Shown here piece after piece: positions 1-64,000 of a stretch of 64,000 nucleotides of DNA (its first letter is position 1; every line of letters starts with the position of its first letter). The notes below the pieces were generated by a model, which was given only the letters and a program-made list of their open reading frames with translations, searched no databases and had not been told where the DNA came from. The DNA comes from Zancudomyces culisetae HAW-14-8. Lineage: Eukaryota; Fungi; Kickxellomycota. A program made the position numbers and the translations under genes. Location: assembly GCA_052426225.1 (NCBI GenBank), contig JBNJNM010000011.1:682001-746000 (forward strand), in the 5' to 3' direction.

Positions 1-2
1 TT

Positions 3-1277
3 ATAAGTTCAACACCATCCACGTCACTTTTTTCAATAGTGAACACTACTCAGGTATTATCTACTGATACCATCTCAACTTCAACTATGACTTCCACATC
101 AGAGTACAACAAAAGCAGTTCCACTAGCTTTCTACTATCAATTTCAAGCATCAGCTTGGGCACACTAAGCACTGAGAATACATCATTATCTGCTTCAACT
201 TCGCAGAGCGAACCCACACTTACACTTACTTCTACGCCTACATTATCTACGTCTACATTATCTACGCCTACATTATCTACGCCTACACTATCTACACTTA
301 CACCTTCATCTACACTTACATCATCTACACCCACACCTTCATCCACAATCACATCTACACCCACACCTTCATCCACAATCACATCTACAACCACACCTTC
401 ATCCACAATCACATCTACAACCACATCTACATTCCCCACCTCAGTAGTGGCGTTTGAAGTACCATCAAGTGCATCTACATTCATGACGCTCCCACCAGTA
501 CCGACTTCCGTTAACTTCAGTGCTTTAACACACGTTACCAGTACTGAAGTGTGGATTGACACCAGTGTGTTGTCGTCGATTTCTCAGGAAACCAACACTA
601 CAGTTGATGTAGCCAGTTTGGTTCCCCCTATTCTGAATACTGAATACAACCCATGTAACGGCGTATGTCTTCAACTTACGCTAAGAATCAAAGTTCCATT
701 TGTCAACTTCTTGAAGGGAAATAGCAATATATATGCTCAACAACTATTCCGTTTTCTTCCAAATGATATTTCTCATGCATTGGACCTTGCTGATTCCAGC
801 AGAGTCAACATTGCCAGTATTTCTGGTTTGTCTTCACCATCTTTAGACAAGAGAGTGCTCATCTTAAACAAACGTGATGACTTGGATCCAAATGCATCTT
901 TGAATTCTATATCATATATCAACTTGGAAATTAAACCTGACACAAGTCTTTACAATCCTCTACTGGAGTTGAAAAAAATCGAAAAATCACTCAATGCGCT
1001 TTTACAAAACCCAGAAAGCCGACTGTACACAGAAACCGAGTGGACCAGACTCCTCGACCCATCATTTTCCCAACCTGTAGATAACCCAGCCTTAAAGGTA
1101 GTGGTTGATCATTCAGATCCAATTCCCAACGATATATCTACTTTGGTTTCACCACATACAGGAAATACTAGCATTCTGGCAATGAGTCTGGGTCTGTTGT
1201 TTTCACTTCTCTCATACTCTGCTATAACTGTTTTATGGATGAAAAAGAGGATGAACAAGCTCTATTTTACTTTCTAG
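3..1277 (+). CDS. Msb2/Hkr1-like signalling mucin (Ser/Thr-rich, single-pass membrane protein), 5'-truncated by the window edge
   Basis: Frame is open from position 3. STPTL/PTPSSTITS repeats, an HMH-like segment (LQLTLRIKVPFVNFL..YAQQLFRFLPNDISHAL), and a C-terminal TM helix followed by KKR. Confidence 0.7.
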   Translation: MSSTPSTSLFSIVNTTQVLSTDTISTSTMTSTSEYNKSSSTSFLLSISSISLGTLSTENTSLSASTSQSEPTLTLTSTPTLSTSTLSTPTLSTPTLSTLTPSSTLTSSTPTPSSTITSTPTPSSTITSTTTPSSTITSTTTSTFPTSVVAFEVPSSASTFMTLPPVPTSVNFSALTHVTSTEVWIDTSVLSSISQETNTTVDVASLVPPILNTEYNPCNGVCLQLTLRIKVPFVNFLKGNSNIYAQQLFRFLPNDISHALDLADSSRVNIASISGLSSPSLDKRVLILNKRDDLDPNASLNSISYINLEIKPDTSLYNPLLELKKIEKSLNALLQNPESRLYTETEWTRLLDPSFSQPVDNPALKVVVDHSDPIPNDISTLVSPHTGNTSILAMSLGLLFSLLSYSAITVLWMKKRMNKLYFTF

Positions 1278-2743
1278 GGCTAATTTTGAATCTGTAGGTT
1301 AATGTCCACATTCCATATAGGCGAATGCGGATTTGTAACTGCATATGTATTTTTTTCAATCTCTCATTCCTCTCCACTCCCTCACTCCTTCACTCCCTCT
1401 CCCAACTTTTTCTGCATTTATTATCCCCACGTTTCAAAATACCATTATTCCCTCAGTGTCATTAACCAGAAACTTACTTTTTTTTAAAAAAAAAGGTATT
1501 TGATGTACGCCTTATGTGCATTCTATTTTATAACGTGCCACATTTTAGGTCAGTCGCAGGTCGATTTTATCATAAAATGAACAAAATGGCAAGAGCTGGC
1601 TCATACCTAACAAAAGTTAGCTGGTTATTATTTTTTTAAACTTATTTCTCTTTTTTACTTGGACATGTTTTTCTTCCACTTTTACTTGCAACAACTTCCG
1701 CACAATAAACAAAAGATTTCAATATCACTACACCCTGTTCCCAGTTGGTGATCTTTTAAACTTGGCGCGAAAACTTTTACTACATGTTTTTTGTTTGATC
1801 CTAGTAAACAGCCGACCCAAGAGTATTGATAGCAATGTAAGTCTTCCGCTTAGCGTTGACTTGACGTAATAATATCACGGCATCTGGTAGTATAAATGTT
1901 GCCAAAGTATAGTGTACTTCACCATAGCATGATCGAATGTGCTGTAGCTACAAAGTGCGCGAGTGTAGAGCTTGAGTATTTTACATTTTCGATAACAAAA
2001 CAATAGATAGAATGTTCTGTTCTCAAAATAGTTAATATCAGCAGTGCCGGCGTTTTCTTGTTTTCAAATAAATAGTATTTATTAACATAGTCCTGGTAAC
2101 AAATGAAAAAGGTATAGCATAAAGAAGAGGGTAGAGCAGGGTAGAGCAGGAGGAAGAAACAAACAAATAAACGATGCTATCATTAGCTACTACATCTTTG
2201 TCACCACATGGTTGTATCGCTGTGTTGTTATCATATACATATGTAAACAATGTTTTAAATGATAGAGTTGCCATAACCGTAACTGATGAGTAGCATTTTA
2301 GTATAAATGAACACAAAAGTGCTTGACAAAACCGAATAAAACTAGTTGCATGATTCATCCAAAAAAATTGCATTGTGTAAAACTTTTAGCAAGAAAAAAA
2401 AACTTTTTCTGTTGGTGCTAGTTACTACCTGACTACTAGTTACCTAAAAAACCTCTCCTTACCCTTCTCTCATGTCATACAGAGATGATTTATTCTATAA
2501 CAGGTTTTTATTCACTTTTCTTCTCATCCTCCAAGATTTGTACTAAAAATAGCAAGCTCACCTTGTTCAGAACTTTTCATTAAGCAGTTCGTATAGAGTT
2601 CGAAATATATGAACCAATTTTCATCAAAAAAAATATAGAAAAATTCTTTTACCAGGCTATTCTCATTAAAATATTTAAAAGCAGCGGCTTAAAAGTGAAG
2701 CCCAGTGTAAGTGCGAGGAAGCCATAATACAAAAAAATTCAAT

Positions 2744-4497
2744 ATGATCGATCTAAGAAGCACTTATTCGATCTGTCAAAGTTGCTTCAAGAGCAGCTAT
2801 CTAGAACACTTTAGGATTTTCGAATTGATTCAAAGACAATTTTGGCAGAGAGTTCCTTCTAGGTTGATTAAATGGAATTTAGACGATGGACAGAATGAAG
2901 ACGGATCCGACGATAGCGAGAATAGTGTCGGTAAAAACTTATGTTGTGAGGAACTTCAACGATCTATACTACAAGGGATAATTTTCCATCCTGTTACTGA
3001 AAAGTATAGTCCGTCTAACAAATACATTGTTCAGTTTTTAAAGGCATATATTGACAAAATTGAAACAGCAGAAGAGGTATGTAAAATAACTCTGTTAAAA
3101 AATATAAATTCGATGGCGATTTCTGTGGCATTGTTTGAGAATATGTTGAATATCTTTTATATCTGATTTCCAAAGCACTAAAAAAAATTATCACAAATAG
3201 AGTGTTGTTGATGAGTTAATAGAATTCTGTGTTTCGCTAATGGCTACATTGTAAGAACCGAAGTTAAAGATATTTTTTTTATAAAAAAAAGCGATTAAAT
3301 GCGAAATGGTAGTGGGTATAAAGCTGAAAGTTAGGAAAAAATGGTGAAATATCTGTATGTAATGATGATTTGTATATATAGGGATACCAAAGAGGAGTTT
3401 TCAAGTGGTGTTTGTTTCCAAACCTATGTTGTTGGTGATAGAGAGGACCAAAGAATAACGCTAAAAACTAATGTAAATCTTATATCCAAAGGTAATAATC
3501 TCATGGTTTTGATTTTTTTTTTTCTAGAGATAATCTATAGAGACATAAAAGTTGCTAATATATTTCCAGAGTTTTATGTATACAAGACTAACTTGGACAA
3601 ATAAATATTTAAACAACTCTGTACTAGGCACAACTGGGCTAAGACCGTGGTAAGTTTCAAAAGAATATACCAAACCAAAATTTGTTGTTAATAGTGATAT
3701 TCTTGCTACACCTTTCAAAAATACGGTTGCCACTGATATTATTGTCATTGGTTTTCTTGTGATAGTTTTAACATGGTTTCAGCTAGTTAACTAAATCTCT
3801 GTACTTACTCAATATAGGAAAGCAAGGTAACCAGAATTCGAACGTATACGTATTACTGTTATTAGCAATATATAATTTAGATAGTGAAAAGTTTCCAACA
3901 TGATCAAAATTTCCAAATAGCATGATAATGACAGACTTTGTACTAAAAACCAAAGAAATCGTGCAAAATAAGAGGGTGCTAGAGCTTGGATCAGGTGTCG
4001 GACTGCTAGGCCTGGTATGCGGATTTGCAGGGGCAAAGGAAGTATTATTAACAGATACAAATAAGGATGTATTAGAAGTATTGCGTGAAAATGCTCTTAT
4101 AAACAAAAACACGCTGGGTTATGAGCCTGAAGTGGATGAGTTGGACTGGGACGCAGTTGGAGACGAGATTATCGAACGAGAATTTGATGTAATAGTTGGG
4201 ACTGACTTGGTTTACGATCCTTCAATAATACCAATTCTCGTAAAGGCAGTAGAAAAGTTAGTTGTAAATAAGAATCAGATGGTATATTTGGCAAGCACTG
4301 TAAGATCACCAGATACTTTTAATTTGTTTACCAAATTGATAAGCAGCAGTAAAACGTTGGTGGGTAGTCACATGGATATTTCCGACATCAAAAGGCAGTT
4401 TATTTTTCAAAACTACGAAGATAACAATAGTGGTTCGGCTTGTAAACTAAGTATTATAGCTTTAAAGCAACTTGGTGAGAAGAAGTACATGCAGTAG
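2744..4497 (+). CDS. EFM3: Protein-lysine N-methyltransferase EEF2KMT/FAM86/Efm3 (6 exons)
   Basis: Exons 2744-3076, 3201-3250, 3382-3491, 3628-3649, 3818-3826, 3921-4497 join in frame by GT-AG. They give a FAM86 N-domain (HPVTEKYSPS..Y...FLK.YI..IE), ISKGTTGLRPWKAS, VLELGSGVGL, VLLTD, LDW and GTDLVYDP. Confidence 0.85.
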
Positions 4498-4883
4498 CAC
4501 GATTCAATCAGTAACTTGCAATATATGCCAGGGGGTGAAACTGGTGGTTGGCCTTGTTTTGTCTCATACATATTTCATTTATCTTCACCTAGCATTATGG
4601 TTGCTCAATACATTTGTGTGGAAAATAGACTGAAATATTCTAAATAATTCGTCTTTTCGCACCTTTTACTGGCTACAAAATTTTTTGTGCATATACAGTT
4701 TCATAACTGTAAATAGTTGGTGTTCTTTCCATTTTTCCCCCCGATAGTTGAATTGTTTGAATCAATTTGTACAATAGTTCAAATAAAACACCAATCTGAA
4801 AATATTGTTGCAAAGATTCCGTTAATACAAACAATTTTTTTTAGTACAAAAGTGGGAATGCTCCAAAGCAGATACTGTAGCAA

Positions 4884-7800
4884 TCATTCCAAAAGGCTGA
4901 GAATAAAAGCAAACGAATCGCTATGTACAAAAAAACGAAGGCCGAGGTCAACCGTTTCAAATTGAAAGTTTCTATTACAACTAACCACCTTCCAATTCCT
5001 GCAAGCGACGGTCAACAGAGGTATGATAAATTCAGGGGAATGTAGAACTGCATTGGAACCATCGGATTTATGAGCAGAAAGAGCCATAGATAGCTCTATG
5101 GAGACAAAACTGATGATTTCGTTTAGATTTTCTAGTACTTTTTTAATATCCAAACGGTCGCATTCCATTATGCCTGTTTTATTACCAGAATGCAGTCTTT
5201 GGTTGTGAAACCAAACTATGGGTAGGTTCTCAATTAAAAACTTGTGTGTGTCATGCAGTTCTTTGCTTCTTCTAACCATTTCATATATTAAATATACATT
5301 TTTTGTGGGCTTGTTATTTGCGAGGTACAGCAGCGCGTAAGAAAGAGTGTAGAACAAATCATAATACACCAGAAACTCTTCATCAACACCGCTGTTTGTT
5401 TCTAGGATATTTGCATCATCACCATCATCAGAATAGTCCTCCTCTTCTTCTTCATTAGTACTACCACTATTATTATTATTGTTGTTGTTGTTGTTGTTTT
5501 TATTACTATGATCATCAGGACCACCAGAATTGGAGTTGGGGTTGGAGTTGGGACTAAGGCTGGGGTTAAAATTATCCTTTAAGTTAGATGTAATATCATG
5601 TTCTTTCTCAGTAGCTGCGATATGCTCCGTCGAGCAGCTATTGTCAGTGGGAGGATCATCGGCAGTAGGGATTTTGCTCTGTGACAATTTATAAAATTCT
5701 GAATTTTTTACAAGTTTGAACATGCGTCTTGATACCATTTCGTAAAACTTGAAGATTTTTTCCACAACATTCACCGAAATGTTTTCACTATTAATCATAC
5801 ATGTTAAAAGACAAAATAGTGTCATCTGATGCAATAAAGAGTCTCTGATGTAAACCAGGTTTTTGTGGAGTATATCAATCAACTCCCCCATTATTGCCGA
5901 ACCTAATGGTATTTGTCTCCCGGGCCTTCCAGACATCCATGACAAACTGTATATGTTTTCATTCTGAATTTCATCAATAGACGTGTGATCATTTATGAGA
6001 ATTGTGAGAATAGACAAATGTGTGTATAGCAACACCATTTTGTCCCCGGATTTAGTAACATTCTCCATGACCTCCTCAGCATTGCCGCCCAACGGATATG
6101 GTAAACTTAGGCTTTTCGATATACGGTCTGGTGTTGAACCTGTAACTACAGCCTCCGCAGCGACAATTCTAGCCAGGTTGATAGAACCACTCGAGGAAAC
6201 ATTGGGTGAAGCGAAACTTTTCTCAGTTACACTCAATGATCTTATTTTTTCGGTGGCTGGTGTTAGCTGCAAATCAACGTGCTCTTCAGGTTTAAAGTCA
6301 AAGTACTCGTTCACGTAATGCTTAATGTGCTTAAGTAGATTTAAAACCATTGCACTATTATTTCTGTTTTGAGCAACAAAAGAATCCTGAAATACACGAT
6401 TGTGTACTAAAAATATCAAACTCAGCAGAACGTAGTATTTATCATGTAGGTTTTCACCCAGTCCTGTGATGATGTAAGAAAATGATAACTGTTTGGAATC
6501 AAGCGTATCTTTAAATGCTTCATAAAAGGGGTTTTCATGAACTTTTACAGATCCAAGTAGCAGTGTTATTAGTTTAGTTGACTTTTGACCAAGCTTTTCA
6601 TAGTTAAAAAAATATTTTTGAGATGTTCCCCATAGATACTGCACATATGCCCCATATAGTTTGTTGGAAATAGTTTCTGCAGTTACCTGCCGAATAAATG
6701 CATATCCCAGTAGGTTTCTGATTAGTTGTGTTGCGATATTTGTTTCTGCAGTTTTATCTTTATGGTTTGGCATATTGAGATCGTTTATGTTTTTTTTGCC
6801 TACATTGACAATAACTTTGGACAGCAAAATTCTTTTATTATTTTTGGTTGAAGTTATGAGGTGTTCTTCACAAGACAGTAAAAATGTGATCAATTCAATC
6901 ATCTCACATAGGATAAAGCTATGCGATTTGTCTGGATGGGGCTGAATTGCAGCTACAAGCTCAACCAATACATGCAATAATTCAGCTATCAAAACACTAT
7001 CCTCTTCTCCGACCAGATCTACTACCAAGTCTATTGCTTCTAGTAAACATTGCTGATTTTTTTCCTTATCCAAATACCCCACTTTTAAGTCCTGGATATG
7101 AGCTTTTAGATATCTTTCATATTCGCTTCTAAACTGCTTATCTTCGAGGAATATATGTCGTACATACTCGTCATGTACATATGCCATCTCCAACCCTTTC
7201 AATATCATATTTAACAAGGCAAGTTGTTTACCTAAGCTCAATAACTGGTCTGTTCGATAATTGTTTAGTCGTATAAATTCCAAACATATTAGAATATGGA
7301 TTACGAGGCTGTGTAAATTGTATGTAATCTTGCTATGTTCCATAGCTCTCACACTGGTACTAGCTACATAATTCCTTGTAATTTCTGGCTGTTTGTCTTC
7401 TAAATCTTCGGAGATGTCGATTTTACCAACTTCTTCTATCCAAAATTTCAAGTCCGATACTAGACACTTTTGTATCGACGAGATTTTTTTGACTGTATCT
7501 ACTGTCTTCTTGTTCCATCTTGACGGCTCCGTAATCGGACCTTTGCTTATAAAAGTCTCGAGACCGAGACCACTGCCCTTTTTATGGCCTGGCTTCCTCA
7601 CCGATTCCATGTCGCGTTTTAACTGATTTTGATATTTCTGTGCAGTAGTAATATCGTGTAAGCTTGTATCATTCAATGCAGATTGTTTCTTTGTAGCAGA
7701 ATCCTGAGGTTCGCTGCAAGAGCCTTTAAGTTTATACGTTTCTTGTGGGATTATAATTTGGATTGCCTTCTTTTTTTTCACCTTTTTTGTATTCTCACGT

Positions 7801-7928
7801 AACAAAAGAGCTCCTTCATCTAGTTTATTATTCGTGAAATTAGACTCGGTCGCTATTTCTATTCGCTTTATTTCTATATTTTCCAAACTTTTTTTGTCAT
7901 TATTGCATTCGCTGTATTCAACATCCAT
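4884..7928 (-). CDS. DYM: Dymeclin family protein
   Basis: 1014-aa ORF. The block LYTHLSILTILIND..LSWMSGRPGRQIPLGSAIM..NLVYIRDSLLHQMTL..KIFKFYEMVSRR, plus NVYLIYEM and the C-terminal FQFE..RFF, match the dymeclin core. Confidence 0.75.
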   Translation of the reverse strand: MDVEYSECNNDKKSLENIEIKRIEIATESNFTNNKLDEGALLLRENTKKVKKKKAIQIIIPQETYKLKGSCSEPQDSATKKQSALNDTSLHDITTAQKYQNQLKRDMESVRKPGHKKGSGLGLETFISKGPITEPSRWNKKTVDTVKKISSIQKCLVSDLKFWIEEVGKIDISEDLEDKQPEITRNYVASTSVRAMEHSKITYNLHSLVIHILICLEFIRLNNYRTDQLLSLGKQLALLNMILKGLEMAYVHDEYVRHIFLEDKQFRSEYERYLKAHIQDLKVGYLDKEKNQQCLLEAIDLVVDLVGEEDSVLIAELLHVLVELVAAIQPHPDKSHSFILCEMIELITFLLSCEEHLITSTKNNKRILLSKVIVNVGKKNINDLNMPNHKDKTAETNIATQLIRNLLGYAFIRQVTAETISNKLYGAYVQYLWGTSQKYFFNYEKLGQKSTKLITLLLGSVKVHENPFYEAFKDTLDSKQLSFSYIITGLGENLHDKYYVLLSLIFLVHNRVFQDSFVAQNRNNSAMVLNLLKHIKHYVNEYFDFKPEEHVDLQLTPATEKIRSLSVTEKSFASPNVSSSGSINLARIVAAEAVVTGSTPDRISKSLSLPYPLGGNAEEVMENVTKSGDKMVLLYTHLSILTILINDHTSIDEIQNENIYSLSWMSGRPGRQIPLGSAIMGELIDILHKNLVYIRDSLLHQMTLFCLLTCMINSENISVNVVEKIFKFYEMVSRRMFKLVKNSEFYKLSQSKIPTADDPPTDNSCSTEHIAATEKEHDITSNLKDNFNPSLSPNSNPNSNSGGPDDHSNKNNNNNNNNNNSGSTNEEEEEDYSDDGDDANILETNSGVDEEFLVYYDLFYTLSYALLYLANNKPTKNVYLIYEMVRRSKELHDTHKFLIENLPIVWFHNQRLHSGNKTGIMECDRLDIKKVLENLNEIISFVSIELSMALSAHKSDGSNAVLHSPEFIIPLLTVACRNWKVVSCNRNFQFETVDLGLRFFVHSDSFAFILSLLE

Positions 7929-8720
7929 TTATAATGACACTTCAAAGCATTTACACTGTACATATGAAAATAATGTGAGCGGTTGAGAAAGTTTGAGCTG
8001 TACAAGTGATTGAAAAAAAATGGATTTGAACTATAAAGCGGGAATGTTCGTATTTTTACTCCCAAAAGCTTGATTGTTATGAGATGATTGGCCAGGGAGC
8101 TTGTAGCTTTACGACCTATACACTTTTTTTTTTCAAATTGCATAGAGGGATACAGGCAAATGCAACGGTTTCTGCGTGGATCCTATGTTCTAATCGATGT
8201 ATACGCCTTAAACGATAATAAAAAGCAAATACATCAACAAAATCCAGAGTTAAAAAACTCCGATGTGCAAGTATAGAAAACACACACTACTTTAACCCAT
8301 AGTACTGTGATGAAATTACAGATCCTTCATACTTTTTAAGTACCACTTTTGACTAAAATTAGAGATAAAGAGCAGAAGTTGTAGTATTTAATATTATCTA
8401 CAAGCTTAAAGAGCTTGTGTCTTGTATGCTTTTGATGTAGCTGCTTTGGTTTCTACTTTTCACAAAGACTAGGCTCAGAAAAAAGAGATACAGATGGATG
8501 AAATAATTTATTTTTTATATTTTGGCAAAAGCCGGCAAAATTAAAAATAGTTTTCAGCCAATAGTTTTTTGCTGCAATAAAACTCGAAAATCCAAAACCT
8601 AAAAAAATAAAACACTATATTTGGATTAACCTTTTTTAATAGTGAAAAATTAGATTTTTTTCGAATCCCATCTTAATTTCAAGCAATTAAGTAAGCGGTG
8701 CTTTACGATAGTATATAACA

Positions 8721-9555
8721 ATGGTAAGTAGCTATATATTTGTACTTGGAGATACAGACACTGTGTAGAGTGCTGTAGGATAACTATTTCTCGAGGTATA
8801 CGGTGTTTTTGAAGATCCGTTGTGGTTTTAGTATGCTGATTTATATATGCTCTTTTACAGGTGTATGTGTATCGTTATTTCGAATCTGTAAATGATTTAT
8901 ACAATGCAAATCGACCTAAATGAGCAAATTGAGCAAGTGTCAATATATAATACAACACTTGTTGCGCTATTATCATTATTGCGACTTGATCATGATGTAT
9001 AGAGTCCCCCCAGCTATTTATAGTTTAGAGCTAGTTTTCAATACAAGGGGAGCTATACAAGATAGACTGTGATTTAAATGCGGAGCTCTTCTCAACAAGA
9101 TAGTACTATTCATGAAGTTGGTACTAATCATGCTTTTCAATTGATTCGTAGGTAAACATTCCAAAGACCAGAAACACATTCTGCCCAGGCAAGAGCTGCC
9201 GCAAGCACACCGCACACAAGGTGACACAGTACAAGAAGGGCAAGGACTCTTTGTTCGTTCAAGGTAAACGTCGTTACGATAGGAAACAATCAGGTTATGG
9301 TGGTCAGACCAAGCCAGTGTTTCACAAGAAGGCCAAGACCACAAAGAAGATTGTGCTTAGAATGGAATGCACTGTCTGTAAACATAAAGTTCAAAAGACA
9401 TTGAAGCGATGCAAACACTTCGAACTTGGTGGTGACAAGAAGACCAAGGTAAGTTATTGTGATTTTCTGTATTTTCTGACATTTTTCTTTGCGATTTATG
9501 AGTTTTGAGACTGAATTTTTATTATTAATTTTAGGGTGCTGCTCTTGTGTTCTAA
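8721..9555 (+). CDS. RPL42: 60S ribosomal protein eL42 (L42/L44/L36a), 3 exons
   Basis: Exons 8721-8723 (ATG|GTAAGT), 9152-9448, 9535-9555. Protein [45 protein letters not shown]; the Pro in GQTKP is the cycloheximide-sensitive type. Confidence 0.97.
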
Positions 9556-9699
9556 GCTCTTTGTCTTTGTTTTTTTAAACAAATTAAACAAATATATATT
9601 AAGGAGTTTTTTTAAATAAAATGTAAACTTTAATATTGTTACAAATGCTCAGTTAAACACTTTTTTTAGTGACTTTTGGTACAAGTTAAACCTCAAAGT

Positions 9700-10110
9700 G
9701 ACAGCTTAGTTGCTGTGCACAAATACTGTCTAGAAAATAGATGGATTTAAACCACTCTAAACGTACCTGGGCCATTTGGCATACAAACTGTGGAGGCGTG
9801 GGTGTGGTTTATAAAGGTATCATCAAAATACCTGCACCCAGGTCTTGGCTCAAGCCCTTGATGCACACATAGACGCTTCCATATCGCGGCTAGTACACTA
9901 TCCACATCAGTTGAGATGTCGTAGCACATCTAGACCTCCGGTATGACCATAAAGACTCTACCAAATTGTGAGGCAGCATATAACTGTCTCCTACTTTATC
10001 TATAGCTGTACAAGTTCAGAATAGCAAGCTACCAGAAAAAAAAAGTACACACGAGTGCTGATCGCCCTCGAAACAACTTCAATTTAGGCTCGACATCTCG
10101 ATGAGCTTCT
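9700..10110 (+). ncRNA. Candidate structured ncRNA of unknown family
   Basis: GC-richer island between convergent 3' ends with no recognisable ORF. Many 6-11 bp helices whose G-U pairs only work on the + strand. Confidence 0.35.
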
Positions 10111-10251
10111 ACACGTCCACACTTGTTATTTATTTTGACATGGTGATTTTTTTTTTCATAGCAGATATACAAAATTAATGCCTACCAACGTATTTATAAA
10201 GAAGGTAAAGGTGAAGGTAAAAGCAAATGACGGGTAATTAATATAATCTAT

Positions 10252-10713
10252 TTAACTGGCCCTAGCCAATAATACACCACCAAGTCCCATTTTCACTGCC
10301 TCGTTAATCTCCATAACACCTTTGGGGGTAGATACAATGACAATTTCGCCCGGTATTACAGGTTTGACAATACCTACTGCTTTTCCGGTAGCTAATCTCG
10401 CCAGTTCTTGGGTTGTCGCGCTCAATCTTCTAGAAGGTTTTGAAATGCAATTCATTTTTGTTAAAACGGGCATATCATTAAAGTATTTTAACGACAGCCA
10501 CAGTCTTCGATCTGCTACATTTAGGTTGGTTGTTGATGTGTATTCTTTGTCGGGACCTAGATGGTTTCCTCTTGTTACTGAATAAATGAAACCCTGATTG
10601 TAAAGAATCCTGCTGATTGACAAATTTAGATTTGTCTCTGGGATGGCTATTCTTGCCAATCTTGCACGAAATCCATTCTGTACTCGTGCACAAATATCGA
10701 ATGCGCCGACCAT
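10252..10713 (-). CDS. MRPS8: Mitochondrial ribosomal protein uS8m
   Basis: ICARVQNGFRA, ILYNQGFI..VTRG, RRLWLSLKY, ISKPSRR, IVSTPKGVMEI.EA...GLGGVLLAR. Confidence 0.93.
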   Translation of the reverse strand: MVGAFDICARVQNGFRARLARIAIPETNLNLSISRILYNQGFIYSVTRGNHLGPDKEYTSTTNLNVADRRLWLSLKYFNDMPVLTKMNCISKPSRRLSATTQELARLATGKAVGIVKPVIPGEIVIVSTPKGVMEINEAVKMGLGGVLLARAS

Positions 10714-11159
10714 TTCGCTATATATAACACTATTTTAGTTTGCTTTATAATAAAGATTTGGTGATTTAACTTGGGAGTTCCAAAACACTAAAAAAATTTT
10801 TATGTTTTGATAAAATCGATTTATACATCTCTTTTTTTTGTTTCGCTTTATCAACAGTTCCTACTGATATTCTTAAATACGTAAAAAAAATTATTGGCTG
10901 CGAAATAATTTTATGAATATCCCTGTGAAGTAGGTTTAGATTCTTCATTCATAGCCAAGCAAATCTGATTCAAGTTCAGGCTCTGAGTAAAAAAAAACAT
11001 ATGACTTTGATCCAAGAAAGAAAAAAGAAAACACTGTTTAATAAAGTTTCTTCGCTTTGCCAACACTAAACAAGCACAAAGCCGAGTAAAATTAACTGTT
11101 GTGCATAATCCAGATTTAGTGTCAAACAATTATTCTCTATTTTTGTGCTTTTGTAAACA

Positions 11160-11663
11160 ATGACTCAGTCCAAAACAGAACAATCGAATCACTCGAATCA
11201 ATCGAATGTAGAGGTTGAAGACTGTCTTGCGTGCAGAGTAGTGGGATTTTCGGCCTTTTCTGGTCTTGGTATTTACACGTTATACCAAAGAACTCTACTC
11301 AATAGGAATATGTACAAAAACAGAAGAATGGGGCTGTTATTTTTTGGGATAGGTAAGCATTTCGTATTCAAGGATTATTATTATTAATACTACTCGTTTT
11401 GAAAAAAGGGAGTGGTGGGTAAAAGCAACAAATCAAGGGGCGATATGTACGCAAAGAGTCATATACGAGGTTGTAAAAACTGTATATATAATTTATATGA
11501 CCCAAAAGAACTATGTACTCTTAGAATATATTACCAAAACCCACTATAGTAGATACATCCATTGACAGATAGTTTTTTCAACAGTCTGTTTATTTAATCA
11601 ATCATTTTATATTTTTTGCTTGTAGGGCTCGTCAATGTTGGAGTTTATAGACTATTCAATTGA
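11160..11663 (+). CDS. DUF4536 / DMAC1-like small membrane protein (2 exons)
   Basis: Exons 11160-11352 and 11626-11663. EDCLACRVVG..FSGLG.Y motif and a C-terminal GLVNVGVYRLFN. Confidence 0.75.
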
Positions 11664-12176
11664 TAAAAATCAACATCGATATTATTTTTTCCCATTTCAT
11701 AAACTGTTGCGATAAATGTGACCACCTGATACCGCCTTTGCGCCTGTAATCACATCCATGGCTTTTTGTTTTATACTAGGTGTAGCTTACTATACGTATT
11801 ATGTTTTCTACTTAACATTGATTCTTATTTGGTTAAAGAGTATTCACTGCCAAAAACTACACTTTCTCCTGTTTTACTGAACACGTTTATTTGGCCTGGA
11901 TGTTATTATTTTTGTGTGCCTTAATGGAGTTCAAAATAAAGGATCCTGGTTGTCAAAAGAGATGTAGTTTGATCTTTGATCTCAGTTCAATTGTTACTTC
12001 CAATAATTAGATTTAACCCCCCAAGATTTTTAATTTTCTAGCGCGAAATTTCATGGATCAGCTTAGGAATTTAATTTGAGCATAAACTTTAAAATAATAG
12101 TAGCTAAAAAAAAATTTTCTACAACCATCTCCACACATTGGAATTGAATTGCAAAATAAACACAAAGCAATTGAGA

Positions 12177-15100
12177 ATGGAGGAGGAAATTAACACGACA
12201 CTACTAGCAGAAACAGATGTTGCAGTATTCGACAGAATAGCTAAAGCACTGGGCAACATATATTCCGGCACTGCAACAATCGAAGTTCAAAATGAAAGTA
12301 ACCAAGTAATTACAAACATTAGGAAGGAGAATAGATGGTCAAGGCTGGGAAAAGAATTAATTAAAGAAGGCCGACGTAATGAAGAGAAGAATTTTGGTTG
12401 GCAATTGATTATTGATCAGCTGGCCAACAATGATACAGATGCGTTGATAAATGAAGCAATAGGGGTGACAATTAATGGCGTAAGAGAACTGAACAAGAGC
12501 ATAGAAGCAGAGTTTATAGTAACAAAAGCGGTTAGGACACTTGTTACAGCCGTATTTAGGACGTGGCCTTTTGGCCTGTGGCATGATTTCCCTGTTTGGC
12601 TAGAGAATGAGATAGTAAATCCGGAAATAAAGTTAAAAATAATACAGGTTATTGGTGAGGAGTTGTTTACCTATGAGAGCGATCCAATGTCAACAATAAG
12701 AAAAAAGGAGCTGACCACTGGAATACTATTTGTAATGTTGCCGGAGCATATGCTCGAAATGCAGTACAGCGAGGGGCTAATGGTTGAAAATAAAAACGGA
12801 GAAAAAGTGCGATTTAAAGGCTACGGCGGAGCTGTTAGGGGATGGTTGCTTGATATTTGTGAGGCGCTAAATAGTAATAACAATAAATTGGTTTTGAGCG
12901 GGTTAAAGGCACTTGAGGGGTATATAAATTGGATGCCTTATTTTGTAGTCCAGGAGAACCAAAACCTTGTAAAAATGATAATGCAGTTGCTTTTGGTTGG
13001 CCTAGAAGAAGAGATAAAAAGTCAAGCTGCTTCGGTTTTGTTGAAGCTTAGCTTGAAAAATCACACAATGCCGTCTGATAGTATATCGCTAGTCGAGCAA
13101 ATTATAGATGGCAATGGGCAATTATATAACCAATTCCTTGGTATTGTACAGAATAACGAAGACGATATAGGCAAACAGATTGTTGAATTTTCTAGCGAGT
13201 TGGTTTCGCGGCATATCCTGTATCGAAAGAATATTGGATGGGTTCCACGAAATTTCGGATCAATAATTAAAATGCTTATGACGGGGATGAACACACGAAA
13301 TGTATCCAGTATAGAAACAAGCCTAAGCGGGCTAATCGTTATTATCAAAAACATTAAAGAAATATCAAAAAGGTTAAATATTGACACGGAACTACAGACT
13401 CTAAAAAGTCAACTGTTTGTGGGTTTAACATGGACATTCAAAGTGAAAGACTATAGCGAATACGAATTGGATCAAGGAGATGACGATCTTAATGAGATAA
13501 AGACAATGATTACAGTCAGTATTAGGAAAAAAATATTAAATATGTTGCAAATATTTGCAGAAAACGACATATTTCGCTATTGTCAAGATCTTTTGGTTCA
13601 TGTAGCTCAAACACCAAACAATGATAGTGCAGAGATAGAAGTATCGCTTTCGCTTTTGGAGCTTGCATCAAAGGCAATAGAAGAGTATATTCTTCAGAAT
13701 GAGGAAAGTCAGAAAAACGTCACATCAGCAAAGACACTGGCCCGAGATCTTTTTGTAAAGTTGATTAGCTGTGACTGTTCATCTGACAATGAACTGGTAA
13801 AGTCTAAAATAGCAAAGATATATACCTTTAAATACCTGTTTAACAACGATAGTGAGTTGTTGCTTATGGCGGTAAATTCTCTTGCTTCATTTTTGGAGCT
13901 TGGTGAAGAAACTACAGGTTTGAACAGGAAAGGAGATTCAAAGAAAAATAGATTACTGAACAACACCATTAGTGAAAACGCAGCAGGGATTCTGGTAAAA
14001 CTAGTTACCTCGGATCCAGACTTGTATTACGGGTTTTATAATGAATTTATGAACCTATTTTTCCAGTTACAAAGTGCAACCAGCAATTCGCCGCTTAGAG
14101 CTAAAGTAAGAATGGCAACAATTCCGCTTATCTTGCAAATAAAAACAAAGATCTCTGACAGGAGGGATTATAAACAGCGCGTTGAATTAATTCAAAAATA
14201 TATTGCACCTTCTGTAAACCAACACCTGGGGCTCAATGCCTTTTTGGACGAGCCCAGCAACTTTTACAACCAAGTTGGGCTATTAACAGAAGATGGAGGT
14301 TTTGTTGAACAACGAAAAATTCTTGAAGTTCAGTGCTACACTTTGCGAAAAATGGTCGAGTGTATCTCTGAAAATAGTGCTGCTGTTGTATCCCTTGGCG
14401 ATGAATACGATTTCTTTACTGACGTATTTGCTTCGCAAACGTGTTATGATTTAGTATACAGCATTTTGAGATTAATACGGGTTTTACACTCTGCATTCAA
14501 CCCAAATGGCATAGCACCAAAGACCTTTATCGAATTTTTGGAAAAACACGTTTATTCAACAGACACAGATGCGGTAGCAAACCAAGAGTGCAGGTATCTT
14601 TACAACTTTTTGTTTAGCGTCACTGAACACTGCTACACCTCTCTTGGAGTACTAATTAATCATGGCACTCTCTATAATACAGATGTGTTCGCTTATTTCA
14701 CTCATGCCCTATTTGAAAACATCAGCTACTTACCTCTAAATGTTGCCAAGAATATTATTTCCAAAGTTGTTTTGTCAAACATCCGACCTCATGTGTCTCT
14801 GAGTACAAATAAGGAGGATATATCTACCGCCCAACTGCGGTCATCCTGTATATATTCATACCTTTTTCCGCTGCTGAAACATTACAAAGACCTACTGCTA
14901 ACTAATAACTGCTACGTTGACACTTATGCCTCCCTTCCAGACGTTGTTGTTTTTTACCGCTCCTTCTCCGACTTGATAATCAACCTACTAAAATTTTTGA
15001 ACTGCGGATTTATAAGATTCGAAAATTTCGAAAAAACCATCCTTAGCATGTCACAATTTGACTACTCAAACAAGTTCAGCATTCTATCCGCCCCAGAATT

Positions 15101-15812
15101 TCCCACCGAGCAAGTAAACCTGCCTATAGCCCTTTGCTTTGTCAACCATCAGGATATGCTCCCACTTCTGCTGGAAACGATTAGCGTGCTAATAAGATTT
15201 AAGGACTCATCTTTGGTATTGAAACTTGTAACACAGGTTAACCTAAATATTTCGATAAACGTCCCTCTATCTTCGATGTTGTCCACTTCTCACATTCAAC
15301 GTCTAGTTTCCTTTGATGCTCACAACATTCTTGATAGCCTTTCATCTTACTTTTGCCATCGTTTTCTAATCGATCTTTGTTCTCTGCTGTTTGATAGCTA
15401 TCACTATGAGCTGATAGACTTTGTATACAACTCTATTTCAGATCTGGTTTATACTGCACTCATCACAAAGAGATTCCGTTCTCTCGATCTATTACCTGAA
15501 GACTGTGATTCCGAAATGTTTACCAACAAGTACATTGAGTCTGTTGGTACCACATTTTTGCAAACAAACATGTTACCGGTTTCAAAAGTAAACGACCTGT
15601 TTATTTACTATAGCAATTCTCAGCACGACCAGAAGAAGCGAAGAGCAAAACTAAAACTCATGTTGAGCAATGTAGATGGAATAAATAGGAACAATAAGTT
15701 ACTCCAGGACTCCCTCAGCTTCACCAAGATTCCTTCGGCAGCATCTAACAAATACAATTACGGTCATGCGTCTGCCCTTAGCTACAACATTGATTCTATC
15801 TTACCCTTCTGA
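12177..15812 (+). CDS. MSN5: Exportin-5/Msn5-like karyopherin
   Basis: ~1210-aa helical-repeat protein. Xpo1-domain motifs TWPFGLWHDF, IGEELFTYESDP..IRKKEL, LKALEGYINWMP. First ATG at 12177. Confidence 0.75.
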   Translation: MEEEINTTLLAETDVAVFDRIAKALGNIYSGTATIEVQNESNQVITNIRKENRWSRLGKELIKEGRRNEEKNFGWQLIIDQLANNDTDALINEAIGVTINGVRELNKSIEAEFIVTKAVRTLVTAVFRTWPFGLWHDFPVWLENEIVNPEIKLKIIQVIGEELFTYESDPMSTIRKKELTTGILFVMLPEHMLEMQYSEGLMVENKNGEKVRFKGYGGAVRGWLLDICEALNSNNNKLVLSGLKALEGYINWMPYFVVQENQNLVKMIMQLLLVGLEEEIKSQAASVLLKLSLKNHTMPSDSISLVEQIIDGNGQLYNQFLGIVQNNEDDIGKQIVEFSSELVSRHILYRKNIGWVPRNFGSIIKMLMTGMNTRNVSSIETSLSGLIVIIKNIKEISKRLNIDTELQTLKSQLFVGLTWTFKVKDYSEYELDQGDDDLNEIKTMITVSIRKKILNMLQIFAENDIFRYCQDLLVHVAQTPNNDSAEIEVSLSLLELASKAIEEYILQNEESQKNVTSAKTLARDLFVKLISCDCSSDNELVKSKIAKIYTFKYLFNNDSELLLMAVNSLASFLELGEETTGLNRKGDSKKNRLLNNTISENAAGILVKLVTSDPDLYYGFYNEFMNLFFQLQSATSNSPLRAKVRMATIPLILQIKTKISDRRDYKQRVELIQKYIAPSVNQHLGLNAFLDEPSNFYNQVGLLTEDGGFVEQRKILEVQCYTLRKMVECISENSAAVVSLGDEYDFFTDVFASQTCYDLVYSILRLIRVLHSAFNPNGIAPKTFIEFLEKHVYSTDTDAVANQECRYLYNFLFSVTEHCYTSLGVLINHGTLYNTDVFAYFTHALFENISYLPLNVAKNIISKVVLSNIRPHVSLSTNKEDISTAQLRSSCIYSYLFPLLKHYKDLLLTNNCYVDTYASLPDVVVFYRSFSDLIINLLKFLNCGFIRFENFEKTILSMSQFDYSNKFSILSAPEFPTEQVNLPIALCFVNHQDMLPLLLETISVLIRFKDSSLVLKLVTQVNLNISINVPLSSMLSTSHIQRLVSFDAHNILDSLSSYFCHRFLIDLCSLLFDSYHYELIDFVYNSISDLVYTALITKRFRSLDLLPEDCDSEMFTNKYIESVGTTFLQTNMLPVSKVNDLFIYYSNSQHDQKKRRAKLKLMLSNVDGINRNNKLLQDSLSFTKIPSAASNKYNYGHASALSYNIDSILPF

Positions 15813-16152
15813 ATTTCTCTATTTCGCTTTTGCATTTTTTTTTGCCTACCTCTGAGTTTCTTCTGAAATTCCGTTTAAGTAATAAAAAATAAAAAGTAAA
15901 TAGATTGAACCAATATTTTTTTATGAATATTCCGATCTTCAGTGTTTTTCTTTTTTTCTTTTTTTCGTTACCAATTTGTTTTGCTCAAAGTTTGAATTTG
16001 AAGAAAAAAAACAAAACAAATCCTCTAATTTGTGGGTTGCGAAAATCGCATCAAAATTGATGCGGGCTGTCCCAGTATTTATGCCCAACTACACTTATAT
16101 TTTTGCACCTCTATTTTTTTCTCTATTAGGTTTCAAGTAAAAGTATACCTAT

Positions 16153-17634
16153 ATGAAAATACCAAGGCTGGGATACAGATTGATATTTAGCAGAATGATG
16201 TCTACGAGATCAAAGAGAGGAAAAAGCGCTGTTGAAGCGAGTCAGAATACAAGTAAGTCGATTTGCCCCCCCCCCCCCTACACTATCACCACTTATATAT
16301 TTATATACTTGTAACAGATTTTGGTAGTTTTTTTTAAAAAAAAGTTTAAATGTAGAAACATTAATACGTTCTAGCTTCTAATCCGGATCCTAGTAAAACA
16401 AAAAGGCCCAAAATAGAGCAGTCTTCACAGCTGAAATCTGAATCAAATAAAGATGTGGAGCTCTCCTCTACACCATCTCAAATTATCAACAATAATAATG
16501 ACAATAAAAATACTAGCGAGCAAGATACTAAATCTAGGGTATATCCAACAAACAAGACAATGCCTACCGATTACAGCTTTATCAAATCACACGAACCGAG
16601 TAATGATGTTCTGAAGATAGTTTCGTTTAATGTCAATTCCTTACAAGCCGCAATTAAAAAGGGTTTCAAAGAGTATGTAAACGCCGAAGATCCCGATATC
16701 CTTTGCATCCAAGAAACAAAATTGAATTTGTCTCTGCCATCTCTTTTCCCGAGAGAAAAGTATGTCTCCCAAATATACAATGAGTGCACTTCGGGAAAAA
16801 AGGGTTATTGTAAGGCTTTTTTATCTATATAGAATTTTTTTATTGATTCCTTTTATCACTGGTTTATCTTGGTCTATCACAGCCTACTTTTACATATATA
16901 TGCATACTGGTATGTAACATCCTCAATCCCAAATCAACCTTATAAGGTGTTCATTAATTATCAAATAGCAGGAACAGCTGTATTTTCTAAAATCAAGCCA
17001 ATAAGCGTGAAAAAGGAAATTGGTATACCAGAGTTTGATAAAGAAGGGAGAAGTATAATACTGGAGTTCGATTCCTTTTATCTTATCGCATGCTATGTAC
17101 CCAATGCAGGTCAAGACTTAGTAAGGCTCAGTGCAAGACAAGGATGGGATAACAAGATGTGTGATTTGTTGACTGAGTTGGAAAAATCAAAGCCCATAAT
17201 TTACGCTGGGGATTTGAATGTATCTCATACAGAGATTGATTTGGCCCGACCAGAAACAAATTCAAAGCAAGTTAACATATTCCATTTTATGATTTAATAC
17301 TACATCTACACTCATGAACACATACTTATTGTTTAATGTTTTTTTTTTAAAAAATAGGACGGCTGGGTTTACTAAAGAGGAGAGAGAGGGCTTTACCAGA
17401 ATACTTGGCGATAATAGGATTGATACGTTCCGCTACCACCATCCTGATGAAAGAATAGGTGGATACTCGTATTATAGTTATCGATTTAACAGTCGTCAAA
17501 AGCTTATTGGGTGGAGACTTGACTATTTTGTCGTCACAAACACAATCATTGATAGGGTGGTTGATAGTTTTGTCAGGAGCGAGTGTTATGGTGCTAGCGA
17601 TCACGTTCCAGTTGTCTTACTTCTTAAAAACTAA
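16153..17634 (+). CDS. APEX1: AP endonuclease, exonuclease III/APE1 family (4 exons)
   Basis: Exons 16153-16252, 16375-16809, 16969-17266, 17358-17634; intron 3 is GC-AG. Motifs SFNVN, DILCIQETK, KKGYSGTA, YVPNAG, GDLNVSH, AGFT.EER, GWRLDYF, SDHVP. Confidence 0.93.
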
Positions 17635-17994
17635 CAGTTTCTGGCTAAACACTACGTTTGTTTATTATTTTTTAGAATTTTACACATTTTTTTAGACTGT
17701 GTACTATAAAGTTATGGCTACAGTCATTAATGAAAGAAAAAGAGTAGGGAACGGATCAGAACTGTCAATAGCATACTATGGTTAAAACGTAGAATGTGTT
17801 ATTTATCTATCGAATGTTATCTATCTTCTATCTAAAATGCGCTTTTGGCTTGCAATACATGAGATACTCTAAGTCATTTCCTAAAATGCCTTCAATTACC
17901 TTAGTATTTCACGGCATCTCTGAACAAAAAAGAAATCGTTATAATCACTATTGGCGCTTAACCTTTAATTACCTCTACCATACAAATACATGCC

Positions 17995-18633
17995 TTAATT
18001 AATCGCTTTAATGTTAAGTTGCCAAATGAACTCAGATTCTGCACATGCCAGTTCTGAGAGGCTTTTCAGGTATCTGTTGGATATAATATTTATCTCGTCG
18101 ATTATTGAGTCCAGTATTATTCTTTTTATCCGTATTTTACTGAAATTTCCGTATTTGCTTTTGGGTACTATCCCTCCAGGAATATTATCCTTTTCCAACA
18201 TGCTGGGCGAATCGCTTAACAAATCTTTGACTTTAGCTCTGAGTTCGTCCAATAATTTTTTTCGTCTTTCGCAAACTCCTTTTAGATGTTCGACTCTTAT
18301 TCTAGCAAGATGGATGTTTACACCGTTTATGGACTTGCATTCCTCATAGCATAGCTTTGATACTTTCTTTAACCTCGTTTCTTCTTCTTCGTTTGGTTTG
18401 CCACTATGGCTGTTTCGCTGAGTTGTATCCGTATTCCCTCTGTCTCGGTTAATTATGTTTTCCTCTCCGCATAGCCGGAAATGACTGGAGTTTCTGACTG
18501 ATATACTGTCAACACCCATAAATAAACTTCTGTCCAAAGCACTAGACAACGGCTCAATCACAATGCTATCACTTAGAAGCGAGTTTCTCGTAGAAGTTGG
18601 AGAGAAAGTTCCCTCCCTATAATCACTATGCAT
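17995..18633 (-). CDS. Hypothetical protein with a helical/coiled-coil C-half; upstream exons possible
   Basis: 212-aa ORF with natural composition; no family recognised. Confidence 0.5.
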   Translation of the reverse strand: MHSDYREGTFSPTSTRNSLLSDSIVIEPLSSALDRSLFMGVDSISVRNSSHFRLCGEENIINRDRGNTDTTQRNSHSGKPNEEEETRLKKVSKLCYEECKSINGVNIHLARIRVEHLKGVCERRKKLLDELRAKVKDLLSDSPSMLEKDNIPGGIVPKSKYGNFSKIRIKRIILDSIIDEINIISNRYLKSLSELACAESEFIWQLNIKAIN

Positions 18634-20732
18634 TATATATCCTGGCGCCTTTTATTGATATATTTGTACGATTTTTTAGATATACTTCTAACTATATTTT
18701 ATATTTATAATATATCCCTAGCACTTGATAGTAACAATTTTAATAATGAAATCAATTGTTAAGGCTTATAATTTTCTTCACAATCAAGAGTTAATAAACA
18801 TTGACCCACTTTCCATGAAACCACAAAAAGGAATAATGCTTAGTGAACTATATATCTTATTCAGCTTTTTTTTTCCGGATAGTACGACACCTTGTGATCA
18901 TATTCACTACTGAGACAACCCTTCCCATTTTAAGCACCACACTGAATTTATTTCCTCTTTTTATCATGCCTATAAAATCTGTCTGCCTTGAAAACACATT
19001 TAACGGCTTTCCCCCGCATTTTTTTTTAGCTTGCATTAAAGCATCAAAATTAGAGGGAGGAGATGCGATATTACTATTTTACACCAATGTTTGTGGAAAA
19101 TAGACATTTTGCTTATAGCCCTTGGGGCTATTTTTCTGCCTGTTGTTATTAAGTGAAAACCTTGCTTGTGGGAAGTGAGCGTATTATATTCCACAATAAC
19201 CATGTGAAATGCACAATTTCCATGCTGCTAAGATATGTATGCTAAGAAAAAGTGTTTCTATTTTGGTTTAGAGTTTCAGAGCAGCAACACCAAATAAAAA
19301 TATTTTTGTTTCTTGTTTTTTATATGGGTAAATCATGGGTAATAACAGTCATTCATTCTGTGAAAAAATAGCAGAGTTTAAATTCAAAAGCTGGCAAATA
19401 CATTGCAAAAAAAGGGGAATATTTTCTTTATGCGCAAAAGGATGCACACACCTTGTGTGGCTTTAAACAAGCAAGAGGAATGTAAAAGCAACTAGTGCAC
19501 TCATATCCCAGCGATTTTAATGAGTAGAGTGTACAGTAGGACGTATTTTCCAAATTATTGTTTTTGACTTCCTTGGACCTAGGTATCTGTTACACGTGTG
19601 AACGAGTAAGCACTCTATCCAATTTACTGAAAATGTAGATACACTGTTTCTATTTCTATTTCAATTTTTAATTTTGTTTATTTTTTCCAGAAAATCTTGT
19701 TGAAAATGTATCATTTGTTTTGGGGAAATGTTCTAGCGTTCCCGATCATCATGTTGATATTCTACATTTACCTTCTACAAATATTTAGAGATTCATGCTT
19801 TTAAAAATACCTGAATACTAAACCGGAAATAAATCACCTTCCCTTTCACTTGCATTTTACTAAAACGCGAGTCATTGTGGATATCCAACATAAAATCAAA
19901 CAAACAACTAAATAATATGAAAATCACACCCTTTTTTCCCTCTTTTGTTTTATTTGATGGGGGTGGTAGTGTCGATGAAGTTTGAGGCGCGGAATCAAAA
20001 TCTGAATATAGATGCACAGTTTTCCAAACCCAAGTCTGTAAATATCGTTTTAAATCTTTGACTGACCGGACAAGTACTGACTAAAAAAACCCAATAATCA
20101 AAAATTTCATGTGTCCCATCACACACATGCGCTATGCCTTTCAATCAGCCATATAAAGGAGTACAGAATACTGTGCATACCAATATGACTGAAAAAAGGC
20201 AAAACAATAAAAAAAAGAACCATCCATTAATCATAAAATATATAATATAAAAAATAGGTTCATGTCTGGCGGGATAATATATATTATTTGTGATAAATAC
20301 TTGTTACATTACGGGTGTGATGGTATTGGAGTCGAATAAATATAGAGTCAATGTACAATAATGTACAAATTGCAGTTGTTATTATCATTTTGTCTTCGGT
20401 TTGCTTTTTTCTCAAACGTGATGAATAAAACAAACATAATTGATTCCTTTTCTTGTTTTCAATGAAGTTTACAGCTTGAGTTATGTTTATAAGTAGTAAT
20501 ATTAAAGGTTTAGTTATTTGATTGAATACAAGGAAACAAAGATCTATTTAGAATAATGCGGATACTGGACTAAAACTTTGGCAAAACGAAGAGCTAAAAA
20601 GAAAATAAAAGAAAAACAAAGATTTTGAGTTCTTGGAATTTTTTGAGCCTTTGTTTCATAGAGGTAAACGGAATTAAATACACACATGTCTTGAAAGTTA
20701 AGAAAGGAAAACAGAAAAACATACAACGCTAG

Positions 20733-21333
20733 CTAAGATTTTCCAAACGGATATTTGGTTTGATAGTCCTTCTCGCGTTTAAATAATAAAACATGGGGTT
20801 CAGGAGCTATACACGACATAAATGAGACCATAGGTGTTAATAAAAAAGAAGAAAGATTGTGTAGATAAAGTATATCCCTCCACCCTAAATCAAAAGTTAA
20901 AAGAAGGTGTACAAAAATATTAAAAAGTAATACCATGAACCATGTAATGCTCCCAGCCAGGCGACTGGCGGATTCCGAGACCTCTCCATTCATTCTCAGC
21001 CATTATTCTTATAGGATGTGGCAAATATTTCCGTAAACCTTCGGGTAGAGTTACGTGGCGATATTCGAATTCATCATCTAGATTAAAAAGTTAATTGCAA
21101 AATTTCAACCTTGTTATCAGTTAAGAAAAAAGAATAAATTCGGAAAACCCAATGATTCGGCTTTAGCATGTACAAAGCCCGAATTACAAATAACCAGAAT
21201 CAGTGTAGTATATTTAACAATACTTACCATAATACCGATCCGAGTAATAAATTTCGCCTTCAAATCTTTCTATATCTATTTTTTTTTGCTCTTCATAAGA
21301 GAGCTTTCGACCATTTCTTTGAAATGTTGTCAT
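20733..21333 (-). CDS. CKS1: Cyclin-dependent kinase regulatory subunit (3 exons; only the last exon shows in the ORF track)
   Basis: Exons 21333-21228, 21077-20934, 20806-20733 give [65 protein letters not shown]. Confidence 0.96.
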
Positions 21334-22778
21334 CTCAAAACAAAATTGTTGTCAACAAAGGACAGGAAAATAAAATGGAATTTTTAATTAATAGTGTACA
21401 GAGGATCCTGTTTACAAATAAATGGCAAAAAACGAGAAATGAAAAAATATATATCGTGTAAACTTATGTTTTTATATATTTTATATTTTAAATTTTATCT
21501 GTATTTATAAAAGTATTTACTCCAAACTCGAAAAGAAAATCAACGATATTTCGATAAATTATTTATTTTATTTTAAATGTGAAAAAAAAAACGTTCAGAA
21601 GATTATGATTTGTACATCGGCCTAATAGTAAATAAAAACACCACGATAACCGAAAAATAAATTATGCAGGGAAAATAAAAAAATTTTTTTTTGTAACAAC
21701 GAGTATAGTTTGATTTGTTTTTTTTTACATCCCTACTATTTATAACAGAGAACCAAAAAAAATCAATGTTGATTTTAACGTCATTATGATTTACATTGTT
21801 TTTTTCTCAATTGAAAAAAAATAGTTTGAAATTTAAATTTTTGATGGATCGATTTATTACAAGTAACCCCATGTCCAACTCTAAATGGTTAAATTAGAGA
21901 AAATATATATATGCACGTACAAGAAACTTTTACTTGCACACATTCAGCATGTACTACGTATGAATTTTTTAGCGTCGTCGAAACTAGTATAGTGCTTGAA
22001 GTTATGCAGTGAAAAAATGACATGAAACACAAAAAAAAGTACTATATTTTTTAAAATTCCCGCCTTTTGATTCCTTTATTAACCAAAAAGCACATGATTG
22101 ATTACATGACTGAATGAGGAAGGTGCCTAGTCCTAGGTTTTTGCTGGAGTATTATTAATTTGTACAGTTGTTCAAGAAAGGTTTCAAAGCACTAGAGATG
22201 GGAGGAGGATTTACAAAATAAAGGGAACAAAGAAGATCAACAAAAATGTTTTAATTCTATATTTGAATTATATTCGCAATATAAACATAAAATAATATTA
22301 GACTTTTTAATGTTCTCACTCGCGCAACAAGCCAAACATTATAGAAATTAATGAATAATTACAGTGATATTATAAAGTCGCCCAAAATAAAATTGCATTC
22401 GTAATAAAACTCTAATAAATAAAAAATGGTTACAACTGGTTTAATTGCATGATTAATATTGATACTTAATATTCAATGGAACTTTTCGTGTAATTTCTGC
22501 GAATTTACAATCTACAATTGTATTTTTATCATTTATTAGCAACAAGTTTTGTAGGGATTAATAATTGATTATTTTCTAAAGTGTACCAATTTGTTTGCTT
22601 CAATTCGCAATATTGGTGTACTACAGATTATATTTGTCGGTTACAAGGAAAAATGATAAGGTTATCATTACAACAATTAATTACTCGGGTTGAGAGTCAT
22701 TGGAGTTGCAACATTGTCGATGGAATAAGCCAAAATTACAGAAAAAATTAAATAAAAGAGTACAAAATCAAAAAAAAA

Positions 22779-22870
22779 GAAGGGGTGAAGGGGTGAAGGG
22801 GTGAAGGGGTGAAGGGGTGAAGGGGTGAAGGGATGAAGGGAGGAGAAGGGAGGAGAAGGGAGGAGAGGGA
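22779..22870 (+). repeat. (GAAGGGGT)6 minisatellite plus degenerate GGAGAAGGGA units; G-quadruplex potential
   Basis: Six perfect 8-mers at 22779-22826. Confidence 0.9.
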
Positions 22871-23617
22871 TGAGGAAAATAAGAATATTGTGTTGGTTCG
22901 TATATGATGTGATTTTGAATAAGAGTATAGTAAACCAAAAGAAGGGTAAATCGTTCAAGGGAGTAACAAGTACTCATTGCCTCATTATAGTATAAATATT
23001 AACACATACAAACACGAATGGCAGGGACAGCTCAAGCTAGCATAAACTATATGGATATTTTATTTGCCATTTCCAAAATAACTGTATTTTAGCCAACCCC
23101 GGAATATACCATGTAGAGTAGGAAAAAAGGAAAAGCAAAGTCCAAGTCAGTGAAAGGTGAGAAATTCATTGTTTACATCATTGTTACTAGTAAAAAATTT
23201 AAAATAAACGGTGTACATGGTTAATGTAAACATTTTACGAAAAAACGTTCAAAAATAACCACCCTAAATGCCCTAGAGAAAAGTAGTATAAACAATCAAA
23301 CCATCCTATCTTGACAGATAGTGCAACTGTTTCAATTAGATAACATTTTTATGTTACATATATTATCATATATCCCAATCAAAAGCAAACCCAGAAAAAA
23401 TAAAGTTTTTTATTTTTTTTTATAAGGTCATGATATTTATTCCGAAAATGCTAATTTGCCATTTAGGCCTGATGACCAAAAAAAAGAAAAGCGAAAAAAA
23501 AGGCAGTATACAGAATAGAACCAACCAAATTCTAAACAAAAAGCTGAAATAAAAAAGAAAAAGCAATCTAACAAATGCATCACTTCTACAATATATTTAC
23601 GAAAGAGGTGGATGGGA

Positions 23618-26600
23618 TTAGACAGATATCAACTTGATGGTATTCCCAGAAGCCACAGCTAAAACAGTGTACGAAAAGGAATGTGTAAGACCAGCGCTCT
23701 TTGAATCTGTATCGATGGGATTTTTGGGTCCGTGAGTGGTGGATTTCTGACTAGCATCGCTATTATACCCACGATATAAATTGGAAGTGTGATTTCTACC
23801 GCTGATACCACTGACATTGCTAACATTATCTGTATTTACGAGATTGCTGTTGTTTACACTAGTACTGGTGTTTAGAGGTGTAGTTGCATTTGCATTTGCA
23901 CTTGTATTCACAATGTTGTTAAAGTTGGAAATAGAATCGACATACCGAGAGTAGTCACGAGGGGTTCCACTTTGAACAAGCTTGATAGATTTGATAACAA
24001 CAAACGGAGTATTGGTATCAAAATGAAATCTATTAAATAGACTATCACGCAAAGAAGCACCCAAATTATTCGAGGCTGCAGGATTCATATTCGTAGCCAT
24101 AGAGTTGACAGACGGATGATCAGAAAGTGGATCAAACGAAGAATGGGAAGATATATCGTCAGCATGTGTTGTTGGCTCAACAAGGGGTGAAGAAGCGCTG
24201 TGGAGTTGGAGTTGGAGAGGAAGCGAGTCGAATAAAGGTGCAGGATTAAAGTCTATACAGATATCAGAGGCGGAATAAACAACAGTATTTGGAGGAGAAT
24301 ATTGCGTCAAAGGGTCGGTTTTGGATTGGTATTTGTAGTATGATGGTAGCTGAATTGAAAGGTTTAGAGGTAAGTTCATTGATAATATGTTGATTTTTTG
24401 AAGGTAGCTGGGGATAAACGAAGAAATGGATGGAGATATTAAGGGGTAGAAAGTCGAGGGTAGCAAAGCATTGCCATTATTATTATTGCCATTATTATTA
24501 CTGCTATCGTTACTATTACTATTACTGGTAGCGTCGGTACCAACATTACCATTACCATTACGATCACTATTGGTATTGGCATTAGTGTTACCTTGTTTGT
24601 CACCAGTCAAAGCCTGTGAGCATTTGTTTGTCAAAGAATCAATATTTTGATATTCAGGCTTTGTATACAACGTATTACCAAACAAAACAAACAAATCAAA
24701 TGTCCAAAGCTCCCAAGAAAATTGAGAGGTAGAACGGTAGCCTACTGCACTGTTACTACCTAAACTACCATTTTGAGCGCCACCAGCCTTAGAATTTTTG
24801 CTCCTAGATGAAGAGTCTCCTTTGCTACTAGATAATTCAAAGTCATTTGAAAGTCCAAGGTGGCCTAGTTCACCAAAAATATCGCTGTTGTTGGTCGCTT
24901 GAAAATAAATATCAGTATCGCCACGATCCAAGAAACCCCACCCCCTGATAATGTTGTAAATAGCTTCAATAAACTTAAACTTGGGCTGTTTCTTAAGATA
25001 CGATTCAATTTTTTGATAAACTATAAGTGACTTGATGATATTGAAAATGGTGCGGTATAGCAGCTTAAATAGCGCATAAAACCAGTACCGTACATCAGAG
25101 ACAGATAGACGCAGCAGTGGAGTCCAGTAAGATGCATCTTTTCTTGATGAGGAGCCAGTAGTACGCTCATTTGGTGAGACACCATCATCCCCTGTAGTGT
25201 TGGAATTCAATTTGGGTCTATTACTTTTGTGATTGTGTTTATATTTATTTTTGGATCGTGATAGTTCGGGACGGAACGAATCAACACCATTTTTGGTATC
25301 GTTCTTTCTGCGAACTCCCATCAGCAATCCTTTATTGGAATCTAATTCTATGTGAGTTGATCCAGTTTGCTTAATAAATGCAAGAAACGTGATTTTATCA
25401 ACAGAAATCGAATTCGAACATGTAGGTTTAGGCTCCGCAATGTGTGATGTGTTTAGACAAAAGATTCGTACAGAATAATCTTCGGCTGAAGAAGAAGCAA
25501 CGAATATCACATCTTCGTCATATCTAACCCGTTTTAAGCCTTTGAACGAATCAATGCCGTACCCATCGGATCCAAAGGGACTCCACACCTTAATTGATTG
25601 TATTTTTCCTGTATGTGGGTAATCGCTGCATACTTTGTTTTTGTATTGAATATCAGTGGCCTTAAAATCATTCAATTGTTCACCTTCGTCTTCATCAGTA
25701 TTGTGTTCTGCAAACGGTGGCCATATAAACGTGCAACTTTCTTCTGGGTCACAGTTGTCACTAAACTCTTCCAGTTCAAAGCTGAACTCCGGATTTTCTA
25801 CATCACAAACACACACTTCGCTGGTGCATTGATTTGAAAGGCTATGATTGAAGTAATCCGAATCTAATGTCCCAAACACTGGGTCCATTTCGCTGTAATG
25901 ATTAGTAAATGCTGTATTTGATACATAATCTACAAACTTTGAATTCATGTTCAATTCTTTCCCTACTGATAAGATACAGAGCCCATCTATACTTAGTCTG
26001 TTTGTATGTAAATTCAAATTTTGCAAATACACTGTGCCATCATGATAACCTGAGAATATAAATATCCCATTTCGATTTTCATAAATCTCAACCAGCGAAA
26101 CTGCCGAATTCACGATTCTCCCACTTCCAAAATATTCCAAAATCATTTCATTTTCAACTATTTTCCCCTCAATTGCTGTTATCGATCCACATGCATGACC
26201 TGTGACAATAAATGATGTGTTTTGGACAGTAGAAATTGTCGTAACTGCTCCAGCACCGTATTCATCCACATATCTGCATAGTACCTTCCGTTTTTTGACA
26301 TCCCATATCACCAACTCGCCACATGTTAGTCCTATCAACAGAACGAGTCTCAAATTTTCATTTGCGTCCTCATTAACATCCTCGGATGATGAGTCTCCTA
26401 TGCCAAACTCTGAAGTATTTGATTTGAAAGACGAACCCACGCCACCATCTCCACAATTTCCACTGCTATTTCCACTTGTGTTTGTGTTTATATTCGTATT
26501 CATATTTACATTTTTGCGTCTTTTCTTATTATTGTAGGTGTAAAATGTCGCCATACCATCCGATGTTAGCCCTAGGTATCCAAAACACAGGACTTTTGCC

Positions 26601-27859
26601 TTTTCGTCCAAGATGTTGTAGCTAGGAACCAATCCTTTACGAAACAAACTCTCATGGTCTCTTTGGAGATCTACAGCAAAATTTCGGGGCGTTGAATAAT
26701 TTGGCGCATCTACCTTATCGATCAGATACACAAGATTACTGGAATTGAGTTTGCTGCTATCACTAGTGTTGTATACCCCTATCTTTTGCGACTGTGAGAT
26801 GGCTGCCACGAATTCCGAATCGTTACTAAGAACACATGCTCCAACTATTTCCTCCTGAAATTTTTTTGGATCAACATATTTGATAGGAACACCAGACCTA
26901 CTAATTTGACTAAACACTGCCTCACCCATCTCTGTTTTGGAGGATTCTATAATACTTTGAACCAAACTCACACTAGAAAACCGTAATTCATCCAATCCAA
27001 ACGAACTGGGTTTCAATACATCTACACATGCACTCGAGATTGAACACAAATATCTTGTCGTTTTTTTCTGTGTCACTACCCTCTGGTATTCCATCTTTTT
27101 TCTATTCTTGGTCAAACTATTTTTTAACCGTATACTTGAAACGCTCTCTTCCGCACTTTCCCATTCCTGGTCTTTTTGCTTCTCCTTACTACTGCCATTA
27201 GCTGCCTCTTGTTTCTTCTGTACAATCGATTCAACACCTAGGCTCCTAAAATTCTTCATAGTTATTCTATCAACTCCAAGATCCCACCTAAGTATTGATC
27301 CATTTTCACTTATCACCACTATGTTTTTGTCACTTCCATCGCCTCCACCAATAGCTACACCCATTATATCCATTGTTAGCTCTTCGGCATTTAGACTGAT
27401 TTCAAATTCTATTTTTTTACTTAACCTGTCATATTCAATTGTACCAGGCTGTTTCTTCTCTCTGTAACTAAAAAAACTCTCAAGCCCTCTTCTTTGAATT
27501 GGAAGACCTTCATTCATCCCGAGCGCCTTGTTTTTCAAAATATTCTGGATCGTGCTAAATCTCATTTGTTGCGCTCCCGCCGCATTATTTTCCTTAACTC
27601 CCTCTCCTTCGATCGACTTTAAATTTGTGCTAGACTGTTCATTAAAGTCTGTGGTCGCCATGAAATTCGCTTGCTCCGCTGTATTTACCAAAGCATCTTT
27701 TGAACTGATTCCCAATTTTGCGAAATTTCCAATATTTTTCAGTGCATATGTGCTCCAAGCAAACTTGAGTATCTCTCGAATAACCAACCCAATCAGAATT
27801 AGGCCTAATATTACTTTTAGAACCAGTAAAAGATTAATCGTCAATAATTCAAAATTCAT
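23618..27859 (-). CDS. SCAP-like WD40/beta-propeller protein with an N-terminal membrane anchor and no sterol-sensing domain
   Basis: WD-like strands (IGLTCGELVIWD, VTGHACGSI, FSGYHDGTV). C-terminal LMGVRRK, WELWTFD, PFVVI and AVASGNTIKLI resemble my recollection of fungal SCAP C-termini. Confidence 0.55.
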   Translation of the reverse strand: MNFELLTINLLLVLKVILGLILIGLVIREILKFAWSTYALKNIGNFAKLGISSKDALVNTAEQANFMATTDFNEQSSTNLKSIEGEGVKENNAAGAQQMRFSTIQNILKNKALGMNEGLPIQRRGLESFFSYREKKQPGTIEYDRLSKKIEFEISLNAEELTMDIMGVAIGGGDGSDKNIVVISENGSILRWDLGVDRITMKNFRSLGVESIVQKKQEAANGSSKEKQKDQEWESAEESVSSIRLKNSLTKNRKKMEYQRVVTQKKTTRYLCSISSACVDVLKPSSFGLDELRFSSVSLVQSIIESSKTEMGEAVFSQISRSGVPIKYVDPKKFQEEIVGACVLSNDSEFVAAISQSQKIGVYNTSDSSKLNSSNLVYLIDKVDAPNYSTPRNFAVDLQRDHESLFRKGLVPSYNILDEKAKVLCFGYLGLTSDGMATFYTYNNKKRRKNVNMNTNINTNTSGNSSGNCGDGGVGSSFKSNTSEFGIGDSSSEDVNEDANENLRLVLLIGLTCGELVIWDVKKRKVLCRYVDEYGAGAVTTISTVQNTSFIVTGHACGSITAIEGKIVENEMILEYFGSGRIVNSAVSLVEIYENRNGIFIFSGYHDGTVYLQNLNLHTNRLSIDGLCILSVGKELNMNSKFVDYVSNTAFTNHYSEMDPVFGTLDSDYFNHSLSNQCTSEVCVCDVENPEFSFELEEFSDNCDPEESCTFIWPPFAEHNTDEDEGEQLNDFKATDIQYKNKVCSDYPHTGKIQSIKVWSPFGSDGYGIDSFKGLKRVRYDEDVIFVASSSAEDYSVRIFCLNTSHIAEPKPTCSNSISVDKITFLAFIKQTGSTHIELDSNKGLLMGVRRKNDTKNGVDSFRPELSRSKNKYKHNHKSNRPKLNSNTTGDDGVSPNERTTGSSSRKDASYWTPLLRLSVSDVRYWFYALFKLLYRTIFNIIKSLIVYQKIESYLKKQPKFKFIEAIYNIIRGWGFLDRGDTDIYFQATNNSDIFGELGHLGLSNDFELSSSKGDSSSRSKNSKAGGAQNGSLGSNSAVGYRSTSQFSWELWTFDLFVLFGNTLYTKPEYQNIDSLTNKCSQALTGDKQGNTNANTNSDRNGNGNVGTDATSNSNSNDSSNNNGNNNNGNALLPSTFYPLISPSISSFIPSYLQKINILSMNLPLNLSIQLPSYYKYQSKTDPLTQYSPPNTVVYSASDICIDFNPAPLFDSLPLQLQLHSASSPLVEPTTHADDISSHSSFDPLSDHPSVNSMATNMNPAASNNLGASLRDSLFNRFHFDTNTPFVVIKSIKLVQSGTPRDYSRYVDSISNFNNIVNTSANANATTPLNTSTSVNNSNLVNTDNVSNVSGISGRNHTSNLYRGYNSDASQKSTTHGPKNPIDTDSKSAGLTHSFSYTVLAVASGNTIKLISV

Positions 27860-28299
27860 GATTTATAGAGTTTATCAAATTTAGTCCATTCTATTATAAA
27901 CATACATGTTTTTTACTTTATATATTAATACTTGGAAGAAAAAAGTAAGGAATTTCCATTAATTTTCAATATTTTATACACTAATTGAAATGGGAGTTTT
28001 TTTTGCATGTGATTGTATTTCTATAAAATTAGCAGCCTGTTAACAGGAAAAATAAAAATAAATGAATTTTTCAATCTGAGGATGTGAAAGTGGGAGATCG
28101 ATGGCTAACGTAATTATTATTTTTTGTGGTTCTTGAGTATATGTGATGAAAGTTTATTTAGGTTAATCGTAACTTGATGAAAAAATAACATTAAAAAATA
28201 AAAGCAAACAGCAAAGTTATTCTGATTTTATAGATGGTAAATTTTTTTGGTCTGGTTTGGTCTTATATTTATTTCTTAGCTTTTCGGTATCAGGCATTT

Positions 28300-29400
28300 C
28301 CCTCGAATATTTTAATTCAAAGTCCAGAATCTTTTGATCAACCAAGCTGTTATATTCTTGAGAGATTTTATATTTTTCAAGATGTAGCTGAAATTTGAAT
28401 TTCTCCGGTTCAAGATTTATCCACTTGTAAGCAATGATAAAAGTTATATCATCGCTGTAATAAAATGAAACTTCAAAATCTTTTCCATTATCAAAGCTAT
28501 TATATCGATGAAGGTTGACATTACTGTTGGACTAGATATAGATAGAAAAATGATACTAGTTAGCAATATCGTGGTTGATGATGGTCTTTTTATACTTGAA
28601 GCGGTTGCCATATTCAATACCGGTGAAGTCTCATTTCAGTTGTATTAATACTCTATACTTGTTTTTCTAAGTATCATAAACAAATTCTAAAGGTATAATT
28701 TCAATAATAATGGTTTTTATTCACCTATACAAAGGTTAATAATCCTTTCAAAAGAAATGTAGTCAAATCAACATCAATAGATTATTTGCTATTTATATAA
28801 TATATTTATAAAGCAAAGAAAATCAACAAGATCAATAAATATTTATACGAACACTTTGTGCGTTGAATAAGAAAATGATTGGATCTGGTAGGAAAAAATA
28901 AATATAATATATGTTTTCAAAGCGATGTTACAAAGGTAGTATAGTTGTTTAGATTGTGTTTATTAATATGTACCAGGAAAGTGAAAGTTTAGCATTAGTA
29001 AATTATTCATCAAAGACAGTTTCATTCTTTTGCTAATGTTAAATGAAGTGAAAAGTAAAAGCATACTTGATTACTTGATTACTAGATTTATTTTTCAGAC
29101 AGTGGTCTCGCATTTCAAATACCAATACTACAGTTTGGTGTAACTTAATGATGAATACATAATATCATTGTAAATGTTTCCTTTTGTTGAAATTTAAATA
29201 ATAAATTCCATTGAATATAGTTATAAATTGGTATTATGCTGTGGTTTTGATAACTTGAAAGCCAAAACAGTTTAGTTGTAAAATCCAGCGGATTTTTTAT
29301 ATAAATAAACAAAAAATAAATAACAAACAATGCTATGTGTTCAGCTCCATTGTAGCTACAAGTCCTAAAGCCTAGTTCAACAGCTACTACAGATGGTTAT
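28300..29400 (-). pseudogene. Decayed gene of unknown family, copy A (paralog of 40800-41890)
   Basis: Collinear similarity to copy B. Fragments KLSLMNNLLMLNF, NNYTTFVTSL*KHI, FTGIEYGNRFKYKKTIINHD with stops and frameshifts. Confidence 0.6.
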
Positions 29401-30763
29401 ACCCTACTAACTTATTTTTTTTACGAGTTTACGAAATTTATTCCTTTGTCCCTTATTTACAATTGCTACTAAATAAAGAACCATTTGCTTTGTATAAAAC
29501 AATATAGTTCTTGTAATGTAACACATTTTTTTACGTCAAATAGCTAAAAAACAACATATATAATATTATTGCTCTAGAGTTCATGCAAACATTCAGTTAC
29601 CGATATGAGTAATTTTAAACCAAAAAATAATTGGCTTTTTGGTATGATTCTATATGCTTAATTTATGCTCATACTCGGGTTCTGTCATACTGTTTTTACA
29701 TTACCAATTTATTTATTATTACATTCAACAGGGTTTAGCTCAATATAGCAGTTGTTGTTAAGCACTACTGGAAAGAGAAAACTCACCATCTAGCGCTCTA
29801 TTTACCATCGATTCAAATAGTCTTTAAAAAAAGTACTTTATACTTCATTTGAAGATCACAAAAATTTCTATACCTCTTTTCTAGATTATGACCTTGAAAC
29901 CACCAATATGCTTTTGACCCTACTAAGTTATGATTTTCTTTATCGCTCTTTTTAACATTTATTTTTTATTCCTTTAAATTGTTTTATTGAACGATATTAG
30001 ACTACCCTACCCAAGTGTTATAATTCAACTTTCCCTTCAACTTTAAATATTGATTTTCCGAAAATGCTAGAAACTGATCTAGCCAAAATTAATATTGAAT
30101 TGTTGCATATTATGTTGTAGGTCTTGGGCAATCGCTTAATTTTCGCAAAATTGGCTGGAGTGTATTGATGTAGCCTCCAATACTTTTACACGAACAACTA
30201 TGGTATCCGAGAGTAGGAAAAGGGGATTGAGTCGAGTGGAATAGATGATCATATATACAAATTGTCATTTTTCAAGTTGAGTAGCGACTATACCTATTAA
30301 ATTTTGTATATGAACTTGTTCATGATGCCTTTTTCCCTACTTTTTCTTTTATAAAAATATATTTCTTCGGATACTTTTAACAATAATAGTTAACTAAATA
30401 AACACACCTCTTACTTTGAAATAATAACCCTTAAAGTATTGACTCGTTAGTATGAACATCAATTTTGAAACTGGTCATATTATGCGGTAATCAACATATA
30501 CTTTTCAAACAGAATGTTAATGTGTATAAACTGTTAACTGTTATTTAAAATAATAGACATAAATCAAACAGATACGTAGGTGGTCAGAAAATAAATCAAC
30601 AATACCAGATTCAGCTATGAACCCTAGTAAATATACATATTTGATCTCCAATAAAATAGAATTAATCAACTCTAAACCTACAGTCACTACTCAATAACTA
30701 CTCTGTAGCTATGAATACAATACACCATTTATATACAAACTGAAATTTAGGAGCAAAGAAAAG

Positions 30764-30779
30764 AGTATAAAAGGTTCAA
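30764..30779 (+). promoter_or_regulatory. TATA-containing motif AGTATAAAAGGTTCAA upstream of secreted protein 1
   Basis: Shared with 34139-34154 (-) and 35437-35452 (+). Confidence 0.7.
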
Positions 30780-30877
30780 GTTTTTTTGTATAACTCATTT
30801 CTCTACACTCCAAAAGTATTTAGAACTTTATCCTAGATAAAAACAAATTAGACTTGGAAAAACTCAAAAAAGTAAAA

Positions 30878-31377
30878 ATGGTGAACACTCTGTTGACAAG
30901 CGCACTTTTGATTTCCTCAAAGCTTGTGGCTGGTGCTAACATCTCAGATGGTCAAATTGCCAATGCCAATGCCAATGCCAATGCCACCATTGCAGGTGCC
31001 CAGGCGGCTAATGCAGACAAAAAAACGGACTACAAACTCGAACACTGTGGTTGTCGTCATCATTATGATTATGATTATGATCATCACCATCATCATCACC
31101 ATCACAAGAGTATGAATATCGAAATGTTTAATACAGACCATTATAGAAATGAAATTGGCTCCAAAACAATTCATCCAGGTAGGTGCTACCATTTGCCTAA
31201 TATTGATTCATGTAGGCTTGATGGTGGTGCGCCTGGTGAAGGAACAGTAAAGTTCTGCACCGGACACAACTGAATGGTAGATGACATGCCTCATCTAGGC
31301 GAACTTGGTTATACCCAGGAAATATGCAGTATGATATTGGAGGTCGTGCAAACTCAGTTTACTGGTCCATTCCATAA
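30878..31377 (+). pseudogene. Small secreted betagamma-crystallin-like protein 1 with His-rich linker; interrupted by TGA, a -1 frameshift and a second TGA
   Basis: Signal peptide MVNTLLTSALLISSKLVAG. Reads ...GRCYHL..KFCTGHN(TGA 31271), then in the -1 frame NGR(TGA 31282)HASSRRTWLYPGNMQYDIGGRANSVYWSIP-TAA 31377, which aligns with the paralog C-termini. Confidence 0.7.
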
Positions 31378-31799
31378 ATTGGCAACGGTTAGGCACGCTT
31401 TGTTTAGAATTGATTCGGGTTGTGTAGTAGAGTTTCGCTTCCTTTATTATTTTTTTAGATTTAGATACATGATTTTAATCCAGTACTAGAATCAAATTTA
31501 GGCAAATAAAACTGTATTAGTGATTGATGTTGGAGTAAATACGTATAAAATATATTTTTATACTATACCAAAACAGAATATGTTGGAGTGGAGTATAGAA
31601 AACTGGAAAAATAGTTATACAAACCACTCAATCCTAGCTTTTCAGTAATGAAGAAACAAACGAAGAATTGAACATACTCCTACCTAGTTATTACTCGTGA
31701 TATTATCTTTCTTGCCCTTAGTTTTAATTTTAGTCTTTATTCTTCACCTTTTTTCATTATTTTATGCATTTATATATTAACACTTTTTTTTCTTATATT

Positions 31800-32600
31800 T
31801 ACACAAGCAATATGTCAAAAACAAATAATTTAAGTCCAAGTATATCTTAATTTAATCTAGGGAAATGCCAATGGGTTATTGAGCCCAGGATTTGTTTAGA
31901 ATTTTCATGTATTTTCGAAAATTGTTTATTAAAAACCATGTACTATTCAATTTCCTCTAGCTAAACGTGACTCTTTTTCACTAGTTACTCTTATGTGTTA
32001 AAAGAACAGCAGGATTGATCTTGTAAACCATTTTTATTATTAGGTACTTTCAATACCTATAAGTATAGTAATCCCTTGAGTGTCTGTATCTGAAATTAAA
32101 GTATAGACCTAATATAAGCTGTTTTGAACTGATGTTGTAGATTTGAATATGGATTTTACAATGGGCTACCCCAAGGTTAAGTGTAAACTCATTTTCGAGT
32201 ACCTGTTTAAATTATGGTGCTTTTCCCCATTGATTGTGCTGTGATCTTGATTTTTATTTAGGTGAATTATGGTTTTGAGCAATTTTCTAATGTGTTCATT
32301 TCTTTTTCTTATATTACTGTTATTTCCCAAAATTCTTCTTTTTGTTAGTCATGAATTTTGAAATGTAACTTGCTGTGAAGTTGATATTACTATAATTGAA
32401 ACAACTATTTAGACCATCAGTACCTAAATATATAAGAAATGCCCATATTCAATGAATTTTGCGTATGAATGAAAATCTCATTATTTTGACTATTTTTTAG
32501 ATGAAGTTTCATGAAATTTGTTAGAATATCTAACCCATATGGGCTTTCAATAAAACGACCCGAATCCACATGTATTATTTTGGGTTTCTTTCAAACATTT
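31800..32600 (-). mobile_element. Degenerate non-LTR (LINE-like) reverse transcriptase relic
   Basis: Motifs in the expected order across stops and frameshifts: TCGFG (QxGFR), INFTASY..KEEFWEI (IDFxKAYD..W), KLLKTIIHLNKNQ..TINGEK, EFTLNLGV (GVxQG), QGITI, ILLFF*HIRVTSEKESRL (LLFADD), ILGLK (KYLG). Confidence 0.55.
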
Positions 32601-33602
32601 ATGACTCTAAACCTGAAAATGAGGTTATTTAGTGATTAGAAACCTTCTACTTTAGTTCTCAAAGATAAAAAAATACTGCTAACGTTAATCTGAGGTTCTG
32701 AACTTAATAATTTTTCATACTAAAGATATAGTCATCAAGTATGTAAGAATGAACAGATTAATTCAACTGTGAATTTAACATCTAAAGTCGGTAAATACCA
32801 AACTGTATGCATCACATGTATTAATATGCCATTAAAGTATATAGCAGAATATAATGACGATTACAAACTTACTTTAATAATCTATAACATGGACACACTC
32901 TATTTTAACCAACATAAGGAGTTTATTACACTTTTACTTGTAAATAATCTTTAATTAAATCATTCTAATCAAGAGTTATGAATATAAATAGAATGATTAT
33001 TAAATTGGATGTACTATCTCCATTTATAGGTTATTCTCTGAAGGTTTTCCTCTCTTTCTAGTTTTGCCAGTGCTCTGTTTCAACACTTTAAAGATTAAAA
33101 ATAAAATGAAATTTATCACGAACATTTTGTGTAAATCACTTGACTAGTTTATATTGTACAATAATGCGATTATTGACGATAAAATGTTCTATATCTTCTT
33201 TAAAAGTATCTAGAATGCTCAAGTTGAAAAATTATCAATGTGGACATACTTATTCTTGATCATATGCGATGGTTTCCCACATATTCATTTAAAATTAGGC
33301 TGGTATTCTTACGAAGGGATTGCTAAATCGTTTATTTTAATTTAAATAACTCTATCATCAAAAATTTCCTCAAAAACAAAAAAATAGGAATAACAGCATA
33401 TCCAAGGAACAAAGTTTCTATATTTACAGAAAACCTCAACTTTTCCTAGAACACAAACCTTTGAACATTTTTTTTATTTAGTTACACTTGCTTTCTAGCA
33501 TTTCTTTCCACTTGATTTATTTTGTTTTGGGTACTAAATAAACACTAATAGGAAAATAAAAAACAGTTAAACCAGTGTTATGATCTCATAAACTTAGGGA
33601 TA

Positions 33603-34049
33603 TTATACAACCCAAGAATAAGATATTGCCCAACGACTACCAAAAATATTCCATAATTCATTAATCGAACTTCCTAGGCTCATGTTATAGATATAGCAGA
33701 GACCTCCACAGTTGGCTTCAGTGCAGGCGATGAATGCGCCTTTGTTGATATACGGACCGCTCATTTTTACAGCTGCAAAAATAGGTGACGGGTAGCATAT
33801 ATTTGGTTTGATATTGAAGGTACCTCGATGATTACTAACCTCATTTCCGACAGCGAGTGGATCATAAAGGCCGGAACCCGTACTGAATAAGTCAACCACC
33901 ATAAAGTCTTTGGGTGACATCGAATTTGTAGTAAGTTCTAGATCCCTGTTTTCATCCACAGTTTGCAAAGTTTGGTTTTGTGCACTTTGTGGAAAGGCTG
34001 AGCTAAGTACAAGAATGCTGAAAATGCTGAGAATTGCTGACTTGACCAT
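33603..34049 (-). CDS. Small secreted betagamma-crystallin-like cysteine protein 2
   Basis: Signal peptide MVKSAILSIFSILVLSSA/FP; PNICY, GAFIACTEANCGGLC, terminal ISYSW. Confidence 0.8.
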   Translation of the reverse strand: MVKSAILSIFSILVLSSAFPQSAQNQTLQTVDENRDLELTTNSMSPKDFMVVDLFSTGSGLYDPLAVGNEVSNHRGTFNIKPNICYPSPIFAAVKMSGPYINKGAFIACTEANCGGLCYIYNMSLGSSINELWNIFGSRWAISYSWVV

Positions 34050-34138
34050 TTTTGGTTTTTTTTTTCTTGTTCAATGCTAATACGAAATGTTAGATTATTA
34101 TTGAATGCGATGTAGTTTCTTTCAACTTCAAAAAAAAG

Positions 34139-34154
34139 TTGCACCTTTTATACT
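34139..34154 (-). promoter_or_regulatory. Motif AGTATAAAAGGTGCAA upstream of secreted protein 2
   Basis: 15/16 identical to 30764-30779; about 90 bp before the ATG. Confidence 0.7.
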
Positions 34155-35436
34155 TTTTGTAGACTAAGGGGATATGTACCTAACCATAATATTAAAAAAT
34201 ACGCTTAAAAAATCGGATTATGACTATGACTTGGTATTAACATTGCTATATCCCGCTTATACGAGTACAGCTGTCTGTGTGAACTACTGTAAATCTTTAA
34301 TCTTATGTAATTTATAGATACTCGATATTATTGATTTACCAATTATAATGGAACTAGGATAGCTAACATCAGTATAGATGAGTCTATATTTAGTAAATTT
34401 ATATATAATAATATGTGTAGCGACCGACAGCTAATTATAGATTTTTATAAAAGTATAGTAAACTAAGACTATCTGCGAGTAACATCAACATATGAATATA
34501 TCACGTTGTGTGATATATTACACTGTGATTTAGATAATGAGTCTATCACTAAGTTTATTAATAGCAAAATGCCTTTGAATAACTCATTAGTGTAAGTTCT
34601 GTCCTCCTAGAGGCTAGAACTTTAAAATTGCTACTCGCCTTTTACAATGCTTTTTGGTCTTGCTTGGTATGTGATGTATTCTTAGGGGAGAGGTCTAAAA
34701 ACGTAATTTTAGGTTAACAACAAATTTGTAATTATTACCAAACTAATAAAAAAATCAATAATTGCCTCTTGTCGGGAAGAACTGAGCTAAGTAGCTTTTC
34801 TTGAAATTGCAGGAACGGATCATTTTGTCGATTTTACAGCTTTTCCAAGAACACCTAATGGTATGTGGATTTATTTTTCTCTTTTTAATGAGAATTTTGT
34901 GGAATAGTGTTATTTTTAGACAAACTTAAAATGTCGCTCTAAATCAATCTTCTCAAGTAGTAAATCGATTTTGAATGTGATATTTTGTATTTTGATTACA
35001 TAATCTTATTACTTGTTGGGATTAAACGCTCTTAAACTATCGGAACTGCGAAATGAAAAAATCGGAACAGAGTTAGTGTTGATTAGGTAATAATTACAAA
35101 TTTTTTTCAATCTACCAGTAACGATAGTGTATACTCAAAAGTAGAAAAAATTGCTTAACAATCTTATAAAGTACACTTGTTCTAGTAAATCACCACAATG
35201 TGTCTAAAAGATACAAAAAAGTTATCAAAGGTTAAAATTAGAAGCTATATACTACAAAGTTGTCAAAATATATCACATCCTAGTACATTGACTTTCAATC
35301 CGATGTTCTTGGTTGCTGAGCTGCTCTTCACCTCTCTAAAATTAGAATGCTGTTACAAAGTAGTTAAAAATAACACAGTTAGATATCATTAATACAAGCT
35401 AAAGATAGTTATAGAAAAAAATTTATGATGAGGAAA

Positions 35437-35452
35437 AGTATGAAAGGTTCAA
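35437..35452 (+). promoter_or_regulatory. Motif AGTATGAAAGGTTCAA upstream of secreted protein 3
   Basis: 15/16 identical to 30764-30779; about 157 bp before the ATG. Confidence 0.65.
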
Positions 35453-35608
35453 AGTATCACTGGAATAAAAAAATATCAACTTTGGTATTTCATCAAGCAT
35501 CACAATAAGACATACTCATACTATTATTCATAGTCATAGTCATCGACATTTCCACACTGCATCAGTGCATTAACCTCTCACAATTTTATTTAAATTCGAG
35601 TAACAAAT

Positions 35609-35968
35609 ATGGTAAAGTCAACACTAGCACTTCTCGCAGCCGCAGTTGCCGCATTTCCAGTAAACGCCTCATTCCAAACCCTACACGCCAAGATATTTTC
35701 AGGTTATCGTTTTTCTGGTGTTGTCGTGGACGAATTCCAAATGGTAAAACACCAATGTTATAACATTAACCAGGGTACCTCAGCACAATTTCTTGACCCC
35801 ACAGATGGATCAGGAGTAATGTTGTTATGTAGGCAAAGGAATTGTCAGGGTGTATGTACAGCTAACGCCGATTTTATAAGTACAGGTCTGTGGAATTTCC
35901 CAGAAGATCTCAAACCAGGCCCTCTCTCAATGAAATGGATAGCATTTGGTCAGGCTTCTAATGAATAA
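35609..35968 (+). CDS. Small secreted betagamma-crystallin-like cysteine protein 3
   Basis: Signal peptide MVKSTLALLAAAVAA/FP; KIFSGYRFSG (FxxxxFxG), HQCYN, GVMLLCRQRNCQGVC, LSMKW. Confidence 0.82.
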   Translation: MVKSTLALLAAAVAAFPVNASFQTLHAKIFSGYRFSGVVVDEFQMVKHQCYNINQGTSAQFLDPTDGSGVMLLCRQRNCQGVCTANADFISTGLWNFPEDLKPGPLSMKWIAFGQASNE

Positions 35969-36199
35969 AATTTCTGACTCTTTAAATTGGAATACACTAT
36001 TACTTTAGAACCAAGTTTAGTTGGTAGTAAAATTGTTTTTATTTATCTAGAACTTGTGCTTGAATAAAGTGCCAATCACATCACCAAAGCTGGTAAACAT
36101 ATCCTGCTTTGAAATGGTTATAACTACAATCTACTCACACTAAGGTAGATATATTTTAGTTTGAGCAAAAATATTTTCATACTGCAACGAGTCTACTGA

Positions 36200-38050
36200 G
36201 GACCATTATGTCTGATAGGTAAAGAATATCAAATAGTATATATCAAACCTATTCCTTTCTGCCCCATTAGAAACTCCATACCCACAGGTTATTGGTTTGA
36301 AGAGTTTATTTCTACTCTGAGTCAATCTAAGATAATAACACTCGCTCGACAGACACCATTCTAAAATTTTACTGTGCTCTGCTTGACCAAGGATAGTATT
36401 TTGTCTTGTCTCTTCTTTATAGGTAGAGTAACCAGCCCTTGCGACTCCTCTCCAAGGATTCCACCCACAATAAATTATTCTACGCTTGTCTCCCCCTACT
36501 CTCATTACATTTCCCTTTTTCAGTTTTTTGATAACTTTGTGATGTATTGTTGCAGATACGATTTCTTAACTATTACCCATTAATTGCAGTCAAAAATTAT
36601 GATCTATCCGGTTTTTTTACACCAAAAAACGACTAAGTACAGATAGTTTACTTATTACTGGTGTAGTTGAGTATCTTTTTAGAGCTTCATCCATTTAGTC
36701 AAACACCCTGAATCTAATCTTAATTTACTCAACATTGATAATATTTACTAGCTTGTTATGATTTACGCTACCCTCAATTTTGATTTTCCCTCCCTTTATA
36801 TAATATACTGTGAATCTTATTCTCCTTTACAATCAAACATGTATCTCTCAACTAAAATAACAGTAATTTAAACCATTATCATCACGTACTCTCGCCTAAT
36901 CAAACCATATTAACTCAGTTCTCACTCCTATTCTGCGATTTTTTTTACTTTTTTTATTAAACAAAGACACTTAAATTAATATATTTTAGCAAACATATTA
37001 CATAACAATAATTTTTTAGGCACCAAGAATATTTATCCATGAGCAAGTGCCTAATTGTTTGTTTTCGTCTAATTCGTTCCATATCTTTTCGTTATCTGTT
37101 TTTATATATTCTATCTAGTGTTAAATAATTTAAAACCCATCAAAAACTTATTAAATACGTTCTATAAACGTGTAGCGAGCAAGTTTCGTATACTGCTGCC
37201 ATGAATATCTTTTGATTTTTTATGTATTCGTTCGTATCTGAGGAAACTTAATTTTATTGAAAAATAGTATGGTTATAGTCCAGATAACTGAGCGGCTTTT
37301 TTAACTAAGCTTAACGAAGATAGCTGAATATCAATTAACAATTGTGTATTATCATTCAACGATTGTAGCAATGAATAGCAGTTCAACCCTGTTCTTTTTA
37401 CAAAATCTAAAAAATGAATACAAAATGCTATCTTATAACCAGTTCCTATAACTGGATCGATTATCCTTGTCTCACCCTTCAGATAGCATAAGGGCATTAA
37501 CACCTTTTTTCTATTTTTGAGTTCTTGCTTTCTTCAATTTAAAATAAACAACTAGTATTTTATATCCTGTACTTACTATTTGGGGTTAGTCGGGTCTACT
37601 GAGAATCACTGTCAAATGGGGTTGGGCGTAACTCCATCTTTTGTCGGTTTCTTCATTTGTAAAATAATTTGATCCACAATGTCAGCAAATTAATCATGTG
37701 ATTCTTCGGAATCTACTTTCATAGAAGTTGCTCCCGAGCAATCACTATCAGATTAATATTAGTCCTCATCTTTAGCTGTCTGGGTCGATGCGGTTCTTTG
37801 TTTACCCATGAAGTCTGACATGTTTGTGTGAGATTTTAATAGTTTTCTTGTTTATCTTTACACTTGATATTTATTAATTAGTCGTAGCACTATTCCAAAT
37901 AAACTTCTTAATTATTCTAAACCTGGATTTCTGTTCACAATTGTTAGTTATTTATCTTAGTATTTTTCTGACCAAAACTATTAAAGAGCTAATCAATCCT
38001 CTAATTAGTTTTCCTTTGAGTATATATATCCTATCATAATTTCAAATCAC
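36200..38050 (-). mobile_element. Possible decayed gag/aspartic-protease region of an LTR retrotransposon
   Basis: The 5' part is a stop-riddled copy of ORF 39545-39829 (MSDFMGK..SGATSMKVDSEESHD*FADIVD). Downstream fragments GLVTLPI..TVKF..VGMEFL resemble a retropepsin C-half. Confidence 0.35.
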
Positions 38051-38719
38051 TATAGATCACTATAATTAATCATTCTACTATATCCACTTGGTTTTCAGTA
38101 CTGATAGGTTGCTCTATCTTAACTTTTATTTTCCGTATTAGTTTTTGTACTCTAGTAAACTTTTGATATACTAATAAATCTTTTTATCAATTTTTTTTTC
38201 ATAATCATTTTTCTAGTTTTGTGATTATAGTTTTTTATTGAATTTTTTAAATGATATTATTAGCAATTGAGCTATTAATTTGCTTCAGTTGAAATATATT
38301 ATAATAATTTATTTATATATTTTTTACTTTGCGTCCAGTACTAAATCTAGGTACACACAACAGTAGAATCAGTACGTTTAATCCAATAAATTTTAACTTT
38401 ATTTTCCTGAAACAGAGCTAATAGAGTTGTAATATTACCTGGGTAATCTGGAAGCTTAATATTTGTAGAGTATTCTAATATTCAAAATTACAATGGGTTT
38501 TTAATGATATGCAATCTCGTATTATTTCTTGTCAAAATCTTTTCTAAATAATATAAATGGTTGATTGAAAATATCTATAATCCGATAGATATAATAAAAT
38601 TGATAAATAACTGAAAGAAAAATAAAACTTTTTTCCCTTTACACCTCACCTTTTCTAATATACTTTGCAGTGTTTTTATTAAAAGACCTTGTTATTAGAA
38701 TTCATACATAACTTGGTAC

Positions 38720-39200
38720 TACACCTTAAAACGGATTATTGTACAGATATAGTCTAAAAAGTATCAGTTATACCTAAATTCGAGATTCAATCAAGGCGAT
38801 AGAACTTGGTTATCATAGAATTATCTGTGCTTCAAGAGTTGAATGCTGTTGTAATTCTAGAAACCTACAATCTTGCCAAATTTCTTAAAAATAAGCTAAC
38901 TGTATTTATCTTGATTAAACTACCTTGTAAAGAAAAACTATCTCTTCGATCTGAGTACCAGTACCTAATAGATTAGTATTAAAATTCAAGACTAATTTAG
39001 AAATGGCTAACTTCAATTACTTTAAAGCAATTCATACCACCCAAATGGTGTAAAATGTTTTTTTGATTTCAAACTTGGAATTTTAGAGACTATAAGCTGA
39101 AAGCTTGAATTATCAGAAACTACCAAAACCACTTTAACCAGGTAGATAAAAGTATCTCGACGAGGAGTAAAGTTAGGCTAACTGAAGCTTATAGTAACCT
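38720..39200 (+). mobile_element. Degenerate Ty3/Gypsy reverse transcriptase relic
   Basis: Ordered motifs: KRIIV..SKKY, VSVIPK, ELNAVVILETYNL (LNxxTxxDxYPLP), KLSLRSEYQ (KLDLRSGYHQ), WCKMFFDFK (WxxMPFGLK), and YLDE at 39153-39164 (YLDD). Confidence 0.6.
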
Positions 39201-39544
39201 AGAAAAAGAATAATATATTGTTTTAGTATCAGTTTCTGTGTATGTAACAAAATATTTATTTAAAATACATTACTAATCACACATACACATCATCATAGAT
39301 GGAAATATACTTGCCATTTATAATCAGATATTAATGCATCCAAGAAGTTTAAATGTGTTTGCAAAATGGTTTCACATTTTCACCTGCTAGTTAGCACTAA
39401 AAGGGTCAGAATACATGCTTCTCTGACTTTTAATATCCATAAGGGGAAAAAATCAAAGATGTAAACATAACTATGACTTTGTATCCACAGACGAGCAGTG
39501 TAGCAGTACGTTTTTTTTTACAAGTTAATAGTAATTTAGCTGGA

Positions 39545-40040
39545 TTAGTGGTAATCAAACCCTCTTATGCTTGAATAGAAGAATATTACATATATTTTCT
39601 TGATTTTTGGTGGGTACTGTCGGGTGAGGTTGAGTGCAGCCTCATCCTTTGTCGGGTTTTTCAATTGTAAAAAAACATGATCCATAATATCAGCAAATGG
39701 GTCACGTGATTCTTTGGGATCCACTTCCATAGAAGTGGCTCCCGAACGGTCACTATCAGATGAGTATCTGCCCTCATCTTTTTCTGACTGGATCCATCTG
39801 GGTCTAAATTTACTCATGAAGCCTGACATTCTCTATGTGAGATTTTAATAGTTTCTAATATGTCAAAACTTAATATTCATTAACTAGCCGTAGCACTATT
39901 CCTAATAAACTTCTTAATTATCCTAAACCTGGATTTTAATTCTGAATTGATATTTATTTATCTTACTTTCCTTTTTCTTATTAAAACTATCAAAAGAGCT
40001 GAGGAATCCTCATCGAGTCTTCCTTCGCTTATATATATAC
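39545..40040 (-). mobile_element. Truncated ORF (MSGFMSKFRPRW..) with ~200-bp leader, duplicated at ~37600-38030; probable 5' end of a retroelement
   Basis: The leader (GTAGCACTATTCC..AACTTCTTAATTA..AAACCTGGATTT) and first ~70 codons align with the 37.6-38.0 kb copy. Confidence 0.45.
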
Positions 40041-40799
40041 TATTTTATTTAACCTAATAAAAGCTAATTCAAATAACCTATGTTTCTACGGTATATACTG
40101 AGTTGTATCGTGTGTTATCGTTGTTACTTCGTTTTCGTTTTCATATTGTTCCTATATTTATATGTCGATTTCCTATAATCTTTTTAATTGTATTTTTCGT
40201 TTTATAATTTTTTTTGGTATTATATATATTTTCAAAAAAAAATAATTATCATAGTATTTTCAGTGATCAACTTTTAATAGAATGTTAGTTGATTGTTTAT
40301 GTAGTAAATTAAATAATTGTTAGAAAATGTGAATTCCGATGGACATCGGAATACACACGACAGTACCCATTTTAAATTAAAATATCTTTAATTACCATTT
40401 GCAACTTTTTGTATATACTTTAGTTAAAAATATTTTTATTTTCAATCAAGGGATACTTGTGTTAGTATATGTGTGTATTGAAACTTTTTATTGCCTGTTA
40501 TTTATCTTTAACTGTGTTTATTTAATGAATCGCTACTTACTTTCTAGCAGTATATAAATGAAAATGTAAAAAATAATTATAAAATAAATGATTTTAAAAA
40601 TTCCGCCTTCATCCTCATTCATCAGCCCCTTTCTATCCTATATGTGGTAAACGAACACCCGAATTGTTGTATATATATCACAACAGGATAGTATGATTAG
40701 GTGGGATACATGAAGCTGAGGTATTCAGAATGTGTAAAAATCATACATTCATTTCTCCTTCTTTGTCCAGTCTTTGTCCATCGGGATTGAGATTATCCA

Positions 40800-41890
40800 A
40801 TAGGTTCCTTTCCAGAGCTAATTTTCTGAGATCGTTCTTGTTATATTTGTGATTTAGTTCAATTAGCTTTAATTTGATCACTTGTTTAATCCGGGATAAA
40901 TACTTACAGTATTCTAAATAAAAATACGCAATCGCAACCGCAATCGCAACCGCAATCGCAATCGCCATCAGGAAAATCGGGAATTCTACAACTATCAAGC
41001 TAAGTAAAAATTTGAAGTCCATGTTTCCAAATATTAAGCCGAAGATTAAAATCAACTTTAGATTTAAAAATATTACTAGCGTAATTTTCGTTAGCCTCTT
41101 TATCGTGATTGACGATAGTATTTTTATATCTAAGGCTGTTGCCATATTAAGTACCGGCGAACTTTTTATTCCAGTTGTAGGTATATTCTATACTTGTTAA
41201 TTTCTTTATAATAAACAAACTTTAGATATATGCAAAATATAATGAACTTTATTGTTATATATTCAAAGTCCGATAATTTTTAAAAATGGATAAACATTTA
41301 TTCAACATCAATAAATATTTCAATAGACTTTTTGTGAGTTGAATGAGGAAATGTATTGTATATGATATAAAAAAAAAAGTGAAATATATGTTTCCAAAGT
41401 GATATTACAAAGGCAGTATAGTTGTTTATGTTTTACACTGTGGTGTCACGGATACACAGAAAGTTCAGCATTAACAAATTATTCATCAAAAACAGTTTCT
41501 TTTATTTTGCCAGTGTTGAAAGAAAAAGTAGAATGGAAAAAGACTTAATAACAGACTCTATTTTTTAAACGGCAGTCTCACACCTGGTAAACCTTTATTA
41601 CAGCTTGATGTAATTTACTATTAACTGCCTAGTATTTTTGTTTATTGTTATCTTTTTGTTGAAAGATAAATCATAAGCGTCATTGATTTTAGTCTTGAAA
41701 AAGTTACTATGTTGTGACTTTATTCCACTGCAAGGCAAATAACAGTTTAGTTGTGAAAAAATCAATAGTATTATTTATATTGAAATAGCTAACAAATAAA
41801 CACCAAGTAATAATAGAGTTGAAATCATGGTAACTAAAGACCTAAATCCTGACTAATTGGATATAATAATGGATGGTTGTATTTACCGCT
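40800..41890 (-). pseudogene. Decayed gene of unknown family, copy B
   Basis: Fragments KLFLMNNLLMLNF, NNYTAFVISLWKHIF, FAGT*YGNSLRYKNTIVNHD; possible signal-like start MISTLLLLGVYLLAISI near 41828. Confidence 0.6.
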
Positions 41891-42259
41891 GTTATGGATT
41901 CAGCTTAAAATATTTTTTTTATAGTGAAAATGGAAGGACTCCGAAACTACTATGTTAGATCACGTCCAACCTTATGAAATATTCAGAATCAAATGCAAAT
42001 ATTTCATGGCAGCCATTGGCTATAGTATAATAAATGTTAACAAAATTAGCAGTGTTTACTTGTCAATGGTTGGCTAATAATTAGGCAAAAGATGTGCCAA
42101 ATTTGAAAGAAATCCAGGAAAGGTGAAGGAAAGCAATTGTAATGTACATGTTTTAAAGCTATATGATATCCATGGTAATATGTCACTTTTTTGTAGGTAC
42201 TAAAACATTGTATTAAAACATTCTTTTTATCAATTCGAAAAACGAAAAAGGAACCCGAA

Positions 42260-43813
42260 ATGTCAGTAGGTAAGGCAATCTATCAACATGGAATTTGGAT
42301 TTACTTTTTATATATTTTAAATTGTGCGCTTTTTGGGGATAAGTGTTAATTCAACCAAAAACGCCACAAAATGTGTGGTATTTGATATTTATAAATAGCA
42401 AAATTCGCTTTGGAAAGAGCTGTAGCCATCAAGGCAGTTCAGAATGCATCTGAATTGTGCAGGGCAGTGTTCAACAAACTTGTTGATAATGAGACAATAG
42501 TTAAGAATGACAAATCACCAGTAACTATTGCGGACTATAGTTCACAAGCGATTATAAACAGTGTTTTGCATAACAATTTCCCCAAGGACAATATTGTGGG
42601 CGAAGAAGATGCAAAGAGTTTGATGGAGAACCAAGATGTTCTGAGTAGAGTTGTGGAGCTTACAAATTCGGTGTTGGAAAAAAAGATGACTGAAGAGGAG
42701 GCAAGTTATATATGTAGTTTAGCGTATCAGCACTTTTATATTGGTATTTAGTTATCCTATTCATATATCTTTTGGGCTAGAAACAAAGCTAAAAACAAAA
42801 ATGAGATAAAATATGGTTACGAGGAGTAAAAGAAAACCAAATATGATTAGGTCTTGCAATCGATTGACAGGGGAAAATATGAGGGAGGATCTAAGGGTAG
42901 GTTCTGGACTTTGGATCCAATTGACGGAACCAAGGGGTTCATACGTGGAGGACAGTATGCAATATGTTTGGCGTTGATTGAGGATGGAATAGTTAAGCTA
43001 GGAGTCATTGGATGTCCAAACTTGCCATTTACAACCAAGCAGGGACAGGAAAAGAAAGGGTGTATGTTTATTGCAGTGGAAAACCAGGGAGCATATCAGG
43101 TATTTTAATATATTTTATGACTGATGTGTTTATATATTGATGAGAGAAAAGGGGATAAAGTGGAGTTGAGTATGTGATATCTAGTCGATTGTTAGCTGAT
43201 TTATTTACGCCGGTAAACAAACTGATTGTGAATAGCGAGGGCTAGATAGTGACCAAGAAGAGGTTGGAATCAAAGTGAACTCAGACGTAGACCTGGCAGA
43301 CTCATCGTTTTGTGAATCTGTCGAATCAGGGCACTCAGACCAAACGGTATCTAACAGAATCGCATCACTCCTCAATATTACCAAGCCGCCAATTAGAATG
43401 GACAGTCAGTGTAAGTATGGTGCGATAGCTAGAGGACAAGCCGAAGTATATTTAAGGTTGCCTACGGTAAAGAACTATGAAGAAAAGATATGGGTAAGGT
43501 GTTTTAATAATTTTTAAATTATGAATTTCTTTGTGATCTGGAGAGTGACAGGAGAGAGAGAGAAGAGTAGAGTAAGAGAAAAAAAGTTATAAACTATTAT
43601 GAAAAATGATTTGGAAATGAATAGGATCATGCTGCTGGAAATGTACTCGTTCAAGAAGCCGGAGGAATTGTTACAGATATAAGCGGGTTAAAGCTAGATT
43701 TTTCAAGAGGCAGAACATTAGTTGGGAATAAGGGGATTATAGCATCAAACCCACGCATCCACGCCAAGGTTCTTGAATGTACAAGTTTGGCCTTGAAGGA
43801 AGGACGGATGTGA
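42260..43813 (+). CDS. MET22: 3'(2'),5'-bisphosphate nucleotidase (5 exons)
   Basis: Exons 42260-42269, 42399-42700, 42851-43099, 43236-43493, 43625-43813; intron 2 is GC-AG. Motifs KNDKSPVTIADY, IVGEED, WTLDPIDGTKGF, MDSQCKY, EKIWDHAAG. Confidence 0.95.
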
Positions 43814-44374
43814 TAGACTCCCTTATATATACATATATATTATATTGATTAGGGGTGGATTGCGTTGCAGATTGCATACAAGACTGAGCTTATTTTATTT
43901 CATTTCTTTCATTTCATCTTAATTTTCTTTTTTGGTTAGCTTGTTTTGCTGAGGTAATAAGATAAATCATGTGATATGTATAAGTAATTCATCAAAATAT
44001 ATTTCGTATTGATATTTTTGGTAAATCGCAAGAAATATAACCAAGTCTTGAAAAACAAGACAAAGCAAAGCAAAAAAAAAATTTTTTTTTTTTCGTTTTA
44101 TGTTACTGAATCAAAGTAAGGTAATTGCATGAATTGAATTAACTAATAAAAAAAATGGGTGAAAGTCATCCCAAAAACCCATCCTGTAATAGTAAAAAAA
44201 AAAGAAGCAAGTCATATTAACTAGAAGAAAAAAAAAACTCCACGAGAATAGTACATTAAAGGAGAGGAGAGGTTAAAATATTACATACAACAAGCAAGAT
44301 TATAAAAAAGTTTGTGACGTGAAGGGGAGAGAATTAAAATCGAACAATTGTACACGATAAACAAAGAGAAAAAA

Positions 44375-46268
44375 ATGGCAGGGAAACAAAAAGGTAAGAA
44401 CAATATAAAAAACAAGAAAAGAAGAGGGTGGAGGGTGGGATGGGGATATTTGAGATCTATATCAAAACCGTATCAAAAGTGGTATATTTATTAGAATGAC
44501 GTTGTTATTACAATAGGGCAAACTTTTTCAGAAAAGTTAGTGAAGGCCTGTGCGGAAATAGTAAATGAGCTAATAGTAGCACATGAAAAGGGAAAATCTG
44601 TGAACCTAAATGCATTAAAGGCAAAGTATTCGCGGGCGAACAAGATGAATTCACAGCCCAAATTGGTAGATATTATTGCGGCGATTCCAGAACAATACAA
44701 GAAATATCTATTGCCAAAATTGAGAGCAAAGCCGATCCGAACAGCATCAGGGATAGCGGTGGTTGCGGTGATGTGCAAACCACACAGATGTCCACACATT
44801 GCGATGACAGGGAATATTTGTGTATACTGTCCGGGGGGGCCAGATTCGGATTTTGAATATTCAACACAGTCATATACTGGGTACGAACCAACCAGTATGC
44901 GAGCGATAAGAGCGCGATATGATCCATATGAACAGTCACGAGGAAGAGTTGAGCAACTAAAGAGTTTGGGACACAGTATTGATAAGGTGGAGTTTATAAT
45001 TATGGGAGGGACATTTATGTCGTTATCAGAGGGATATCGAGACAATTTTATAATGAACTTGCACGATTCGTTGTCGGGATACAAGAGTAGTTCGGTGAAG
45101 GAATCAGTGAGGATGTCGGAGCAAAGCGAGACAAAATGTATTGGGATAACAATAGAGACACGACCAGATTACTGCTTGAAGCCACACTTGAGCCAGATGT
45201 TGGAGTATGGATGTACACGGTTGGAGATTGGAGTGCAGAGTGTTTATGAGGATGTTGCGCGAGATACGAATCGAGGACATACGGTTAGAGCAGTGAGTGA
45301 GAGTTTCCATTTGGCAAAGGATGCGGGGTATAAAGTAGTGGCGCACATGATGCCAGATCTTCCAAATGTTGGGATGGAACGAGATATTGAGCAGTTTATA
45401 GAGTTTTTTGAAAACCCAGCGTTCCGAGCGGATGGGTTAAAGATATATCCAACACTGGTGATTCGGGGCACAGGGTTGTATGAACTGTGGCGCACAGGGA
45501 GATATAAAAACTACACGCCAAATGCGCTAGTTGATCTTGTAGCACACATTTTATCGTTGGTACCTCCATGGACAAGAGTGTATCGTGTGCAGCGAGATAT
45601 TCCAATGCCGCTGGTAACTTCAGGAGTTGAACATGGAAACTTGCGTGAGTTGGCGTTGCAGAGAATGAAGGATTTGGGAACAGAGTGTCGCGATGTGCGG
45701 ACGCGAGAGGTTGGTATTGTTGATATTCACAGCAAAGTCAAGCCGGATCAAGTTGAGTTGGTTCGCCGCGATTATTTTGCTAATGGTGGATGGGAAACGT
45801 TTATTTCATATGAAGATCCGAATGCGGATATTTTGATTGGATTGCTGCGTCTGCGGAAATGCAGTTCGGAGACTTTCCGGCCTGAATTGACAGGTCAGCC
45901 TTCATCTCTTGTTCGTGAACTCCATGTTTATGGCAGTGTGGTTCCAGTCAATGTTCGTGACCCTACAAAGTTCCAGCATATGGGTTATGGTAAGATGTTA
46001 ATGGAAGAGGCGGAAAGAATAGCTAGAGATGAACATGGTAGTGTAAAGCTTTCTGTCATTAGTGGTAAGTCTTTGTTTTTATCTTTTTACTTCTCCTTAT
46101 TGTATATATATATATATGTATTATATGTAAATGTAAGTTATCAGCGAGAAAGAGATGAGAGGGGCTAATATTGGTAATTGTTGAAAATTAGGTGTCGGAA
46201 CTAGGCAGTACTATGCAAAATTGGGATATCATTTGGATGGCCCGTATATGTCCAAATTTTTATATTAA
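44375..46268 (+). CDS. ELP3: Elongator catalytic subunit (radical SAM plus KAT domain), 3 exons
   Basis: Exons 44375-44393, 44517-46064, 46192-46268. Motifs [42 protein letters not shown]. Confidence 0.98.
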
Positions 46269-46606
46269 TTCATTTCTTATTCACTCCTTCCTCACTTTCT
46301 TTCATCACCCCCCTTCCCCCCTATCCCATTTTGCTTTTATTTTATAATTTAAATAGTGTAGTTAAATATTCTCTAAAGCCTTATACTTTATTACTTATAT
46401 AATAAATGATAATTACAAATTAAAATAATAAACAAAAACGCGAAATTTGAAAAAATAAAACCAAGTGATTGAATTTTTTATAATAAGTATATAGTAGATA
46501 AATATACAAAACAAGTGTACTAAATGTATTTTAAAAAATATATTTAATTGTCATTAAATACGGGAGGAAAGAATAGAATAAAGAAAATATACGGGAATAT
46601 AGAGAG

Positions 46607-48592
46607 ATGAATCCTGGAAATAATGAAGCGATGAATGTACAGGGAGGAAATGTAAACAAAAAGATGGGTGTGTCCAATGAAGCAGGAGTAAGCGGTGGTG
46701 GCGGGAGTGAACGGGTACAGTCAGCTACAGGAACGCCAACAACGACAAACGAAGGTATGGGGATGGGAATCGGAGCTGGAATGGGGATGGGAATGGGAGT
46801 AGGAATGGGGATGGGGATGGTTAATCAGCAATACCCAGGGCAGCCAGCGATGGTTCCAGGCTTTCTAAATAACCAACAAATGCAAATGATGGCAGGAAAT
46901 ATGCAAAAAGGAATGAATTTCCCACAACAGCAGCAGCAGTTTCAACAGTTCCAGCAACAACAAATGTTGATGAATCTGCAACAGACACATTCACAAAATA
47001 TGAATCCAGGGGGTTTTTCCAACATGAATTTCCAACCACAACAGCAACAACCACAGCAACCACAGCAACCACAACCACAACAACAGCAACAACAAAAACC
47101 TCAACCTCAACCTCAACCTCAGCAGGCACAGCAATTCCAGCAAATGCAGCAATTACAACAAATGCAACAACTCCAACAAATGCAGCAGCTACAACAAATG
47201 CAACAAATACAGCAACTACAGCAGCAACAATATGTGAATTCGCAGACAGGTGGTGGGGGAGTTGGGCCAGGAAATTATGTCAACATGCAAGAACTTGTCA
47301 ATAGACAACCACAACCACAACAACAATCACAACAACAACAACAACAGATGACTGGAGATTCAAGTAGTGTTTCACGAGCAGCGGAACTTCAATCACCAAC
47401 AACAAAGATAGGAACACCAAAGACTACAACCCCAACGATAACGAGTGCTTCACAGGTCGGAGCGACGATGGGAGTAAAGCCAACTGAGGCACAAGGACCG
47501 AATATAACGGGTGGAGATAGTACAGTGGGACAACAGCAACAGCAACAGGGTATGTTTAATCAACAAGTCAACTCACATAATCTACAACAACAAAATTATC
47601 AAGGGTTTCCAGCTGGATATAGTATTGGAAAAGGTAAAACGGGATCCAGACAACCACAAATGCAACCACAACCAGTTGGGTTGATGGCAAGCGGAAGTGT
47701 AGGGATGGTTCCAATTCCGGTAGGACGAGAGATGGGTGAGAGGATACAAGGCAGCAGTACAAATACAAATACAAACACAAACACAAGTACAATGGCAAGT
47801 GTAAGTGTAAGTGCATCAAAATCCAAACGTAAAAGGAAGGGCAAGGGATCAACAACAGCATCATTGGTAGGCCATCGACATGATCAAATGGAGGATGAAT
47901 ATGGAGACTATGGGTATATAGATGTTGGTGAAGGAAGAGGGCGAGAACGGGGTAAAGCAGGAGGCAGAGATAGGGATAGAAACAGGACGGCAAAAGATAG
48001 AGCGAATGTTGGAGGAGCAGGAGGATTGGGGTTGGGGTTAGGGTTGGGGTTGGCGATTCGAGATGAACTAGATACAATTACTCAGTTAGATATATCGATT
48101 GCGCGGTATGCAAGGTACCATGATGGAATAGCAGCGATAATGTCAGCGATTCCGATTAGTAGTCTTAGTAATAATCCATCGATATATTCGCAATTGGACG
48201 AAAATGCGATTGATGGTCGAATACAGGTGCTAAAACAAGAAATTAACGACTTGAAGAAAAACGCTAGCATTGATAATGCCAATATCAATGACAATTTAAG
48301 TAATAATAATAATAATAAGTCGGGTTTATTACATGAACACAGACGGTTTTTTAACGAATTCAAGAAATTTTGTGAGGAAAGTGGGAATAGAACAAAACCG
48401 TTTGATGTACTACTTGATGAGTTTCATCTCAAGACTGGTGATGTATATAATTGGTATTTTGAAATTGTAAAAGCAAGTCAGAATGAAAATAGCAAATTTA
48501 TGAATAATACTGGTGGTGGTAGTGGGTTTAGAATTGTGGAAAATGTGGATTATACTGGATTGGATACTGAATCTACATTGTTGAGATTATAA
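46607..48592 (+). CDS. Gln-rich protein with an Ssr4-like (SWI/SNF-RSC) C-terminal motif
   Basis: PolyQ and QQMQQL repeats. DELDTITQLDISIARYARYHD resembles the Ssr4/DUF1750 C-terminal DxLTxRDIxxxRYxxxH motif. Confidence 0.5.
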   Translation: MNPGNNEAMNVQGGNVNKKMGVSNEAGVSGGGGSERVQSATGTPTTTNEGMGMGIGAGMGMGMGVGMGMGMVNQQYPGQPAMVPGFLNNQQMQMMAGNMQKGMNFPQQQQQFQQFQQQQMLMNLQQTHSQNMNPGGFSNMNFQPQQQQPQQPQQPQPQQQQQQKPQPQPQPQQAQQFQQMQQLQQMQQLQQMQQLQQMQQIQQLQQQQYVNSQTGGGGVGPGNYVNMQELVNRQPQPQQQSQQQQQQMTGDSSSVSRAAELQSPTTKIGTPKTTTPTITSASQVGATMGVKPTEAQGPNITGGDSTVGQQQQQQGMFNQQVNSHNLQQQNYQGFPAGYSIGKGKTGSRQPQMQPQPVGLMASGSVGMVPIPVGREMGERIQGSSTNTNTNTNTSTMASVSVSASKSKRKRKGKGSTTASLVGHRHDQMEDEYGDYGYIDVGEGRGRERGKAGGRDRDRNRTAKDRANVGGAGGLGLGLGLGLAIRDELDTITQLDISIARYARYHDGIAAIMSAIPISSLSNNPSIYSQLDENAIDGRIQVLKQEINDLKKNASIDNANINDNLSNNNNNKSGLLHEHRRFFNEFKKFCEESGNRTKPFDVLLDEFHLKTGDVYNWYFEIVKASQNENSKFMNNTGGGSGFRIVENVDYTGLDTESTLLRL

Positions 48593-49112
48593 TAGTAGAG
48601 TGATATCCAAGATATGGGTATTGTTATGGAATGGTTTGGGTACACAAGAGTATATTAGTTTTAGTTTTTTTTTTTTAGTTTATTGATTATGAGTATTGAA
48701 ATATAAAAAGTATTACACGTAAACAAGAATCAACAACTCGTGACATTGAAATTCGTTAACAGAAAAAAAATAAAAAAATTTTTTTTATATTTTTTATATT
48801 TTATTTTTGTATTTTTTTTGGTTTACTATATATATTTAGTTTGAGTAACAAATGAAATTCAAGGTAAATTTTTTGATTCGAGAAAAGAAAAAAAAAAAGA
48901 AAAAAAAAATTTTTTTTATATATATGCTATGATTTTTAGTGTGATATAGTTTTACAGAAACGATTTAAACATTTCGATTTAAAAAGAAATAATTTGTCTA
49001 TAGTAAAAAAAATATTAAAAAAAAATATATATTATATACAAAAGTTTAAACTAGATTTACAATATCATTTTTTTAAAAAAGGGAAAAAAGGGAAAAAAGA
49101 GAAATATAAAAA

Positions 49113-52100
49113 ATGTCGATATCCGAACAATTGTACCGAATGAAAACGGTTGACCGAGCGGCAACCAGTGAGGCAGCACAGTTCCAACGTGCATCACTGT
49201 TGTTTGATTCGAGGCAGGCAGGAGATATGAGTATGGAGGATATATACGAGATTGGAATAGAAGGGTTAAGAGAATTGATTAGCTTAGAAGAAAGCATCAG
49301 TAAAGCAGGAACTGGAGTAGGGGTAGGGGTAGGGGTAGGAGCAGAAAGGGTGAAGAAAGAGAAGAATAAGAAGAGGAGTGTGTTTAAAAAGTACGAGACT
49401 ACATTGTTGGGACCAGGGAGTATATATCGGGACAGAATATTGGAGGGAGCAGATTCGAATAAAGAGTTGGATGAGGAGATTAACGAGTTGTTGATGGATC
49501 TTGCGCCATATTTTTTGGTACGGTCAGCGACCAAGGTCTTGGAATGGTTGGTGAGAAGGTACCGGGTTAATGAGCTAAATGTGGAAATGTTGGTACAGAC
49601 ATTTATGCCATACCATATGAGTGAGGAGTATTTGGTATTATTGGGGGCGATTAGATTTCCTACAGAACTATTGGTTGATGCAAATAAAGGAGGAGCAAGC
49701 GCAAGTGGGAGTGGGAGTGCAAAATACAAGTATTTAGTGGCACAAAGAAAGAGTAGAACAGTATTGGATCGACAAACACTTCTTGGGCAAATGCGACACG
49801 ATGAATCGGTATTACGGGATATTAATACAAATGTCTATAATACCACGATGGTACATGGTAAGGGGCACCAAGCGTTGTATACAATGTATGTGGCACTGAA
49901 TGTGGAGTACTTGGAGACGGTGAAGCAGTTGAGTGAACAGCAAGCCGAGTATTTTGTTTCAATGATAATCCGAGGGATCAACAAGGCGAATTCAACAATG
50001 TCTAGTGTTAAAAAGAATCAAGAAATTGGGACCAATAATGATATGATTGAATCGTTGATGGAATACCAAACAGCAAATTTGATAATATTGAGTACTCTGA
50101 TGTTTGAAAAGAGTCAAAATTTTACACTTGAGCTAATTTTGCAAATTTTCCAGACGGTTAGCAAGAAAATAATGGATAAAAGTCTCAAGACCAAATTCTT
50201 AACCATGTTGATGTACCATCAACTAAGAGTACATGGAACTAGTCGATTTAATAATTTGTTGTTACTATCAACAACAAAAGCAACTGATTCTAATACCAAT
50301 TCAAATTCGGGTAATTATGCTAATAATCAAGGTTCTGGATATTTGATCAAGGAATTGCTTAATAATGGAATTGTAAAGGAATTGATAAAATCCTTTTTGG
50401 GATTGGTATCAGAAAATGAACAACCTACACTTGGAACCTTGGGGTTGATACTTAAGGCGATGATAGAATTGAGTATAAAGTATATTGCTGATGGTGATAA
50501 GTATGTTGTTGAATTATTGACAGAATTGGTGAAATCAAAAGTATTTTCAAAAATCAACACGATAATTTATCAAAGTGGAATTGAAAATGGAATTGAAAGT
50601 GGAATTGAATGGAGTAAAGAGTTGGTAAAAGAATACTTGCAATACATGATTGAAAATGAAGATTCCAAAGATGAACAAGTAATAAATATTGGTTTACAAA
50701 TCAAACAAATTGTAATGATGGTATTACTTGAACAACAACAAGAAGAAGAAGATAAAGAAAAAGAAAACGTTGGCAATATAGTAAATCTGATTACTGAAAC
50801 AATATCCGAAATTATAAACAACAATAAAAAACAAAAACAAAAAAACAAAAAGAATATGGGTAATAAAATGATGACAAAGATATATGAATTGGGAGATGAT
50901 TTAATGAACCAACTATTTAACTATTCAGACGAAAATACACAATCATCAGAACAACAAAAACAACAACAACAACAAGGAGGAGGAGGAAAAAGAAACAATA
51001 AAGATAACAAGAAGAATTCTACACCAGCGATTTCACTGATGTACATTAAAGAAATCAAAACCAGTCTTTACTTGGGATTGAATTCCATTAATGATGAACA
51101 TGTACGGTTAATAGCTACCAAGGAATTAATAAAACTTGTTGATCAATACAACATTTCAAACTCTCACAATGATAATGATAATGATGGTAATACAGGTAAT
51201 ACAGGTAATACGGTGGTAAAGAGAGAAGTTTCCAAGTTGTTGAGTGATAGATTGCAGAATGAAACAAGTCTAGAAATATTGTATACCATTATTGAAAATA
51301 TTCCATTTGATTTGATTAAGGACAATATTGAACAGATTATAGTTGAAAAATTACCAATCTACAATAATAAGAATGAAGAAAAGGAAAAGGAAAAGAGTTG
51401 TTTGGATTATATAATTTCAGAATATAATTCAGCAACATTATCTAGCCAAGATTCTCAAAATCAAAAACTGGAATATACAAGTGGATTGATAACTAGGATT
51501 GTTGAGTATACCAAATTACTCGATAATTCCGAATTGGAAGTGTTGGTATTAACCAAGTTATTCAAACAATCCAGCAATTCAAAACAATTCAAGATTGTAA
51601 ATAATACTAATAATAATAATAACAACAAGAAAGAATCAAGTGAAACAACTGTGAATTATGATTTGGAAACTATTATTCAAAAACTATCAAGTTGTAAAAC
51701 TTGTAAATATCAACTTGTTGATTTACTCTTGATAACATTATCATTATCTAGTCAACAACAACAACAACAACAACAACAATCCAATGGGTTAAATGGTAAT
51801 AGTGATAGTGATAGTATTATTACACAGAGTATTGAGTGGTTTAAACAATATGCTCATCTAATAACCGATACTGATAACCTCATGCAACTCATTTTCGATA
51901 AATCTAAATTGCTAGAGTATATTATTACTTCAACTGATATTACCAAAAATGATAATAGTGATGGAAATGAAAAAATCAAGGCAATGGTTGGTCTATATAT
52001 TATGGTTGAATACTTGATGAAACAATGTCAATCTTTTGCTTCAACAACTAGTAATGATAATAGTAATAGTAATGATAATGATAACCAAAAGGTAAATGAA

Positions 52101-55100
52101 ATTGTTGCAACAATGTTCGGTACAAAATGTAACGTACTTGATATTCCAACCATTGTTGAAAATATTATAACCAAATTGGATGGAAATGCAAATACAGTTT
52201 TGGAATTATTGGTACATTCTAGTATCAATTTAACCACCACATCCTTTGTTCCAACAGCAAAAACAACCTCAACAATCTCAACAAAGACAACAACGACAGC
52301 TGATAGTATGATGATAAAAAGGGCAATTTTGGAAATATTAAAAGCGGTTGATGGAATTTTAATCAAATATAAAAATACACAATCCACAACAAAATGTCAA
52401 TTTGATTTGGAATCATTGACATTGTTAATGTTTGTACATTTGGTTAGTAAATTGAGTGATGAGATTTGTTTGACAGCTTTACAAATTCTAACTAGTATAT
52501 ACAACAATTATCGCAACTCTATCATCAACAACAAAAACAATGATGGTGTTTATAGTCAGATTTATAAATTGATTCAAGTATTTATTATTTCATTCCCAAC
52601 CTCCAATCTAACGCAAAATCAAAAGCAAAATCAAAATCAAAACCAAAAGCAAAGTGTTATTTTGGTGGAAAATTCAAATTTAATCAAGGAAATTCTATTG
52701 AAAAATTACAAGGTCTTTAGATTACATGCTAATTACAAGAGTATTAAAAAGACAATTCTTAATTCACAACTTGTCGATTTACTAGTTGAACAAATTCTCT
52801 TGTTAATATCATCTATTCAAACTCAAACTCAAACTCAAACTCAATCTCGGTTTAACAAACAATCTATTGCTACTGGTTTGCTTAATGTATTGAGTGGTGG
52901 TGTAGTTAATACATCAAACAACATGCAATTATTGGATCAAAGTATTCAATTTAATGTTGATCAATCTCTATTCACAGATAATTTGACGACTGGTTTGGTA
53001 TCATGTTTAACTTGCGATAATCTTGCACTTCAAGTCAATGATAATGATAATGGTAGTAATGGTGGTATTTGTTATTTGGATAAATTTAAACAATATCTAA
53101 TGCAAATTCCTACCAAATACACATTCCCAATTCTTGTAGGCAATTCTCAACTGGTTACTTGTTTGATTTCAGAACTGTTTACTTTATTCACTGGAGATGA
53201 ATATAATGCAAAGAGTGATATTTATTCAATATTTTCAAGTATTGAATCTTATCAAATTACTCTAATCTATGAAATTCTAAACTTTATCAAATCCTCTTTA
53301 TCCAACAACAACAACAACAACAACTCTAACAACAATAGTAATAGTAATAGTAAAAAGAAGAGTAAAAAAGAAATTAAAACTACCAAGATTGATAGTAAGG
53401 GTAATGATAATAAGGATAAGGATAAGAATAAACTAAAGAATTTGGAATTTTTCAATATGGTATTTGAATCACTTGCCAATACATTTTCACCAACAAATGT
53501 AAAAACCAATAATAACAACAACAACAATAACAATGGAAATGGAAATGGAAATGAAAGTATGGTACTTTTACTTCCATTATTTGATATTTGTCAATTACTA
53601 TGTGATCAATCATCAATATACTCAGAAGGAAAAGAAACCGAATACATTAAAAAACTAACACTAGTAATGATAAGCAACGTACTTGACCAAACAACGACAG
53701 TAGATCCAGCTTTGGTCTCTCTAAAGAGCGAGGTAATTATTACATTAATGAAATCGTTTTGTACTAGTCAAGACCAAAAATACTTTTTGGAAATCCAATT
53801 GGCAGGAATCGATGTTCTAGCCAAACTGTTACGCCATGATTATTCCAACCCTCAACAATCAAAGAGTTTGGAAACTATGGCTATTACTTTGACTAACCAA
53901 CTTGTCATTATTCTTTCGTTTTTGGGTAAACATTACCAAGACCTTGTTGATAGTGGTGGTGATGATTATAACCGTATTGTTGAATCTGCAATTACTCGAC
54001 TTGTTCCAAATCTTTTACTTGCCCAACAACATCAACTTCAACATCAACCTCAAAACCATCTTCAACATAACTTTAAAACTCTAAAACATTCTGCAAATAA
54101 TAATAATAATAATAATAATAAAAGTACAAATATGAATGTAAATGTAAATGTAAATACAAATACAAATGTAAATGTAAATGTAATTGATCTCGTATTGAAA
54201 ATGTTTATTGATCTACTCATTTATACTCCTAGAGAAAAACAACTACACTTGTTTATTTGTCTATTAAACACTCTACTCTCTACAACAACAACAACAACAA
54301 TTTCAACAACAAGGACAAAAGTTTTAATTGAAATCTTTACCAAATTATTTACTTTATTATCAACAACTCAATCCTTCTCAAATACAACTTCTACTGATCA
54401 TTTGGATTATTGTCAATTTGGTATTGATTTATTTATTGCCTTGAATATACAAACATTATCTAATCCTAATGCATCTCTCAACTATAACAATAATCAAGGT
54501 GATCATGATGATGATGGTAATGATGGTGATGATGGTGATGTTTTAAAAGAAAATGTAAACCTTTTATTGTCAATCATTTACAACTTGTTGAATAATATTC
54601 CGCAATTATCTGAAAATAATACTAATACCAATACAAATACAAATACAAATACACTGGTGATGATTTCTAAATTATCAAATCTAATTCCAACATTCTTTAC
54701 ATTTAATCAATCGACATCAACTTTATCTTCTACCAAACACAACATCAACATCAAATCTAAATCTAAATCTAAAACCAAAACCAATAAAAAGACAAAGACA
54801 AATACAAAGATTAGACTTAACGATGCTAATATAATCAAATTACTACGAGATATTCTTTTGATTATATTACCTCTTGAATCTGTTGATTCTTCTTTACCTC
54901 TAGAGAAATTCGGTTTAGATTTAAACCAAATTATTTCCAACTTGTTGTCATTACTAGATGGAGTCGGTCAAGCCAGTGTTCTTGAAACTTTGGTTACTAG
55001 TATCTTTTCTAATCAACAAATTTCCCAACCTACCAACAAAACTTTACAAGTAGTGGTTGGATTTAAGGCTCTGGAATTATTCAACAAGTATGTTTTACCA

Positions 55101-56981
55101 AACCAAATCGATGGAAATAATCTTGTTCAACTCTTATTACCTACATCTACATCTACATCTACAGATACAGATACAGATACAGATATCAATATGTTTAAAA
55201 TCAAAATTCTTTGTATAATCAAGTTATTCCAAATTTCTACAAATCCTATTAATATGGAACTAGTTGACCAAGCTCTATCAACTTTTACATCCTCTAATCT
55301 CGACACCAATGTCAATACAAATGCCAACGTAATATTGTTGTTGTATTCAACTATTATTAAACAATATGGAACTAAAATCATTAAACACTTCAACAAATTA
55401 ATTGATCAATCTATAACTATATTATCACGCATATCAGAAAACAATAACAATAACAATAACAGTAGTGAAAATAACGGTGGTAGTGATAATGTGGAAGAAT
55501 TGCAAGTAATTTCCAGTAGAGTTTTACAAGCTGGATTTGAAACACTTCCTCAATTCATGACGGTATTTATTCCCCAACTAGTTTTGATTCTTGGAACTCG
55601 TTCATCATCATCATCATCATCGTCACTACTGGATAAAAACAACTCTAATAAAATGATTTTCGAATTGATGTACAAGACTAATAACGAACGATTATTAACA
55701 ACCATTTTAAATACCAAAACTATTCAAGGTCAACGGTTACTATTCAGGTATTTGAATCTTGTAGTTGATGATCCACAATTACTAAACAAGTATAAAAACC
55801 TGATTTTCAAATATTTGGTAAAACAACTAACTAACAATGTCCAAATCAATGATAATAATAATGATATGGATAAGGATCAAGATGTTGATATTGATACGTT
55901 TATCCTCTTTTTATCTAAAATGAATGTTCATGATTTGGGATTATTCTTTAATACCTTTATATCATTATTTTCAACAAACCTCAACAACAACAACAACAAT
56001 AATAATAATAATAATAGTGGTGGTGGTGGTGGTAATATTGAAATTATGAAATTATTAACCCAAGTTATAATCACTCTATTTGATAATTTCAAATCAATCT
56101 TTTGGCCAACATTTTACAACTCTTCTATAATCTCTTTTATTTCTCAAAACCAATCCAACAATAACAACAACAACAACAACAACAACAACAATAATAATAA
56201 TAATAATAATGTGTTGTTGAATTGTTTATCATTATCTATTACAAATACAGAGGATAAGACCAAGAATAATACAAAGACCAAGAATAATACAAAGACCAAG
56301 AATAATACAAAGACCAAGAATAATATTACTACTATTAATTCATTATTGAAATCTTGTCTTGATATAATATCATTTTTCATCAATTACTCTCCACCACTAT
56401 TAAACCGAAACATCCACGATATTATTAATAACAATAACAATAACAATGATGATGATGATAATAATGGTAATGGTAATGGTGATTTAGTGGATCCACAACT
56501 TGTTGCTTCAATCTCTCTACTTTTCAACCTTGTCTTCAAATCTTATCAATCAAACTATCCTTCTCCTTCTTTTACCCCTGATTTGCAACAATCTTATTTG
56601 AATTGTTTCAATTCCTTTTTCAACTTTTTCCATGTTACCAATAACCAAGATACTCTTAAATCATTCCTCTTGTCATCAATCTCTTCCTCTTCCTCTTCTA
56701 CTACTATTTCCTCTTCTTCTTCTTCTGATGGTGATAATGATAGTGGAACTCTTGATGATCATCTTGTCATCTTACTCAATCACTTCTTTTCTTGTCTTCG
56801 TGAACACGCTTTATTATTCCTTCCTGATCTATTACCCTCACTTATCTCAATCAACTTTTTCGATTCCAACTCTAACTCTAACTCTAACTCTTCTTCAACT
56901 AATTCAAAGGAATTGTTTATTTCAACAATTGAAGATTTATTAGGTGAACCTTTATCTTCTTATTTATCCTCTGCTTATTAA
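49113..56981 (+). CDS. UTP10: U3 snoRNP protein Utp10/HEATR1, repeat-expanded (2622 aa)
   Basis: ASLLFD, IGIEGLRELI, LAPYFLVRSATKVLEWLVRRYRVNELN..FMPYH; C-terminal LLFLPDLLP..IEDLLGEPLSSYL. Confidence 0.92.
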   Translation: MSISEQLYRMKTVDRAATSEAAQFQRASLLFDSRQAGDMSMEDIYEIGIEGLRELISLEESISKAGTGVGVGVGVGAERVKKEKNKKRSVFKKYETTLLGPGSIYRDRILEGADSNKELDEEINELLMDLAPYFLVRSATKVLEWLVRRYRVNELNVEMLVQTFMPYHMSEEYLVLLGAIRFPTELLVDANKGGASASGSGSAKYKYLVAQRKSRTVLDRQTLLGQMRHDESVLRDINTNVYNTTMVHGKGHQALYTMYVALNVEYLETVKQLSEQQAEYFVSMIIRGINKANSTMSSVKKNQEIGTNNDMIESLMEYQTANLIILSTLMFEKSQNFTLELILQIFQTVSKKIMDKSLKTKFLTMLMYHQLRVHGTSRFNNLLLLSTTKATDSNTNSNSGNYANNQGSGYLIKELLNNGIVKELIKSFLGLVSENEQPTLGTLGLILKAMIELSIKYIADGDKYVVELLTELVKSKVFSKINTIIYQSGIENGIESGIEWSKELVKEYLQYMIENEDSKDEQVINIGLQIKQIVMMVLLEQQQEEEDKEKENVGNIVNLITETISEIINNNKKQKQKNKKNMGNKMMTKIYELGDDLMNQLFNYSDENTQSSEQQKQQQQQGGGGKRNNKDNKKNSTPAISLMYIKEIKTSLYLGLNSINDEHVRLIATKELIKLVDQYNISNSHNDNDNDGNTGNTGNTVVKREVSKLLSDRLQNETSLEILYTIIENIPFDLIKDNIEQIIVEKLPIYNNKNEEKEKEKSCLDYIISEYNSATLSSQDSQNQKLEYTSGLITRIVEYTKLLDNSELEVLVLTKLFKQSSNSKQFKIVNNTNNNNNNKKESSETTVNYDLETIIQKLSSCKTCKYQLVDLLLITLSLSSQQQQQQQQQSNGLNGNSDSDSIITQSIEWFKQYAHLITDTDNLMQLIFDKSKLLEYIITSTDITKNDNSDGNEKIKAMVGLYIMVEYLMKQCQSFASTTSNDNSNSNDNDNQKVNEIVATMFGTKCNVLDIPTIVENIITKLDGNANTVLELLVHSSINLTTTSFVPTAKTTSTISTKTTTTADSMMIKRAILEILKAVDGILIKYKNTQSTTKCQFDLESLTLLMFVHLVSKLSDEICLTALQILTSIYNNYRNSIINNKNNDGVYSQIYKLIQVFIISFPTSNLTQNQKQNQNQNQKQSVILVENSNLIKEILLKNYKVFRLHANYKSIKKTILNSQLVDLLVEQILLLISSIQTQTQTQTQSRFNKQSIATGLLNVLSGGVVNTSNNMQLLDQSIQFNVDQSLFTDNLTTGLVSCLTCDNLALQVNDNDNGSNGGICYLDKFKQYLMQIPTKYTFPILVGNSQLVTCLISELFTLFTGDEYNAKSDIYSIFSSIESYQITLIYEILNFIKSSLSNNNNNNNSNNNSNSNSKKKSKKEIKTTKIDSKGNDNKDKDKNKLKNLEFFNMVFESLANTFSPTNVKTNNNNNNNNNGNGNGNESMVLLLPLFDICQLLCDQSSIYSEGKETEYIKKLTLVMISNVLDQTTTVDPALVSLKSEVIITLMKSFCTSQDQKYFLEIQLAGIDVLAKLLRHDYSNPQQSKSLETMAITLTNQLVIILSFLGKHYQDLVDSGGDDYNRIVESAITRLVPNLLLAQQHQLQHQPQNHLQHNFKTLKHSANNNNNNNNKSTNMNVNVNVNTNTNVNVNVIDLVLKMFIDLLIYTPREKQLHLFICLLNTLLSTTTTTTISTTRTKVLIEIFTKLFTLLSTTQSFSNTTSTDHLDYCQFGIDLFIALNIQTLSNPNASLNYNNNQGDHDDDGNDGDDGDVLKENVNLLLSIIYNLLNNIPQLSENNTNTNTNTNTNTLVMISKLSNLIPTFFTFNQSTSTLSSTKHNINIKSKSKSKTKTNKKTKTNTKIRLNDANIIKLLRDILLIILPLESVDSSLPLEKFGLDLNQIISNLLSLLDGVGQASVLETLVTSIFSNQQISQPTNKTLQVVVGFKALELFNKYVLPNQIDGNNLVQLLLPTSTSTSTDTDTDTDINMFKIKILCIIKLFQISTNPINMELVDQALSTFTSSNLDTNVNTNANVILLLYSTIIKQYGTKIIKHFNKLIDQSITILSRISENNNNNNNSSENNGGSDNVEELQVISSRVLQAGFETLPQFMTVFIPQLVLILGTRSSSSSSSSLLDKNNSNKMIFELMYKTNNERLLTTILNTKTIQGQRLLFRYLNLVVDDPQLLNKYKNLIFKYLVKQLTNNVQINDNNNDMDKDQDVDIDTFILFLSKMNVHDLGLFFNTFISLFSTNLNNNNNNNNNNNSGGGGGNIEIMKLLTQVIITLFDNFKSIFWPTFYNSSIISFISQNQSNNNNNNNNNNNNNNNNNNVLLNCLSLSITNTEDKTKNNTKTKNNTKTKNNTKTKNNITTINSLLKSCLDIISFFINYSPPLLNRNIHDIINNNNNNNDDDDNNGNGNGDLVDPQLVASISLLFNLVFKSYQSNYPSPSFTPDLQQSYLNCFNSFFNFFHVTNNQDTLKSFLLSSISSSSSSTTISSSSSSDGDNDSGTLDDHLVILLNHFFSCLREHALLFLPDLLPSLISINFFDSNSNSNSNSSSTNSKELFISTIEDLLGEPLSSYLSSAY

Positions 56982-57053
56982 TTCTTTTTACTTTTATTTT
57001 TACTTTTACTTTAATCTCTTTAATAATATAATATAATATAATAAAACATTTAT

Positions 57054-58937
57054 TTATTTTAACAACAAATCTATCACTCTTTCAATCCTAAACCTCTTCA
57101 TATCCCCATACGTCTGCCCACTCCCCACAAATAATATCGGCTTGTTTGTCAAATACATCATATTAATCGCCGCCCCAATCTTATCCTCTATCGTATCCAC
57201 CTTTGTCAATATAATCCCTCCTATTCGCCTCTCCAAATACTCATTAAACTGCTTCAATTGCCCTATCGCCTCATTCCCCACCAACGCTTCCCCTACAAAC
57301 ACCACCAAATCCGGCCTATTCACCTGCACCAACCGCCCCAATGCCTTCATCAATGGCTCGTTATCTTGCTTTCGCCCCGCCGTATCAATCAACACTACAT
57401 CATACCCCCCTTCCCCTGCCTCCCGTATCGCCTCTTTTGCTATTTCCGCCGCCTCCCTTCCATACCCTCTCTCAAACAACGTTATCCGTTCCCGCCCAAA
57501 ATATCCCCCCAAGTTCCGCACATGCACCTTCAACTGCTCCACTGCCCCACTCCGGAACGTATCGCACGCCGCAACCATCACCCGATACTTATTTTGTAAT
57601 AACCAATACCCTACCTTCGATAAATTCGTCGATTTTCCTACCCCATTGACCCCCAAAAACACTATACTATATACCCGCTTCTCCCCCTGAGCCTTTTCTA
57701 TCTCCCACAATATCTCTCGTTGCTTTGTCGCCGTCAAAATCTTGCGTAAACTCTTGCCCATCTCCTCCTTTACCACCTGCTTAATATTCTCCATTCTCCC
57801 AAATTCTCTCCCTCGCATCTCCCTCACAAGTCCCTCCGATATTTGCTTAGCTATCTCACTCGCCACATTTTTGTCCACTAGCTGTGTATACGCCTTTTCG
57901 CTAATCACCTCCAACTCCTTTTCCTCCAATTTCCTCTTACTCAATCCTATTGCCCTTGTTATCCCCCTCAAATACCCTACTATCCCCCCTTTCTCTCCTC
58001 CTCCCTCTTCATCACTTTCTTCTTCTTCCTCATCCTCATCTTCTTCTTCCTCACTATCTCTTGATTTATTCACCATTAGTTCTTGTATTCCTTGACCATA
58101 TTCTTCATCATTATTTCCTTTTCCTCCATTTTCTTTACTAAAATCATATTTGCTCATGTCCTGTTCATTAACCACACTTTTAATCTCATTGTCCCAAACT
58201 CTTCCCTCCTTTTTATCTACACCTTTACTTTTTCCTTTTCCTTTTCCTTTACCTTTACCTTTATCTTTGCCTTCTCCATTTCTTTTTTCTTTTCCCTTTT
58301 GTACATCTTCAAACCTTCGCATTACTTGTCTCTTTCGTCCAAATTTTTGAATCTCTTCGTTCTCCTCCTCATTATTCTCTTGGCCAATTCCTTCATATTC
58401 ATGAATAGCTTGATCTATCCACCCTTCCACTTTCTTTCTTCTTTCCTCACTTGTCAATTCAAAAAGTACTTGGTGCATATTCTCCCGAATGCTACTACCA
58501 CCACCCACCATCTTGCTACTCCGAGATTGTGCTTGAAATATTCCAGAACCCTGATTCCCACTCCTCTTACCTGCACCCGCTGTTGCCAAACTGATTTCTT
58601 TTCCCACTCGCTTGTTGATCCTCGTCAACAACTCGCTAATATATCCAAGCTCCACAATCTTTGGATATACCGCCATTACCATTATTCCCTTTTCTTTATC
58701 AACATTATAATCCACCTTGTACTCCCCAACCACTTCCCTTGCTCCCAAACCTCCTCCTCCTGCTCCTCCATCACTGGATGCTTTACCCGATCCCCCCACC
58801 CCCAAACTTACTAGTCCCACTCGCCCTTGTTCTTCAATAAGCCGTTCGATTATTTGTTCAATCCCTTTAACCCTTTCGTACTCGCAACGATATAGTAGTA
58901 TTCCACCTACCGTCGATACCCTTATTTCTCCAAGCAT
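57054..58937 (-). CDS. SRP101: Signal recognition particle receptor alpha subunit
   Basis: N-terminal GGILLY; GVNGVGKSTNLSK, AACDTFRSGAVEQL, DTAGRKQDNEPLM, LTKVDT, GQTY. Confidence 0.95.
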   Translation of the reverse strand: MLGEIRVSTVGGILLYRCEYERVKGIEQIIERLIEEQGRVGLVSLGVGGSGKASSDGGAGGGGLGAREVVGEYKVDYNVDKEKGIMVMAVYPKIVELGYISELLTRINKRVGKEISLATAGAGKRSGNQGSGIFQAQSRSSKMVGGGSSIRENMHQVLFELTSEERRKKVEGWIDQAIHEYEGIGQENNEEENEEIQKFGRKRQVMRRFEDVQKGKEKRNGEGKDKGKGKGKGKGKSKGVDKKEGRVWDNEIKSVVNEQDMSKYDFSKENGGKGNNDEEYGQGIQELMVNKSRDSEEEEDEDEEEEESDEEGGGEKGGIVGYLRGITRAIGLSKRKLEEKELEVISEKAYTQLVDKNVASEIAKQISEGLVREMRGREFGRMENIKQVVKEEMGKSLRKILTATKQREILWEIEKAQGEKRVYSIVFLGVNGVGKSTNLSKVGYWLLQNKYRVMVAACDTFRSGAVEQLKVHVRNLGGYFGRERITLFERGYGREAAEIAKEAIREAGEGGYDVVLIDTAGRKQDNEPLMKALGRLVQVNRPDLVVFVGEALVGNEAIGQLKQFNEYLERRIGGIILTKVDTIEDKIGAAINMMYLTNKPILFVGSGQTYGDMKRFRIERVIDLLLK

Positions 58938-59887
58938 TTTTCTATTTTTCTATTCCTCTATTTTTCTTTTTGTATATTTTCTTTTCTTTTCTTTTCTTTT
59001 ATGTGAATTTGTTTATTTTTATAATATACTCAAACTTTAATTATTTTTCCTTTCTCTCTTTTGCTGAATAAATAAACTAGTAAACAAAATAAAATACAGA
59101 CAAAATAAAATAGACAAAATATTTAAAAACCCTACAAGATTTGTCGAATTTTTATTTGGCTACTACTTTATTTTTCCCTTTTTTTTTATTCATTACTTTT
59201 TTTGTTTTTTTTTGTTTTTGAACCAAAAAATAAAAATGTTCCAACAATACAATTCACATATCAGCCCATTAATATTATTTACTATTTCCTCCTCTCTCTT
59301 CTCTTCTCCACCTTGTCATTTTCATTTTTATTTTCATTTTCATTTTTATCTTGTTATTATATTTACCTCCTTCCTCTTTCCCTCTCCCCCTCCCCCCTTG
59401 TACTACTCCTTCCCTCTTTTAATATTCTACCTTTATACATTTTAATTTATCATCTTTTATTTATTAACCCTGTTTAACTTTTTTTTTTTTTTTTTTTTTT
59501 TAGTAAAGATCGTAACAATTAATATATAAAAAATGATAATGAAAATTACAAATAACAACTTGATCTCATTTTTCCAAACGAAAAATTTAAAAAAGGTATC
59601 TAGTCTTTTCTCTCTTTCTATTTCTCTCCTTCTCTTTCGGATTAACCGAACCATGTTAATAATACTATTACCAACCCGCTCCTCTTCCCCCCCCCCAATG
59701 TCTAATACTTCTCTTTCTCTATATCATTCCTTTTTCATTCTTTATTTATCATATCGCCAACCCCCCCCCCCCCTCCCCTCCCCTCCCTTATTCTTGCTTG
59801 TACATTTATCTGACCTGATCTGATCTGATATTGTGCCCCATCTGTTACGTTGCTTCTACTCCCTTCCATAGAAAAATAATCAAAATA

Positions 59888-60779
59888 TTAGATTGCCTCT
59901 GCCTCATCTTGTGGAATAACCCTAAAGGTACCAATTAAATTAAACCCAATTAAATCCAATTCAATTAAATTCAATCACCTTGATATTCCATATTCTTACT
60001 AATAATACTGCTACTTACTGTAAAACGACATTGTGTTTTGGTCTTACATACACATAGTCCCTTTCATCCACCACTTTTCTAATTTAGTTTTAATTTTTTA
60101 ATTTGTTTTGTTCTATTATTAGTATTCATTGTCAATATCTTTTGTTAGAAAACATCCTCCTCCTCCTCCTCCTCCTCCTTCTCCTTCTTCTCCCTCCTCT
60201 TTTTTTTTTTTCTTTTTCCTCTTCCTTATCTTTTCTCCATCCCCGTCTAAGCTTTAATCAAACTTCAAATCCAATATCCACAAATATATTTACTTACAGT
60301 GTTGGAATCAGTGTTCGCTTCTTCAACTTTTTCTTCAACAAGGCAGCCTTGGAGTTCCTCGAGTCGTTTTTCAAAATCTCATCAATCTGCTCCACGCTTG
60401 TATACACCACTTCGACATCCTGTGCATTATCTTCCACATGGCTATTTCCTCTACGCCCTACCCTCTCTTTAAGGCTGCCAGTAAGGCTGCTGCGTTGCAT
60501 TGACATTGTCCTTGTTGATTTTATACTCTTGCCATCCCGCACCTCAGGCTCCTCACTCGAGTATCGTTGTAGAGGTGAGTGTGAAAATGCTTGTGGTATA
60601 TTTATTGAGTATCTGTTCGTTCGCATAATGGGCGATTCTGGTGGGCTCACTTCCATTTTGTCTTGTTGGTTGTTTTTCCCTTCTCTTTCTGTTTCTACCT
60701 TTGTTTCTACCTTTGTTTCTACCTCTGTCTCTACTTTTCTTTCTACTTCTCTTTCTCTTTCTGGTTCAATCACTGTCAT
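59888..60779 (-). CDS. Hypothetical charged protein, probably 3 exons
   Basis: Exon 1 60779-60298 ends at GTAAGT. Exons 60078-60052 and 59921-59888 extend it in frame to ..IPTLKVVDERDYVVIPQDEAEAI*. Contains (E/K)VET repeats. Confidence 0.55.
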
Positions 60780-62166
60780 TGTTGCTTTTACCTTTTATTC
60801 TATTGCTTAATAAACCTCTCTTTTTTTTCCGGTTGTCCTTTGCTTTTGCTTCTACTTGAGCTTCTACTTGGATTTCTAGTTTTATGTTTTCAGGGTATAT
60901 CCTTCAAACTCTATAATAACGTGTTACAAACACTTGCGATATTTATTTTTTTTTGCTAAATAGAATATTTATAATGTTCAAAAGAAAAAATAAAGATGGT
61001 GTAATGTTTTATTTGAAGGTTCAAGTTGCAAAATGTGAGAGGGAAGGTGGAGGTGGATAATTTGAGGATGATAAATACTTTTGTACTCTTTATTTTCTAT
61101 TGCGTTTTATAATTGATTATTTTTTATCATCAAATTTTAATACTTTTTACTGATATTGCATTAAATTATAATATCCCAATTTTATTTTTTTTTAGCTCTT
61201 TTACTTTTTTATTTTAAACCTGATTTTACTTAATTTTACCTGCTTTTATTTTTATTTTTATTTCTTATTATTAATCATTACATCATGTTTCTAATTTTAT
61301 TTTTGGAATGTTAGAATATTATAAACTTTCCGGCTTTTTTTTTATAATTTTTTATTATTTTTTTAGATTCTTGATTTCTATATTACCAATAATTTATAAT
61401 CGATTATATCAGCCCAATGTTTGTAAAAACCTTATACCCACATATTACACAACAATAATAATAAAAAAGTAATTGAAATTACCCACTAAATTCATGTTTT
61501 TTTTTCTTTTAATTTTGTTTATAATTTCTTTGCAATAAATCTCGACCTTTATACTTTCATTTCCTATTTATTTTTATTTGGTTTTTTTTTAATTTGCTTT
61601 CCCCATTATTTATACATTTTATTTTATTTTGTAATTTATTTTTTTGCCTAGTTTCAATAAGCCATAGTTCTTCGTCGTTTATTTTCCCAAGGTTTAACCA
61701 TGGCTATATATTAACCTTACATATACAGCATGTAAAAAAAACAGAAAAGAACAATACCCAAAGATATACTTTAAACATTCTAGTACCATTTTATATATTA
61801 AGCATATAAAAAGATGGTTTATCCTTTTGTCTTTGCTCATCTATCTATGTTACTTGATAAATGTTAACTACTGTTGTTGCCGCACTTACCAATGTAGGCT
61901 GTTCTTACAATGACCACACAATAAGTACATAGAATAATACTACATCCACCCACAGTTTTCATTTTTTGTTATTACTAAACTTTCTCTTTGAAAATATTCC
62001 GTGTTGATAATTCACAACCATCTAGACAAAAAAAAAAGGGAAAATGCTTAACCTTTATCCATAACATCACAAGTACAACTTTGGTAAAATAAAAATAAAT
62101 TACAGGTTGCCTCATATCGTCTGGTTGAAGGTAAAGGAGGATGAAAAGAAGGATGTGTATAGAGAT

Positions 62167-62206
62167 GAGGTGAGAGGTGAGAGGTGAGAGGTGAGAGGTG
62201 AGAGGT
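62167..62206 (+). repeat. (GAGGTGA)n tandem repeat
   Basis: About 5.5 copies visible. Confidence 0.85.
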
Positions 62207-63201
62207 ATCAGAGTCTTGTAAAACTACTTACTCTAGATGCTACTTTTACCAACACAAACAATTAGACAATTTTCAATCAATATTATGGAAGTGTAAGGCT
62301 TCTCTTCGGATATATAGCAGAGTATAATTTAACCAAGTCTAGAATTAGGCTTGTCCTCCAACTTTTTCATTTTCACTTTTCACTTTTCATTTTATTTATT
62401 TACTATTTATATATTTACATGTATTTCCAGAATTTTTTTTCTATGTGTATTAATTATTTTTCTAGTTCGAGCCATTATTAATTTAAATTTATTAACTACA
62501 ATTTGCAAATAATACATGATAGAAATAATAAAATGATAACCTGGGCCCTAATAGAGAAAAGACCCTTCAAGAAAATAAGCAATGTGGTACTATTAGGTCC
62601 AGGTATTACTATACTTCCCATATTTAGATACCTTGCGTACTTGTACTTTACATAACCCTTCATATCCAAAATACACCCCCCCCCCTCACCCATGATTTAT
62701 GCACAAAACTATTACACGAACACTCAGAGATTATTACGATCTGTTATTATTTGTTTCTACCTTTTCCTTTTCATTTTCCTTTTCCTATTTTTTTTTTGAT
62801 AAATTCTAATTACACTGCATATAGAAATAAAAATCCGAATGAGTCATGATAGTTGAATAAATTTCGGACTAGCTGCCAAATGTAACAGACAAGGGTGGAG
62901 GGGAGGGGGTATACGATGTATGTACAAGCAGAGTTGTCAAATACAACACAAGCGTTTGTGGTATATGATACAGCTCCGATCTTTCTTTGCACATATCACT
63001 CAGCCATCTACAACAACATTACTATACAAACGGTAGGAAAAGAAAACAAAGGAATTGGACAAGAGTTCATGATCTTATTATCTACATATAAAACACATCA
63101 CACATAAACAAAAATAAAAATAAAAAACAACATATCCCCGTCCCCATCCCCATCCCCTCCTTCTTCTATAACCATTTTTTTAGTAGCACATTTCTTATAA
63201 A

Positions 63202-63696
63202 TCAATGCTTTGCATGTGCTCTAGCCTTCAATTCCTTTCTCTTTAGTCTCATTTTCTGCTTGGCAGACATCTTTGCCTGTAAAATCTCTAGTCGCTCCCT
63301 TTCCTGCTTCAACTTCTTTTTTTGAATAATGGCATCCTTTCTGGCCTTCGTTTCTTCATCCTTGGTCTGTTTCATTTCTCTTTCAAGTTGTTTTGTGACT
63401 TGCTGAGCCAGTCTCTGTACCTGACGCTTTTCAAAACTTGATTTCAGAGTCTTTGGCAACGTCGACCTATTTGTAGCTTTCTTTGCTACTTTCCACATTT
63501 TTCCTATTAAAATACACAAAAATGTACATTTATTACTAGAATACCAATAACAACAATATAAAAACGTATTGAATGTGCTCCCAATGAGCAAAGCATAATG
63601 GTAACGTGAGTGGTACTTACCTGACACTCGTGATTGGATTTTGGGAACGTTCGAGCCGAGTTTGGTCTCAATCTTTTTCTGTTCGTTTTCTGACAT
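63202..63696 (-). CDS. CGR1: rRNA-processing protein Cgr1 (2 exons)
   Basis: Exons 63696-63621 and 63503-63202 give RVSGKMWK..SFEKR..KMSAKQKMRLKRKE. Confidence 0.88.
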   Translation of the reverse strand: MSENEQKKIETKLGSNVPKIQSRVSGKYHSRYHYALLIGSTFNTFLYCCYWYSSNKCTFLCILIGKMWKVAKKATNRSTLPKTLKSSFEKRQVQRLAQQVTKQLEREMKQTKDEETKARKDAIIQKKKLKQERERLEILQAKMSAKQKMRLKRKELKARAHAKH

Positions 63697-64000
63697 GATA
63701 TACTTTTGATCTATGTGTTAATTAAAAGTTGAATTCTGCTTCCTATATTTTACACCTTTTGATTTAATATATTTTGTTTCTAAATTTGAAAAAATATGTA
63801 TAAAAAAATATCGATTTAGCTTATTTTTTTTACTTTTCGTGTATGGAAAATTTTTTATTTTTTTTAATCCTTTGCTTTTGCTTTTGCTTTTGCCATTGCT
63901 TTTTGCGTTTGGATGGAAAAATAATGTGAAAATTGCTAATTTCGGTTTATTAAACGAGCAAATCAATGAATTGGAATACTGATCAAGTATCTAGATTCTT

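What the first reader, a model, noticed from the sequence alone, without database searches (positions are those of the whole stretch)
30764..35968. Cluster of three divergent secreted betagamma-crystallin-like proteins: candidate effector/toxin family
Seen: three intronless genes (30878+, 34049-, 35609+) start MV(N/K)(T/S) with signal peptides. They share F..(x)n..CY..G....CxxxNCxGxC..SxxW despite low identity. Knowledge: FxxxxFxG with a downstream Ser is the betagamma-crystallin Greek-key signature, a fold also used by Williopsis killer toxin and Streptomyces killer-toxin-like proteins. Here the second key appears Cys-substituted. Inference: a fast-evolving secreted family in a transposon-rich island, possibly acting on a host (insect gut, if Harpellales) or on competing microbes.
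Basis: partly seen in the sequence, partly recalled or inferred. Interest (0 to 1): 0.8.

Follow-up and report, generated by a model that had tools for sequence, protein, structure and literature searches.

The report
Secreted crystallin-fold gene family, gut fungus
The three small genes (two intact, one recently broken) belong to a family of at least 140 secreted proteins with the eye-lens "beta-gamma-crystallin" fold, found only in insect-gut fungi and hugely multiplied near the chromosome ends of the mosquito-gut fungus Zancudomyces culisetae; what they do is still untested.

Summary
ORFs B (33603-34049, minus strand) and C (35609-35968, plus strand) are intact. ORF A (30878-31273, plus strand) is a young pseudogene, broken inside the conserved C..NC.G.C motif.

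The three are homologous: profile-profile E-values run from 2e-8 to 9e-17. AlphaFold models of C (pLDDT 90) and of B (domain pLDDT 83-97) both retrieve almost only beta-gamma-crystallin domains, with Z up to 8.3. These include the yeast killer toxin WmKT, MiAMP1 and IPSE/alpha-1.

The cluster of three is a small part of something larger.
- The genome is the Z. culisetae HiFi assembly.
- It holds at least about 140 full-length copies.
- 61% of the copies counted on four contigs lie within 100 kb of telomeres.
- An exhaustive profile search of 1.84 billion proteins found 34 fungal relatives. Every one whose source I could establish is from Harpellales; eight were not assigned.
- No Pfam or PDB sequence match exists, and the calcium-binding motif is absent.
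- Pairwise dN/dS is 0.14-0.63.

Function (antimicrobial, host-directed, structural or inhibitor) is inferred only. Secreted crystallin-fold candidate effectors are already known in plant-pathogenic fungi. This scan has flagged the same family many times in other windows of this genome.

The parts
30764..30775 (+). TATA-box-like 12-mer AGTATAAAAGGT, 114 nt upstream of the ATG of gene A
   Evidence: The same 12-mer (at most 1 mismatch) lies upstream of all three genes in the right orientation. There are 4 matches in the window against 0.87 expected. A related AAAAGTATAAA(A/T)AG box sits at about -100 to -115 in most subfamilies.
30878..31273 (+). Gene A, in-frame part: signal-peptide-like N-terminus, Ala/Asn-rich and His/Cys-rich spacer (His/Cys part 31043-31105), first Greek key of the domain (from 31109), then TGA. 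Pseudogene.
   Evidence: ORF. It is truncated compared with the 164-aa intact paralog at C15:279515-280006 (L042). The family profile covers only positions 2-54 of 91.
31270..31377 (+). Out-of-frame remainder of gene A's domain (second Greek key), in the -1 frame, interrupted by TGA at 31282-31284
   Evidence: Translation. The DNA alignment to L042 shows a one-base deletion plus a stop within otherwise identical sequence. No SECIS or other Rfam hit in 30700-32200.
33603..34049 (-). Gene B, intact, 148 aa: signal-peptide-like leader (about 33993-34049), spacer predicted disordered, mature domain 33606-33905
   Evidence: ORF. Profile hit at E 2.5e-28. In the AF2 model residues 1-48 have low confidence and residues 49-148 have pLDDT 83-97, except the B-specific loop 61-70. 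The fold is beta-gamma-crystallin, Z 8.2 to 1bd7.
34143..34154 (-). TATA-box-like 12-mer of gene B, about 105 nt upstream of its ATG
35437..35448 (+). Variant 12-mer AGTATGAAAGGT, 172 nt upstream of gene C
35609..35968 (+). Gene C, intact, 119 aa: signal-peptide-like leader 35609-35668 followed almost at once by the mature domain 35678-35965
   Evidence: ORF. AF2 model has pLDDT 90 and pTM 0.81. Foldseek and VIA give beta-gamma-crystallins. It carries the canonical first-key signature FSGYRFSG and the motif CRQRNCQGVC.

Best explanation
B and C are working members, and A a recently inactivated member, of a Harpellales-specific gene family. The family is amplified to at least about 140 copies in Zancudomyces culisetae, mostly in subtelomeres. 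Each gene is intronless with its own TATA-type promoter. It encodes a signal peptide, then a variable spacer, then one domain of about 90 residues. The spacer is absent in C. In some subfamilies it is rich in His and Cys, and in others it ends in a dibasic Kex2-type site. The domain folds as a single beta-gamma-crystallin (double Greek key) module. It lacks the calcium-binding motif of microbial crystallins. Instead it is braced by two inferred disulfides, C27-C56 and C51-C60 in C-domain numbering, with both aromatic positions of the second Greek-key signature replaced by Cys. Shown here: the homology, the fold, the copy number, the location, the restriction to Harpellales, and purifying selection. 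Inferred: secretion, propeptide cleavage and the disulfide pairing. My favoured working model, also inferred, is that the mature proteins are released into the larval hindgut as very stable, mostly cationic binding modules (median pI 8.8, up to 11.2) that act on other organisms. The most likely targets are competing microbes, in the manner of WmKT, MiAMP1 and AFP1. I put about 0.9 on the structural and family statement and about 0.35 on the antimicrobial mechanism.
For: Homology of the three types. Fold: the C model has pLDDT 90 and the B domain pLDDT 83-97. In the VIA wide search the top 22 (C) and top 21 (B) rows, apart from two in each list (a fucosidase C-terminal domain, 4ni3, and an iridovirus ORF, 3rj2), are beta-gamma-crystallin folds, at Z 8.0-6.1 (C) and 8.2-5.8 (B), with 74-85 (C) and 74-83 (B) aligned residues. 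Nineteen chains reach Z 8 or more in the second look. Foldseek probability is 1.0. Sequence bridge: the family profile hits a bacterial protein with four PF00030 domains at E 8e-4 among 1.84e9 proteins, in Greek-key register. Language-model neighbours are clusters carrying Inhibitor_I36, Crystall, MiAMP1 and Syncollin (leads only). Copy number: 150 of 197 candidates were scored and about 143 are full-length at E below 1e-18. Location: 43 of 70 hits on four contigs lie within 100 kb of an end, and telomere repeats sit at contig starts. Taxonomy: 34 fungal representatives, at least 22 from Z. culisetae and 4 from Smittium mucronatum, S. culicis and Furculomyces. The other Harpellales form one clade apart from all Z. 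culisetae copies. Real genes: omega 0.14-0.63 and lowest in the Cys core; CCCC pattern in 75 of 82 unique domains; conserved promoter box. Disulfide pairing: four lineages lost C51 and C60 together while keeping C27 and C56. Charge and dibasic sites. Known antimicrobial members of the fold are cited in 10.1101/127746 and 10.1101/2021.01.25.427855.
Against: No expression, secretion or activity data were available. Secretion rests on heuristics, not SignalP. Fold similarity does not give function: the same fold serves lens proteins, spore-coat proteins, adhesins, inhibitors and immunomodulators. Z scores of 7-8 are in the range the tool calls 'middling'; the case rests on the whole top of the list being one fold. 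C-type proteins are near neutral (pI 6.0-7.6), not cationic. There is no pairwise signal of positive selection, which an arms-race toxin or effector might show. The Cys pattern (4 Cys) differs from WmKT (10) and MiAMP1 (6). No sequence match to any Pfam crystallin-clan family reaches threshold.
Confidence: 0.55

Rival explanations
1. Host-directed effectors. The proteins act on the insect (hindgut cuticle or epithelium, immunity, development), as the secreted crystallin-fold protein IPSE/alpha-1 of Schistosoma eggs acts on its host. The subtelomeric repertoire would provide variation across the fungus's many dipteran hosts.
For: IPSE/alpha-1 (4el6) is among the best structural matches (Z 7.4 for C and 6.8 for B). 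Subtelomeric amplification of diversified secreted proteins is typical of host-interaction families. The expansion is specific to the Zancudomyces lineage.
Against: The thallus sits on the cuticle-lined hindgut lumen, so access to host cells is not obvious (background knowledge). No uptake or nuclear-targeting motif was examined. Omega is below 1 nearly everywhere.
Confidence: 0.2
2. Structural or adhesive extracellular proteins of the fungus itself (spore wall, appendage, holdfast glue or cell-wall coat). This would resemble Protein S of Myxococcus spores, spherulin 3a of Physarum cysts, the Neurospora abundant perithecial protein, or the adhesin DdCAD-1.
For: All four are in the structural hit lists. 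The fold is known for extreme stability, which would be useful in a protease-rich, high-pH gut. One Z. culisetae member (P0030/P0038) carries a long Ser/Thr/Val/Ala-rich stalk before the domain.
Against: Those structural members use calcium sites, which are absent here (0 of 34). Divergence to about 20% identity among more than 30 subfamilies is hard to explain by dosage alone. No GPI-type C-terminal tail is seen in the sequences read.
Confidence: 0.2
3. Protease inhibitors of the SMPI (MEROPS I36) kind. These are crystallin-fold proteins that would protect the fungus from larval digestive proteases or from microbial proteases.
For: Language-model neighbours include clusters carrying PF03995 Inhibitor_I36. 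The bacterial bridge protein P0036 also matches PF03995. The gut is protease-rich.
Against: No family member reaches any score against PF03995. The Atlas scores are below 0.9, which the tool rates as leads only.
Confidence: 0.08
4. Not functional genes: chance ORFs or decaying passengers of subtelomeric repeats and retrotransposon remnants.
For: Solo-LTR-like repeats and retroelement ORFs lie beside many copies. Several copies are pseudogenes: A, and the two nearest paralogs of C.
Against: About 137 copies keep full-length open frames. Four Cys, two Gly, Ser and Trp are conserved across subfamilies at about 20% identity. Omega is well below 1. The promoter box is conserved. Homologues are kept in three other genera.
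Confidence: 0.02

Closest known systems
Secreted beta-gamma-crystallin-fold candidate effectors of plant-pathogenic fungi (Cladosporium fulvum Ecp4, Ecp7, CfCE44, CfCE72; Magnaporthe oryzae 'cluster 14'; the 'Crystallin' orphan-effector fold family)
   Same: Small, with a signal peptide, Cys-containing, a predicted double Greek key, no N/D-N/D-x-x-S/T-S calcium motif, and orphan at sequence level. Some have a Kex2 site before the domain (10.1101/127746; 10.1101/2021.01.25.427855; PMC10462633).
   Different: No detectable sequence relation. A different Cys pattern: 4 Cys, with C....C.G.C in the second key. Zoopagomycota rather than Dikarya. An animal-gut commensal rather than a plant pathogen. 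At least 140 copies, mostly subtelomeric, whereas PMC10462633 reports that such lineage-specific expansions are rare.
WmKT / HM-1 killer toxin of Williopsis mrakii (PDB 1wkt)
   Same: A single secreted crystallin-fold domain of about 88 aa, basic and disulfide-stabilised. Structural match Z 7.2 (C) and 6.0 (B), with 82-83 residues aligned. From my own knowledge, it is made as a prepro-protein processed at a dibasic site.
   Different: Ten Cys against four. No sequence similarity. WmKT is a single gene. Its target (beta-1,3-glucan synthesis) is not tested for this family.
MiAMP1 plant antimicrobial protein (1c01) and Streptomyces AFP1/SKLP (1gh5, 1f53)
   Same: Small, basic, disulfide-braced Greek-key proteins acting outside the cell. 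MiAMP1 scores Z 6.5 (C) and 5.8 (B).
   Different: AFP1 and SKLP match only weakly (Z 3.8-4.0). Cys spacing differs. No sequence relation.
Classical microbial beta-gamma-crystallins (Protein S, spherulin 3a, clostrillin, flavollin; Pfam PF00030/PF08964)
   Same: The same fold. The Gly and Ser of both Greek keys are conserved. The first-key signature F....F.G is exact in C. There is a marginal profile hit to a PF00030 protein (E 8e-4).
   Different: No Pfam hit. No calcium motif. The aromatic pair of the second key is replaced by Cys. Disulfides take the place of calcium as the likely stabiliser.
IPSE/alpha-1 of Schistosoma mansoni eggs (4el6)
   Same: A secreted single crystallin-fold domain from an animal-associated eukaryote. 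Z 7.4 (C) and 6.8 (B).
   Different: No sequence relation. IPSE is a glycoprotein that acts as a dimer and carries a nuclear localisation signal (my own knowledge). None of this was examined here.

Membership tests
beta-gamma-crystallin superfamily (fold level) | One domain made of two four-stranded Greek-key motifs forming a wedge-shaped beta sandwich | tested here: met
   AF2 models of C (pLDDT 90) and B (domain pLDDT 83-97) have 8-9 strands. The top of every structure search is crystallin domains covering 74-85 of about 96 residues, at Z up to 8.3 and rmsd 2.3-3.0.
beta-gamma-crystallin superfamily (sequence signature) | [YFW]xxxx[YF]xG plus a conserved Ser in each Greek key | tested here: inconclusive
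   Key 1 is exact in 11 of 34 members (C yes, B no) and degenerate elsewhere. In key 2 the Gly is invariant and the Ser is invariant, but both aromatic positions are Cys in 33 of 34. The first reverts to F or Y in the four lineages that lost that disulfide.
Pfam Crystall (PF00030) and clan relatives (Crystall_3, Inhibitor_I36, MiAMP1) | Score above the gathering threshold against the family model | tested here: not met
   No hit at E up to 10 for A, B, C or any of 34 domains. No PDB crystallin was found by the profile. There is only a marginal profile hit to one PF00030 protein (E 8e-4; hhalign probability 34%).
Calcium-binding microbial beta-gamma-crystallins | N/D-N/D-x-x-S/T-S motif ending at the conserved Ser of each key | tested here: not met
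   0 of 34 at key 1 and 0 of 34 at key 2.
WmKT-type yeast killer toxins | Sequence homology and the ten-Cys, five-disulfide framework | tested here: not met
   There are four conserved Cys. No sequence hit to 1wkt in the PDB profile search. Only fold similarity, Z 7.2 and 6.0.
WmKT-type yeast killer toxins | Killing of sensitive yeasts through the cell-wall glucan pathway | not testable with these tools
   Needs purified protein and growth assays.
Fungal secreted crystallin-fold candidate effectors | Signal peptide, small size, Cys-stabilised Greek-key domain, no calcium motif, lineage-restricted | tested here: met
   The signal peptide was judged by heuristics only.
Fungal secreted crystallin-fold candidate effectors | Expression during host colonisation | not testable with these tools
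   RNA-seq exists for this strain (PMC12611240) but could not be read here.

The most novel reading that the evidence does not exclude
The subtelomeric repertoire works as a variation system. Different subsets of the 140 or more crystallin-fold proteins would be expressed, and reshuffled by subtelomeric recombination. This would fit the fungus to different dipteran hosts or gut communities, or would shape the mosquito gut microbiota as a diversified killer-toxin arsenal. That would be an effector-type strategy in a fungus regarded as a harmless commensal.
Probability: 0.15. Interest if true: 0.75.

Novelty: new member of a known kind. Interest (0 to 1): 0.5.

Why it matters
Z. culisetae is the cultured model for the gut fungi of mosquitoes, black flies and midges, yet almost nothing is known about the molecules it uses in the gut. 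This family amounts to about 1.6% of its 8,484 annotated genes, counting about 137 intact copies. All its members are deposited as 'hypothetical protein'. It is not mentioned in the genome papers I could search (PMC12611240, PMC5954228). That makes it the obvious first candidate for how the fungus deals with its host or its microbial neighbours, and it can be tested with recombinant proteins.

It also extends secreted crystallin-fold proteins from Dikarya plant pathogens to an early-diverging animal symbiont. It shows a Greek key in which disulfides replace both the aromatic corner residues and the calcium sites. And it is an example of large subtelomeric amplification of such a family, which has been reported as rare in fungi.

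Tried and rejected
1. Selenoprotein reading of gene A. The species does use Sec (PMC12611240). I rejected this reading for three reasons. The two TGAs lie in different frames, separated by a one-base deletion relative to the intact paralog, which has ordinary Cys codons there. No SECIS or other Rfam match exists in 30700-32200 at E up to 1. I left gene A broken and built no joined or mended version.
2. Sequence searches for a known family gave nothing usable: Pfam on single proteins and on 34 domains, and a PDB profile search (which returned only chance hits to phycocyanobilin reductase).
3. Pervasive positive selection was not seen. No subfamily has pairwise omega above 1. By region, only two very short segments exceed 1, which is not robust.
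4. Accelerated evolution of B's domain. It is 88% identical to its C15 paralog, against 97-98% in the leader and flanks. However, synonymous sites are raised too, equally diverged patches occur in non-coding parts of the same duplication, and no donor paralog exists in the genome. I draw no conclusion from this.
The census therefore rests on search tables, and the alignments on about 50 copies.
6. The word-based protein search added only Z. culisetae proteins.
7. The bacterial promoter/terminator scan is irrelevant to a fungus.
8. The telomere pattern search gave only one further contig length.
9. The Atlas would not take B itself, so I used a stored B-type homologue.

Full report
**What is in the window.** Three ORFs lie at the stated places.
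- A: 30878-31273, plus strand, 131 aa.
- B: 33603-34049, minus strand, 148 aa.
- C: 35609-35968, plus strand, 119 aa.

Each starts with MV(N/K)(T/S) followed by a hydrophobic stretch. B and C carry the whole shared pattern in one frame. A does not. It stops right after ...CTGHN, and the missing half of the domain is readable only in the -1 frame from 31270, where a second TGA interrupts it.

An intact paralog on contig 15 (L042, 164 aa, 95.8% nt identity over the gene) shows what happened. The window copy has a one-base deletion within the codon of the third conserved Cys and a stop at the codon of the fourth, in otherwise identical sequence. A is therefore a young pseudogene.

I considered a selenoprotein reading, because this species has the Sec machinery (PMC12611240). 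It does not fit. The two TGAs are in different frames, the paralog has normal Cys codons, and no SECIS is found. I left the gene as it is.

**Are the three related?** Pairwise, B and C are barely similar (E 4e-4). Each has many paralogs in the genome. I built separate alignments of the three types, A4 (B type), A5 (C type) and A6 (A type), and compared the profiles.

| Comparison | E-value | Probability |
|---|---|---|
| B type - C type | 2.1e-8 | 95% |
| A type - C type | 6.1e-10 | 97% |
| B type - A type | 9e-17 | 99% |

Across 34 domains at roughly 15-27% identity between types, C27, G46, C56, G58 and S84 are invariant, and Y28, C51, C60 and W87 nearly so (numbering of the C domain, window 35678-35965).

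**Which genome.** Contig starts carry (CCCTAA)n telomere repeats. The window's contig is 5,239,357 bp long, exactly the largest contig of the PacBio-HiFi assembly of Zancudomyces culisetae HAW-14-8 (PMC12611240). Several paralogs are identical to deposited Z. culisetae proteins. Earlier notes of this scan name the same species. I checked that claim independently in this way.

**Size and place of the family.** A profile of the domain (A2) against the whole genome scored 150 of 197 candidates. About 143 cover the full domain at E below 1e-18, and about 137 of them show no internal stop. These are lower bounds.

On the four contigs whose length I know, 43 of 70 hits lie within 100 kb of a contig end. 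Those end zones make up 5.8% of that DNA. The nominal p-value there ignores the fact that copies arise by segmental duplication.

The window's copies are internal, at C11 713-718 kb. They sit in a roughly 12.5-kb island between housekeeping genes, bracketed by direct repeats at 28633-29031 and 41168-41507. The island is a mosaic of duplicated blocks:
- 29375-35514 is 93-97% identical to C15:278-284 kb, carrying A and B.
- 34101-37466 is 91-92% identical to blocks on C15 (594-597 kb) and C12 (1751.6-1755 kb).

The C-type copies in the latter two blocks share a TAA at codon 31.

**Fold.** With the paralog alignment, AlphaFold2 gives a confident model of the C domain (pLDDT 90, pTM 0.81). For full-length B, residues 1-48 are unstructured and 49-148 are confident, apart from a B-specific loop.
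- The Foldseek top hits for both are beta-gamma-crystallins at probability 0.99-1.0.
- In the Foldseek-independent search of 48,161 chains, the top 22 (C) and top 21 (B) rows are crystallin folds, apart from two rows in each list (4ni3, a fucosidase C-terminal domain, and 3rj2, an iridovirus ORF). They score Z 8.0-6.1 (C) and 8.2-5.8 (B), with 74-85 (C) and 74-83 (B) residues aligned at rmsd 2.4-3.5.
- These rows include lens beta and gamma crystallins, Protein S, spherulin 3a, geodin, the Ciona crystallin, clostrillin, flavollin, the Neurospora perithecial protein, IPSE/alpha-1, the WmKT killer toxin and MiAMP1.
- A second look at Foldseek's list gives 19 chains with Z of 8 or more, all lens crystallins.

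Single Z values of 7-8 are not exceptional by the tool's own note. The argument is that one fold fills the top of every list and covers almost the whole domain, for two proteins that share about 20% identity.

**Sequence-level link and the odd second Greek key.** No Pfam or PDB sequence hit exists. The exhaustive profile search does reach one bacterial protein with four PF00030 domains, at E 8e-4 for the whole library. hhalign places the family's G.G..hC....C.G.C on that protein's G.G.WehC...nF.G.C (probability only 34%).

So C51 sits at the first aromatic position of the [YFW]xxxx[YF]xG signature, and C56 at the second. G58 is the signature Gly, and S84 is the Greek-key Ser.

Natural variants support this. 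Of 82 unique domains, 75 have all four Cys. Four separate lineages lost C51 and C60 together and put F or Y at position 51, while keeping C27 and C56. This argues for disulfides C51-C60 and C27-C56. That pairing is an inference; I could not read the model's coordinates.

The calcium motif of microbial crystallins is absent in all 34 domains at both keys.

**Taxonomic range.** Among 1.84 billion representative proteins the profile found 37 hits. Of these, 34 are fungal.
- By source name or near-identity, at least 22 are Z. culisetae 'hypothetical proteins'.
- Four come from other Harpellales: Smittium mucronatum (three tandem domains), S. culicis and Furculomyces boomerangus (two).
- Eight I did not assign.

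In a tree, the other genera form one clade (SH-aLRT 99) apart from all Z. culisetae copies. A, B and C fall in three deep Z. culisetae clades. This fits an expansion within the Zancudomyces lineage, though the tree is unrooted and built on only 93 columns. One caveat: the other genomes are short-read drafts and may under-report repeated genes.

**Are they working genes, and how fast do they change?** Pairwise dN/dS of the domain is 0.14-0.63 by subfamily and never above 1. By region, the Cys core (residues 27-60) is the most constrained. The N-terminal hairpin and residues 61-83 are the least constrained.

Most subfamilies keep an AAAAGTATAAA(A/T)AG box about 100-115 nt upstream and an A-rich start context. 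In the window, the 12-mer AGTATAAAAGGT precedes all three genes. So these are constrained genes that diverge fairly quickly. I found no evidence for diversifying selection with these crude tests.

The leader-coding 5' ends show lower synonymous divergence than the domains. B's domain is four times more diverged from its C15 twin than its flanks are. But similar hot patches occur in non-coding parts of the duplication, and no donor copy exists. I leave this unexplained.

**Architecture and likely biogenesis (inferred).** The leader is followed by a spacer that differs by subfamily:
- It is absent in C.
- It is predicted disordered in B.
- It is rich in His with a Cys pair in the A type and in one C-type branch.
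- It ends in RR, KR or RRRR just before the domain in at least 13 of 47 proteins, which looks like a Kex2-type propeptide site.

Mature domains are mostly basic: median pI 8.8, 33 of 47 above 8, and one subfamily at pI 11.2. C types are near neutral.

**What it probably does.** Nothing here tests function. The fold is used by antimicrobial proteins (WmKT, MiAMP1, Streptomyces AFP1), by a parasite immunomodulator (IPSE/alpha-1), by spore and cyst coat proteins, by an adhesin and by a protease inhibitor.

Several features point to proteins that work outside the fungus on other organisms: extracellular targeting, disulfide bracing, mostly cationic surfaces, many diverged paralogs and subtelomeric amplification. 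My estimates are:

| Proposed role | Estimate |
|---|---|
| Competitor-directed, killer-toxin-like | about 0.35 |
| Host-directed | about 0.2 |
| Structural or adhesive | about 0.2 |
| Protease inhibition | about 0.1 |

**Relation to what is known.** Secreted crystallin-fold candidate effectors are already described in plant-pathogenic Dikarya. They are among the widespread 'orphan effector' folds (10.1101/127746; 10.1101/2021.01.25.427855; PMC10462633). This family is a further, sequence-unrelated member of that kind.

What is new is the lineage (Zoopagomycota, an animal-gut commensal), the four-Cys variant of the second Greek key, and the scale and subtelomeric placement of the expansion. 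The two Harpellales genome papers I could search say nothing about it.

Within this scan the family has been flagged many times in other windows of the same genome. One earlier follow-up (s1-639029) reached the same view of it: a real, gut-fungus-specific, secreted crystallin-fold family flanked by solo LTRs.

**Verdict.** The fold interpretation is supported. The effector/toxin role remains open.

Noticed in passing
L014:486-890, L015:487-891, L017:2411-2815, L057:1241-1810 (subtelomeres of several contigs): An unrelated secreted Tyr/Gly-rich family (..GYYGYPYYGGYY..) lies about 600 bp from C-type genes. It shares their leader: the first 60 coding nt are about 80% identical to gene C, and the next 60 nt only 27%. 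This looks like a signal-peptide cassette shared between families.
   Followed up: partly
window 28633-29031 and 41168-41507: Same-orientation direct repeats (73-86% identity, about 12.5 kb apart) bracket the island that holds the three genes. The island lies between a long ORF ending at 27859 and a gene starting near 42410.
   Followed up: no
window 37608-37959 and 39616-39965; ORF 39545-39829 minus strand: A repeat of about 350 nt occurs twice, 2 kb apart, and recurs beside family genes in other loci (L029-L032, L048, L055). Its 94-aa ORF has no Pfam hit. An earlier follow-up (s1-639029) reads such ORFs as the start of Gag inside solo LTRs.
   Followed up: partly
L002:1501-1860 (C15:595399-595758) and L003:1501-1860 (C12:1753105-1753464): The two closest paralogs of gene C (90-91% aa identity) carry the same TAA at codon 31. 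A dead copy was therefore duplicated between chromosomes.
   Followed up: yes
G000 contig 8, about 24-75 kb: Family genes recur with a spacing of exactly 17,064 bp (32012/49076, 33660/50724, 38195/55259, 41657/58721). This is a tandem segmental duplication inside one subtelomere.
   Followed up: no
window 31043-31105 (gene A spacer); also L014-L020 and L042-L044: His-rich runs with a nearby Cys pair (HCGC..HHHHHHHH) lie between the leader and the domain in two subfamilies. The run length varies between copies like a microsatellite. This may be a metal-binding or pH-sensing extension.
   Followed up: no
window 29375-35514 against C15:278015-284075: Divergence along this 6-kb duplication is very patchy: 0-5 differences per 100 nt in most windows, but 14-23 in a few, both coding (B domain) and non-coding (near 30500, 34700, 35100-35200). 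No donor copies were found for the B patches.
   Followed up: partly
P0001 (Smittium mucronatum); P0030/P0038 (Z. culisetae): There are architectural variants. One has three tandem domains in a single 296-aa protein. Another has a Ser/Thr/Val/Ala-rich stalk of about 200 aa followed by KR and a domain lacking the C51-C60 pair.
   Followed up: no
window 12138-15812 plus strand, 23618-27859 minus strand, 49113-56981 plus strand: Three very long uninterrupted ORFs (1224, 1413 and 2622 aa) have no Pfam match at E of 1e-5 or better.
   Followed up: no
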